Positions 1 through 32,000 of a DNA stretch of 32,000 bases are shown piece after piece. Under the pieces are notes generated by a model. It had not been told where the DNA came from. It ran no database searches and saw only the letters and a list, made by a program, of their open reading frames with translations. Numbering within the stretch: the stretch's first letter is position 1; each line of letters opens with the position of its first letter. Position numbers and translations under genes: made by a program. Where the stretch lies: positions 2,725,018 through 2,757,017 of the forward strand of contig JAXLVP010000001.1 of the NCBI GenBank assembly GCA_046328905.1, read 5' to 3'. Source of the stretch: Bdellovibrionota bacterium. Lineage in GTDB: Bacteria; Bdellovibrionota_C; UBA2361; SZUA-149; CAZDWZ01.

Positions 1-276
1 AAGCACGCCGAACGGTGTACGCAGTCGCGCATTGTCCGCCCTTCGCCGCAAAGAGGCGCGACCAGCGTCGAACGGAGCAAGCATCATGACGGATTGAATG
101 AGAAGTCGCAGCACGATGAGGCCAAGCCCGGCTCGGAGAGCGTGCCCGGCGCTGGTGAACGTGAGTCGGAGCAGAGGTCGGTATCCGAAGGCGAAGCTCA
201 CGCCGTAGGCGAGTGCGGCACAAGCAACAAGGAGAAGGAGCTGTCCGGAAACTGTTTGTTTCAGCCTGCTAAGCAC
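1..276 (-). CDS. Partial CDS (3' end runs off the window): hypothetical membrane protein downstream of the Nudix gene
   Basis: The minus-strand frame is open for all 92 codons from a GTG at 276, which lies 5 nt after the Nudix stop, to the window edge. The translation (MLSRLKQTVSGQLLLLVACAALAYGVSFAFGY...GLGLIVLRLLIQSVMMLAP...) has TM-like hydrophobic stretches. The plus-strand ORF 94-294 looks like its low-complexity shadow. Confidence 0.4.
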   Translation of the reverse strand, partial: MLSRLKQTVSGQLLLLVACAALAYGVSFAFGYRPLLRLTFTSAGHALRAGLGLIVLRLLIQSVMMLAPFDAGRASLRRRADNARLRTPFGVL

Positions 277-280
277 CGAG

Positions 281-769
281 TTACTCCGCGATGATTCCCG
301 GGAACAGTTTCCTGAACTCCTCCAGAGCTCGCGCATACGCAGGGCCTTTGAAGCCGCTCGCGCGCCGCAAGAATTCCCGTGCGCCTACCCATTCGGTCTC
401 GCAAAATTCTCGGTGCGTTTGAGTGTCCAAGTTCATGACCGCGAGAGGTGCGAGACGAACCAGATAGTAGCTCTGCTCTTGGCCCCGGTAACCGCGATCA
501 AACAGATGCTCCGGCCAATCGTATCGAATCGGATTCGGAAGCTTTCCGATTACAGTCACCTCGCATGTTCCGATCTCCTCACCGAGCTCGCGCAGCATCG
601 CAGTATCGTCGGATTCGTCAGGTTCGATTCCTCCCTGAGGAAGCTGCCATGCACCGGGAAGATCCGCCCGGTGACATGCGAGGATGGCGCCCGCTTCGTT
701 GAGCACGATAATCGCCACGTTTCTTCGATACTCGAGGGGACGCTGTGTAGACATGATCTGTTCCGGCAA
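281..769 (-). CDS. rppH: Nudix hydrolase, RppH-like RNA pyrophosphohydrolase
   Basis: 162-aa ORF with an intact Nudix box, GGIEPDESDDTAMLRELGEEIG (GX5EX7REUXEEXGU). The overall layout resembles E. coli RppH (YRxNV..., QxPQGG...). Confidence 0.8.
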   Translation of the reverse strand: MPEQIMSTQRPLEYRRNVAIIVLNEAGAILACHRADLPGAWQLPQGGIEPDESDDTAMLRELGEEIGTCEVTVIGKLPNPIRYDWPEHLFDRGYRGQEQSYYLVRLAPLAVMNLDTQTHREFCETEWVGAREFLRRASGFKGPAYARALEEFRKLFPGIIAE

Positions 770-842
770 CGTATCACACCGAATCCGTGGCGCAAATACA
801 GATCGGCTCGTCAGGATGTGCCCAAATTAGCTTGCGGCAGTA

Positions 843-1991
843 GTGAGCTGTGATAATCCTTTTTCCATGCTTGCCTGGGATTTCCTGCTTTCGGTCGCCG
901 CTTATTTTGGTCTTCTTCTGCGGCCGTTTTTAGCCGGAGCGAACCTTACGACCGCCTGTCTGCTTCCGCTCGCAGTCGTGCTTTTCCGCCCGCTCGTGCT
1001 TTCACACTTTATCGCGTTAGTGGCGCTCGGCCTCTGCTTCGCAATGCGGGAGCCGACCTATTGCTTCTTCCCGCTGTTGGTCTTCGGCATTGCGCTCAGC
1101 ACAGCTTTCGCCGGGGATCGGCGAAGAGCGGTGCAGCTTCTCGCTCTGGCCGTCATCCTCGGTGGCTTCGTCCTGCTTCCGGTACCCCCACAAGAGAACG
1201 CGCGTCAGGCGTTACTTGCGCTATTTCGGGCGCCGGAACCGATTTCAAAACTTTTCGGCTGGACTGCCCCTGATTTTCAAGCGGTGCCGGAGCTTGCGGC
1301 CGCGATAGCCGGCCTCGTCATCTGCGCTTATCTATCAGGCCCCATCTTCCCCGAGCGCATGGGAATGTATCTCTCGACTTTTTTGTTGCTCGTCCTCTCG
1401 GTCAAGTCCGCGCCCTACCTCGTCCTCGCATTCAGCGTTGCGCTCTATGAGACGCTACGGCGCATCGCTGCCGAGACCGGTCCGACGTTGAAAGAGGAGC
1501 GGACTCTGCTCATGGCATTGTTCCTCTGCGCGGTTCCGTTTCTCTATCGTGTGCCGAGTGAATCTCTGGTCGAAGCGAGGATACGTGAAGCCCAACCGGC
1601 GCTCGCAGCCTACGCGGAGTCCATCCGCAGCTCCGGAGGACGCCTCCACCTCATGCACCGCCCAGGTCTGGGTGGCGCGCTCGCTCGTGCGGGACTTCCG
1701 GTATTTGCTGCCGCGGCGCCGTTAGGTGACGAGCTTTCTGCGCTTCCAAAGCTCGACGTGGCGAGACTCCAGGAAGCGATCGACGTTTTCACTCTGGGCG
1801 ATGGATGGGAGTCAATTCTCCAATCAGAGCAGATTAATGCAGTGATGCTCGAACGCCGCGAGCCGCTTGCCGGAGTGCTGATTTCCGGTCGACACTGGCG
1901 CGTGCTTAGCGAGAGCACGAGCTTTGAATACAGCGAGCGAAGCCTGAGCAAACAGACTTCTCTCGTTGTCCTTGTTCCTGGGGCTGACTAG
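843..1991 (+). CDS. Hypothetical polytopic membrane protein with a soluble C-terminal domain
   Basis: 382-aa ORF. The N-terminal ~220 aa contain multiple hydrophobic helices and the C-terminal ~150 aa are hydrophilic. The start is uncertain (GTG 843 or ATG 867; neither has a clear SD). The stop overlaps the hisS stop. Confidence 0.6.
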   Translation: MSCDNPFSMLAWDFLLSVAAYFGLLLRPFLAGANLTTACLLPLAVVLFRPLVLSHFIALVALGLCFAMREPTYCFFPLLVFGIALSTAFAGDRRRAVQLLALAVILGGFVLLPVPPQENARQALLALFRAPEPISKLFGWTAPDFQAVPELAAAIAGLVICAYLSGPIFPERMGMYLSTFLLLVLSVKSAPYLVLAFSVALYETLRRIAAETGPTLKEERTLLMALFLCAVPFLYRVPSESLVEARIREAQPALAAYAESIRSSGGRLHLMHRPGLGGALARAGLPVFAAAAPLGDELSALPKLDVARLQEAIDVFTLGDGWESILQSEQINAVMLERREPLAGVLISGRHWRVLSESTSFEYSERSLSKQTSLVVLVPGAD

Positions 1992-3328
1992 CTCGACTGG
2001 ATTCGGTTGCGGAGATACTCCGACAACGACGCGATGGGGACGCCGTCTTCCTGTTCACCGGCGATAATATTTTTCACGCTGCAGACACCCGAGTCGAGCT
2101 CGCCGCGGCCGGCGATGACGACAAATTCGACTCCTTTCTTGCTCGCGTATTTGAGCTGATTTCCAAGGCGTGCGTAGTCGAGAGCAAGCTCTGTCGCAAT
2201 TCCGGACTGCCTAAGCTGGTTGGCGATTTTCAGGCACGTGCCCGCCGTGCCCTCGTCGAGCAGCGCAACGAAGACTGAGGCGGTGGTCGACTTGTTCGTC
2301 GTGCGTTTGAGCTCTTCGAGCGCCGCCAAGATCCGGTCGAGACCGATTGAAGCTCCGACCCCGGGAAGCTCCTGTTTCGTGTAGAGACCGGCCAGATCGT
2401 TGTATCGTCCGCCGGAGCAGATTGAGCCGATCTCGGGAAGGTCGGTAAGCGTCGTCTCGAACACAGAGCCGGTGTAATAGTCGAGGCCGCGGGCGATCGA
2501 TAGGTCGATGGTGACGACCTCATCTCCCAAACCGGAATCGGCCGCGACTGTCAGTACGGACTCGAGCTCTTGCAGGCCGGTCGCTGCAATTTCATTGGCT
2601 CCGAAAAATCCCTTCAGCTCAGCGAGAAGGTCTCGATTCGAGAGCTGTGCGGACGAGAGCTTGAGAAATGAAAATACTCGATCAATATCACCGTCGCTGA
2701 GGCCCGCTTCAGTGCGCAGCTCCTGACGCACGACCTCTTCACCTAACTTCTCGAGCTTGTCGATCGCGCGGAGCACGGGCGCCGACGATCCTTCGCGGCC
2801 CAACCCGGAGAGCAGCCCGTTGAGGACGAGACGGTTGTTCAACCGAATGCGGTGACCGATTTTGAGCGTGTCGAGAGCGGAATGGATCAGTGACACTATC
2901 TCCGCATCGGCGATGGTCGAGCGAGTGCCGATGATGTCGAAATCGCACTGGATGAATTCACGATATCTTCCGCGCTGCGGCTTTTCTGCTCTCCATACCG
3001 GAGCGATGTGGTAACGCCGAAACGGGACGCCGAGCTCGTTGATATGCATCGCTACGAAACGGGCGAGTGGAACCGTCAGATCGAAGCGCATTGCGACGTC
3101 GCGACCGCCCTGATCGCTGAAGCGGAAGAGCTGCTTGTCCGTTTCGTCAGAGCCTTTTCCGAGCAGAATCTCCGTGTATTCCAGGGCGGGCGTGTCGATC
3201 GGGCTGAACCCGAATGCAGCAAAAACCTCCTGAAGCGTGCGAATCATCTGGGTTCGCGGGATAGCGAGCTGAGGAAGGTAGTCTCGGAAGCCCTTGAGAA
3301 CCCTGGGTTCGATCCGCGGTTTTGACAC
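1988..3328 (-). CDS. hisS: Histidine--tRNA ligase
   Basis: Class II aaRS HisRS motifs are present (GFRDYLP, RFDLTVPLARF, YHIAPVWRAEKPQRGRYREFIQCDFDIIG, GGRYD). The 586-aa track ORF is over-extended. I place the start at GTG 3328, preceded by GGAG 7 nt upstream, which gives a 446-aa protein. Confidence 0.93.
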   Translation of the reverse strand: MSKPRIEPRVLKGFRDYLPQLAIPRTQMIRTLQEVFAAFGFSPIDTPALEYTEILLGKGSDETDKQLFRFSDQGGRDVAMRFDLTVPLARFVAMHINELGVPFRRYHIAPVWRAEKPQRGRYREFIQCDFDIIGTRSTIADAEIVSLIHSALDTLKIGHRIRLNNRLVLNGLLSGLGREGSSAPVLRAIDKLEKLGEEVVRQELRTEAGLSDGDIDRVFSFLKLSSAQLSNRDLLAELKGFFGANEIAATGLQELESVLTVAADSGLGDEVVTIDLSIARGLDYYTGSVFETTLTDLPEIGSICSGGRYNDLAGLYTKQELPGVGASIGLDRILAALEELKRTTNKSTTASVFVALLDEGTAGTCLKIANQLRQSGIATELALDYARLGNQLKYASKKGVEFVVIAGRGELDSGVCSVKNIIAGEQEDGVPIASLSEYLRNRIQSS

Positions 3329-3476
3329 AACTTTGCTCCAGAAAGGCGATCGTGTAGAAATAAGGTTACTGAAATAGAACGGATAACTTTGCGGAGCAAG
3401 GCTCCGTGTGGCGCTCTGGAGATGGGCGCTAAGCTGCCGGATGAACATTTTTCGCGAGGAACGATAGGGGCCGAAT

Positions 3477-4742
3477 TTGGAAAAGATTGTACTGCCGAAC
3501 GGCATTCGGGTGCTTGTCGAAAGCTGTGATTGGTTCCGCTCGACAGCAATGGTCCTTGGAATTGAAGGCGGACTCGGTGACGAATCCGAAGCGAATTTAG
3601 GGGTGACCCATCTCCTCGAGCATCTGCTGTTCAAGCGGACGGGCAAGCGGGACACGATGCAGATTGCGTCGTTCATGGACGAGCTCGGTGGCGACGTCAA
3701 TGCGTTCACCGATGTCACCTCGGTCTGCCTCCACGGTACAGTCCCCACCGGAAGAACGACGGAGCTGCTCAGCTTCTTCGCCGAGCTTCTTCGTGACGCA
3801 AAGTTCGGCGATGCCGAGCTGGTGCTCGAGAAAGAGATTATTCGTCAGGAGCTGCTCGAGGCGAGCGACAATCCCGCCGACATCGTTTACCAAAATCTTT
3901 GCGAGTGCCTTTGGCCGGAATCGATCTACCGATATCCGGTCTTCGGCACCTTTCGATCGATTGAGAAACTTTCTACGCGGGACGTACGTCAGCGGCTTGC
4001 CGCTCTTCTGAACGGGAAACGGATTTTTATCGCCGCGTCGGGAAATTTACGCCCGGCTGCGTTCGCCCAAGAGGTGGAGAAGCTTTTCGGCGACCTGCCC
4101 GCTGTCGAGTGGGATCGTCCGCAACTTCCGGAGATGAAATGCGGCAGCCGTCTCATCTCGCATCCCGTTCATCAAGTGCATCTCGCGCTCGCCCAGCAAG
4201 CACCGTCGGTGCGTGACAAGGACTACTTGGAAGCAATGGTGTTCAGCAACATCTTCGGCGAGGGGATGTCCTCTCGGCTTTTCCAGCTCCTTCGCGAAGA
4301 AAAGGGTCTCGCATACGATGTCAGCACTCACATAGAAAGCGTTGCAAACGTTGGATTGCTCGTCACTTCAGCAGTGCTCGAACGCGAAGCGATCCACGAA
4401 GCGCTCGATTTAATTCTTTCTGAAATGCATAAAGTACGCGACAATTCTGTTACGCTCGCGGAGCTCGAAAGAGTGAAGCGCTTCATCAGCGCGCAGCTCG
4501 AAATGGAGCTCGACAGCGTCAGCGCTCGCTTGTGGCGAATGGTGGAGACGGAGCTTCAGCTCGGCCGATTCGTCAGTGCCGAAGAGGTGCTGACGAAGAT
4601 CGAAGGGATGACTCTTCCTGACCTGAACCGCTTCATCGAGCAGCGGGTATTGTTTTCCGGCAACGCTTTGGTTCTCGGGGGCGATGTCGGCGGATTGGAA
4701 CTGCGGGATGAGGTAAGAAAGTTCTGTGATGTTATCCTCTAA
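3477..4742 (+). CDS. M16 (pitrilysin/insulinase) family zinc peptidase
   Basis: 421 aa with the inverted zinc motif HxxEH (GVTHLLEHLLFKRT) and the downstream acidic segment LEKEIIRQEL. TTG start with AGGGG 7 nt upstream. Confidence 0.88.
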   Translation: MEKIVLPNGIRVLVESCDWFRSTAMVLGIEGGLGDESEANLGVTHLLEHLLFKRTGKRDTMQIASFMDELGGDVNAFTDVTSVCLHGTVPTGRTTELLSFFAELLRDAKFGDAELVLEKEIIRQELLEASDNPADIVYQNLCECLWPESIYRYPVFGTFRSIEKLSTRDVRQRLAALLNGKRIFIAASGNLRPAAFAQEVEKLFGDLPAVEWDRPQLPEMKCGSRLISHPVHQVHLALAQQAPSVRDKDYLEAMVFSNIFGEGMSSRLFQLLREEKGLAYDVSTHIESVANVGLLVTSAVLEREAIHEALDLILSEMHKVRDNSVTLAELERVKRFISAQLEMELDSVSARLWRMVETELQLGRFVSAEEVLTKIEGMTLPDLNRFIEQRVLFSGNALVLGGDVGGLELRDEVRKFCDVIL

Positions 4743-6321
4743 GACCGGGAAGAGCGGGGTTGAAGTCAGAACTCCAGCACAGGCCAGAGAAGAGTCGAAT
4801 GGCGATCGATTGAATGGCGAAAACGGAGTGAAGCAGGAACGGAAAATCTTCGTTCTCGACACCTCCGCCATCATGTCCCTCGTTCAGGACGTTACCACCT
4901 ACCGCGGCGCAGAGTTCCCGGCCTTCGCCGGAGTTCTCGGAGATAATGAGATTGTCATCCCGCGCGTTGTTCTCGATGAGCTCGCAGCACTCCGACGGGC
5001 GACCGGGGAGCGGTCAAAAACTGCACTCGAAGCTGCGCGACAGCTCGAATACTATTCCAGCCTCGGCTCGCTCCTCGACGGTGTAGAGACCGAGAAAGGC
5101 GGTCTGCTGCGTATCGCTCCGCGTCCGACGACCGAAAAAGTCATCGCGTGGGGGCTGAAGGCGAATGTCGCCGACCACGAGATCCTCGCGACGGCGATCG
5201 AGATCGAGGACTCTGTCAAAGCGAATTACAAACCGGTAATCTCAGACGACGAGTCCGAAGAGGACAACGGTCCGCCTCAGGTAATTCTGATTACTCAGGA
5301 CCGGATTTTGCGAGTGCTCGCTCGGAGCGTCTACAGCGTAGCGTCAGAAGAGCTGCGGTCAATCTGTGCTCCGGAGCTGGATGCGGAGCGCGAATTCCAC
5401 AAGGTCGAGCTCAGCGGAGAGGAGATCGATGAGATCATCGCGCAGGGCTACTACGAGTCTAACATCACAGCGTATGGAAACGAGTTCTTTCATCTCGTCG
5501 ACCGCGACAACCCGGATGTGCACTATTGCTACGCCTTCATGCGCGAGCCACAAACGCACCGCGCTGAGCTGATCGATCGCACGAAGGTCGACTATCTCAA
5601 GGTCGCGGGCGAGGTCACCGGCAAGAACGTCCGGCAAAAACTTTTCCTCTGGGCGTTGATGGGTTGCGGTGAGCCTGATCCGATGGCGCCGGACGGCATC
5701 CGACTGATTATCGCCTCCGGCCCTGCAGGAAGCGGAAAGTCGTTCCTGACTTTGGCGGCAGCATGGGAACGGCTCGAGCGTGGCCATTTCGAGCGGATCA
5801 TCATCACCCGCCCGATGGTCGATGTCGGAACTTCCTTGGGATTTTTGCCGGGTACCCTCGAAGAAAAAATTCGTCCATGGGGCGGCCCGGTCGAGGACAA
5901 CCTTCGCGCGATCGTCCAGGTCCCGTCGCAAGACGAAGGGAAGGGTGGGAACAAGCGAGGAGTCCAACGCGCGGTTCGGCCATTTGACGCCAAAACCTGG
6001 CTGGAGATGGAGAATCGCCTCGAAATTGTGCCGCTGACCTACATCCGCGGTCGAACTTTCCGCCGCTCGTTTGTAATTCTTGAAGAAGCGCAGAACCTTG
6101 AGCGCGGTCCGCTCAAGGTTCTCCTCACTCGGTTAGGCGAAGGGAGTATCGTGGTGGTGGTTGGAGACGAGAGCCAGATCGACAACCAGTTCCTCAGCAA
6201 ACGGAACAACGGTCTGATCCACGCGGTAAATGCATTTCGGTCCTGGCCGCAGGCAGTCCACATTCACCTCAAGCAGATCGTTCGGAGCGACCTCGCCGAA
6301 GCGGCAAGTACTCTCCTCTAA
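4726..6321 (+). CDS. PhoH2-type protein: N-terminal PIN domain fused to a PhoH-like ATPase
   Basis: PIN-like N-terminus (KIFVLDTSAIMS ... IVIPRVVLDELAAL). PhoH domain has Walker A (GPAGSGKSFLTLAAA) and Walker B-like (FVILEEAQN) motifs. The start (GTG 4726 or ATG 4729) overlaps the M16 peptidase stop by about 14-17 nt, suggesting translational coupling. Confidence 0.88.
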   Translation: MMLSSKTGKSGVEVRTPAQAREESNGDRLNGENGVKQERKIFVLDTSAIMSLVQDVTTYRGAEFPAFAGVLGDNEIVIPRVVLDELAALRRATGERSKTALEAARQLEYYSSLGSLLDGVETEKGGLLRIAPRPTTEKVIAWGLKANVADHEILATAIEIEDSVKANYKPVISDDESEEDNGPPQVILITQDRILRVLARSVYSVASEELRSICAPELDAEREFHKVELSGEEIDEIIAQGYYESNITAYGNEFFHLVDRDNPDVHYCYAFMREPQTHRAELIDRTKVDYLKVAGEVTGKNVRQKLFLWALMGCGEPDPMAPDGIRLIIASGPAGSGKSFLTLAAAWERLERGHFERIIITRPMVDVGTSLGFLPGTLEEKIRPWGGPVEDNLRAIVQVPSQDEGKGGNKRGVQRAVRPFDAKTWLEMENRLEIVPLTYIRGRTFRRSFVILEEAQNLERGPLKVLLTRLGEGSIVVVVGDESQIDNQFLSKRNNGLIHAVNAFRSWPQAVHIHLKQIVRSDLAEAASTLL

Positions 6322-6420
6322 GCCAGCGATAGTCGAAGCATTTATCTGTCGACGCCGCGTGTTCCGGCGACAGGACGCGCGCGTTTTGTCAATGCCATGG
6401 GCGGTTCGGTGTTCATCATA

Positions 6421-6464
6421 TTGACTGACGCTCGCGTTCGCGGATAGTCTCAATACTGGTATTG
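6421..6464 (+). promoter_or_regulatory. Candidate sigma70-like promoter followed by an inverted-repeat operator-like site
   Basis: TTGACT (6421-6426), a 16-nt spacer, then GATAGT (6443-6448). This is immediately followed by CAATAC-TG-GTATTG (6451-6464), which has perfect 6-bp inverted arms. It sits about 200 nt upstream of the 804-aa ORF. Confidence 0.35.
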
Positions 6465-6659
6465 GAAAAATCTATTCTCTGCGGCTCACGGCCCTAGGAA
6501 TACGCTCGAGCGGTCTCCTCCAGACCAGCGCCGAGCCCTCCGACCGTCTGCTCTCTCGCACTCCATCCGGGTAACACACGCTTACTCTATAACCGCCGGG
6601 CATTCTCGCCCGGACGAGGTTTTCCCTCCATCAAGTTCCTTAAGGAAAGGAGCCCTAGG

Positions 6660-9074
6660 ATGACTCGCAGGAGTTCCTCGCAGCTCGCACAGTTCAAGTC
6701 CGCTGAGGCGCAGCTCGGAGCGCTCATCTCCGAGGATCGGATCGATGACGTCAAGCAGGACCTGCTGGACCAGATTCGACGCCTCTATCTCGTCTTCGGC
6801 ACGGGAGGAGAGGGCACCCGGTTGCCGGTGCCGGCCTCCGTCAACGCCAACCTGAAGACCAAGAAGGCGACCGACCTTCCCGACTCGCGCGACTACGCTG
6901 AGTTCGTGAAGCGGGTCCCGATCTATGACGTCCTCAGCTCGGACTGCCTCGCGGGACTCTGTCAGTTCGGCGAGGCCGGCAGGATCGCGAAAAAGTCGAT
7001 CCTCGACCAGATCCACCGCAACCTGGTCGCCCGGATCGCCGCTACCGAGTACCGCCCTCGTCGGCAGACACTGGGGCAGCACACGTACGACATCCACAAC
7101 GACTTCGTCGAGCTGCATCCGAAGTGGACCGCACCGCTGATCCAGAAGGCCATCGACGATCTCACTCAACGCGGTCTGTGGGCTCAGGCCATTCACGACG
7201 AGAAGTTCGGCCTGTGCCTGACGTCGGCCTCACTGACGAACGACGACATGCTGCGGCAGTGGTTGCTCGATTCGTGCATGGCCGGCCTGATTCAGCGCCT
7301 CATGGCGCCGCATCTCTGGCCGCGCAACCTGATCACGAACGCCGGGCTGCTCTGCACGTCGGCCAGCATCTTCGCGATGCTGAGCAGCGTCATCGACCCG
7401 GGGTGGTATCGAGACGGCGATGCCTCTCGCGGCATCGCGCATATCTTCCTTCCAACGTGCAAGAACTCGGACGACGAGGGTCTTCGCTGGAATGAAGAGC
7501 ACTGCGTTCCGGAGATCGACAGCATCAAGGAGGATCCGATCTGGTCCAACCGGCAGCGGCTCGAGTCTCAAGCCGTGCTGCTGTGCTGGCTCGTTCGAAC
7601 GATTAAGGCCGGTGCCTTCATGGGAGAGCGCCTGCCGCATCTCGCGGGTTTGGGCGCGCCGTGGGGCTTCCACTGGAGGAAGAACGGCGAGAACCTTCCG
7701 CCGAACAACGTCCTCCTGACGGAACGCCAGCGCTCCTATATCATCACCGGGATCCAGGTCGCGGCCGCCTATCTTCTCGCGGTCGAGTGGAACGGTGAGT
7801 GCTACGATTTCAACGCTCCGACCGCAAGCGCGTGGGAGGAGGCTCCGCTGAAAGGCGGTTGCGCCTCCGACACCTGCTTCATGGTGGACGCGATGTCGGA
7901 GCTGCGGGATCTGCTGTTCAACACCGCGTACGATTCGAACCTCACCGTTCAGGACGTGCGGCAGCGGCTGACGAACCTCGAGATCTGCCACCCTGAAAAG
8001 GGAACGGCAGCTCAGGCGATCGAGTATCATCCGTACGCGGACTTCCGCGATAAGGGTGTGCTCGACCGGTTCATCACTGCGGGCAGGCGCAAGATCTCGC
8101 AGATGGTGATCAAGCCGGTCGTCGACGCCGTTGACGGCAGCGCCCGGCCTCTGCCGAGCAACGTCAAGCAGTTCCCCGACCGTGGTCCTGACACTTCGCT
8201 CGTTGGGGCTGCGGCGTTCTACAGTCAGTTCGATCCGTATCTGGTTCGTGACGCGCGCATTCGTCTCAACATCGTCCTCTTCTGCGAAGCCCATCTCATG
8301 GATTCGCATCTCGATGACCGTTGCGGGATGAAGCGGTACGGCACCTTCCAGGTGCAGGACGGCAACGTCACCCGGATTCTGGTGGACAGCTACCTGAACT
8401 ACCAATTCAACCTCGGGCTGACGATCCCTGGGATGGTGGTTCCGTCATTCGCGCAGATGGTCGAGACTGAATACGCTTCGGTCCGCGAGTACTACGACGA
8501 GCGTGAGGCCGCAGGGACCTTGAGCCCTCGCGACATCCTCCTCCGTCAGGCGTACGACCGGTTCATTTCATCTGCCACGGACGATCAGCTCAAGCTCGAT
8601 CCCCGTAAGGACGCGACGGACTTCGCGGGTATGTCGGAACGCCAGCAGTTCTCGTTCCCGGATACGACAGCGCAATGGACCATCGGCGTCACCGCCGCCA
8701 TCATCGCTCTCGCCCGCGCGAAGCAGTCGCTGCTGACGCACCTTCAGACTCAAAAGAATGATCTCGCGCGAGCGAGGAAACTGCTCTTCGAGACCGAACG
8801 CGCGCTCACGCGGTTCATCAACCTGGCGCTCTCCACGATCGTCCAGAACATCGATGCCGACGGCAAGCCGGTCCTCCGTGCGGACGGGACGCCGCTTCCT
8901 GCCACCTACAACGTCATGGAAGCGTTTCAGTTCGTTCCAGACGCGGACGGGATCCCACGGCCGATCCCGGGCGACCACACTCTCCCGTGGTCCACGGCCC
9001 AGCTCTACTACGGGCTCCATCTCGCGCTCGAGGCCGCTCATATGGCGGTACCCGACGAGCACGAGGAGTTGTGA
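6660..9074 (+). CDS. Large cytoplasmic protein with a GH15-like (glucoamylase / phosphorylase-kinase alpha-beta-like) (alpha/alpha)6-barrel signature
   Basis: 804 aa with a strong SD (AAGGAAAGGAG, then 7 nt, then ATG). By eye, the five GH15 conserved regions occur in order: WYRDGDA (aa 249), NRQRLESQAVL (aa 297), SAWEEAP (W392-E393-E394, nt 7833-7841), GMKRYG...DSYLNY (aa 556) and VMEAFQ...LPWSTAQLYY (E754, nt 8919). There is no signal peptide. The ~190-aa N-terminus is unassigned. Confidence 0.6.
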   Translation: MTRRSSSQLAQFKSAEAQLGALISEDRIDDVKQDLLDQIRRLYLVFGTGGEGTRLPVPASVNANLKTKKATDLPDSRDYAEFVKRVPIYDVLSSDCLAGLCQFGEAGRIAKKSILDQIHRNLVARIAATEYRPRRQTLGQHTYDIHNDFVELHPKWTAPLIQKAIDDLTQRGLWAQAIHDEKFGLCLTSASLTNDDMLRQWLLDSCMAGLIQRLMAPHLWPRNLITNAGLLCTSASIFAMLSSVIDPGWYRDGDASRGIAHIFLPTCKNSDDEGLRWNEEHCVPEIDSIKEDPIWSNRQRLESQAVLLCWLVRTIKAGAFMGERLPHLAGLGAPWGFHWRKNGENLPPNNVLLTERQRSYIITGIQVAAAYLLAVEWNGECYDFNAPTASAWEEAPLKGGCASDTCFMVDAMSELRDLLFNTAYDSNLTVQDVRQRLTNLEICHPEKGTAAQAIEYHPYADFRDKGVLDRFITAGRRKISQMVIKPVVDAVDGSARPLPSNVKQFPDRGPDTSLVGAAAFYSQFDPYLVRDARIRLNIVLFCEAHLMDSHLDDRCGMKRYGTFQVQDGNVTRILVDSYLNYQFNLGLTIPGMVVPSFAQMVETEYASVREYYDEREAAGTLSPRDILLRQAYDRFISSATDDQLKLDPRKDATDFAGMSERQQFSFPDTTAQWTIGVTAAIIALARAKQSLLTHLQTQKNDLARARKLLFETERALTRFINLALSTIVQNIDADGKPVLRADGTPLPATYNVMEAFQFVPDADGIPRPIPGDHTLPWSTAQLYYGLHLALEAAHMAVPDEHEEL

Positions 9075-9100
9075 CCTGTCTCTTGCGCTCGCGCGCGGAG

Positions 9101-9165
9101 AGGAGGGGTTCACGTTTTCATTACAAGGCGTTTTCCTTGTAAGCGTGTGCCCCTCCTTCTTTTTC
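9101..9165 (+). terminator. Rho-independent terminator of the 804-aa gene
   Basis: Long composite hairpin made of AGGAGGGG (9101-9108)/CCCCTCCT (9150-9157), CACG (9111-9114)/CGTG (9144-9147) and TTACAAGG (9121-9128)/CCTTGTAA (9135-9142). It is followed by TCTTTTTC (9158-9165). It also lies just past the stop of the convergent HPt gene. Confidence 0.7.
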
Positions 9166-9182
9166 AATCGGAGTGGAATGAT

Positions 9183-9542
9183 TTACGACGGCTGCGCCAA
9201 CTCAGCGCGGAGCAGAACGAGCTCCTCTTGGAGCCCGCTCAGGAGCTGTTTGAACTGGTCCATGACGGCATCGCAATTGCCGGAATCGATTGGCTGCTTG
9301 AAGAGCTTCTCTCCATCGGTCGCTAACGCCTTCAGCCGATCGAGCTGCAGAAAACCTGCGCCACCCTTCACGGTATGAAACCGTTCCGAGAAATTCTTTG
9401 CGTTTGCGGTGAGCGTGGCGAGCGGAGCGCCGGTGTCGCTCAGAGCTTCGCTCATGGCGTTCGAGTGCTGCTCCAGCTCAGTAAGAAAGATGACGGCCGC
9501 TTCTTTGAGAATGGCCGGAATCCGTGATTCGACCTGTGTCAT
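9183..9542 (-). CDS. Stand-alone HPt (histidine phosphotransfer) domain protein
   Basis: 119 aa, predicted all-helical, with the canonical HPt motif HTVKGGAGFLQL (HxxKG). Confidence 0.8.
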   Translation of the reverse strand: MTQVESRIPAILKEAAVIFLTELEQHSNAMSEALSDTGAPLATLTANAKNFSERFHTVKGGAGFLQLDRLKALATDGEKLFKQPIDSGNCDAVMDQFKQLLSGLQEELVLLRAELAQPS

Positions 9543-9552
9543 GCCCGGAACT

Positions 9553-10587
9553 CTACCTGGTTCTCAGCACCTTGGCCGGAACTTTTTTGGGGGCAGGGGA
9601 AATTGAAGCCTGTAAGGCATCAGCCATAGCTAATGCGGTTGAGACGTAGGGCTCGGAGCGATTGTAATGGTGCAGCACGTCGCGCTTTTGCGCGAGTGTC
9701 ATTGGCCGCTCGGACCAGCCGTATGAATGGAGGAAGTTCCCCACCGAGAGTATCGAGTCCGCCGGAGAGAAAATGTTGACCGTGCCGTTCCCATCCCCGT
9801 CGACCCCGAATTGCGCGATGTTCCCGGGAAGGAACTGCGGCATCCCCATGGCACCGGCAGACGACCCGCGGAGGTCGAGGACGTCCATCCGTTGATGTTT
9901 GGCAACGGTGAACGCGGCGGCCGTGTGCACGAGAAAAGTGTTCTCAAGATATGCCGCCCGTTCGGCATATCGATCGTAGTGGATGAGCCGGAGAGGGCCC
10001 TGCTTCCGAAGATAGTTCTCTTTGACGTTCTCAGGCGCGGCAGCGGCCGCCAGCCGAGCAAGCCTCGGAAAGATACGATACGAACCGGTATTTTGACCGC
10101 AAGACGTTTCAATCTGGATCAATGCCAGAATTATGCTCGCGGGAACTCCGAAACGTCGCTCGGCCTCACCGAACGAATCAGCGTGCTCCCGATAGAATGC
10201 GAGCGCGTGATTTCGATTCTGAGGCGTGTTCAGCCGGAGATACATCGCGCTTGGTTCGCGCGGTGTCAGACTGTAATAGAGCGGCTCGTAGCTCGGCATC
10301 CGCGAATCTGAAAAGGCCCGCACCAGGGTCAGTGGCTCGACCCCCTCGTCCGCAAGAAGGTCATACAGATGGTCCCAGCCTTTCAAAAAGCCGTGGCGGT
10401 CTTCCTTGCGGCGCGGCGCCGGAAGCTCGTCATTACTGGAAAGGGAAACCGAATAACCGTTCGAGTGCAGCTCCACCGAAGACGCCGAAGCAAGGACGCT
10501 CGGCTGCTCAGCGCGCGCAACGGTCGCGGAGCCGAAGAAAAACAGAGCAAAAGCAAAGACCTGGTGCCTTCGCGGCAGTTGGAACAT
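9553..10587 (-). CDS. Lytic murein transglycosylase, MltB/Slt35-like
   Basis: Motifs IQIETSCGQNTG and GAMGMPQFLPGN, plus a C-terminal region typical of MltB-family enzymes. The N-terminus after ATG 10587 is signal-peptide-like (MFQLPRRHQVFAFALFFFGSATVARA) and has GGGAG upstream. The track's GTG 10617 has no SD. Confidence 0.82.
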   Translation of the reverse strand: MFQLPRRHQVFAFALFFFGSATVARAEQPSVLASASSVELHSNGYSVSLSSNDELPAPRRKEDRHGFLKGWDHLYDLLADEGVEPLTLVRAFSDSRMPSYEPLYYSLTPREPSAMYLRLNTPQNRNHALAFYREHADSFGEAERRFGVPASIILALIQIETSCGQNTGSYRIFPRLARLAAAAAPENVKENYLRKQGPLRLIHYDRYAERAAYLENTFLVHTAAAFTVAKHQRMDVLDLRGSSAGAMGMPQFLPGNIAQFGVDGDGNGTVNIFSPADSILSVGNFLHSYGWSERPMTLAQKRDVLHHYNRSEPYVSTALAMADALQASISPAPKKVPAKVLRTR

Positions 10588-10750
10588 GGCACTCCCAAGC
10601 GTGCGTCCGATGCGCACTCAATGATCCGAGTATAACGCCCGAAAAGCGGAGATGTCGAGATGTTGTAGGGAGGAGTGGAGGGAGGAAAGTCGGCCCGCAG
10701 CGCGGCAGAGAGAGTTCTCGCCGCACCGCGGGTCAACAGGGAGAGGGCGA

Positions 10751-12187
10751 CTAGAAGCGCTTCCAGATGAACTGGTTGGTCACTTCGTGGTGGAACAGAA
10801 TTTCCTCTGTCTTCACCATCGTGCCGAGCTCACGCGGGCAACGATCTGCTGCAGCCTTCTTCAGATCCAAGAACTTCGCTTGGTTGTCTGCGCCGAGCAG
10901 CTCTTTCATGAAGCTGCTTTCGCCGAAGTAGGTCATAGCGTCGTAGATGTTGTCCGGCAGCTTCTTCGCACCTTCCTTTCTCGACTCGGAAGTGAGCTTC
11001 TCCTTCATCGGGCCATTCAAGCCTGCGCTGAACAGAGAGAAGAGCACGAGATATGGGTTTGCATCCGGAGCGACCGTGCGAACTTCCACACGCGCCGACT
11101 TCTCGTTTCCGAGCGGGATACGAACCATTGCTGTCCGGTTAACCGCGGACGACATGATTTGATTCGGCGCTTCGAAGTGCGGATCGAGGCGGCGATACGA
11201 GTTGACGCTCGAGTTCATGATCAAGCAAAGGTCGTTTGCGTTGTTCAGGATTCGATCGACGAACTCCCATGCAGTCGGTGACAGGCTGTCCTGTCCCTTG
11301 GCATCGAACATCAGGTTCCGGCCCTGCCGGGACAGGGAGATGTTCGTGTGCATCCCGCTTCCGTTGATGTTTGCAACCGGCTTCGGCAGGAAGCAAGCGG
11401 TCATACCCATGTCTGCAGCGATCTGGCGCGCGAGCAGCTTGTAGACCTGGATTTGGTCAGCCGCGAGCAGAGCGCTCGTGTACGAGTAGTTGAGCTCGAA
11501 CTGCGACGGAGCAACTTCCGGGTGGTCCTTCTCGTTCTGGAAGCCCATCGCGCGTTGCGCTTCCGCGAACTTGTCGATGAACATCCGCAGAGGATCCTTC
11601 GGCAGCGAGCTGTAGTAACCGCCGTTACAGACGAACTCAAAGCCTGCTCGGGAGTTGTAGTTCTGCTCCGCATTGACGCCGGCGAAGAGGAAGCCTTCGA
11701 TTTCCACTGCGGCGTTCAGGACGGTCTGATCCTTTGCGTAGAGTTGGTCGCAGAGGTTCTTGAGCAATCCACGCATATCGGAAGCGTAGGTCGAACCATC
11801 GCGATCTTTGATGTGTGCGAAAACGAGGACTTTTCCTGGTCCGAACACATCGCTCGGCAGCCAACGGAATGAGCCCCAGTCGATTTCGAGACGGAGGTCC
11901 GATTCCTTGACGACCGTGAATCCTCGGATCGAAGATCCATCGAACGTCAGGTTCTCGTAGGACTTGACCAAGAACTTCTTGTCATAGTCCAGCATGTGGA
12001 ACCGCCCTTCGAGATCCGAGAAGCAGACGGTGATCGCCTTCAGCTGCTTTTGATCCGTGAGGTACTTGAGGAGCTCTTCTTTCAGCTTGTCATCCGGAGT
12101 GCGATTGAGAACTTTCTCCTTCGCCTTCAGATTCAGCTCTTCGAGCTCATCGTACGTGATCTCTAAAAAATTCTTAATGGTCGTCAT
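10751..12187 (-). CDS. glnA: Glutamine synthetase (type I-like)
   Basis: 478 aa with a beta-grasp N-domain (VCFSDLEGRFHMLDY) and catalytic-domain motifs (NGSGMHTNISL, RIPLGNEKSARVEVR). Confidence 0.9.
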   Translation of the reverse strand: MTTIKNFLEITYDELEELNLKAKEKVLNRTPDDKLKEELLKYLTDQKQLKAITVCFSDLEGRFHMLDYDKKFLVKSYENLTFDGSSIRGFTVVKESDLRLEIDWGSFRWLPSDVFGPGKVLVFAHIKDRDGSTYASDMRGLLKNLCDQLYAKDQTVLNAAVEIEGFLFAGVNAEQNYNSRAGFEFVCNGGYYSSLPKDPLRMFIDKFAEAQRAMGFQNEKDHPEVAPSQFELNYSYTSALLAADQIQVYKLLARQIAADMGMTACFLPKPVANINGSGMHTNISLSRQGRNLMFDAKGQDSLSPTAWEFVDRILNNANDLCLIMNSSVNSYRRLDPHFEAPNQIMSSAVNRTAMVRIPLGNEKSARVEVRTVAPDANPYLVLFSLFSAGLNGPMKEKLTSESRKEGAKKLPDNIYDAMTYFGESSFMKELLGADNQAKFLDLKKAAADRCPRELGTMVKTEEILFHHEVTNQFIWKRF

Positions 12188-12208
12188 TGCAATTTTTCCA
12201 ACCGTAAG

Positions 12209-12319
12209 TGGTTAACATTCACAACAGGGGAACGATGGGTTGTATTCATAGCAGACGAACCATTGAGATTCCATCGAGGAACGCGCTGTACAGGGTTAAT
12301 TATACAAATGGTTAACATT
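12209..12319. promoter_or_regulatory. Duplicated 11-bp motif TGGTTAACATT in the glnA upstream region, with a -10-like TATAAT
   Basis: Identical TGGTTAACATT copies at 12209-12219 and 12309-12319, exactly 100 bp apart, each containing the palindrome GTTAAC. A third GGTTAA half-site lies at 12294-12299. A minus-strand TATAAT lies at 12304-12299. Confidence 0.4.
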
Positions 12320-12365
12320 GGCTGTGTCTATGGAAGCGCCGTATTTCCTGTGGGTAGATCCGGCC

Positions 12366-13334
12366 TTACTCGAGGTAGAGATCTCGTGGGACCCAGTTGA
12401 AATATGAGCGGCGAACCATTGCGGTTTGGAAGTTCCGTACCAGACGTGAAAATTCGCTCCGGATCTCTTCGATAATGGCGTTGTACTGGCCGTAATCCGG
12501 AACTTCCATTTCGAGCTCGATTGTACAGTCTCCGAGCTGTTGAATGTAATACGTAATGTAAGGATTGGATGCGCAGTATTCGCGCAGCCGGGCCTGCAGA
12601 TTGAGGTCGTAGCTACGGAGAAACAGCTGCGCTTTGAAAAAGAGCATGTTCAATTTACGGAGATCGAGCTCCGTCCGGTAACCGGTGATGATTCCTTCGC
12701 GCTCGAGGCGCTCTATTCGATATTTCACGATAGCGGCGGTGCTTTCGATTGTTCGCGCGATGTCGACCACCGGTCTTCTCGAATCGCCGGAGAGAATCTT
12801 CAAGATTTCGTAATCCGTTGCGTCGATTCGAGACGACCCAGGGCTGCCGCCGACGACAAACGAATCCTTCCCTTTGCCTGCAAGGTAGTTCTTGCGGAAC
12901 ATCAAGATCTCGACCAGCGTATACATGCCAAAGTTCAGCACGATTTCGTTGTAGGCGGAAAGAATGGTGCTGTGAATCTCGTAGAACTCTTTCGCGTTTC
13001 TCGCGAAGACGGCAATCATCAGATCCCAGCCTCCGTCGCAGAGCGCGATCCAATACACTCGGGGATGCGAGCGAAGATAGGTGACGAACTCCGCCACGCG
13101 GGTTTTATCGTTTTCGAGGCGTAAGTAGGTCTTATACAGCGTGAAGCCAAGCTTATAGATATTCACCGATGTCGTGAAACCGCGAACTATCTTTTGCTCG
13201 ATCAGCCGCTCGAGACGGTATTCCACCCGGTCGCGACCCTGACGCAGCTTCCGGGCGAGATCGGAGGTGGTCTGGCGCGAGTTGTGGTCCAGCTCGAACA
13301 GAATTTTGCGATCCAGACGGTCTAGCTCGAGCAT
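12366..13334 (-). CDS. Tandem (duplicated) Lrp/AsnC-family transcriptional regulator
   Basis: Two consecutive HTH-plus-RAM-like modules: LDRLDRKILFELDHNSRQTTSDLARKL...RLIEQKIVRGF and IDATDYEILKILSGDSRRPVVDIARTI...RLEREGIITGY. I moved the start to ATG 13334, which has AAGGAGG 6 nt upstream, giving 322 aa. Confidence 0.85.
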   Translation of the reverse strand: MLELDRLDRKILFELDHNSRQTTSDLARKLRQGRDRVEYRLERLIEQKIVRGFTTSVNIYKLGFTLYKTYLRLENDKTRVAEFVTYLRSHPRVYWIALCDGGWDLMIAVFARNAKEFYEIHSTILSAYNEIVLNFGMYTLVEILMFRKNYLAGKGKDSFVVGGSPGSSRIDATDYEILKILSGDSRRPVVDIARTIESTAAIVKYRIERLEREGIITGYRTELDLRKLNMLFFKAQLFLRSYDLNLQARLREYCASNPYITYYIQQLGDCTIELEMEVPDYGQYNAIIEEIRSEFSRLVRNFQTAMVRRSYFNWVPRDLYLE

Positions 13335-13634
13335 GATGTGCCTCCTTTCGCAGTCCTCATGTGAACGCGAACGTACCGCGTGTATTTTTGCGGATGGCAA
13401 AAGGCCCTCTTTCGTGCCGATATCCGCGAATACTTCCTCCTTTCATCGCATATTTCGGCAAATTTGGCGACGCTGTTGCCGATTATTCGAATCGCCGTTT
13501 ACGGTGACCATGCTGGCCAAGCCGTTGAAATTTGACATCGCTAGTTTCGAGTAGAGCTCTCGACCTTCCCTGAACGCATCGTCATGCGCTCAGGGGTGGA
13601 AAAGGCAAAGGTTTCGTTACGAAAGGTGTCCGTC

Positions 13635-14219
13635 ATGAACACGGTACAAAAATCAGAGGCTCCGGCGCTGACTCCGCAGCGGCCTCCTCATGTTTTGTTG
13701 GGGGTGACCGGCTCGACGGCGGCGTCGAAAGCGCAGGCAATCGCGCTCGCTTTGCTGCGAAGCGGTTGCGAAGTGCGTGCGGCGATGACCCCGAGCTCAC
13801 AGCAATTCATCCAACCGATGCTGCTCGCAAGCGTGCTGAAAGATCCTGTCTACAGCACGCTCTGGAGCCCGACTCAGGCCGGTGAAACCCATGTAGAGTG
13901 GGCACGCTGGGCGGACGCGATGGTCATTGCCCCGGCGACAGCGACGTGTATCGCCGACCTCTGGCTCGGCGCGTACAATAATCCTGTAACTCTCCTCGCT
14001 GCGAACGTTCCGCCGGACCGGCTGTTTATCGCTCCCGGAATGGCGCAACAGATGTGGGATCAGCCCGCAGTCCGGCGAAATGTAGCGCAGCTTACGGAGT
14101 GGGGCGTTCGGTTTCTCGGGCCCGTGACGGGCCGAGTTGCGTCCGGAGCCGAAGGGCAACGGCTGATGGAGCCTCGCGACATTGCGGCTGCTGTGTGTGA
14201 GCTCCGGTGCGAGCTTTGA
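13635..14219 (+). CDS. HFCD-family flavoprotein, CoaC-like (phosphopantothenoylcysteine decarboxylase-like), stand-alone
   Basis: 194 aa from ATG 13635 (AAAGGTG upstream). Motifs: VLLGVTGSTAASKA (FMN-binding fold), conserved His (ETHVEWARWAD) and PGMAQQMW. Two residues are atypical for a PPC decarboxylase (see findings), so I give no gene symbol. Confidence 0.75.
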   Translation: MNTVQKSEAPALTPQRPPHVLLGVTGSTAASKAQAIALALLRSGCEVRAAMTPSSQQFIQPMLLASVLKDPVYSTLWSPTQAGETHVEWARWADAMVIAPATATCIADLWLGAYNNPVTLLAANVPPDRLFIAPGMAQQMWDQPAVRRNVAQLTEWGVRFLGPVTGRVASGAEGQRLMEPRDIAAAVCELRCEL

Positions 14220-14229
14220 TGCGGTTCTG

Positions 14230-14270
14230 ACGGCGTGCCGAGTATCTCGACACGCCGTTTTCTCGGTTTC
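14230..14270 (+). terminator. Rho-independent terminator after the CoaC-like gene
   Basis: ACGGCGTG (14230-14237) pairs perfectly with CACGCCGT (14251-14258). An inner CGAG/CTCG extension is present. The stem is followed by TTTCTCGGTTTC and begins 11 nt after the stop codon. Confidence 0.6.
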
Positions 14271-14411
14271 TCCTTTCCGCCCTAGAAGTCTTCCATCCGT
14301 CTGCGTTCGGCGGCTGAATGCCTACTCAGCATTCAGGTTCCGAAGGTTTCGGCGACACTCCCCGATCGGCGTACGATTCGGATGGGTCGCTCTCAGATGG
14401 AGGTTTTTGTC

Positions 14412-15221
14412 ATGTCCACTCGTAAAAGCGGTTGGCGTTCGGTAGTTACAGCGGGAAGCACGGTCGGTCGACTCGACACGCTGCGCGGTTCCGAGCAGAT
14501 AGAGTATCTTGCCGGCGAACCATTCGAACGGCGAATCGTGTTTGATTCGCAGAATCCGTTCAAAGGGAAGCTGGGCCTGTACATCGCGCAAGAGCTGTAT
14601 CGTCGCGGTGGGGATGTCGTTCTCATCGCTCGCAAGGACCTGCTCCTCGGTCAAAAAATCGAGCTTCCGGATGAATGTATCCGTCCCTTCTACACGTTCG
14701 ATGAGCTCGAGCGTGAGTTGCCGAAGACCCTGACCGAGACCGATCCTGACCTGGTCTTCATGGCCGCGGCGGTGTCGGACTACGTCCCGGTGTCAATTAA
14801 TGAAGTCTCGGATGCCGAGCGCGAAGGAAAGATCTCCAGCTCGCTGCCGGAGCTCAACGTTCGATATCGTGCGACGCCGAAGCTCATCGACGGAATTCGG
14901 CCGAAGATCCACCCGGTTTCTTCGCTCGTGGGGTTCAAGTTGGTCGTCGGCCTCAGCGAAGCCGCGATGCGCGAGGCTGCACTCACGCAAATGGCGCGAG
15001 CACATTCCAATTTTTGCGTCGTGAACGACTTCCGAGAGATTTCCGCCGATGGCTCCGTGCATCCGCTCAGAGTGTTCTTCCGCTCCGGCCACATGGAGAA
15101 GCTGGTCGGCACAAAGGCGGAGGTCGCACGTCAGCTCGTCGAGCTCGTCGACAACGACTTGGAAGACACCTACATGCAGGTGGGAGGACGCGGTTCTGAC
15201 GCGGCAACGGGTCCCGCGTAA
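14412..15221 (+). CDS. CoaB-like phosphopantothenate--cysteine ligase, stand-alone
   Basis: 269 aa from ATG 14412 (GGAGG 8 nt upstream). Motifs: VVTAGST..RLDTLR, KGKLG, AAAVSDY, GKISS and LVGFKL. A ~16-aa insertion interrupts the N-terminal nucleotide-binding motif. Confidence 0.75.
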   Translation: MSTRKSGWRSVVTAGSTVGRLDTLRGSEQIEYLAGEPFERRIVFDSQNPFKGKLGLYIAQELYRRGGDVVLIARKDLLLGQKIELPDECIRPFYTFDELERELPKTLTETDPDLVFMAAAVSDYVPVSINEVSDAEREGKISSSLPELNVRYRATPKLIDGIRPKIHPVSSLVGFKLVVGLSEAAMREAALTQMARAHSNFCVVNDFREISADGSVHPLRVFFRSGHMEKLVGTKAEVARQLVELVDNDLEDTYMQVGGRGSDAATGPA

Positions 15222-15243
15222 ACGAAAGGTTGCGTGAACCGCA

Positions 15244-15267
15244 CGGCGCACTCGCCCGAGTGCGCCG
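15244..15267 (+). other. Strong GC-rich hairpin between the coaB-like gene and the fusion gene, with no U-tract
   Basis: CGGCGCACTCG-cc-CGAGTGCGCCG, a perfect 11-nt inverted repeat. It is followed by the palindrome CGTTCGAACG (15278-15287). No T-run follows. Confidence 0.45.
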
Positions 15268-15339
15268 ATCCTTCAAGCGTTCGAACGGAACGTTTGACGG
15301 ATCGATAGAAGGTTTTCTCCTTTTCAGAAAGGCATTACC

Positions 15340-16641
15340 ATGAACACCAAAGGCAATTCGGTGTTGGTTGTAAAGTTAGGCACCATTGAGCTCCCTGATT
15401 CAGTGCTCGCGGTCGCTCGGAAGCTGGGTGAGGCAGTCGTTATTGATGTGGCAAACATCGAGGCCCACCGCAACGGCTACGATTATGCAGTGCTCTTCGG
15501 AGACCCGGCACGGCTCGACGCCATCGACGCAGTGCTCGCACTCAAACCCGCACGCCCATTCTTCATCTGGTGGACGTGCGAAGAGCTTCGGGGCGCGGAC
15601 CTGCAGAGGTTGACTCAACGGCTTCGATTGAATGTCCTGATCTCCGCCAATGGTCAGAAGGGCGTCTCTCTGACAACACCGGAGGGCGGATTCATTCAAT
15701 TCGGGACGGAGATTGAAAAGCTGTGCGAGTTCCTCGAGCGGAGAAGAGCCGTCTCATGGTTCCGGACAGAGTCCGACGTGAGCCTCGTCTCCCCGGTTCC
15801 GCTCGAAGCGCGAGAGAAGGCCGACGAGCTGCTCCGATTTGCACATTCGACCCGGCTGCTGTGCAATCTCAATGGAAATGTCGCCGTTCGGCTCCAGCCG
15901 ACGCGCGCCGGCGCTACGAGCTTTCTCGTCTCTCCGCGTGGAGTGAACAAGGCCGCGCTCTTGGCGGCAGATTTGCTCAAAGTGGCGGTCGATATCGAGA
16001 ATCGCGTGGTTCGTTGCCCAGACATCAGCCGGAAATCGTCAATCGACACGGGTGTTCTCGGAACCCTGTTCTCACGATATCCGGAGCTCGCGTTTGTGCT
16101 GCATTTCCATCCGACGGAGGCGATTGTGCTCCCGGTTGCAAACACCGATTTTCCGTTCCCGTGCGGTACTCTGGAAGAGGCACAGGAGCTTGGTCGAGCG
16201 ATCGACCGCTCCGAGCGTGACAGCTTCCTGATTGAGATGGTCCACCACGGATTTCTTCTTGGTGGCACTGAGGCATTCCGGGGGCGCTTGCTCGCGGAAT
16301 GGGCCGAGACGCAAGATGAGTATGCAGATCATCTTCGAGAGATCGACGAATTCGATAAGCTCGCTGAATCGGTGCAGAACCCGATCTTCGTCGGCACCAA
16401 ACTCCTCGGAGTGCTCAATATGCACCGCGACGGCTGGGGGTCAATTTACGTGCGAAAAGCCGAGCGCGGGCGAAAGCTCGGTGCTCAGCTTGCGAGCATT
16501 GCGGCGAATCGTGGCCTGACGATTGGCGCGCACGATCTGTGTCGAGTTGCTGCGTTCTATCGGCGACTCGGTTGGCAGGAAAGCGGACGTGACGGTCGGA
16601 TGACGTACTTCGCTCCTCCTCCGGTTGCTCGACACGGTTGA
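15340..16641 (+). CDS. Three-part fusion protein: unknown N-domain, class II aldolase/adducin-like domain and a short GNAT-like C-terminus
   Basis: 433 aa (GAAAGG SD). Aldolase-II-like core at aa ~157-312: GNVAVRL, FLVSPRGV, SSID, VLHFHP and MVHHGFLLGG, so the His triad is retained. C-terminal GNAT motif A-like segment: IYVRKAERGRKLGAQLA...AFYRRLGW. Residues 1-150 are unassigned. Confidence 0.7.
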   Translation: MNTKGNSVLVVKLGTIELPDSVLAVARKLGEAVVIDVANIEAHRNGYDYAVLFGDPARLDAIDAVLALKPARPFFIWWTCEELRGADLQRLTQRLRLNVLISANGQKGVSLTTPEGGFIQFGTEIEKLCEFLERRRAVSWFRTESDVSLVSPVPLEAREKADELLRFAHSTRLLCNLNGNVAVRLQPTRAGATSFLVSPRGVNKAALLAADLLKVAVDIENRVVRCPDISRKSSIDTGVLGTLFSRYPELAFVLHFHPTEAIVLPVANTDFPFPCGTLEEAQELGRAIDRSERDSFLIEMVHHGFLLGGTEAFRGRLLAEWAETQDEYADHLREIDEFDKLAESVQNPIFVGTKLLGVLNMHRDGWGSIYVRKAERGRKLGAQLASIAANRGLTIGAHDLCRVAAFYRRLGWQESGRDGRMTYFAPPPVARHG

Positions 16642-16774
16642 TGAAATGATCCAGCGGCGTGGGCGGCGCTTTATCCGTCCACATTCCTTTTTTCAACGGC
16701 GAACAGAGACTGGTCAGCGAACCCCATTCGCTGACCACCGTTTCCCTATTCAGGTTTTCCAGAAAGGAACTGCC

Positions 16775-17551
16775 ATGTGTCTGTCATTCGTGGTGCGCGA
16801 TCGTATCCCCGACTTGCCGCTCCTCCTTCTTTTCAACCGGGACGAGACGTATGCTCGTCCGGCAGAACCCCTCCACCGCTGGCCGGATGAAACCCCAGCC
16901 ATCTTCGCCGGGCGGGACGGTGAGATGGGTGGAACCTGGGCCGGAACCAATGCGGAGGGCTATTTTGCGATGCTGCTCTTTGTTCGGGAGCCGCGCAGGG
17001 AAGTTACTCACAGCAGGCGTCGGGGTGAGATCGTTCCCGATTTTCTCCGACGCAAGAGTGAACCGGACGCGTTCGTGCATGAGATGAGCAGTCGGGCGAA
17101 TGAGTACCTGCACTTCAACTTGATCGCTGGTCGAGTGGGCAATGTGCTCCATTACTCCAACCGAACCGATGAGGCGACCCCGCTCGGCCACGGTGTCCAT
17201 GGCATCTCGAATGGAGATCTCGGCGAACCGTGGTTCAAAGTGCTGCGCGGAACTGAAGCAATCGAGCGCCAGCTCGAGAGCGCTCCGCTTGATTTTGAGG
17301 GCTACTTCAGGATTTTGAACGACAGGGAAGAGGCGCCACCGGAAGAGGTTCAACACACAGGCCTTCCCTTCGACTACGAACGAATCCGCTCCCCGCTCTT
17401 TGTCATGACACCGACATACGGCACTCGAACCAGCACGGTAGTTGCGTTCCGACGGTCAGGCGAGGTTCTGCTCGAAGAGCGAAGCTACGATTCGGGCGGC
17501 AGACGCTTCCATACCGTGCGCATGGCGGTTGGAGTAGGTAAGGATGCATGA
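16775..17551 (+). CDS. NRDE-family protein (DUF833; TANGO2 homolog family)
   Basis: 258 aa from ATG 16775 (AAAGGA upstream). The N-terminal MCLSF and the family signature LLLFNRDE are present. The track ORF is over-extended at its 5' end. Confidence 0.82.
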   Translation: MCLSFVVRDRIPDLPLLLLFNRDETYARPAEPLHRWPDETPAIFAGRDGEMGGTWAGTNAEGYFAMLLFVREPRREVTHSRRRGEIVPDFLRRKSEPDAFVHEMSSRANEYLHFNLIAGRVGNVLHYSNRTDEATPLGHGVHGISNGDLGEPWFKVLRGTEAIERQLESAPLDFEGYFRILNDREEAPPEEVQHTGLPFDYERIRSPLFVMTPTYGTRTSTVVAFRRSGEVLLEERSYDSGGRRFHTVRMAVGVGKDA

Positions 17552-17558
17552 GGAGGAG

Positions 17559-17599
17559 TTGGCCGTCGCGCCGCTCCATCTCGGGGAAGCGGCGGTCAA
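17559..17599. other. Interrupted hairpin in the convergent gap between the NRDE gene and the epimerase gene
   Basis: TTGGCC...GCCGCT (17559-17575) pairs with AGCGGC GGTCAA (17588-17599), with a 5-nt bulge. Neither strand has a U-tract. It may act as a bidirectional stop. Confidence 0.3.
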
Positions 17600-17630
17600 C
17601 ATATCAGCGTGCCTCTTCGCGCAGGCGGCC

Positions 17631-18611
17631 TCAAGTATTCTGAAACTGAAAGCTGAACGGATCGCCGATCCTTCCTGAGAGCAGATAGTCTCTCAGCTCC
17701 TCCATGCTCTTCTCAATCGTCCATCGCGGTTCGAAGTCGAGAATCTTCTCGATTCGTGAACAGCTGAGGTGATAATCGACGAGGTCCGGATCGCTCTCGT
17801 AAAACGTGATGTTCGTGTCGGGAACAAGAGTCTTGACGATGTTTGCCAGATGATTGATCTGCACATTCTGATCGCGGCAGCCGACATTGAAGATCTCGCC
17901 GCTCACCAAATTCACATGGGCTTTGATGCACGAGAGAAATGCCCGTGCCGTATCTTCAACGTGGATCAGTGCGCGCCACTGCTCGCCGCTCGCGATCCGG
18001 ATCTCCTTTTTGAAGACGGCATCGCGCATCAAGCTATTCGCTACGAGGTCGAACCGCATCCGCGGGGAATACCCGTGACAGGTTGCGATTCGCAGCGCAG
18101 TTGGATGAAACGAGCGCCGCTTCGAATTGATGACGCGCTCTTCCATGCGCAGCTTCAACCGGGAATAGAGGCTTACCGGCTCGGGGATCGTCGTCTCGTA
18201 CATCACTCCGGATTGGACGCCGTAGACGCTGTTGGTCGAAGCGAAGAGAAAGCGGTTCACACCGTGCTCGATTGAGGCGTCGAGTACGACTGATGACGCG
18301 AGAAGATTGACCGGCCGTGGATCCAAACCATGGAGGTCCGCTATCCGATGACCTACGATGGCCGCGAGTAGGATAACGGTTTCTGCGCCGTTGATGGCAG
18401 TAGAGACCGTCTTCGTATCAGTGATGTCACCTTCGATGATTTCGAGGAGAGGGGACTCGGCGAGGAAGCGGATGCCGTGGTCTCCAAAAAGGAAATTGTC
18501 GACGACACGCACGCGGTAGCCTTCGTCGAGGAGCATTCGAGTGAGAATGCAACCGATATAACCCGCGCCTCCGAACACAGTTACAATCGGAGCGTCGTCG
18601 ATATAGGGCAT
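17631..18611 (-). CDS. NAD-dependent epimerase/dehydratase (extended SDR family)
   Basis: 326 aa with the Rossmann motif VFGGAGYIGCILTRMLLDEGYRVRVVDNF and YxxxK-type SDR architecture. The start codon lies 1 nt after the cysS stop, so the two genes are tightly coupled. Confidence 0.88.
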   Translation of the reverse strand: MPYIDDAPIVTVFGGAGYIGCILTRMLLDEGYRVRVVDNFLFGDHGIRFLAESPLLEIIEGDITDTKTVSTAINGAETVILLAAIVGHRIADLHGLDPRPVNLLASSVVLDASIEHGVNRFLFASTNSVYGVQSGVMYETTIPEPVSLYSRLKLRMEERVINSKRRSFHPTALRIATCHGYSPRMRFDLVANSLMRDAVFKKEIRIASGEQWRALIHVEDTARAFLSCIKAHVNLVSGEIFNVGCRDQNVQINHLANIVKTLVPDTNITFYESDPDLVDYHLSCSRIEKILDFEPRWTIEKSMEELRDYLLSGRIGDPFSFQFQNT

Positions 18612-18612
18612 C

Positions 18613-20046
18613 TTAATCCTTTTTCTTCAGCTTCGGTCCGTCTTTCGAATCTTCGACAAGAAAACCGAGCTCTGCAATCTTCGCGCGCAACACATCCGCC
18701 TGTTGCCAGTTGCGGGTCTTTCGAGCTTCATCTCGCTCTGCGGCTAGGGCTTGAACTGCTTCCGGTATATTTTCGCTCGCCTCGGTCCAGTTTGCAACAC
18801 CTAGTCCGAGCACCGAGTCCATTCGCAAAAACAGCCCGAGCTTCTCCGCGGGGGTGACAGCGTCGTCGCGGAGCATCTCATGGAGCACCGCGAGGGCCTT
18901 CGGCATTCCCAGATCGTTTGTAATCTCGCGGTCAAAGGCACTGAGAATCTCGAGCGCGCGGGGAGACGACGCCTCAGAATGAGGATTCGCTCCCAGCTCC
19001 CGCTTCCAGCCGAAGACCGCTTGTTTCATCCGTTTCAGTGACGAGGCCGCTGACTCTACGGCCTGCCAGCTCCACGAGAGCTCGTTCCGGTAGCTACCGC
19101 TGAAGCAGAACAGTCGGTAACTGATCGGATCGATGCTTTTCTCCGTGAGTCTGTCGAGAGTGAGAAAGCCGCCGGTCGACTTCGACATCTTGTCCGCACC
19201 AACGACGAGGAAGCCGCCGTGCATCCATAGCTTTGCAAAGGGCTGCCCCGTCGCGGTCTCGCTTTGTGCGATCTCGTTCGTGTGGTGGACTGGGATGTGG
19301 TCGATTCCGCCGCAGTGGATGTCGAACGACTCGCCGAGATACTTCATGGACATCGCGCTGCATTCGATGTGCCATCCCGGATATCCGCGGCCCCACGGAG
19401 AGTCCCACTGCATCTCTTGCTTCTCGAATTTGGACTTGGTGAACCACAGCGCGAAGTCCAGAGGGCTTCGTTTCTTCGAATCCACTTCGATGCGCGCGCC
19501 TGATTTGAGCGAATCCAGGTCGAGACCCGCGAGCTTTCCGTAATCCGGGGACTTGGAAACATCGAAGTAGACGTTCCCGCCGCTAACGTATGCGGCTCCG
19601 CGCTCCTCCAGCCGCTTAATCAGATCGATCATCTCAGTGATGTGCTCGGTTGCTTTGCAGACGATGTCCGGGCGGGAAATGTGAAGCTCCGCGCAATGAT
19701 CGAAGAAAATGTTCGTATAAAACTCGGCGATCTCTGCTGAGGTCTTTCCCTCACGCTTCGTGGCGACGAGCATTTTGTCTTCGCCTTCGTCGGCGTCTGA
19801 GACGAGGTGTCCGACGTCCGTAATGTTCATCACATGACGAACGTTGTACCCGGCGTAACGCAATACGCGAACGAGCACGTCCTCGAAGATGTAGGTTCGG
19901 AGATTGCCGATATGCTGATAATTGTAGACCGTTGGCCCGCAGCAATAGAGTTGGACTTCGCCCGGCGTTTTTGGCTCCAGCCGTTCAATCTTGCGGGTCA
20001 GCGTGTTGAAAAGAGATACGTCTTGCGGGTTTCGCGCACCGGCCAT
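18613..20046 (-). CDS. cysS: Cysteine--tRNA ligase
   Basis: 477 aa with class I aaRS motifs: a HIGN (HIGH-like) motif in YCCGPTVYNYQHIGNLRTY, KMSKS, and FNTLTR at the N-terminus. Confidence 0.95.
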   Translation of the reverse strand: MAGARNPQDVSLFNTLTRKIERLEPKTPGEVQLYCCGPTVYNYQHIGNLRTYIFEDVLVRVLRYAGYNVRHVMNITDVGHLVSDADEGEDKMLVATKREGKTSAEIAEFYTNIFFDHCAELHISRPDIVCKATEHITEMIDLIKRLEERGAAYVSGGNVYFDVSKSPDYGKLAGLDLDSLKSGARIEVDSKKRSPLDFALWFTKSKFEKQEMQWDSPWGRGYPGWHIECSAMSMKYLGESFDIHCGGIDHIPVHHTNEIAQSETATGQPFAKLWMHGGFLVVGADKMSKSTGGFLTLDRLTEKSIDPISYRLFCFSGSYRNELSWSWQAVESAASSLKRMKQAVFGWKRELGANPHSEASSPRALEILSAFDREITNDLGMPKALAVLHEMLRDDAVTPAEKLGLFLRMDSVLGLGVANWTEASENIPEAVQALAAERDEARKTRNWQQADVLRAKIAELGFLVEDSKDGPKLKKKD

Positions 20047-20119
20047 CGGTCAGCTCCCAAAATGGATTGGACAATCGTGTCAGGCACAAACGCCGGGAAC
20101 GAACGGTTGCGTTCGAATC

Positions 20120-22303
20120 TCAGCGTGTGAGCAGGTCAATAGCATTCTTCAGTATCAGGTGGCCCGTCTGTTTCTTGAGCGTCATCAGCGATTCAGGGTG
20201 AAACTGAACCCCGGCGATAGGCAAGGTTTTGTGCCGTACTGCCATCGGAATCACCTCGGGCTCGCCGTTCTCCGTCTCACGCATCGTATATGCAGTAACC
20301 TCGAGACAATCGGGAACGGTGTCCTTGACGAGATAGAGGCTATGATAGCGCCCGGCCTCGAACATCTCCTCGATCTCGGAGAACATCGGCGAGCCTTGGT
20401 GATGAACCACGGATGCTTTGCCATGCTCCGGTATTGGGAGCTGTCCGATGGTCGCACCGAAGTGCTGACCGATCCCCTGGTGTCCCAAGCACACGCCGAA
20501 TGTCGGCATCTTTCGCGCCGCCAAGCGACCAACGAAATCCGGAACGCCGAACTCCTGCGGAGTGCCGGGTCCGGGTGAAAGCAGAACAAGATCAGGCTTC
20601 AGCTCGTCGATCATGCTCTCCGGAAATCCGGCACGAACGGTCAGAACCTCCGCACCGAGCTCCCGCAGATACGCCGCGAGATTGTGGACAAAGCTGTCTT
20701 TGTAGTCGACGAGCAAGATTCTTCGCTTCTCGTTCAAGCGGATCTCTGATGCGCTTCCGCCTCTCGGTTCGCTCGGCTGGTCCCCCGGGCCTTGAGCAAG
20801 CGCAGCGAGAAATGCGGCGGCTTTTGTTCTCGTTTCCAGCTCTTCGAGATCGGGGTCCGACCCGAACAGAAGAGTAGCTCCCGACCGAAGCGTTGCGCGT
20901 CCGTCTTTCAGCGAGGCCGTTCGGAGAGTGATTCCGGTGTTGAGGCTTCCGTTGAAGCAGAGAAAGCCGATCGCGCCGGAATACCAACCTCGGGGCGACT
21001 TCTCCAGGTTCTCAATTTCTTGAAGCGCGGCAGGCTTCGGTGCGCCGGTTACAGTGCACGCCCACATGTGGGTTTGGAAGGCGTCGAGCGCGTCAAGCTC
21101 GTCTCGGAGATATCCTTCGACATGATCCACCGTGTGGATGAGGTGCGAATAGAACTCGAGCTGTCTTCGACCGATGACCCGAACGGAGCCCGGGATACAA
21201 ACGCGAGCCATGTCATTGCGGTCGACATCGGTGCACATCGTGAGCTCCGATTCGTCCTTTCTGGAGCCCATGAGCTGCTGCACTCGGTCTGCGTCTTCAA
21301 GCGCAGTTTTGCCGCGAGCGATAGTGCCGGCGATAGGGCAAGTTTCGTAGCGGCGCCCAGTTACCCGCACGAACAGCTCGGGCGACGCGCCGACAAGCTG
21401 TTCGTCTCCCATGTTCAGCAAGAACATGTATGGACTCGGATTGAGCTTCGCCAACTTTCGGAACAGGGCTGTCGGAGTATCGTCGCAGCGTGTCGAGAAA
21501 GTTTGGGAGAGTACGACTTCGAAATAATCACCGCGTGCCGTTCCGCCGATTACCTCTTGGACCTTTGCGGCGAACTCGCCCGGCTCATGGTCCGATTGGA
21601 TGTCTTTTGATCCTGAACCTGGAACGAGTGGAAGCTGCTTGCCGCCGCCTGAGAACTTCTTTGTCGGACCCTGAGGCGTCAATACGGAGTACTGATACGA
21701 CGCGGAGATCTCCCTTTTCCGGTCGACCACTGTAAGCTCGAGCGGAAGAAAGAGGTGACAGTCCTTACTTCGCGCATCGCGCGGATGCTTGAGCTTGAGA
21801 TCCTCGAATTCGGTGACGAGGTCGTAACCGAATGCGCCGTAGAAGCCGAAGTGAGCACCCGCCGGATGGTCGTTCGCAAACAGTTGAGTGACCGCCCGCA
21901 GCACTGAGAAGATGGAAGGCTGCCGTGAGCGCTCCTCTTCGGTAAAAAAGCGATCGGAAGTTTTTACTTCACCGGTGAGGGATTCTGCAGCGAGAGAAAC
22001 CTCTTTGATGTCCGGATGATTCTTGAGCGGCAGCTCGAGCAGTGTCAGCAGCGCACGGCCCTGCTCGTTGAGCGCGTTGAACGTGAATTGCTTCTTGTGA
22101 GCGATGAACTCGATCGCCGGATTGACGAATCCGAGGTCCCAGCGGGAATGGCGCCCCGGGTAGTCGAACCCGCTTGAAAAGATTGCGCCTTTTGAGGTGT
22201 CGATCTGTTCGAAGACCCCGTCCAAAGCCGACTGAGGCTTGATCTCCGTGGTCTCGACCTGAACTTCAACACCGCCCTGCGTTTTAAACCTCTCAGTGTT
22301 CAT
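20120..22303 (-). CDS. trpE: Anthranilate synthase, fused component I and glutamine amidotransferase component II (TrpE(G) type)
   Basis: 727 aa. The chorismate-binding domain has GASPELFVRV, KDESELTMCTDVDRND and IHTVDHVEG. The C-terminal class I GATase has GVCLGHQ and QFHPES. This single-polypeptide layout matches rhizobial TrpE(G). A PabB-type assignment cannot be fully excluded by eye. Confidence 0.85.
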   Translation of the reverse strand: MNTERFKTQGGVEVQVETTEIKPQSALDGVFEQIDTSKGAIFSSGFDYPGRHSRWDLGFVNPAIEFIAHKKQFTFNALNEQGRALLTLLELPLKNHPDIKEVSLAAESLTGEVKTSDRFFTEEERSRQPSIFSVLRAVTQLFANDHPAGAHFGFYGAFGYDLVTEFEDLKLKHPRDARSKDCHLFLPLELTVVDRKREISASYQYSVLTPQGPTKKFSGGGKQLPLVPGSGSKDIQSDHEPGEFAAKVQEVIGGTARGDYFEVVLSQTFSTRCDDTPTALFRKLAKLNPSPYMFLLNMGDEQLVGASPELFVRVTGRRYETCPIAGTIARGKTALEDADRVQQLMGSRKDESELTMCTDVDRNDMARVCIPGSVRVIGRRQLEFYSHLIHTVDHVEGYLRDELDALDAFQTHMWACTVTGAPKPAALQEIENLEKSPRGWYSGAIGFLCFNGSLNTGITLRTASLKDGRATLRSGATLLFGSDPDLEELETRTKAAAFLAALAQGPGDQPSEPRGGSASEIRLNEKRRILLVDYKDSFVHNLAAYLRELGAEVLTVRAGFPESMIDELKPDLVLLSPGPGTPQEFGVPDFVGRLAARKMPTFGVCLGHQGIGQHFGATIGQLPIPEHGKASVVHHQGSPMFSEIEEMFEAGRYHSLYLVKDTVPDCLEVTAYTMRETENGEPEVIPMAVRHKTLPIAGVQFHPESLMTLKKQTGHLILKNAIDLLTR

Positions 22304-22476
22304 CGATCAGAGTATAATTTTTAAGTAATCTCGGTCTTTATCTCGAAGGCAGCGAACTTCGCGGCGTCCATATTCATGCTTCGCGCATCAATAAGGAGTA
22401 GTCGCAGACCCTGTCCGCAAAACCGCGGTAATTAGCGGAAAAAGATAACACTCTGCTCGCACAGAGTAAACCGACC

Positions 22477-23691
22477 ATGACGATAATCCTCTCTGAAAAA
22501 TTAAAGGCCTCGGGAGCAGATGCGCAGGCCGCATCCCTCACGCTTCCGAGAAATGGCGACGGTGGGTTGCAGGGGGAGATCGCTCTTCGGCATCTGTCAC
22601 CATCCGGCGAATTCATGCACTCAGTTCGTCTCGCCCCGGGGATGATCACCGTGATTCAAGAAACCGGTCACGAACCGGTAAGAAACGCGCTCATCGGCAA
22701 CGACAACAATGCGCGTATCGATCTGCGGGCAGGCAACAAGGAGCTCCATCGCTCCGAGATCTTTCATGTCGGCGATACTTCCCGATTGGTCAAAGAATCA
22801 ACCGTGATGAGCGCGCTTCTCGCATCGGGGGTTCCGGCTCCGGAAGCACCGGAGCTTCTCCAAAAGCTCGGTCTCCAAAGCGCAAGCGAGCTTCGTCCCC
22901 GCGACCTGAACCCTGTCCAACTGAAACGTCTTGCGATCGGGTGCTCTGCGTATGCGCGTGCACGGCTGCTTTTGATCGATCGGCCTTTTGCAGGCTCCGA
23001 CCCGGCGTCCGTTGAGAGAATTGCTCAGCTGCTCCTTCAGGTGGGAGAGACGAACGCGCGCGCGCTGATCATCACCGGCGAGTCTCAGATCCCGTCAGCG
23101 CTGCGCAATCATCCTCGAGTGCTGATACAAGATCCCGCTGCGAACAACCAGAACCTCAGTATTCCGGCGCGCGACGATCTCAGTGCTCAGGCTGCGCGGA
23201 ACTTGCTTCACGCGAGTGTGCAAGCGCCGCGAGTCGGTGAGCCGATAGTGACACGTCCACAGAGCATCTATTTCAGTCCGCGTCAGGGATATGCCGAAAC
23301 GGTACATTCTGAGGCGATTGCGAATCCGAACTCCGAGCTTCGTCGTTTGGGCGGTGGTGCCGGTGTGAGTCAGCTTTCCACCGAAGCGCGGCAAAGCGCT
23401 CGCAAAGACGGTATCGAGGATTCCCCGCTCAATGAGTACAAGCGGCAGAAGACGCGCCCGCTGACGAAGGTGGGCATGCTCACACGAACGAAGCAGGGCT
23501 CGACCTACAAGACCGCTTACGATCTCTTCCGAAAGCTACGCGCACGTATTTCGGCGCGACCGATGGAGCTCGATATCCCGCCCGCTGCACGCCTGCTCGA
23601 GCAGGGGAAGAAGCGCGATCTCCGAGTCGGAACGATGATCTTCGTCGTCTCGGTCTTAGCGATCTGCGCGCTCGTCTGGATGTCACGTTAG
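22477..23691 (+). CDS. Tail-anchored protein with a degenerate, probably non-catalytic ABC-ATPase fold
   Basis: 404 aa. Residues ~40-205 align by eye to an ABC nucleotide-binding domain, but Walker A is QETGHEPV, the signature is LNPVQ, Walker B is LLLIDRP and the H-loop is ITGES. The middle is low-complexity. The C-terminal TM segment is VGTMIFVVSVLAICALVWM. There is no clear SD. Confidence 0.65.
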   Translation: MTIILSEKLKASGADAQAASLTLPRNGDGGLQGEIALRHLSPSGEFMHSVRLAPGMITVIQETGHEPVRNALIGNDNNARIDLRAGNKELHRSEIFHVGDTSRLVKESTVMSALLASGVPAPEAPELLQKLGLQSASELRPRDLNPVQLKRLAIGCSAYARARLLLIDRPFAGSDPASVERIAQLLLQVGETNARALIITGESQIPSALRNHPRVLIQDPAANNQNLSIPARDDLSAQAARNLLHASVQAPRVGEPIVTRPQSIYFSPRQGYAETVHSEAIANPNSELRRLGGGAGVSQLSTEARQSARKDGIEDSPLNEYKRQKTRPLTKVGMLTRTKQGSTYKTAYDLFRKLRARISARPMELDIPPAARLLEQGKKRDLRVGTMIFVVSVLAICALVWMSR

Positions 23692-23736
23692 TCCGCTGCG
23701 CCAGTCACTCCGCTGCGATGTCCGTGAGAATTCCGC

Positions 23737-23816
23737 CCGACAGAGCAGGCATACGAAGACCCGACAGGCATACGAAGACCCGACAGGCATACGAAGACCC
23801 GACAGGCATACGAAGA
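23737..23816. repeat. 19-bp tandem repeat (CCCGACAGGCATACGAAGA): three perfect copies plus one imperfect copy
   Basis: Perfect contiguous copies at 23760-23778, 23779-23797 and 23798-23816. A leading copy with a 5-nt insertion lies at 23737-23759. The array sits in the convergent gap between the ABC-like gene and the LOG gene. Confidence 0.95.
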
Positions 23817-23847
23817 TAGGTGCAAATCCGATTGTGATTTTTTGGGG

Positions 23848-24573
23848 CTAGGAGCGACCCTGCGCGACCTGGCGTTCCTTGAACTTCAGGTGCTCGACGC
23901 GAATGATCTCCATCGCTTCCTCGGCGGTGTCGACGAGATGGATCCAACGAAGATCTCCCGGAGAGACCAGGCCGCGTTTGATCTGCGTTGCTTTCATCCA
24001 CTCAATCAAGCCTTCCCAGAACGGCTTGTCGAACAGGATGATCGGACGCTCCGGCATGTGGCCGACCTGCAGGAGCTGCCATGAGAAATAAAGCTCGAGT
24101 AGCGTTCCAATCCCGCCTTGAACGATGATGATGGCGTTTGACAGCCGCATGAAGTCGTCGAGACGAGAAGAGAACTTCTTGTGGTGATGCTTGATGTCGA
24201 GGTGATCGCTCGGCTGCTCGAACTGATTGAGCTCGATGGTAATGCCGTAGGACTTACTTTTGCTTCCGGAGATGCGTTTCCCGGAAAGGACGCCCTTATT
24301 CGCGGCTTCCATGAGGCCCGGACCACCACCGGTGAGAACGTCGATACCTTCCTTTCCCAGCGCTGTCGCGAGCGCTTCGGTGGTTTGGTAGATTGCGTCG
24401 TCGGGCTTGATCCGCGCGCTGCCGAATATGCAGACGCGGAAGAAATCGTTCGTGTAGTTTTTCAGCTCGAGCTCAATCAGTCCGGTGCGTTCACGGAGCG
24501 CTTCGAGACGCTCGGTCAGCCTTCGCCGGCGAGCCTTTCTATCTTCTGAAAATTTTTCGCTGGAATCACTCAA
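23848..24573 (-). CDS. LOG-family / TIGR00730-type Rossmann-fold nucleotide-binding protein (nucleoside 5'-monophosphate phosphoribohydrolase-like)
   Basis: 241 aa with motifs IFGSAR, TGGGPGLMEAANKG and GGIGTLLEL (a variant of PGGxGTxxE). Confidence 0.82.
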   Translation of the reverse strand: MSDSSEKFSEDRKARRRRLTERLEALRERTGLIELELKNYTNDFFRVCIFGSARIKPDDAIYQTTEALATALGKEGIDVLTGGGPGLMEAANKGVLSGKRISGSKSKSYGITIELNQFEQPSDHLDIKHHHKKFSSRLDDFMRLSNAIIIVQGGIGTLLELYFSWQLLQVGHMPERPIILFDKPFWEGLIEWMKATQIKRGLVSPGDLRWIHLVDTAEEAMEIIRVEHLKFKERQVAQGRS

Positions 24574-24628
24574 GGTTGGATTGGGTCAGCAGGAAATTAA
24601 GGTAGTAAAAACCGAGTTGCTCTCGTAA

Positions 24629-25027
24629 CTATTTTGATGAGCTGGACCGGGAGAGGGATTCTGGCACGGATTCATACTGGCCAGCAATCAAGATGCGCTG
24701 CTCGAGCAGGCGTGCCCAGTTTTCCCATCCGGGCGCATCGACCCGCTCTTTCAGGAGCTGGGCCATTGTTTCGGACTCATCCCCCGGGTGGGCTTTCGTG
24801 AGAGTGGAGAGCGAGTCAACCACGTAATCCATCGCGATCAGTATCTCCCCGAAATGCTCCTTCCGAATGCCTCCGACAGGGTGGTCTGTCGCCCTCAATT
24901 TCGCACGCTCCAACGCACGTTTCAGCTCGGTAGCGGCTTGTTCCAGCTCCGCGAGCTCCTGCAAACGCAATGGGATGTTTTTCAACCGTGGGTTGTGATG
25001 CGGGTGGAAGTAGCGGTAAAGGTCCAT
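24629..25027 (-). CDS. Hypothetical protein
   Basis: 132-aa ORF on the same strand, between the thioredoxin-fold and LOG genes. It appears helical and I recognise no motif. Confidence 0.55.
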   Translation of the reverse strand: MDLYRYFHPHHNPRLKNIPLRLQELAELEQAATELKRALERAKLRATDHPVGGIRKEHFGEILIAMDYVVDSLSTLTKAHPGDESETMAQLLKERVDAPGWENWARLLEQRILIAGQYESVPESLSRSSSSK

Positions 25028-25129
25028 AGGAGTCCGCCCCCGGGTAAGATACTCGCACTTTATCGTAGAAACTGGGGGTAGGAAAGGAATTTACGCAGGC
25101 TCGGCGCTCGACGACCGGTGCCTACACGG

Positions 25130-25684
25130 CTAATCCTGCCACTTAATCGTGCAACCCAGCACTGGAGTGAGCTGCGGCGAAGGAGTTTGCCCGGCGAGAA
25201 CGGCTTCGATGGCGTTCTTGAGCGCGGGTGAGGTCACCTTCTCTGGGTGCTGCGAATTGTCGTCGATCCAACCGTGATAAGCCAGCTTCATCTCGCGATC
25301 GAAGAGATACGCTTCCGGTGTGCACGCCGCATCGTACGCGCGCGCGACAACCTGCTTTTCATCGTGGAGATATGGGAACGCAAAGCCGAGCGATTTGCTC
25401 TTTTCGACCATCTGCTCGAACGAGTCTTCCGGATAATCGTCAGCATCGTTTGCGCAGATAGCGACCATGCCCATGCCTTCCGGTCGATAGCGTGAGGCGA
25501 GCTCGCAGAGCCTCTGCTCATACGCGCGGGAGTAGGGGCAGTGATTGCATGTGAAGACCACGAGCAGAGCGCGGCACTCAGCGAAATCAGAAAGCGAGTA
25601 GATCTTTCCGTCGGTCGCAGGAAGGCTGAAATACGGCGCTTTCTCGCCGATCAGCAGAGTGACTTCGTTCGCGGGTCTTTCCAT
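25130..25684 (-). CDS. Thioredoxin-fold protein (AhpC/TSA-TlpA-like, CxxC type)
   Basis: 184 aa with the redox motif FTCNHCPY and an overall peroxiredoxin/thiol-disulfide oxidoreductase-like layout. Confidence 0.82.
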   Translation of the reverse strand: MERPANEVTLLIGEKAPYFSLPATDGKIYSLSDFAECRALLVVFTCNHCPYSRAYEQRLCELASRYRPEGMGMVAICANDADDYPEDSFEQMVEKSKSLGFAFPYLHDEKQVVARAYDAACTPEAYLFDREMKLAYHGWIDDNSQHPEKVTSPALKNAIEAVLAGQTPSPQLTPVLGCTIKWQD

Positions 25685-25843
25685 GGGTAGCTAAAACGAC
25701 AGATTCAATCCTGGACTTTAAGCTTAACCTGCTTCCTCGCTCTCATCGTAAGCAAAGGCTCTTGAGAGGTCGGGACCTTAGAGCGGTTCGGAGTCGATTG
25801 CAACAGAAAACCGCGCCGCTCACGTAATATTGACGGATCTCAA

Positions 25844-25887
25844 ACGAAAAAAAGAAGGCCAAAGACTCCGAATGGAAATCTTTGGCC
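25844..25887 (-). terminator. Orphan Rho-independent terminator on the minus strand
   Basis: GGCCAAAGA (25857-25865) pairs perfectly with TCTTTGGCC (25879-25887), with an inner TCC/GGA extension. On the minus strand the hairpin is followed by TTCTTTTTTTCG. No annotated minus-strand CDS lies upstream of it. Confidence 0.7.
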
Positions 25888-26050
25888 CGGGTTAGAGTAA
25901 GTTATGGTGGCATGATTACCCAGCCGCAGGTCTAGGTCAGTGGAGTTTGTTGCGGCGAGCACTCGCGTATTGTCTATGCTAATAGTGTGCCAATCGTTGG
26001 TCCATGCGGTCTCATGCTTGTTCCGGGAAGTTCAGTTCCCGCTGAATATA
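25888..26050 (-). ncRNA. Candidate unannotated sRNA or structured 5' leader ending at the orphan terminator; the 5' end is a guess
   Basis: Inferred only from the terminator and the lack of any plausible ORF. Local hairpins are present (CGGGAActgaacTTCCCG, CCAAcgaTTGG). A weak TATATT -10-like box lies at 26050-26045. I recognise no Rfam family. Confidence 0.3.
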
Positions 26051-26243
26051 GAGTAATTTCGAAACGTTTTATTGATGCGTTGGCCCTGCCGACATATCTC
26101 TATCTCCACGCCTGATCGAAGCTGATCGAAACAGTTCGGCGTGACAGATCTGAAGTAGTGTGTTTTGCCAAGATGGCGACTGAGCACGCGGCTCGGATCG
26201 GTTACCGTGTCCGGCGAATAGCATCTCCAATGACAAAGGCTCT

Positions 26244-28259
26244 ATGACAGTTTCATACACGAAAGAACAGCTCACCCTCGTTGCGAACACCATCCGTATG
26301 CTCTCGGCAGATGGTGTCGAGAAGGCGAACTCCGGACACCCGGGAATGCCTATGGGAATGGCGGATCTCGCCGCGGTGCTGTGGCTCAAGTATCTGCGCT
26401 TCAATCCGGAGCAGCCCAAGTGGCTGGCCCGCGACCGATTTGTTCTGTCGAACGGGCACGGCTCGATGTTGCTGTATTCGCTGCTCCACCTCGCGGGCTT
26501 TAAGTTGAGCATCGACGATCTCAAGCAGTTTCGTCAGTGGGAAAGCAAGACACCGGGCCATCCTGAGTCTTATATGACCGAAGGTGTCGAGTGCACGACC
26601 GGCCCGCTCGGACAGGGGATCTCAAACGCCGTGGGAATGGCGATTGGCCAGAAACTGATGGCTTCGCGTTACGACGCAGATCTCTTCGCCCACCGAGTAT
26701 TCGTTTTTGCAGGTGACGGCTGCCTGATGGAAGGCGTGAGCAGTGAAGCGAGCTCTGTTGCCGGCCACCTCGGGCTCGGCAACATGATCGTCATTTACGA
26801 CGACAACCACATCAGCATCGCCGGCCACACCGAGCTCGCTTTCACGGAAGACGTTTGCAAGCGCTATGAGGCGTATGGATGGAACACTATGCGCATCGAC
26901 GGTCACGACTACGACCAGATCGATAAGGCGCTTGCGGCCGCCGTCGCTGTCACGGATCGCCCGACTTTAATCGCGGCACGTACCACCATCGGATGGGGAA
27001 GCCCGAATAAGAAGGACACCCACGGCGTTCACGGAAGCCCGCTCGGCAAAGACGAGATGGCGGCAACGAAGAAGGCGCTCAATTGGCCTCAAGAGCCAAC
27101 TTTCTACGTTCCGGACGAGACGAAGAAAGCATTCGCCGGCCGAATCGAATCACTGAAGCAAGAGTACTCCTCATGGGTCCAGAAGTTCGAAGGCTGGAAG
27201 AAGGCGAAGCCGGATCTCGCAAAGGGCCTTGATGCTCAGGTCAAGCGCGAAGTCCCGGCCGACCTCGCTGATAAGTTGATCGCGGCGCTGCCGACCGACG
27301 GCAAGCCGGTTGCGACGCGCAAGCTTTCACAAAGCGTGCTGCAAGCGCTGTCCGCGAATGTAAATTCGGTTATCGGCGGTTCCGCTGACCTCGAACCATC
27401 GACGCTCACGCTCATCGCGGGCTCCGGGGACGTAGAGAAGGGAACCTTCTCCGGCAAGAACCTCCGATTCGGGGTCCGTGAGCATGGCATGGGCGCCATC
27501 ATGAACGGGCTTGCGTACTACGGCGGCTACATCCCGTACGGTTCGACGTTCCTGTGCTTCTACGATTACATGCGGCCGACGATTCGGCTGGCGGCGCTTT
27601 CGCATCTGCCGGGACTCTTCATCTTCACCCACGACAGTATCTTCCTCGGCGAAGATGGTCCGACGCACCAACCAATCGAGCATGTGAACTCGGCGCGGAT
27701 GGTACCGAACGTCCATGTGTTCCGTCCGGCGGATGGGCTCGAAGTGGCCATGTGCTACAAGCTCGCTGTCGAGCTCAAGACCGGCCCCGCGCTTTTCTCA
27801 CTGACCCGTCAGAACCTGCCTCAGCTCGAGCGGCCGCAGGCGTTCAAGAAAGAAGACATCGAAAAGGGCGCATACGTGCTCTACGAATCGAAGCCTGGGA
27901 CAGCTCCGCAGATCTGCTTCGTCGCCACCGGCTCCGAAGTCGGACTTGCGCTCGAAGCGGCGAAAACCCTCGCGGAGAAGGCGGCGGTTCGTGTCGTTTC
28001 GATGCCCTGCTGCGAGCTGTTCCGCAAGCAGTCCAAGCAGTTCCGCGATCAGCTCGTTCCCCCGGCGTCAAAGAAGGTCGTGTGTGAAGCAGGTACGAGC
28101 TTCGGATGGGCTTCCATCCTCGAGGCCGATATTTCATCGCTCGAGTGCTGCTGCATCGATCACTTCGGTGCATCCGCACCGGACACTGTCCTAGCAGAGA
28201 AGTTCGGCTTCACCGCGAAATCGGTCGTCGAGCGAGTCACCAAACGATTCCTGAGCTAG
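26244..28259 (+). CDS. tkt: Transketolase
   Basis: 671 aa with TPP-binding motifs ([25 protein letters not shown]) and a transketolase pyrimidine-binding/C-terminal domain ([19 protein letters not shown]). Confidence 0.95.
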
Positions 28260-28275
28260 CGTTCACGGAGATCCG

Positions 28276-28980
28276 TTGATTCGCTCTCTCATGCGTCTCC
28301 GGCCCGTCCTGCCGCGCCCAATCTATCAGGCGCTGCGGGACGGTTACTGGAGACGTTTCTGGGCGGAACAGCTTTCCCTCCAACGTTCCGAGCTAGGCGA
28401 CGCGGCTGCTCAGTCGCTCGAAGACAGTGAGCGCGCGATGCTCGCTGAAGCGATAGCCGAGTGCTACCCCTTCGCTTCGCTGCTTGAAGTTGGGTGCTCG
28501 GTCGGCCAACTCTTCCATATCATCGCCCCGCAATATCCAAACGTCATCATGACCGGCATCGATCCTGACGCAGAACGGATCGCTGCGGGCACTTCGATTC
28601 TCGAGGAGAACGGGATTCGGAACGTGACGCTCCAGCCTGGGTCCACAGGGGAGCTTTCGGTTGTCGCCGATGGAAGCTTCGATGTTGTCGTCACCTCGGC
28701 TTCGCTGCTCTACGTTCCCCCTAACGAAATTGAAGACGCGCTCCGTGGGCTCATCAGAGTTGCAAGGCGCTCGGTGGTACTCTTGGAGCAACACGCGGAG
28801 GCTTCCTCAGGTGAGCTCACTGATGCCGTCGGTGCCCCCTATTGGATTCACAACTTCCGGGAGCTTGTCAGCCGCTGCTCCCCGAATCATCGGGCGACAT
28901 TCGAAAAAATTAAAAACCCTCTCTGGATCACAGAGGACTGGCAGAAAACAGGGCATGTAATCGTGATCAGCCTCCGGTAA
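28276..28980 (+). CDS. Class I SAM-dependent methyltransferase
   Basis: 234 aa with motif I LLEVGCSVGQ and an acidic post-I residue (GIDPD). TTG start with GGAG 5 nt upstream. Confidence 0.78.
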   Translation: MIRSLMRLRPVLPRPIYQALRDGYWRRFWAEQLSLQRSELGDAAAQSLEDSERAMLAEAIAECYPFASLLEVGCSVGQLFHIIAPQYPNVIMTGIDPDAERIAAGTSILEENGIRNVTLQPGSTGELSVVADGSFDVVVTSASLLYVPPNEIEDALRGLIRVARRSVVLLEQHAEASSGELTDAVGAPYWIHNFRELVSRCSPNHRATFEKIKNPLWITEDWQKTGHVIVISLR

Positions 28981-29060
28981 GCGAGATAAGCAACAATTTC
29001 TCGACTCGCGGCTACAACTTGTTTACGCTCGAGAAGCGAATCTGAAGGAGTGTTTCGTCA

Positions 29061-30671
29061 ATGATTGACCCGGCAGCAGAAGCGGCGCTGAAGGCTTTCG
29101 AAAAGCACTGGCAGAGATACCTGAGCGTCGCTCCGTTCTACCGGCTCGACTATACCTGGCCGTCGGTTGGCGTCATCGATCACCTCACTTTTCCCCTTCG
29201 CAGCCGGAACGATCTCAGTCCGTTCGAGCGTAGTATCATCCACGGCGCCGCGGCCTATCTCGCTGTTATGGCGCAGCGTTGTTGGGAAACGTTCGGGGTC
29301 TCGTCCAACGTCGAGCTTCATCAAAAGGAAATTATTCTGCGGGCGGTCTCGGGCCCTGGTCTCCAAGGAACCGAAGCCGTTGCCTACGTCGAAGCAGATC
29401 TGTCTCGAATGTTAGCGGAGCTTCCGAATCCATTTCAGATCCTGACGACCTTCAAGCGGATGATTCCCACGAACGAGAACTTTGTCAGCCAGTTCGCGTT
29501 CGGATTGTTCGTAGGCCTTCTGCCGACAATCGAAGGCCCTTGGAGCAAAGAGAACCCGCAAAGCTGGGCTACTCAGCTCAATTCGGTGGTAAAGTATCTG
29601 GCGCAAGGCACAGCCGACAACTACGCCGCTATCTTCTTGGACGAGCAGCTTGGCCAGGTGGCGGAGGTCTACTATTCCGAGCTGATCTTTCCGCTCACGA
29701 TGATGCAAGAGGAGCTGCCTATTCGCCGCGCCGTCTATAGCCTCAAGGGCACGGTCGAGACGTACAAGATTTCGCCGTCACAGCTTTCGCGCATGGCCGC
29801 CAATCTCATGTTGTCGCCGGATGAGCGGATTGCGCAGACTGCGTTCTGTTGTGCTGCAGCGCTGGGGGAATTTCCGTGTAGCCCCGAGCTTCGCGCATCT
29901 GCGGCGTCGATCGGCACAACTTTGGGGCTGCTTCGCCATGCAATGCGAGATGTTCGGCAGGCGATTCTGAAAGAATCTGACTGGATCGGCAAAGCCGAAT
30001 ACTCAGACGCCGATATTCAGCAGATCGAAAAGGAGCTTCAGCTCCATTTCTTCCCGTGGCTCAAGATGAGCAAGCAGAAGATCCTGGGCGGGGCAGGGGA
30101 CGAGGCGCTGACACGGTTGCTCCGAGCGCTTGCAGATTACAACATGAAGACGGCTACGATGATTGTAGACGAGCTCGTCGATCTGGCGCCCGACGACATG
30201 GATTTCCGGCTGCAGAAGGTCTACCTCTTGCTGCTCGACGGTAAGGTGCAGGAGTCGGCTGATAGCTTACGAACGCTCGTCACCGAACCGGAGAGCGAAG
30301 ACAAACCTCTTATCTTCGATCTCAACGCGAACGTGCAACTCGTTCTCGGCAACCTCCAAGGCGCTGAGCAGAACTTCAAGAAAGCGCGAAATTTCGCCAC
30401 GAGCGACAAGCAGGTGAAGTCGGATGTCGCAAACAACTACGGCTGGATGCTCATGCTGAAGGGCGATTTCCCGACGGCACTCGAGCTGATCGACGAAAGC
30501 CTTTCGCTCACACCGGACTCGCTGGTCAGCCTGTTAAATAAAACGACGATCCTTCAACAAATGGGACGCGAGCACGAAGCCGCCGCAATCGACAAGCGCC
30601 TCCTGGCGCTTGCGCCGTTTAATCGCGAGGTGTTCCGCGGCCTTGTCTTCGACCCTGGGTCAAAAAGCTAG
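29061..30671 (+). CDS. Hypothetical protein with C-terminal TPR-like repeats
   Basis: 536 aa (AAGGAG upstream). The C-terminal ~170 aa show TPR-like periodicity (VQLVLGNLQGAEQNFKKA..., NNYGWMLMLKGDFPTALELIDESLSLTPD...). The N-terminal ~350 aa are unassigned. Confidence 0.7.
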   Translation: MIDPAAEAALKAFEKHWQRYLSVAPFYRLDYTWPSVGVIDHLTFPLRSRNDLSPFERSIIHGAAAYLAVMAQRCWETFGVSSNVELHQKEIILRAVSGPGLQGTEAVAYVEADLSRMLAELPNPFQILTTFKRMIPTNENFVSQFAFGLFVGLLPTIEGPWSKENPQSWATQLNSVVKYLAQGTADNYAAIFLDEQLGQVAEVYYSELIFPLTMMQEELPIRRAVYSLKGTVETYKISPSQLSRMAANLMLSPDERIAQTAFCCAAALGEFPCSPELRASAASIGTTLGLLRHAMRDVRQAILKESDWIGKAEYSDADIQQIEKELQLHFFPWLKMSKQKILGGAGDEALTRLLRALADYNMKTATMIVDELVDLAPDDMDFRLQKVYLLLLDGKVQESADSLRTLVTEPESEDKPLIFDLNANVQLVLGNLQGAEQNFKKARNFATSDKQVKSDVANNYGWMLMLKGDFPTALELIDESLSLTPDSLVSLLNKTTILQQMGREHEAAAIDKRLLALAPFNREVFRGLVFDPGSKS

Positions 30672-30922
30672 ACGGCGAACGCCATCCGACGTCGGTCGCC
30701 TCACCTCCCAACACCACCCCCAAAGCTACTGGAACGTGCCCTTTGCGCATAATCTTTGAGCATTCCTAGACGAAGCTCTTTTTATTCAGAATATGGTCGG
30801 AGTTGGACAGAAACGGTTTTATTTGAGGTTCGGTCCCTGAAAGAGCTTGATTCGGCACTCTTCATCGGCACGCAAGGCGGATGAGGAGTGTCGATTTCAT
30901 TCCTTCATTCAGGAGCGCCACC

Positions 30923-31357
30923 ATGGCCAGAGCGAGAGCTCGAAGATTCACGCCTGCCGAACAGGCGCTTTTGCGCCGCTTCGCGAACACGATCCACGAC
31001 GATTGGGACGATTGGACGGACGATGAGGGGACTCTCGTTCCTCTCATTAAGAAGATCTGGCCGCCTGCCCAGCAGGTGCCATACTTCGTCCACATCGACG
31101 ACGTCGTCGAATTTGTGGACCAGAACCGGGGCAGGTTTCCTCACTTCCCCAGTCGAGACGAATTGCAGTCTCGACTCGAACGTGAGACTCGCGGCGTCGC
31201 CGAAAAGGAGCGCCAGGAACGACTCGACAAGCAGATCGGCTCGGCTTCGAATGTCGTGGGAATCGCGTTCGCGGTAATTCTGCTCGTCGCTATTGGTTGG
31301 CTCATCCTAACCATCATGGTGAACAGCGGTCTGCCGTTGAACGTCGGATTCCCTTAG
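30923..31357 (+). CDS. Hypothetical tail-anchored small protein
   Basis: 144 aa from ATG 30923 (AGGAG 7 nt upstream). It has an acidic, Trp-rich N-half and a C-terminal TM segment (VVGIAFAVILLVAIGWLILTIMV). Confidence 0.55.
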   Translation: MARARARRFTPAEQALLRRFANTIHDDWDDWTDDEGTLVPLIKKIWPPAQQVPYFVHIDDVVEFVDQNRGRFPHFPSRDELQSRLERETRGVAEKERQERLDKQIGSASNVVGIAFAVILLVAIGWLILTIMVNSGLPLNVGFP

Positions 31358-31363
31358 GCACTT

Positions 31364-31390
31364 GGGGGGTTGACGTCTGTCCAACCCCCC
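31364..31390 (+). terminator. GC-rich hairpin after the small tail-anchored gene; a possible terminator without a U-tract
   Basis: GGGGGGTTG (31364-31372) pairs perfectly with CAACCCCCC (31382-31390), starting 7 nt after the stop codon. No T-run follows. Confidence 0.45.
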
Positions 31391-31543
31391 GGCCGCCTAA
31401 CTGTCCGGGATCGAAACACTTTCTATCTCACTCACCGTCCGGTTTAGCTGTCTTCAAAGTATTAGTCACCCCGTTCCAACTCACAGCATAATTCTAATAA
31501 GTGACCAGGTTTTGTAGAGATCCGTTTTCACTCTAGGTGGACG

Positions 31544-32000
31544 ATGGCAGGTCAAAATCCTTCGACAAATTCCGAGCCTCGACGCGCCACAGCTCGGCGA
31601 GACCCGGCTCCTGCGCCGACCACCTCCCTGCCCACACCATTCAGCGCGGAAGTTGCAAGATTTGAAGCTTCAGGTCCGGCTCAAGAAGCGGCTGCCGCCG
31701 CGCAGCAGGACTTTATCGCCGATTTCCAAATCGCTCACGAGCGGACCATGGGGGCTCGCTATAACCGCGAGTCTTCAGAGCGCGATAGCTCAAGCTTTAC
31801 AGGCTCCATTGTAAATCTCTTTTCGGGCGGTGGCACGACCAAGCAGATTGCCGCTGAGCGAGAGTATGAACAGAGCTGCGCTGACAAAGAGCGTGAGCTT
31901 GCTGCCCGCTTAGGAAAGAAGGGAGTTCTCGAGGCCGCGGCAATTGCTGAGGCACAGGCTCAAGAGCTTGAGCGCCGGGGTCAAACCTTGCATGCATCCC
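31544..32000 (+). CDS. Partial CDS (3' end off the window): hypothetical protein
   Basis: The frame is open from ATG 31544 (GGTGGA upstream) to the window end, 152 codons: MAGQNPSTNSEPRR...AEREYEQSCADKERELAARLGKKG.... It is absent from the ORF track because it has no stop in the window. The N-terminus is Pro/Ala-rich and the remainder is charged and helical. Confidence 0.5.
   Translation, partial: MAGQNPSTNSEPRRATARRDPAPAPTTSLPTPFSAEVARFEASGPAQEAAAAAQQDFIADFQIAHERTMGARYNRESSERDSSSFTGSIVNLFSGGGTTKQIAAEREYEQSCADKERELAARLGKKGVLEAAAIAEAQAQELERRGQTLHAS

What the first reader, a model, noticed from the sequence alone, without database searches (positions are those of the whole stretch)
13635..17551. 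Co-directional block linking divergent CoaC-like and CoaB-like genes, an aldolase-GNAT fusion and an NRDE/TANGO2 homolog: a candidate CoA/thiol-related module
Four consecutive plus-strand genes form a block:
- An HFCD flavoprotein with non-canonical active-site residues.
- A CoaB-like ligase with a ~16-aa insertion (GSEQIEYLAGEPFERR) splitting the N-terminal motif, and a PFKGKLG variant of the NxSSGKMG loop.
- A 433-aa fusion whose C-terminus is an acyl-CoA-using GNAT-like module.
- An NRDE-family protein, the bacterial counterpart of eukaryotic TANGO2.

The molecular function of TANGO2 is unsettled. Published work has linked it to haem trafficking and to lipid and acyl-CoA metabolism, and pantothenate (the CoA precursor) has been reported to rescue TANGO2-deficiency phenotypes in model systems. 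A bacterial neighbourhood that places an NRDE gene next to pantothenate-to-CoA-type enzymes and an acyltransferase would be independent genomic-context support for a CoA-related role. It could also mark an uncharacterised pathway that makes or recycles a pantetheine- or cysteine-derived metabolite. The genes are separated by 118-192-nt structured spacers, so they may be a regulon-like cluster rather than one operon.
Basis: inference. Interest (0 to 1): 0.72.

Follow-up and report, generated by a model that had tools for sequence, protein, structure and literature searches.

The report
TANGO2-like gene in CoaB/CoaC-like operon
A small group of Bdellovibrio-like bacteria keeps a TANGO2-family gene in one regulated operon with altered copies of the two coenzyme-A enzymes that attach and decarboxylate cysteine, which gives a tractable bacterial system for asking what this disease-linked protein family acts on, although most bacterial TANGO2 relatives show no such link.

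Summary
Four co-directional genes encode an HFCD flavoprotein, a CoaB-fold ligase, a 433-aa class-II-aldolase/GNAT-like protein and an NRDE/TANGO2 protein.

The block is a conserved module, not a chance adjacency. All 7 related NRDE loci examined have an HFCD gene beside the NRDE gene, usually with the DFP gene and the regulator. Flanks differ, gene order is shuffled, and GC ranges from 45 to 60%.

The link is confined to one NRDE clade. None of 78 other NRDE loci from many phyla has a CoaB-, CoaC- or aldolase-like gene within 8 kb.

The enzymes are specialised paralogues, not housekeeping CoaBC:
- Every module HFCD keeps the catalytic His but has Asn→Ala/Ser and Cys→Ser.
- The ligase keeps Asn210 and Lys289 and groups with a large uncharacterised family of DFP–aldolase–GNAT(–NUDIX) fusion proteins.
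- The module's NRDE clade replaces a predicted catalytic Asn (human Asn75) with Phe.

Best reading: an operon for a cysteine-derived thiol or enethiol amide. The substrate is unknown. I could not check whether the genome also carries a canonical coaBC.

The parts
12366..13334 (-). Tandem (two-unit) Lrp/AsnC-type regulator, transcribed divergently from the enzyme genes. The ORF could extend to a TTG at 13400.
   Evidence: It has two HTH_AsnC/HTH_24 domains plus AsnC_trans_reg. It is co-conserved with the module at 47-67% identity in L100, L002, L010 and L011. In L010 and L011 it is the best-conserved module protein. It is also present in L102 and L103.
13401..13634 (.). Divergent intergenic region between the regulator and the first enzyme gene; presumed promoter and operator region.
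   Evidence: This is inferred from position only. One weak sigma-70-like match lies on the minus strand at 13510-13482. Folding is not unusual (z -0.8).
13635..14219 (+). HFCD flavoprotein, a CoaC/PPC-decarboxylase-like paralogue. It keeps the catalytic His but has Ala in place of the motif Asn and Ser in place of the clamp Cys.
   Evidence: PF02441, E 2e-22. Best solved-structure matches are AtHAL3a (77 bits), human PPCDC and M. smegmatis CoaBC, ahead of MrsD and EpiD. Using E. coli numbering, H75 is kept, N125 is Ala or Ser, and C158 is Ser in 7 of 7 module orthologs.
14220..14411 (+). Spacer 1, carrying two hairpins. The first (about 14229-14258) is followed by a T-run and looks like a terminator.
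   Evidence: Fold z-scores are -2.0 and -2.2. The sequence is not repeated elsewhere in the window and is not shared with the orthologous modules.
14412..15221 (+). CoaB/PPCS-fold NTP-dependent ligase paralogue, with a clade-specific 17-23-aa insertion in the N-terminal nucleotide-binding motif.
   Evidence: PF04127, E 2e-16, far below the CoaB equivalog cut-offs (65 vs 265 bits). The AF2 model has pLDDT 87.6, and all 50 listed Foldseek PDB hits are PPCS/CoaB, with target-normalised TM-score up to 0.79. E. coli N210 and K289 equivalents are conserved. It is closer to the DFP domains fused to aldolase-GNAT (80-119 bits) than to E. coli CoaB (20-30 bits).
15222..15339 (+). Spacer 2, carrying two near-perfect hairpins.
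   Evidence: Fold z-score -5.5; 0 of 200 shuffles fold as well.
15340..16641 (+). Three-part protein. Residues 1-~135 are a degenerate DFP remnant. Residues ~155-310 are a class-II-aldolase-fold domain with an intact metal site. Residues ~340-430 are a GNAT-like domain.
   Evidence: Aldolase_II E 7e-9; Acetyltransf_7 at 23 bits is below the cut-off. Residues 82-428 align to residues 151-494 of the DFP-aldolase fusion P0003. Invariant or near-invariant across the family are K232, S234, D236, H255-x-H257, H303-G304, C275, E280 and R376. The family profile matches AraD at 1e-7 to 4e-15. The AF2 model of this protein was poor (pLDDT 48.6).
16642..16774 (+). Spacer 3, carrying two hairpins. The first (16659-16682) is followed by a T-run.
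   Evidence: z -3.5.
16775..17551 (+). NRDE/TANGO2-family protein (Cys-Ntn-hydrolase fold). It belongs to a distinct clade that has Phe69 where other family members have Asn.
   Evidence: PF05742, E 6e-53. Human TANGO2 (8sv7), E 5e-22. C2, N21-R22-D23-E24, S145-N146, W153 and K155 are conserved. F69 is Phe in 9 of 9 clade members and Asn in 78 of 78 others. The clade is recovered in a neighbour-joining tree.

Best explanation
The block is a conserved operon-type module under a dedicated Lrp/AsnC-type regulator. It is confined to a small clade of Bdellovibrionota-like bacteria. It is built from specialised paralogues of the two coenzyme-A enzymes that handle cysteine, together with a TANGO2-family protein. 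It most likely makes or turns over a small cysteine-derived thiol or enethiol amide, in the manner of pantetheine or a low-molecular-weight thiol. It is not the housekeeping CoA pathway.

Proposed steps, all inferred from conserved residues and family chemistry:
1. The CoaB-fold ligase activates a carboxylate with a nucleotide triphosphate and couples it to an amine, probably cysteine. The acid is unknown. Sugar-type partners (aldolase-fold domain, TrmB and ROK neighbours in relatives) hint at a phospho-sugar acid or a pantothenate-like acid.
2. The HFCD flavoprotein oxidises the thiol with FMN through the retained His. It lacks the Cys needed to reduce the intermediate and the motif Asn. Alone it should therefore stop at an oxidised enethiol or thioaldehyde, act without decarboxylation, or need a partner subunit.
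3. The aldolase-fold/GNAT-like protein is the usual fusion partner of this ligase clade. It contributes a metal-dependent step and probably binds CoA or acyl-CoA.
4. The NRDE protein uses its N-terminal Cys to cleave, transfer or trap the resulting amide or thiol species. Its Asn-to-Phe change suggests a pocket adapted to this particular substrate.
For: Conserved linkage:
- The full five-gene module occurs in the window, L002 and L100. The four-gene version (regulator, DFP, HFCD, NRDE) occurs in L010 and L011, and DFP-HFCD-NRDE on the P0009 contig (whether its cut upstream gene is the regulator was not determined). HFCD-NRDE pairs sit on cut contigs L005-L009.
- DFP and HFCD swap order between instances, the flanks are unrelated, protein identities fall to 35-47%, and GC ranges from 45 to 60%.
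- Genes overlap or lie 3-48 nt apart in relatives.
- The regulator is co-conserved at 47-67% identity.

Not housekeeping:
- In HFCD, Asn125 is Ala/Ser and Cys158 is Ser in 7 of 7 orthologs. PMC9604783 states that the Asn is needed for oxidation/decarboxylation and the Cys for reduction.
- Equivalog scores lie far below cut-offs.
- The ligase groups with the aldolase-fused DFP clade, not with E. coli CoaB.

Ligase probably active:
- It has the CoaB fold and keeps N210 and K289.

Rosetta-stone link between ligase and aldolase-GNAT:
- Of 70 family representatives, 58 have DFP, 70 Aldolase_II, 33 NUDIX and 30 a GNAT match.

NRDE:
- Cys2, NRDE, Asn146 and Lys155 are kept.
- The family has a Cys-Ntn-hydrolase fold according to PMC13044924.
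Against: - No substrate or product is known, and nothing here identifies the acid or proves that cysteine is the amine.
- Both HFCD and NRDE have lost predicted catalytic residues, so either could be non-catalytic (a binding or scaffold protein).
- Module composition varies. The aldolase-GNAT gene is absent from L010, L011 and the P0009 contig. L102 has regulator-DFP-aldolase with no HFCD in between. DFP-like genes at 50-61% identity stand alone in L101 and L104.
- The DFP-aldolase-GNAT-NUDIX fusion in L094 has no HFCD or NRDE within 10 kb.
- I could not check whether these genomes also have a canonical coaBC.
- The model of the aldolase-GNAT protein was poor.
Confidence: 0.55

Rival explanations
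1. The DFP-like and HFCD genes are this lineage's ordinary, split and fast-evolving CoaB and CoaC. On this reading the NRDE protein sits in the true CoA biosynthesis operon, for example salvaging or proofreading phosphopantetheine intermediates.
For: - Both proteins are most similar to genuine PPCS and PPCDC structures.
- The HFCD clamp region is PPCDC-like rather than LanD-like.
- NCBI's annotation labels the DFP-like protein 'phosphopantothenoylcysteine decarboxylase'.
- No canonical coaBC lies in the 32-kb window, and I could not search the rest of the genome.
Against: - The Asn and Cys that PPCDC needs are replaced in every ortholog. A Cys-to-Ser change abolishes function in yeast Cab3 (PMC9604783).
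- Scores are a third or less of the CoaB and stand-alone CoaC equivalog cut-offs, and about half of the CoaBC cut-off for the HFCD.
- The ligase belongs to the aldolase-fused DFP clade.
- Close DFP-like relatives occur without any HFCD neighbour.
- A dedicated divergent regulator is unusual for an essential cofactor step; this point is inference.
Confidence: 0.12
2. The module is a peptide or natural-product tailoring cluster. The HFCD would act like LanD enzymes (EpiD, MrsD), which oxidatively decarboxylate a C-terminal cysteine and release an enethiol. The other enzymes would build or process the scaffold.
For: - Like LanD enzymes, the HFCD lacks the reducing Cys, so an enethiol product is expected.
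- The Ntn-hydrolase fold includes an acyltransferase of penicillin biosynthesis, as compared in PMC13044924.
Against: - The HFCD scores higher against PPC decarboxylases than against MrsD or EpiD (77-61 vs 50-27 bits).
- It also lacks the Asn that LanD enzymes keep; the LanD side of that comparison rests on my own knowledge.
- There is no conserved small ORF ending in Cys in the spacers.
- No lanthionine synthetase, NRPS, transporter or protease is conserved next to the module.
Confidence: 0.08
3. The HFCD and NRDE proteins of this clade are no longer enzymes. They would act as binding, sensing or regulatory subunits, in the way that yeast Hal3 and Vhs3, which retain only the His, moonlight as phosphatase regulators and work only inside a heterotrimer. 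The module's chemistry would then rest on the ligase alone or lie elsewhere.
For: - HFCD has lost 2 of 3 catalytic residues, the same pattern as Hal3 and Vhs3 (PMC9604783).
- The NRDE clade has lost the Asn that aligns with human Asn75 and BSH Asn81.
- Human TANGO2 is reported as an acyl-CoA-binding protein without acyltransferase activity (PMC11867700).
Against: - The replacements are strictly conserved (Ser, Ala/Ser, Phe) rather than drifting.
- The His, the rest of the PxM..MW motif, the clamp, Cys2, NRDE, Asn146 and Lys155 all remain conserved. That pattern suits altered chemistry better than loss of function.
Confidence: 0.15
4. The adjacency is inherited synteny without functional meaning.
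For: - All instances come from one fairly narrow group of uncultured bacteria.
- 78 other NRDE loci show only lineage-specific synteny.
Against: - Adjacency survives gene-order shuffling, complete turnover of the flanks, identities down to 35-47% and a 15-point GC spread.
- Overlapping genes suggest translational coupling.
- The regulator is co-conserved.
- The ligase and the aldolase-GNAT protein are independently fused in more than 50 protein clusters.
Confidence: 0.05

Closest known systems
Bacterial CoaBC (Dfp): phosphopantothenate-cysteine ligase plus phosphopantothenoylcysteine decarboxylase
   Same: It has the same two folds, placed side by side. In the ligase, the nucleotide-binding motif, Asn210 and Lys289 are kept. 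In the flavoprotein, the flavin-binding fold, the catalytic His and the PPCDC-like clamp loop are kept.
   Different: - The genes are separate and their order is variable.
- The ligase carries a 17-23-aa insertion and a changed SSGK loop.
- The flavoprotein lacks the motif Asn and the reducing Cys.
- Scores are far below the equivalog cut-offs.
- The module has its own regulator and sits with aldolase-GNAT and NRDE genes.
AtHAL3a C175S mutant (PDB 1MVL) and yeast Hal3/Vhs3
   Same: At the clamp position the window protein has the same residue (Ser) as the engineered C175S plant enzyme, which was its top PDB match. Like Hal3 and Vhs3, it retains the His but not the Cys or the intact PxMNxxMW motif.
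   Different: The state is natural and strictly conserved in a bacterial clade. There is no evidence here for a Cab3-like partner subunit that could supply the missing residues.
Human TANGO2 and Shewanella HtpA (NRDE family, PF05742)
   Same: It is a clear family member (E 6e-53; E 5e-22 to human TANGO2). Cys2, the NRDE motif, and the equivalents of Asn157 and Lys166 are present.
   Different: It belongs to a separate clade with Phe in place of the Asn that aligns with human Asn75, and Phe in place of Ala just before the NRDE motif. It is the only clade found here with CoaB/CoaC-like neighbours. No heme or cytochrome c genes are nearby.
Uncharacterised DFP-aldolase II-GNAT(-NUDIX) fusion proteins, e.g. 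MBI4433976.1 from Candidatus Uhrbacteria
   Same: The window's 433-aa protein shares the aldolase-GNAT core and its conserved residues. The window's stand-alone ligase is closest to the DFP domain of these fusions.
   Different: In the window the ligase is a separate gene, and the 433-aa protein keeps only a degenerate DFP remnant. It has no NUDIX domain. The fusions examined in context lack HFCD and NRDE neighbours.
Low-molecular-weight thiol pathways: mycothiol MshC/MshD/Mca and bacillithiol BshC/Bca (a comparison of logic only, from my own knowledge)
   Same: The logic is the same: a cysteine ligase, a GNAT acetyltransferase and an amidase acting on a cysteine-containing amide with a sugar-derived part.
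   Different: None of the proteins is homologous to these. The ligase here has the CoaB fold, not the CysRS fold, and the amidase candidate has an Ntn fold. The presence of an HFCD enzyme has no counterpart in those pathways.

Membership tests
PPC decarboxylase (CoaC / HFCD) | Flavoprotein (PF02441) fold above the Pfam cut-off | tested here: met
   79.8 bits against a cut-off of 22.7. Matches AtHAL3a, human PPCDC and CoaBC in the PDB.
PPC decarboxylase (CoaC / HFCD) | Catalytic His (E. coli His75, AtHAL3a His90) | tested here: met
   His is present in 7 of 7 module orthologs.
PPC decarboxylase (CoaC / HFCD) | Asn of the PxMNxxMW motif (E. coli Asn125, AtHAL3a Asn142) | tested here: not met
   Ala in the window (PGMAQQMW). 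Ala or Ser in 7 of 7 orthologs. Its role is taken from PMC9604783.
PPC decarboxylase (CoaC / HFCD) | Redox-active clamp Cys (E. coli Cys158, AtHAL3a Cys175) needed to reduce the enethiol | tested here: not met
   Ser in 7 of 7 orthologs.
PPC decarboxylase (CoaC / HFCD) | NCBIfam equivalog score | tested here: not met
   TIGR02113: 89.9 against 261.4. TIGR00521: 123.4 against 219.7.
LanD-type peptidyl-cysteine decarboxylase (EpiD/MrsD) | Closest similarity to LanD enzymes, with a precursor peptide or lanthipeptide genes nearby | tested here: not met
   MrsD 49.5 and EpiD 27-30 bits, against 77 for AtHAL3a. No conserved Cys-terminal small ORF. No such neighbours.
Phosphopantothenate-cysteine ligase (CoaB / PPCS) | PPCS fold | tested here: met
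   AF2 model pLDDT 87.6. All 50 listed Foldseek PDB hits are PPCS, with target-normalised TM-score up to 0.79.
Phosphopantothenate-cysteine ligase (CoaB / PPCS) | Catalytic Asn210 and Lys289 (E. coli numbering; their roles are from my own knowledge of Kupke's mutational work) | tested here: met
   Both are conserved in all stand-alone and fused DFP sequences aligned.
Phosphopantothenate-cysteine ligase (CoaB / PPCS) | Contiguous N-terminal nucleotide-binding motif (GGT.E.ID.VR.I.N.SSGK.G) and equivalog-level score | tested here: not met
   The motif is split by a 17-23-aa insertion, and SSGK is replaced by PFKGK. Scores are 56-65 bits against cut-offs of 217-265.
Phosphopantothenate-cysteine ligase (CoaB / PPCS) | Uses 4'-phosphopantothenate and cysteine as substrates | not testable with these tools
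   This needs enzyme assays. I found no residue list for substrate binding in the papers I read.
Class II aldolase/adducin family | Pfam domain above its cut-off, and the metal-site residues (HxH plus a third His; Asp/Glu in the KPSxD/E motif) | tested here: met
   36.3 bits against 22.2. K232, S234, D236, H255-x-H257 and H303-G304 are invariant or near-invariant. Aligned to AraD over the same motifs.
GNAT acyltransferase | Pfam GNAT model above its cut-off | tested here: inconclusive
   The window protein scores 23.0 against 27. In the family, 30 of 70 members match Acetyltransf_7 and 14 match Acetyltransf_10, with best E 3e-7. PDB GNAT matches are weak (YjaB, E 0.03). The RGRKLGA stretch fits the CoA-binding motif by eye.
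NRDE / TANGO2 family (PF05742) | Pfam domain, N-terminal Cys2 and the NRDE motif | tested here: met
   181 bits against 22.6. C2, N21, R22, D23 and E24 are present.
NRDE / TANGO2 family (PF05742) | Full predicted Ntn catalytic set of human TANGO2 (Cys2, Asn25, Arg26, Asp27, Asn75, Asn157, Lys166; PMC13044924) | tested here: not met
   All are present except the Asn75 equivalent. That position is Phe69 in 9 of 9 clade members and Asn in 78 of 78 other bacterial NRDEs.
DFP-aldolase II-GNAT(-NUDIX) fusion family (uncharacterised) | Aldolase-GNAT core with the family's conserved residues | tested here: met
   35% identity over 357 aligned positions (window residues 82-428) to P0003. It is the top hit of the family profile.
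DFP-aldolase II-GNAT(-NUDIX) fusion family (uncharacterised) | An intact DFP domain in the same polypeptide | tested here: not met
   Only a remnant remains: no Pfam DFP hit, and weak similarity to the C-terminal half of fused DFP domains (E 1e-5).

The most novel reading that the evidence does not exclude
The operon encodes an unknown pathway. A CoaB-type ligase and a naturally 'reduction-dead' CoaC-type flavoenzyme would make an N-acyl-aminoethenethiol or related pantetheine-like thiol amide. The TANGO2-family protein would then hydrolyse, transfer or trap it through its N-terminal cysteine. If that chemistry reflects the ancestral activity of the family, pantetheine- or CoA-derived amides would be the substrate class of TANGO2. 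That would give a rationale for the vitamin-B5 responsiveness of TANGO2 deficiency. No paper in the searched library links TANGO2 to pantetheinase or cysteamine chemistry.
Probability: 0.15. Interest if true: 0.85.

Novelty: new variant of a known kind. Interest (0 to 1): 0.6.

Why it matters
The molecular function of TANGO2 is contested (heme carrier, acyl-CoA binder or Ntn hydrolase), and the question is clinically relevant. This operon is, as far as the searched literature shows, the first conserved bacterial gene context that ties a TANGO2-family protein to defined enzymes. Those enzymes are of the type that build the cysteamine end of coenzyme A. It offers a four-protein system that could be reconstituted to find a real substrate.

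The work also exposes a large uncharacterised family of CoaB-aldolase-GNAT(-NUDIX) fusion proteins: 107 clusters at E <= 1e-30, including candidate-phyla bacteria. In addition, it reveals a natural CoaC variant that should stop at the enethiol.

The caveat is important. The link holds for one small clade with an altered active site, not for NRDE proteins in general.

Tried and rejected
- The first NRDE alignment (A1) was too diverse for the locus scan, which returned an error. A smaller alignment (A2) worked.
- Rfam and tRNA scans of the window found nothing.
- The AF2 model of the 433-aa protein, built from a 4-sequence alignment, was unusable (pLDDT 48.6). No fold search was run on it.
- The metagenome scan with the aldolase family found only 4 loci, none with HFCD or NRDE.
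- PADLOC gave no defence-system match for the enzymes.
- The RiPP idea found no support: there is no conserved Cys-terminal peptide in the spacers.
- The spacers are not a repeat family and are not shared with orthologous modules.
- The NUDIX domain of the fusions could not be assigned to a subfamily. Matches were generic (Ap4A hydrolase, MutT, DIPP), and CoA pyrophosphatase was only one of many.
- The DFP-rhodanese 'fusion' (P0024) has a signal- or TM-like segment between its two parts, and its contigs end just after the gene. I did not build on it.
- I considered the regulator as a siroheme-decarboxylase-like enzyme, which would give a link to heme. I rejected this because only a weak HTH-level match to AhbB was found (E 0.002).
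- I could not find a list of the phosphopantothenate-binding residues of CoaB in the papers I read.
- I could not search the source genome for a canonical coaBC. The window's MAG is not in the genome collection, and the single scan of that collection had been used.

Full report
**What is there**

The window comes from a Bdellovibrionota MAG; the proteins match NCBI entries on a 3.26-Mb contig. Four plus-strand genes occupy 13635-17551:

- An HFCD flavoprotein (PF02441, E 2e-22).
- A DFP/CoaB-like protein (PF04127, E 2e-16).
- A 433-aa protein with a class II aldolase domain (E 7e-9) and a sub-threshold GNAT match (23.0 against 27 bits).
- An NRDE/TANGO2 protein (E 6e-53) that begins MC....

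A tandem Lrp/AsnC regulator is transcribed divergently just upstream (12366-13334). The rest of the window is ordinary chromosomal context: HisRS, PhoH, a GlnA-like gene, CysRS, a TrpE-G fusion and transketolase. It contains no canonical coaBC. The spacers between the genes fold better than shuffled sequence (z -2.0 to -5.5), and two hairpins are followed by T-runs.

**Is the adjacency conserved?**

Yes, within a clade.

- The 433-aa protein has few close relatives, but one at 44% identity lies in L002. That locus has regulator, DFP, HFCD, aldolase-like and TANGO2 genes with different flanks, and DFP and HFCD in the opposite order.
- L100 (ligase 64% identical) has the same five genes in the window's order, with gaps of only 3-48 nt.
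- The closest NRDE relatives show DFP-HFCD-NRDE (P0009 contig), or HFCD-NRDE overlapping by about 30 nt on contigs cut upstream (L005-L009).
- A scan of one genome per species with an NRDE alignment returned 395 relatives. I analysed the best 80.
- Only the two best, L010 and L011 (the latter an uncultured Bdellovibrionales), carry regulator | DFP-HFCD-NRDE.
- The other 78 come from Syntrophomonas, Bacteroidota, Alteromonadaceae, Pseudomonas, Bacilli and others. They have no DFP, HFCD or aldolase homolog within 8 kb.
- Clustering their neighbours showed only lineage-specific synteny, with nothing CoA-related.
- In a neighbour-joining tree, the eight module-linked NRDEs plus one of unknown context form a single clade that excludes all 78 others. 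Of 40 bootstraps, 25 gave a clade with only such members.

Across modules, identities to the window are 47-67% for the regulator, 51-69% for HFCD, 35-64% for the ligase and 38-48% for NRDE. GC ranges from 45 to 60%.

**Are these the ordinary CoA enzymes?**

The evidence says no.

- Aligned to E. coli Dfp and AtHAL3a, all seven module HFCDs keep the catalytic His. They have Ala or Ser for the Asn of PxMNxxMW, and Ser for the clamp Cys.
- According to PMC9604783, the His, Asn and Met of the motif are needed for oxidation and decarboxylation, and the Cys for reducing the enethiol. A Cys-to-Ser change inactivates yeast Cab3.
- The window protein's best PDB match is the engineered C175S plant enzyme.
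- The ligase is a true PPCS fold. Its AF2 model has pLDDT 87.6, and all 50 listed Foldseek hits are PPCS. It keeps Asn210 and Lys289.
- Its nucleotide-binding motif is split by a 17-23-aa insertion, predicted as a beta-hairpin. It scores 56-65 bits against equivalog cut-offs of 217-265.
- It is much closer to DFP domains fused to aldolase-GNAT proteins (80-119 bits) than to E. coli CoaB (20-30 bits).

I could not search the rest of the genome for a canonical coaBC. The housekeeping reading is therefore unlikely but not excluded.

**The 433-aa protein and its family**

- Residues 82-428 align with residues 151-494 of P0003, a protein that has an intact DFP domain in front of the aldolase domain. 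The window protein's N-terminus is therefore a degenerate DFP remnant.
- An exhaustive profile search found 1051 relatives, 107 of them at E <= 1e-30.
- Of 70 top representatives, 70 have Aldolase_II, 58 have DFP, 33 have NUDIX and 30 match a GNAT model, with best E 3e-7.
- Some come from candidate-phyla bacteria such as Candidatus Uhrbacteria, and sources name them only generically.
- The conserved KxSxD, HxH and HG residues match the metal site of AraD-type enzymes.
- This is fusion evidence that this ligase clade works with the aldolase-GNAT unit.
- The fusions seen in context have TrmB-type regulators or housekeeping neighbours, and no HFCD or NRDE.

Module composition varies. The aldolase-GNAT gene is missing from L010, L011 and the P0009 contig. 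L102 has regulator-DFP-aldolase without an HFCD in between. DFP-like genes stand alone in L101 and L104.

**The NRDE protein**

It aligns to human TANGO2 at E 5e-22. Cys2, the NRDE motif, and the equivalents of Asn157 and Lys166 are conserved. These residues were proposed as an Ntn-hydrolase active site in PMC13044924. At the position of human Asn75, however, all nine clade members have Phe, while all 78 other bacterial NRDEs have Asn. The residue before the NRDE motif is Phe instead of Ala. The module-linked clade therefore has its own pocket.

**Mechanism**

Shown:
- a conserved, regulator-linked module;
- retained ligase residues;
- a flavoenzyme that lacks the residues for completing the PPCDC cycle;
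- an intact metal site in the aldolase-fold domain;
- a Cys-Ntn-type protein with one altered catalytic position.

Inferred:
- the ligase joins an unknown acid to cysteine;
- the flavoenzyme oxidises the thiol and stops at an enethiol or thioaldehyde, or needs a partner;
- the aldolase-GNAT protein adds a metal-dependent step and binds CoA;
- the NRDE protein cleaves, transfers or traps the product.

The logic resembles pantetheine formation and low-molecular-weight thiol pathways. The substrate is unknown.

**Literature**

Papers on TANGO2 describe heme binding by bacterial HtpA (PMC10470608), acyl-CoA binding that requires the NRDE motif (PMC11867700) and an Ntn-hydrolase-like crystal structure (PMC13044924). 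None reports a CoaB/CoaC-like neighbourhood. No paper in the library links TANGO2 with pantetheinase or cysteamine.

**Verdict**

This is a real, previously undescribed module that links one TANGO2 clade to CoaB/CoaC-type chemistry. It is not CoA biosynthesis itself, and it is not a property of the NRDE family as a whole.

Noticed in passing
Related proteins P0028-P0133; loci L003, L004, L091, L092, L093, L094: There is a large uncharacterised family of single polypeptides that combine a CoaB-like DFP domain, a class II aldolase domain, a GNAT-like domain and often a C-terminal NUDIX domain. It has 107 clusters at E <= 1e-30. Of 70 representatives checked, 58 have DFP and 33 have NUDIX. Some are from candidate-phyla bacteria (Candidatus Uhrbacteria). 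Its function appears to be unknown.
   Followed up: partly
window 16979-16981 (NRDE codon 69); alignment of 93 NRDE proteins: Phe69 is present in all 9 module-clade NRDE proteins, where all 78 other bacterial NRDEs have Asn. The position aligns with human TANGO2 Asn75, a predicted catalytic residue next to the pathogenic T74P site.
   Followed up: yes
window 14220-14411, 15222-15339, 16642-16774; L002 5616-5998, 6755-6887, 7464-7639, 8852-9074; L100 3075-3412: The intergenic spacers of the module are unusually structured in the window and in L002, but are almost absent from L100. The 338-nt regulator-HFCD intergenic region of L100 folds very strongly (z -6.3 against mononucleotide shuffles). 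The spacers share no sequence and gave no Rfam match in the window. Their role (terminators, processing sites, attenuators) is unknown.
   Followed up: partly
L095-L099 (protein P0024): A DFP-like protein 45% identical to the window's is called as a 437-aa fusion with a rhodanese domain, downstream of a ROK-family gene. A hydrophobic, signal- or TM-like segment separates the two parts, and the contigs end just after the gene. It is unclear whether this is a real sulfur-transfer fusion or two genes read as one.
   Followed up: partly
window 10751-12187 (-): A glutamine-synthetase-like gene lies next to the regulator. It scores well below the GlnA equivalog cut-off (274 against 429 bits), so it may be a gamma-glutamyl-amine ligase paralogue. 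It is not conserved beside the module in other loci.
   Followed up: partly
window 18613-20046 (-): The cysteinyl-tRNA synthetase gene lies 1 kb downstream of the module, on the opposite strand. This fits a cysteine theme, but it is not found next to the module in L002, L100, L010 or L011, so it is probably coincidental.
   Followed up: partly
L092 263-712, 723-1505, 1642-1962; L003 125-901, 2725-3342: The DFP-aldolase-GNAT fusions in low-GC contigs sit next to a divergent TrmB-type regulator. In L092 there is also a 106-aa ORF overlapping the fusion's start and a separate GNAT gene. L003 has a 206-aa downstream ORF with no Pfam match.
   Followed up: no
window 843-1991, 6660-9074, 22477-23691, 29061-30671: Four long ORFs (382, 804, 404 and 536 aa) have no Pfam match at E <= 1e-5.
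   Followed up: no
L023, L035, L036, L058, L062, L068, L069, L076, L078, L082: In Pseudomonas and related Gammaproteobacteria (Marinobacterium), the NRDE gene sits in a conserved stretch. By eye, the neighbours look like thymidylate synthase, a PtsP-like protein and a Nudix (RppH-like) gene. These assignments were not checked against a domain library.
   Followed up: no

What the first reader, a model, noticed from the sequence alone, without database searches (positions are those of the whole stretch)
15340..16641. Unusual three-module fusion: unknown N-domain, class II aldolase-like domain with an intact metal triad, and a minimal GNAT
Residues ~157-312 (nt ~15808-16275) carry the class II aldolase/adducin hallmarks in order: GNVAVRL, FLVSPRG, SSID, HFH (H255/H257) and VHHGFLLGG. 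A Zn/Fe site and activity are therefore plausible. The last ~90 residues carry a GNAT motif A-like segment (RGRKLGA) and AFYRRLGW, but look too short for a full GNAT fold. Residues 1-150 match nothing I recognise. I do not know of a described aldolase-II/GNAT fusion. Joining a carbon-carbon lyase, epimerase or dehydratase fold to an acyl-CoA transferase suggests a two-step modification of a phosphosugar or thio-sugar type substrate, given that the MtnB and FucA families act on such compounds.
Basis: partly seen in the sequence, partly recalled or inferred. Interest (0 to 1): 0.6.

Follow-up and report, generated by a model that had tools for sequence, protein, structure and literature searches.

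The report
Trimmed CoaB-aldolase-GNAT fusion enzyme
This gene is a cut-down member of an unstudied family that joins a coenzyme-A-type ligase, a metal-binding aldolase-like domain and a small acetyl-CoA-type domain; here the ligase part has decayed and a separate ligase gene next door replaces it, in a cluster that also holds a bacterial relative of the human disease gene TANGO2.

Summary
ORF 15340-16641 (+) encodes a 433-aa, three-domain protein; the model has pLDDT 92.

- The central domain is a true class II aldolase fold. The Asp and three His metal ligands are invariant in 67 relatives.
- The C-terminus is a truncated GNAT core that lacks the N-terminal arm.
- The "unknown" N-domain is a decayed CoaB (phosphopantothenate-cysteine ligase type) domain.

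The protein belongs to an undescribed family of about 195 clusters at 50% identity, found mainly in Patescibacteria and sporadically in Bdellovibrionota. The usual architecture is CoaB-aldolase II-GNAT, with Nudix in about half.

Forms without an intact CoaB domain arose at least 7 times. All 6 short-form loci examined have a stand-alone CoaB-like gene alongside, and 5 have TANGO2. None of 11 long-form loci has either.

The genome keeps a normal CoaBC elsewhere, and small CPR genomes with the family lack the rest of the CoA pathway. So this is not housekeeping CoA synthesis.

My best reading is a metal-dependent, CoA-binding partner of a paralogous CoaB/CoaC/TANGO2 pathway acting on a phosphorylated acid-cysteine amide. 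The substrate is untested.

The scan met long forms of this family before in three other genomes.

The parts
15340..16641 (+). Whole ORF, 433 aa (P0001): short-form member of the CoaB-aldolase II-GNAT(-Nudix) family
   Evidence: AAAGG Shine-Dalgarno-like sequence 7-11 nt upstream of the ATG.
15340..15774 (+). N-domain, residues 1-145: decayed CoaB (DFP) domain. It is a compact 5-stranded alpha/beta domain that lacks the CoaB nucleotide and substrate motifs.
   Evidence: It aligns to the DFP domain of long relatives, with about 100 residues deleted. An HMM of fused CoaB domains matches only the tail (positions 182-227, 24 bits). Best structural matches are CoaB/PPCS (2gk4 Z 10.6, 6tgv 10.5, 5int 10.3, 1p9o 9.3), but CheY-like folds score nearly as high. 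No Pfam DFP hit.
15676..15690 (+). TPEGG motif (residues 113-117). It is conserved in long and short forms (T113, P114, E115, G116 invariant in the 12-sequence alignment) but absent from canonical and stand-alone CoaB. Likely the junction between the CoaB tail and the aldolase domain.
15775..16344 (+). Class II aldolase/adducin-fold domain, residues 146-335, including the long C-terminal helix 311-334
16045..16047 (+). D236 codon: acidic metal ligand, equivalent to AraD Asp76
   Evidence: Invariant in 67 sequences. KPS(I/S)DT aligns in register with AraD.
16102..16110 (+). H255-F-H257: first two His metal ligands, equivalent to AraD His95/His97
16246..16248 (+). H303 codon (the HHG motif): third His ligand
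   Evidence: Invariant. It aligns to the (N/H)HG motif of fuculose-phosphate aldolases.
16162..16164 (+). C275 codon in the family-specific FP(Y/F)PCGT.EEA motif: an invariant cysteine of unknown role
16345..16638 (+). Truncated GNAT core, residues 336-433 (beta-beta-beta-alpha-beta-alpha-beta-beta). The GNAT N-terminal arm (beta1-alpha1-alpha2) is missing.
16465..16482 (+). GNAT motif A region, RGRKLG (residues 376-381). The family consensus is RGxGxG; P0001 has Lys where the nearly invariant middle Gly sits.
14382..15221 (+). Stand-alone CoaB-like ligase gene, a paralog and not the housekeeping enzyme. It keeps the CoaB motifs and carries an insertion of about 20 residues. Presumed functional partner of P0001.
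13584..14219 (+). CoaC-like flavoprotein gene (paralog). The Asn of PxMNxxMW and the Cys of ACG are both replaced; the His is retained.
16775..17551 (+). TANGO2/NRDE homolog, 258 aa, starting Met-Cys
   Evidence: Human TANGO2 has a cysteine Ntn-hydrolase fold (PMC13044924).
12366..13400 (-). Divergently transcribed tandem Lrp/AsnC regulator, conserved next to the cassette in other genomes
16659..16692 (+). Terminator-like hairpin plus T-run in the 133-bp spacer between the fusion gene and TANGO2
   Evidence: consensus scan only; the total found is close to the shuffled expectation

Best explanation
P0001 is a short-form member of an uncharacterised enzyme family. The ancestral architecture was CoaB-type ligase, class II aldolase fold, truncated GNAT and often Nudix.

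Shown:
- The central domain is a class II aldolase fold. Its Asp + 3 His metal site and part of the anion/phosphate pocket are intact and invariant, and it is closest to L-ribulose-5-phosphate 4-epimerase.
- The C-terminus is a GNAT core (beta4-alpha3 pyrophosphate loop, beta5-alpha4) without the acceptor-binding N-terminal arm.
- The N-domain is a dead remnant of CoaB.
- Wherever the fused CoaB has decayed, a stand-alone CoaB-like gene sits in the same gene string, usually with TANGO2 and often with a CoaC-like flavoprotein.
- The system is separate from housekeeping CoA synthesis.

Inferred:
- The stand-alone CoaB-like ligase activates a phosphorylated, pantothenate-like carboxylic acid with CTP and joins it to cysteine or a similar amine.
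- P0001 docks on that ligase through its CoaB remnant.
- P0001 binds the phospho-hydroxy-carbonyl end of the substrate or product at the metal site, for an epimerase, aldolase, decarboxylase or oxygenase-type step.
- The GNAT core holds a CoA or acyl-CoA moiety, either as co-substrate or as effector.
- The CoaC-like flavoprotein and TANGO2 (an Ntn amidohydrolase fold) act on the cysteine-derived amide downstream.

The substrate and the reaction type are not known.
For: Domain identities.

Family and architecture:
- 195 clusters in the exhaustive search.
- Of 67 aligned members, Aldolase_II is found in 66, DFP in 55, NUDIX in 33 and GNAT models in 25.
- Invariant columns G179, N180, P199, K204, S234, D236, H255, H257, C275, G276, H303, G304, G357.

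Decayed CoaB.

Complementarity:
- Short forms (window, L001, L032, L014/L030, L029, L031): 6 of 6 have a stand-alone CoaB-like gene; 5 of 6 have TANGO2.
- Long forms: 0 of 11 have either.
- Short forms are polyphyletic, with at least 7 changes forced by well-supported branches. The coupling was therefore re-established repeatedly.
- The cassette's CoaB-like proteins score higher against the fused-domain profile than housekeeping CoaBC does: 139-188 against 83-117 bits, and 108 against 59 bits in this genome.

Not housekeeping:
- The genome's own CoaBC scores 402 bits elsewhere.
- CPR genomes with the family lack CoaC, CoaD and CoaE above the cut-offs.
- All parts score far below the equivalog cut-offs.

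Altered CoaC chemistry.

TANGO2 as a Cys-Ntn hydrolase fold: PMC13044924.
Against: - No substrate, metal or binding data exist; the chemistry is inferred from folds and neighbours only.
- The GNAT is truncated, and in P0001 the nearly invariant middle glycine of motif A is Lys. CoA binding may therefore be weak or lost in this clade.
- The cassette of regulator, CoaB-like, CoaC-like and TANGO2 genes occurs without any aldolase-GNAT gene in 5 genomes. Long forms occur without CoaC-like genes or TANGO2. So the aldolase-GNAT module is dispensable for the cassette, and the cassette for the module.
- In L009 the flavoprotein next to a long form looks like a canonical CoaC, and in L007 PanB lies directly upstream. 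Some long forms may therefore serve ordinary CoA synthesis.
- The N-domain fold match to CoaB is only marginally better than to generic CheY-like domains.
- Docking of the remnant on the stand-alone ligase is untested.
- Context counts rest on 17 loci, many on short contigs.
Confidence: 0.5

Rival explanations
1. Non-catalytic sensor or regulatory subunit. The aldolase-like and GNAT-like domains only bind a phosphometabolite and CoA/acyl-CoA, and they tune the activity of the CoaB-like ligase (feedback control) without performing a reaction.
For: - The GNAT lacks the N-terminal arm that normally forms the acceptor site.
- Motif A is degenerate in the P0001 clade: RGRKLG, RGRSRG, RGRGRA.
- The dead CoaB remnant is retained, as expected of a docking domain.
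- The module is optional for the cassette.
Against: - All four metal ligands, the GN and KxS pocket residues and a family-specific Cys are strictly invariant across 67 divergent members at 23% mean column identity. That is more typical of catalysis, although binding alone could also conserve them.
- Known non-catalytic members of this fold are scaffolds such as adducin; their metal-ligand status was not examined here.
Confidence: 0.2
2. Accessory part of ordinary coenzyme A biosynthesis. The family's CoaB is the cell's real phosphopantothenate-cysteine ligase, and the extra domains modulate that essential pathway.
For: - The CoaB motifs are intact in long forms.
- PanB lies directly upstream in L007.
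- A canonical-looking CoaC follows the long form in L009.
- Earlier scan reports on long forms read them this way.
Against: - This genome and the Oligoflexia MAG both have a full-scoring CoaBC elsewhere: 402 and 449 bits.
- Three CPR genomes with the family have no CoaC, CoaD or CoaE above the cut-offs.
- P0001's own CoaB domain is dead.
- The cluster's CoaC-like protein lacks the Asn and Cys needed for the normal reaction.
- All parts score far below the equivalog cut-offs.
Confidence: 0.1
3. One reading: a self-contained bifunctional enzyme that converts a phosphosugar or thiosugar (aldolase, epimerase or dehydratase step) and then N-acylates it from acyl-CoA, independent of the neighbouring genes.
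For: - The closest sequence relative of the aldolase domain is AraD, at E 3.7e-14.
- TrmB-family regulators sit beside 7 loci.
- A PRPP-synthetase-like gene and a HAD hydrolase are neighbours in L010 and L008.
Against: - Complete complementarity with CoaB-type ligases, fused or adjacent (17 of 17 loci), shows the module does not work alone.
- The GNAT lacks its acceptor arm.
- The AraD phosphate-pocket residues Lys42 and Ser44 are replaced by Ser/Thr and Arg.
Confidence: 0.1
4. Iron-dependent oxygenase variant. The aldolase-fold domain binds Fe(II) like NovR, TqaM or pyruvic oxime dioxygenase and oxidises the thiol or enethiol product of the CoaB-like and CoaC-like steps.
For: - The top Foldseek hits are the non-haem iron enzymes TqaM, NovR and pyruvic oxime dioxygenase.
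- The class II aldolase fold is known to host Fe(II) dioxygenase chemistry (PMC5216522, title and abstract as listed).
- The cluster's CoaC-like protein lacks the Cys that reduces the enethiol intermediate, so a reactive sulfur intermediate is plausible.
Against: - Foldseek E-values for zinc aldolases are within one order of magnitude, and VIA ranks the aldolases first.
- By sequence the domain is closest to AraD.
- Long forms occur in genomes without any CoaC-like gene.
Confidence: 0.1

Closest known systems
L-ribulose-5-phosphate 4-epimerase AraD (PDB 1jdi) and L-fuculose-1-phosphate aldolase FucA (1fua, 2opi): class II aldolase/adducin superfamily, PF00596
   Same: - Same fold (Z 11.4-12.8).
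- GNVS, KPS.DT, H.H and (H/N)HG motifs in register, giving an Asp + 3 His metal site.
- Asn of the phosphate pocket retained.
   Different: - Only the first half of the Pfam model aligns.
- The second half is shorter and carries a family-specific FPYPCGT.EEA motif with an invariant Cys.
- AraD Lys42 and Ser44 are replaced, and an invariant Lys204 is added.
- The domain is embedded between a CoaB(-remnant) domain and a GNAT core.
- Substrate unknown.
Monofunctional (type III) phosphopantothenate-cysteine ligase CoaB, e.g. Streptococcus pneumoniae 2gk4, and the CoaB half of CoaBC (6tgv, 5int)
   Same: - The N-domain is homologous to the DFP domain of long family members.
- Its best structural matches are CoaB/PPCS.
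- Long forms keep the GGT.E.ID.VR, N.S.G, AAAVSDY, GKI.S and ND motifs.
   Different: - In P0001 about 100 residues and all of these motifs are gone, so it cannot be a ligase.
- Even the intact fused and stand-alone paralogs score far below the CoaB equivalog cut-offs.
- They occur alongside a normal CoaBC, or in genomes without the CoA pathway.
Small GNAT acetyltransferases (e.g. E. coli YjaB 2kcw, S. aureus SACOL1063 5jph, P. aeruginosa 1xeb)
   Same: The beta-alpha-beta core with the motif A loop (family consensus RGxGxG) and the motif B FY...G(W/F) segment. All top 50 fold hits are GNATs.
   Different: - About 95 residues instead of 140-170.
- No beta1-alpha1-alpha2 arm.
- Below Pfam thresholds.
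- A nearly invariant Cys (C401) within the beta5-alpha4 (motif B) segment.
- P0001 has Lys at the middle Gly of motif A.
Last two steps of mycothiol synthesis: MshC (cysteine ligase) plus MshD (GNAT). Comparison from my own knowledge, as an analogy only.
   Same: A cysteine-adding ligase coupled with a GNAT-type domain in the making of a thiol amide.
   Different: MshC is a CysRS paralog, not CoaB-type. There is no aldolase-fold domain. No homology was tested or claimed here.
Non-haem iron enzymes with the class II aldolase fold (NovR 9ryg, TqaM 9m09, pyruvic oxime dioxygenase 8il8)
   Same: They are the top Foldseek matches, at E 2e-7 to 1e-6. The pyruvic oxime dioxygenase paper (PMC5216522, title and abstract listed) describes it as a non-haem Fe(II) enzyme homologous to class II aldolases.
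   Different: Sequence identity is only 16-17%. The family keeps the AraD-like acidic ligand and phosphate-pocket Asn. Metal identity is unknown.

Membership tests
Class II aldolase/adducin superfamily (PF00596) | Pfam model above the gathering score | tested here: met
   36.3 bits against 22.2, although only profile positions 15-102 of 183 align. 66 of 67 relatives also hit.
Class II aldolase/adducin superfamily (PF00596) | Characteristic alpha/beta fold | tested here: met
   Model pLDDT 92. VIA Z 12.8 to 2opi and 11.4 to AraD. Foldseek probability 1.00.
Class II aldolase/adducin superfamily (PF00596) | Metal site: one acidic residue plus three His | tested here: met
   D236, H255, H257 and H303 are invariant. 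They align with AraD Asp76, His95, His97 and with the (N/H)HG His of fuculose-phosphate aldolases.
Class II aldolase/adducin superfamily (PF00596) | Phosphate-binding pocket (GN, K/T-x-S/G, SS) | tested here: inconclusive
   N180 and S234 are kept. The AraD Lys42 and Ser44 positions are Ser198 and Arg200. The second Ser is Ile235. An extra invariant Lys204 is present. An anion site is likely, but its specificity is unknown.
Class II aldolase/adducin superfamily (PF00596) | Catalytic acid/base residues from the neighbouring subunit (FucA Tyr113', AraD Asp120'/Tyr229') and a tetrameric assembly | not testable with these tools
   This region is replaced by the family-specific FPYPCGT.EEA motif. 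No multimer model or coordinates were available.
GNAT acetyltransferases (PF00583/PF13508 clan) | Pfam model above the gathering score | tested here: not met
   Acetyltransf_7 scores 23.0 against 27; Acetyltransf_1 scores 14.6 against 20.7.
GNAT acetyltransferases (PF00583/PF13508 clan) | Complete GNAT fold (beta1-alpha1-alpha2-beta2-4-alpha3-beta5-alpha4-beta6) | tested here: not met
   Only the part from beta2/3 onward is present. TM by target is 0.35-0.45 and profile hits cover chain positions about 50-130.
GNAT acetyltransferases (PF00583/PF13508 clan) | Motif A, Q/R-x-x-G-x-G/A (pyrophosphate-binding loop) | tested here: inconclusive
   The family consensus RGxGxG has R and both G nearly invariant. 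P0001 reads RGRKLG, with Lys at the middle Gly.
GNAT acetyltransferases (PF00583/PF13508 clan) | Acyl-CoA binding and acyl transfer | not testable with these tools
   Needs biochemistry.
CoaB / phosphopantothenate-cysteine ligase (PF04127, TIGR00521, TIGR02114) | DFP model hit and the nucleotide/substrate motifs (GGT.E.ID.VR, N.SSG, AAVxDY, KIKK-type Lys) | tested here: not met
   P0001 has no DFP hit and the motifs are absent. Only the C-terminal tail is recognisable. Long relatives do meet this feature.
CoaB / phosphopantothenate-cysteine ligase (PF04127, TIGR00521, TIGR02114) | Rossmann-like CoaB fold | tested here: inconclusive
   The best hits are CoaB/PPCS at Z 9.3-10.6, but CheY-like and B12-binding domains reach Z 9-10.
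Undescribed CoaB-aldolase II-GNAT(-Nudix) fusion family (seen earlier by this scan in 3 other genomes) | Homology across the aldolase-GNAT core, with the family-invariant residues | tested here: met
   E 1e-63 to 1e-30 to 57 clusters. All 13 invariant columns are present. P0001 nests inside the family tree.
Undescribed CoaB-aldolase II-GNAT(-Nudix) fusion family (seen earlier by this scan in 3 other genomes) | Intact fused CoaB domain | tested here: not met
   P0001 is a short form. A stand-alone CoaB-like gene at 14382-15221 takes the place of the fused domain.

The most novel reading that the evidence does not exclude
The aldolase-GNAT protein, the CoaB-like ligase, the altered CoaC-like flavoprotein and TANGO2 together form an undescribed bacterial pathway. 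It builds, modifies and cleaves a pantetheine-like (phospho-acid)-cysteine/cysteamine amide, with TANGO2 as the amidohydrolase or acyl-transferase acting on that amide. If so, the bacterial cluster would give the first concrete substrate class to test for TANGO2. TANGO2's molecular function in humans is disputed, and its deficiency is reported to respond to vitamin B5, the CoA precursor.
Probability: 0.15. Interest if true: 0.85.

Novelty: new variant of a known kind. Interest (0 to 1): 0.58.

Why it matters
All three folds are well known. Their combination is not described in any paper I could find, and the family has no informative functional name in the sources checked.

- It recurs in more than 100 sequence clusters. 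These include ~1-Mb Patescibacteria genomes that lack CoA synthesis, so it probably marks an unrecognised piece of small-molecule (thiol or CoA-like) metabolism.
- The repeated decay of the fused ligase domain, each time with a separate ligase gene alongside, is a clean natural experiment. It shows that the ligase and the aldolase-GNAT module work together.
- The short forms are tied to bacterial TANGO2 in at least three independent lineages. That offers a tractable bacterial system for a human disease gene of disputed function.

Tried and rejected
- The search for related loci with the 67-sequence alignment failed because no stretch was conserved enough. It worked with 12 sequences.
- The word-indexed homolog search found only 3 relatives and badly understated the family. 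The exhaustive search corrected this.
- The CoaB-domain tree was unresolved at depth, with long canonical branches, so I rely on profile scores rather than topology for the affinity of the stand-alone ligases.
- PADLOC: no defence-system link.
- NCBIfam: the Nudix domains are generic MutT-like with no subfamily above cut-off, so they give no substrate clue.
- The Atlas feature search gave nothing usable.
- Phage searches gave only CoaB-like hits and a weak Lak-megaphage aldolase didomain without GNAT.
- Seven literature searches found no description of the architecture or of a TANGO2-CoaB/CoaC gene cluster.
- Model coordinates are not exposed. I could not test whether C275, C401, H331 and H398 cluster in 3D, nor how the GNAT groove faces the metal site.

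Considered and rejected: that short forms are gene-calling artefacts of long genes. The window ORF has an upstream stop and its own Shine-Dalgarno-like sequence. The N-domain folds as a complete compact domain. Each short-form locus carries a separate ligase gene.
Full report
**1. The observation**

ORF 15340-16641 (+) is open and encodes 433 residues.

Pfam finds Aldolase_II above its gathering score: 36.3 against 22.2 bits, residues 173-267. The GNAT models fall just below theirs: Acetyltransf_7 scores 23.0 against 27, residues 357-414. NCBIfam gives only weak hits to MtnB and AraD models, far below their cut-offs.

An AlphaFold2 model built on a 67-sequence family alignment is confident (mean pLDDT 92.1, pTM 0.90). 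It shows three packed domains: a 5-stranded alpha/beta domain (about residues 1-140), the aldolase fold (about 146-335) and a small beta-alpha module (338-427).

**2. The three modules**

*Aldolase domain.*
- Foldseek and VIA-align both place it in the class II aldolase/adducin fold. FucA 2opi scores Z 12.8 and AraD 1jdi Z 11.4. The non-haem-iron members TqaM, NovR and pyruvic oxime dioxygenase appear at E about 2e-7.
- A profile of the family's aldolase domain is closest to AraD, at E 3.7e-14. GNVS, KPS(I/S)DT and H.H are in register, so D236 maps to Asp76 and H255/H257 to His95/His97. The HHG motif aligns with the (N/H)HG third-His motif of fuculose-phosphate aldolases.
- These four residues are invariant in 67 members whose mean column identity is 23%. 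So are G179, N180, P199, K204, S234 and the family-specific C275-G276.
- The metal site is therefore intact and under strong constraint. The phosphate pocket is only partly AraD-like.

*C-terminal module.*
- A profile of this module hits almost only GNATs in the PDB, best E 8.8e-4. The alignments cover only the beta3/4-alpha3-beta5-alpha4 part.
- The isolated model has pLDDT 93. Its top 50 Foldseek matches are all GNATs, with TM 0.45-0.63 by query but 0.35-0.45 by target.
- It is a GNAT core without the beta1-alpha1-alpha2 arm.
- The family's motif A is RGxGxG. P0001 reads RGRKLG.

*N-domain.*
- It has no Pfam hit. In alignments with relatives it lines up with their DFP (CoaB) domain, minus about 100 internal residues and minus all CoaB motifs.
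- An HMM of fused CoaB domains recognises only its tail.
- Its best structural matches are CoaB/PPCS structures (Z 9.3-10.6). Generic CheY-like domains score nearly as high.
- Homology therefore rests mainly on the family alignment. The N-domain is a decayed CoaB domain.

**3. The family**

The word-indexed search found 3 relatives. The exhaustive search found 195 clusters at E<=1e-3 and 57 at E<=1e-30, mostly 500-680 aa long.

Of 67 aligned members, 66 have Aldolase_II, 55 have DFP, 33 have NUDIX and 25 hit a GNAT model. The usual architecture is CoaB-aldolase II-GNAT, with a C-terminal MutT-like Nudix in about half. That Nudix fits no specific subfamily.

Named genomes with the family are Patescibacteria (including Saccharibacteria and Uhrbacteria) and one Oligoflexia MAG. 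That MAG appears to be the genome labelled "same class" as the window's genome, because the hit falls on the same contig number and coordinates. In the window's own phylum only 2 of 124 species genomes carry the aldolase-GNAT part.

Sources name the proteins only "class II aldolase/adducin" or "MutT". Seven literature searches found no description. This scan had already met long forms in three other genomes. I reached the family independently, before reading those notes.

**4. Context and the key test**

In the window the gene lies in a same-strand string:
- CoaC-like flavoprotein, 13584-14219
- CoaB-like ligase, 14382-15221
- P0001, 15340-16641
- TANGO2, with its true start Met-Cys at 16775

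A divergent tandem Lrp/AsnC regulator lies upstream. The genome has a full-scoring CoaBC elsewhere (402 bits), so these are paralogs.

I then compared 17 loci.
- All 6 loci with a short form (window, L001, L032, L014/L030, L029, L031) have a stand-alone CoaB-like gene in the same string. Five have TANGO2; the sixth contig ends first.
- None of the 11 loci with an intact fused CoaB has either.

A maximum-likelihood tree of the shared aldolase-GNAT core shows the short forms are polyphyletic. Well-supported branches force at least 7 changes. P0001 and its two nearest relatives nest among long, Nudix-bearing forms. The fused ligase domain has therefore decayed repeatedly. In each of the six short-form loci examined, which fall in at least four separate places on that tree, a separate ligase gene lies alongside. 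This is strong comparative evidence that the aldolase-GNAT module needs a CoaB-type ligase.

The stand-alone ligases differ between lineages. The Bdellovibrionota cassette type carries an insertion of about 20 residues, and the CPR type does not. All keep the CoaB motifs.

The cassette of regulator, CoaB-like, CoaC-like and TANGO2 genes also exists without any aldolase-GNAT gene in five genomes of the phylum. The module is therefore an optional add-on there.

**5. Not housekeeping CoA synthesis**

- The window's genome has a normal CoaBC elsewhere, and so does the Oligoflexia MAG (449 bits).
- Three ~1-Mb CPR genomes with the family have no other CoaB, no CoaC half, no TANGO2, and no CoaD or CoaE above the cut-offs. 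MAG incompleteness is a caveat.
- The cassette's CoaC-like proteins have lost the Asn of PxMNxxMW and the Cys of ACG, while keeping the His. From my own knowledge of the HFCD family, loss of that Cys is associated with oxidative decarboxylation that stops at the enethiol.
- Exceptions: the flavoprotein next to the long form in L009 keeps both residues, and PanB precedes the long form in L007. Some long forms may still touch ordinary CoA metabolism.

**6. How it most likely works**

*Shown:* an intact metal centre with an anion pocket in an AraD-like fold, a GNAT core of the acyl-CoA-binding type, a dead CoaB remnant, and obligate pairing with a CoaB-type ligase.

*Inferred:*
- The ligase cytidylylates a phosphorylated, pantothenate-like acid and joins it to cysteine.
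- P0001 docks on the ligase through its remnant domain. CoaB enzymes are dimers (from my own knowledge).
- P0001 handles the phospho-hydroxy-carbonyl end of the molecule at the metal, while the GNAT core binds a CoA-type moiety.
- The CoaC-like flavoprotein and TANGO2 then process the cysteine-derived amide. TANGO2 has a cysteine Ntn-hydrolase fold according to PMC13044924.

I put about 0.9 on the identity and evolutionary reading, and about 0.3-0.4 on this mechanism. The combined statement gets 0.5. The rivals are a pure sensor subunit, an accessory of normal CoA synthesis, a self-contained phosphosugar enzyme and an iron oxygenase. Each is listed with its test.

**7. Verdict**

The finding is real and the domain calls are right. 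The protein is a derived short form of an undescribed but recurrent multi-domain family built from known folds, so I rate it a new variant of a known kind.

Its main value lies in two results: the natural complementation pattern, and the repeated link of short forms to bacterial TANGO2.

Interest 0.58. The most novel reading is a pantetheine-like thiol-amide pathway that would give TANGO2 a testable substrate class. I give it about 0.15 probability and high interest if true.

Noticed in passing
L019, L020, L022, L023, L024 (genomes G044, G030, G015, G016, G011 of the same phylum): A compact cassette of divergent tandem Lrp/AsnC regulator, CoaB-like, CoaC-like and TANGO2 genes occurs without any aldolase-GNAT gene. 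Identities to the window's proteins are 35-61%. This link between bacterial TANGO2 and CoaB/CoaC paralogs does not appear in the papers I searched.
   Followed up: partly
window 13584-14219; L001:6888-7463; L032:1704-2270; L022:2113-2721: The cassette's CoaC-like flavoproteins have Ala or Ser in place of the Asn of PxMNxxMW, and Ser in place of the Cys of ACG. The catalytic His is invariant. The flavoprotein beside the long form in L009 keeps both residues.
   Followed up: partly
window 16625-17551: The mechanical ORF starts at TTG 16625 and overlaps the fusion gene. The Pfam match and a Met-Cys start put the real TANGO2 start at 16775. That leaves a 133-bp spacer with a terminator-like hairpin at 16659-16682 and a palindrome at 16711-16737.
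   Followed up: partly
window 14382-15221; L001:5999-6754; L022:1360-2109: Stand-alone CoaB-like ligases of the Bdellovibrionota cassette carry an insertion of about 20 residues between the D..R motif and the N.FKG.G motif. Stand-alone ligases beside CPR short forms lack it.
   Followed up: partly
L033:3581-4735 (Prevotella phage Lak-B5, MK250024.1): Lak megaphages encode a 384-aa protein with an N-terminal domain of about 200 residues plus a full Aldolase_II domain and no GNAT. It is weakly similar to P0001 residues 122-307. The Atlas lists a 57-member viral cluster with DFP + Aldolase_II.
   Followed up: partly
AlphaFold DB clusters D2VZL8 (1118 aa) and A0A5R9NZ68 (591 aa): Proteins annotated only as methyltransferase-domain proteins share the N-domain + aldolase didomain with P0001 (query residues 1-336, TM by query 0.47-0.51). 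The didomain therefore occurs in other architectures too.
   Followed up: no
L028:805-2826 (G093) and L027:709-2190 (G088): Unusually long ORFs (674 and 494 aa) contain both CoaC-like and CoaB-like parts plus extra sequence. The L028 ORF sits next to a tandem Lrp regulator 46% identical to the window's.
   Followed up: no
L007:5102-5962; L010:7620-8612; L008:4419-5492; L031:38-703: Neighbours of family members elsewhere are PanB directly upstream (L007), a PRPP-synthetase-like gene downstream (L010), a HAD hydrolase upstream (L008), and a separate Nudix gene directly upstream of a short form (L031).
   Followed up: no
L002, L003, L009, L011, L014/L030, L015, L016: A divergently transcribed TrmB-family regulator (38-63% identical among loci) sits beside the fusion gene in seven loci, mostly Patescibacteria. 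It takes the place of the Lrp-type regulator seen in the window's phylum.
   Followed up: no

Follow-up and report, generated by a model that had tools for sequence, protein, structure and literature searches.

A predicted sigma-54-dependent small RNA gene between a peroxiredoxin-like gene and transketolase in a Bdellovibrio-like order

Results

The gap between prx and tkt

We analyse a stretch of 32,000 nt, called the window throughout, from a wastewater metagenome-assembled genome that is 95.6% complete. The features discussed here are outlined in Table 1. The gene prx is the first of a string that continues with a gene for a 132-aa protein and a LOG-like gene, and tkt runs divergently from it. 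The two genes are separated by 559 nt (25685-26243) which, as an earlier sequence-only reading of this DNA had stated, is the longest stretch of the window free of open reading frames (ORFs); the ranking comes from a crude ORF map, in which the runner-up measures 394 nt. The gap region is single-copy in the 5.1-Mb genome. Orthologues of prx carry the label 'Bdellovibrionales bacterium' in public records. Four DNA runs mapped on the stretch represent the same strain, with two SNPs only, and are uninformative.

Table 1. Positions of the genes and of the features recognised or predicted between them (window coordinates).
Feature	Position	Strand	Description
prx	25130..25684	-	AhpC/TSA-Redoxin, peroxiredoxin-like, thioredoxin-fold; Pfam PF00578, 7e-20
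Terminator U-tract	25847..25855	-	UCUUUUUUU; T-run directly after the stem; predicted RNA 3' end
Intrinsic terminator hairpin	25856..25888	-	GGGCCAAAGAUUUC / loop CAUUC / GGAGUCUUUGGCCU; terminator scan, fold
Conserved, mostly single-stranded block	25889..25914	-	CAUGCCACCAUAACUUACUCUAACCC; RNA nt 53-78; candidate seed; core CUUACUC
SL1 core, 5' stem-loop	25923..25956	-	GCCGCA (nt 11-16) pairs with UGCGGC (nt 39-44); variable loop
Predicted sRNA, ~120 nt	25847..25966	-	predicted start to end of U-tract
Sigma-54 (RpoN) promoter	25976..25992	-	TGGCACACTATTAGCAT; GG at -24, GC at -12, canonical spacing
Upstream element, inverted repeat	26020..26041	-	CGGGAAC-TGAAC-TTCCCGGAAC; candidate activator site; GGGAAC begins 48 nt before promoter
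tkt	26244..28259	+	transketolase, divergent from prx; Pfam PF00456, 2e-137

Searching the whole window against Rfam 15 at gathering thresholds gives zero matches, and a search of 25600-26350 at E <= 10 adds only a spurious lincRNA match (E = 3.6). The earlier failure to match the region to a riboswitch, 6S, SRP, tmRNA or RNase P signature is thereby borne out, the negative search having included Qrr, GlmY/GlmZ, 6S, SRP, tmRNA, RNase P and the riboswitches.

A minus-strand terminator with compensatory changes

The terminator scan finds a 14-pair stem (25888->25856) with a 5-nt loop on the minus strand, followed at once by TCTTTTTTTC; it has both parts of an intrinsic terminator, a GC-rich stem-loop and an immediate U-tract on the transcribed strand. 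On the plus strand no T-run follows the hairpin and, therefore, termination is predicted on the minus strand only, at the place and in the direction that the sequence-only reading had given. The 66-nt terminator fold has a free energy of -21.8 kcal/mol (z = -3.8), a stability that none of 200 shuffles attains.

Homologous stems are found on the prx strand in ten genomes of the order, where they read GGCCGAAGAU...AUCUUCGGCC and are followed by seven to nine U; the window's own stem, GGCCAAAGA/UCUUUGGCC, departs from those of its relatives by one compensated G-C to A-U change. Counting every homologue, a T-run of 5-9 stands right after the stem. Alignment of the orthologous gaps for covariation, a check proposed with the earlier reading, finds compensatory changes in the stem: among the ten sequences 8 of the 12 pairs are altered on both sides, with 95% of cells paired. 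The covariation score is equalled by 0 of 500 shuffles, and in slid controls 32-56% of cells are paired. Because the hairpin is conserved with compensatory changes in relatives, we conclude from the alignments that it is not a chance structure.

Conservation of the whole unit

A plain DNA search with the gap against 60 relatives returns only two chance fragments. We therefore compared the gaps by synteny, anchored on the prx protein, and this comparison reverses the impression of a region without conservation in relatives. The locus is assembled in 18 genomes of the order, and in every one of them prx and tkt lie next to each other in divergent orientation, 162-854 nt apart; in other families of the class, the two genes share a strand and prx comes immediately before tkt. 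A promoter, an RNA and a terminator, in the same order and at the same spacing, occupy ten of the 18 gaps, none of these ten being shorter than 454 nt, which places the unit in 10 of the 31 genomes and 6 of the 14 families of the order.

A covariance model was made from the 3'-terminal ~70 nt (71 nt) of the ten RNAs, so that it contains no promoter. Searched against the window's own genome it yields one copy; of the 31 genomes of the order it recovers the ten already identified, and 93 genomes from the rest of the class yield no match. Three further weak matches within the order proved unrelated to the sRNA and have no sigma-54 promoter. Twelve extra prx loci were then available from unrelated public assemblies, their proteins 64-79% identical to the window's prx. 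The model matched six of these with 44-56 bits, always upstream of prx and on the prx strand, and all six new loci carry TGGCACA-N4-T[AC]GCAT. Counted from the start predicted by the promoter, the RNA ends after 116-122 nt in five of them and after 259 nt in the sixth, which has an enlarged 5' domain. Four other extra loci, with gaps of ~120-320 nt, lack the whole unit, one more shows no sRNA in the 447 nt of upstream DNA available, and the twelfth carries too little upstream DNA to count either way. Two other routes to further loci gave nothing of use: a metagenome pattern scan for promoter plus terminator had a single match, inside a coding ORF and hence a chance hit, and a contig search with the prx protein as query missed the order's own loci, its matches being distant homologues, from Myxococcota among others.

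The unit is wholly absent in 12 relatives that keep prx, in gaps of 118-556 nt that are mostly shorter than 400 nt, and both species-representative genomes of the window's own family are without the RNA. On a tree of prx plus tkt its presence is patchy, needing at least three changes. As far as presence and absence can tell, this fits an old gene with repeated losses, one of them in the genome that is sister to the window's.

Where conservation begins and ends within the gap is shown in Table 2. The profile switches on at the promoter, dips in the spacer, comes back at the predicted +1 and switches off at the U-tract.

Table 2. Nucleotide identity along the gap.
Region	Within-genus pairs (two)	Six close relatives
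Far upstream	56%, 93%	22%
60 nt before promoter	75-79%	36%
Promoter	94-100%	87%
9-nt spacer to predicted start	67%	36%
RNA	95-98%	68%
Terminator to prx	66-74%	23%

These comparisons bear on the simplest alternative, that the gap yields no functional RNA at all, the hairpin being left over from a gene since lost or having arisen by chance, or the gap encoding a small protein. The empty plain DNA search is what one would expect of such a region, and the gap does hold small ORFs of 32-51 codons; the 40-codon ORF with a GTG start described earlier (25962->25840) is present, and its frame runs across the hairpin. Against this, promoter, RNA and terminator are conserved by synteny in 16 loci, with covariation, while the gap ORFs have no Pfam match and no tblastn conservation in relatives, and those inside the ten RNAs found across the order share no common frame or length, several crossing the terminator. 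The protein-coding gene that the sequence-only reading had named as the finding that would speak against an RNA was thus not found by Pfam or by tblastn on the gap ORFs. The comparative data largely refute this alternative, and we regard it as highly improbable.

A sigma-54 promoter and a candidate activator site

Aligning the DNA upstream of the terminators reveals one sharply conserved block, TGGCAC-N5-T(A/C/T)GCAT, in which the five spacer bases are free to vary; no other part of the gap is conserved as strongly. The consensus of promoters recognised by sigma-54 is TGGCAC-N5-TTGCW, with GG at -24/-25, GC at -12/-13 and exactly 10 nt between the two doublets. The window's version, TGGCAC-N5-TAGCAT (25992->25976), lies ~120 nt upstream of the terminator on the same strand and has both doublets at this spacing, with TAGCA as its -12 box where the consensus has TTGCA. 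Across the 16 homologous loci T1, G2, G3, A5, T12, G14 and A16 of the promoter are invariant, C15 is found in 15 of 16 and the spacing is constant, giving the logo T-G-G-Y-A-Y-N-N-W-A-N-T-N-G-C-A-T. This promoter, which would drive the predicted sRNA, was absent from the sequence-only reading.

The genome encodes the proteins that such a promoter calls for, sigma-54 itself and at least one AAA+ activator. We find one rpoN gene (a single PF04552 match, 219 bits) and about ten strong PF00158 matches to enhancer-binding AAA+ activators; rpoN is present in 30 of the 31 genomes of the order, the exception being 66% complete. Intergenic sites that fit the sigma-54 consensus number about seven in the 5.1 Mb, the window promoter among them. 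One of these lies in front of pilA, which encodes a type IV pilin, next to an activator gene; this we take to be the classical PilR/sigma-54 arrangement. Since this canonical site precedes pilA next to an activator gene, the motif appears to be in use in this genome. By the positions of the PF00158 matches, the window, and so the neighbourhood of the RNA, contains no activator gene. A second unit of sigma-54 promoter plus terminator was seen elsewhere in the genome, at C1:1560956.

A second conserved element is located farther upstream. In 15 of the 16 homologous loci the TGGCAC box is preceded, at a distance of 48 +/- 2 nt, by a GG(G/T)WACC (GGKWACC) element, and in the window's clade this element takes the form of GGGAAC-N-GTTCCC inverted repeats, for example TGGGAAC-N9-GTTCCCA, or TGGGAACCGATTTTTCGTTCCCA in locus L136. 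The sequence-only reading had noticed the window's copy as a CGGGAA/TTCCCG hairpin within an RNA; the repeat is real, its position is 26024-26041 in place of 26023-26040, and it falls upstream of the promoter and outside the predicted RNA. It is more likely a site for the sigma-54 activator, that is, for an enhancer-binding protein. Its centre lies only ~65 nt before the predicted start site, and most described enhancer sites lie farther away than this. Genome-wide we found no convincing second copy of the GGGAA..TTCCC repeat close to an activator gene or to any other sigma-54 promoter; one other copy is probably the pilA terminator.

Anatomy of the predicted RNA

Placing +1 at 12 bases after the -12 GC, as promoter geometry predicts, puts the start of transcription near 25966. 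The independent RNA proposed in the earlier reading keeps its 3' end, at ~25846, and its independence; its start moves from ~26050 to ~25966 and its length from 150-200 nt to ~120 nt. In silico, the predicted RNA is a discrete unit with a promoter and a terminator of its own and no coding potential. It folds with -36.3 kcal/mol (z = -3.4). Homologues have predicted lengths of 101-150 nt, and the fold of each consists of a hairpin at the 5' end, a linker without pairing and the terminator (z between -2.7 and -6.7).

The three parts differ in what has been conserved. The SL1 stem is kept in the consensus fold of seven close homologues, where it shows G-U wobbles and one compensatory change from A-U to G-C. 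Farther afield, every homologue still has a predicted 5' hairpin, one that cannot be aligned with the others, and a full-length consensus fold across the order supports the terminator only, the 5' domain being unalignable at that range. It is the linker that hardly changes: a 36-nt block, CAUGCC..CUUACUCU..ACCC, is nearly invariant in the seven close homologues while the SL1 and terminator loops vary. Written out for these seven it reads CAUGCC(A/U)CCAU(A/G)ACUUACUCU(A/G)ACCC(G/A)GGCCAAAG, and its core, AUGCC..UUAC(U/A)C..ACC, is common to the whole order. In the window RNA the linker block has a mean unpaired probability of 0.87, and so combines conservation with predicted accessibility, as a seed would. 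Long unpaired C/U-rich stretches are typical of the seeds by which small RNAs pair with mRNAs, and the complement of the block hints at a ribosome-binding region, which it resembles (GGAGUAAG...).

We looked for partners of this block. Its complementarity to the start regions of prx and tkt is no better than that of shuffles (z from -2.0 to +2.0), and scans of the RNA's own genome for targets give chance-level matches only, the best non-self match being 15 bp in a 3' UTR just after the stop codon, about what chance predicts. One Pfam search of the 95.6%-complete genome found no Hfq.

Such results would also be expected if the sigma-54-dependent RNA did not pair with mRNAs and instead bound or titrated a protein, or acted by mimicry as GlmY does. 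Besides the lack of a target in the scans and of a detected Hfq, this alternative could draw on the terminator stem, in which GGCC(G/A)AAGA is conserved beyond the needs of termination. What argues against it is that the most conserved part of the RNA is a long unpaired C/U-rich stretch of the kind typical of seeds, that the RNA has no repeated GGA motifs of the CsrA type (a single GGA occurs, inside the terminator stem), and that its fold contains no long duplex like that of 6S RNA. We consider a protein-directed role improbable, and pairing with mRNAs the better account of the linker.

Leader or independent gene

The sequence-only reading had offered a second possibility, that the terminator ends a riboswitch-like or attenuating 5' leader of the prx operon. 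In its present form the idea would be a sigma-54-driven leader of the prx / 132-aa / LOG-like string, with the short RNA as a by-product or as one of two outputs. The arrangement of the locus gives it some appeal, since a conserved structured RNA with a terminator stands upstream of a co-oriented operon, and does so upstream of prx in 16 of 16 loci. Moreover, prx has no obvious Shine-Dalgarno sequence, and because we recognised no separate prx promoter between the terminator and the prx start codon, read-through of the sRNA transcript into prx may take place.

The comparative data point the other way. An attenuator is expected to be kept together with the gene that it regulates; here the operon is kept without any part of the unit in 12 loci. 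It is also expected to alternate between mutually exclusive folds, and we find none: the pairs of the terminator have a predicted probability of 0.86-0.99 in each of the 10 full-length RNAs, and no segment complementary to the 5' half of the terminator stem, from which an antiterminator could be made, is present in these RNAs. The U-tracts of seven to nine are strong and suggest efficient termination. The distance from the terminator to the prx start codon varies between 92 and 316 nt, and the stretch between them is unconserved and cannot be aligned (23% identity). Finally, the region matches none of the riboswitch, T-box or leader families of Rfam, and sigma-54 promoters are not typical of riboswitch leaders. 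Because the unit is missing where the operon is kept, no antiterminator is predicted, the distance to the start codon is variable and unconserved and no riboswitch family matches, the leader reading is disfavoured and we judge it unlikely.

Discussion

The reading that we prefer is that the gap probably holds a free-standing gene for a minus-strand non-coding RNA of ~120 nt, dependent on sigma-54 and an activator and acting in trans as an sRNA. As we picture it, RNA polymerase carrying sigma-54 would bind TGGCAC-N5-TAGCAT (25992->25976) in a closed complex, to be opened by an AAA+ enhancer-binding activator whose probable site is the GGGAAC...TTCCC repeat ~50 nt farther upstream. Transcription would begin near 25966 and stop at the intrinsic terminator, leaving a 3' end at ~25847. 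From 5' to 3' the product would comprise a variable stem-loop, the near-invariant unpaired C/U-rich stretch CAUGCC..CUUACUCU..ACCC and the hairpin of the terminator, and its most likely action in trans would be the pairing of the unpaired stretch with purine-rich, Shine-Dalgarno-like mRNA regions of the GGAGUAAG type elsewhere in the genome. This pairing would take place in an organism in which we found no Hfq. The terminator, the promoter motif, their joint conservation at a fixed geometry, the limits of the conserved stretch, the absence of coding potential and the occurrence of rpoN and of activator genes are established computationally; we infer the start site, the activator site, the base-pairing in trans and expression itself.

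Three groups of sRNAs whose genes depend on sigma-54, or are predicted to, offer comparisons. One is Pxr of Myxococcus xanthus and other myxobacteria, an sRNA of ~108 nt with a predicted sigma-54 promoter of its own and an upstream enhancer site (PMC5568312). Like the RNA predicted here, Pxr has multiple stem-loops ending in a terminator-like one, is confined to a single lineage and keeps a fixed intergenic position (PMC5568312), and its host used to be placed in the Deltaproteobacteria together with Bdellovibrio. The likeness does not extend to synteny or to the sequence of the Pxr probe region, and the window RNA does not belong to the Pxr family: pxr lies between nla19, which encodes an activator, and an NADH dehydrogenase gene, whereas our RNA lies between prx and tkt with no activator nearby; the G/C-rich probe sequence is unrelated to the window RNA; and what is conserved in Pxr is SL1 and SL2, in contrast to the unpaired linker conserved here (PMC5568312).

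The GlmY and GlmZ genes of Enterobacteriaceae are sigma-54-dependent sRNA genes controlled by GlrR, an activator of the response-regulator type that binds inverted-repeat sites (PMC4152352). GlmZ pairs through a single-stranded stretch between its last two stem-loops, which is the position of the conserved block in our RNA (PMC4152352). The GlrR sites, however, read TGTC-N10-GACA and are found over 100 bp upstream, with intervening IHF sites, compared with ~50 nt for the candidate site here, and glrK-glrR adjoin glmY while no activator gene adjoins the RNA in the window (PMC4152352). Nor, spurious lincRNA aside, does the gap match any Rfam family at E <= 10, GlmY and GlmZ included.

The Qrr sRNAs of Vibrio are short and terminator-ended and need sigma-54 together with a dedicated activator, LuxO (PMC10162802). 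Their homologues share a near-invariant unpaired seed, as ours do, but Qrr RNAs depend on Hfq and are often present in several copies, whereas here there is one copy and Hfq was not found (PMC10162802); they also come from another lineage and another synteny, and no Rfam match connects them with the window. A further candidate analogue, NcS25 of Burkholderia, was set aside, the paper reporting no upstream sigma-54 motif (PMC10117139).

Because there is no covariance-model match, the synteny is another one and the sequences are unrelated, the predicted RNA is, by these comparisons, a member of none of the Pxr, GlmY/GlmZ and Qrr families. On the same comparative grounds the putative gene is a previously undescribed sigma-54-dependent sRNA gene, conserved in several families of a Bdellovibrio-like order. 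The principle of an sRNA driven by sigma-54 and an activator was known already; the gene itself is new. It is important to note that a plain DNA similarity search used alone would wrongly label this gap unconserved.

One may go further and suppose that the RNA is the sole output of a dedicated switch, an activator acting with sigma-54 in the manner of LuxO and Qrr, that sets a lifestyle or stress programme in a lineage without Hfq. Redox or carbon state comes to mind as an example of such a programme, because the RNA is fixed between a peroxiredoxin-like gene and transketolase. We hold this extension to be doubtful; if it were true, the RNA would, together with the unit at C1:1560956, point to a small family of sigma-54 riboregulators in these uncultured bacteria that do without the classical chaperone.

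To our knowledge very little is known of RNA regulators in Bdellovibrio-like bacteria, and the order studied here is mostly uncultured. The present analysis offers a precisely bounded candidate sRNA gene, conserved order-wide, with its promoter type, candidate activator site, seed and terminator defined. These definitions make it possible to annotate the RNA in genomes, to look for it in metatranscriptomes and to test it in a heterologous host. Small RNAs apparently driven by sigma-54 and an activator are thereby extended to a lineage other than the Gammaproteobacteria and the myxobacteria.

Gene order and the origin of the gap

Comparing gene order over the window's prx-tkt region (25130-28259) with loci L024-L033, we find that prx (peroxiredoxin-like) and tkt (transketolase) are divergent neighbours in 18/18 assembled loci of the window's order, and in a prx+tkt tree the genes in this arrangement form a clade with 100% support. 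In other families of the class, by contrast, the two genes share a strand, with prx 30-60 nt upstream of tkt; the gap in which the sRNA now lies was therefore created by an inversion.

On the prx side of this gap, no recognisable prx promoter is found from the sRNA terminator to the start codon, and directly upstream of the ATG itself (25684, minus strand) lies ...GUUUUAGCUACCC (window 25685-25700), a stretch with no purine-rich Shine-Dalgarno sequence. On the tkt side, the sequence-only reading had pointed out a tandem CTGATCGAA repeat. Because 0/24 related loci compared carry this tandem, and the DNA around it shows only 22% identity among close relatives, it is unlikely to be a conserved regulatory site.

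Features of the sRNA gap and of other loci
Feature	Coordinates	Strand	Location or basis
Tandem CTGATCGAA repeat	window 26112-26130		between the sRNA upstream element (candidate activator site) and tkt
sRNA homologue, enlarged 5' domain	L133:1207-1494		one close relative
GTAACCTTTACGATAATGCTCCCATTCT + strong terminator	L044 (G028:C77:1104-1175); L046 (G024:C235:8495-8565)		two f13 genomes; weak model R1 matches
Sigma-54 promoter TGGCATCGAGATTGCAA	G000:C2:1160558 (outside window)	-	motif
Second sigma-54 promoter + terminator unit	G000:C1:1560956-1561270 (= L129:957-1270; outside window)	+	motif and terminator

Variant and candidate additional small RNAs

In one homologue of the sRNA (L133) the distance from the sigma-54 promoter to the RNA 3' end is 259 nt, compared with the usual ~118 nt; a ~140-nt insertion occupies the 5' domain, while the candidate seed and the terminator are unaltered. 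Model R1, built on the sRNA's last ~70 nt, also picks out an element common to two genomes of family f13, where GTAACCTTTACGATAATGCTCCCATTCT is followed by a strong terminator. Neither locus has a sigma-54 promoter, and the element looks like a conserved small RNA distinct from that of the window.

As an internal control for motif use in the window's own genome (G000), we take the sigma-54 promoter that precedes a type IV pilin gene (MRNQKGFTLIELLVV...) by ~170 nt. An enhancer-binding-protein gene (C2:1161404) adjoins this promoter, matching the classical arrangement of a PilR-type system. Elsewhere in G000, a canonical sigma-54 promoter (TGGCACGGAAATCGCAT) precedes ~270 nt free of ORFs and then a strong terminator (GAGAGCAGCCGAAAGGCUGCUCUUUUUUUU). 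This unit has no Rfam match, and a DNA search across the order returned no counterpart; it may be another sigma-54-dependent non-coding RNA of this bacterium.
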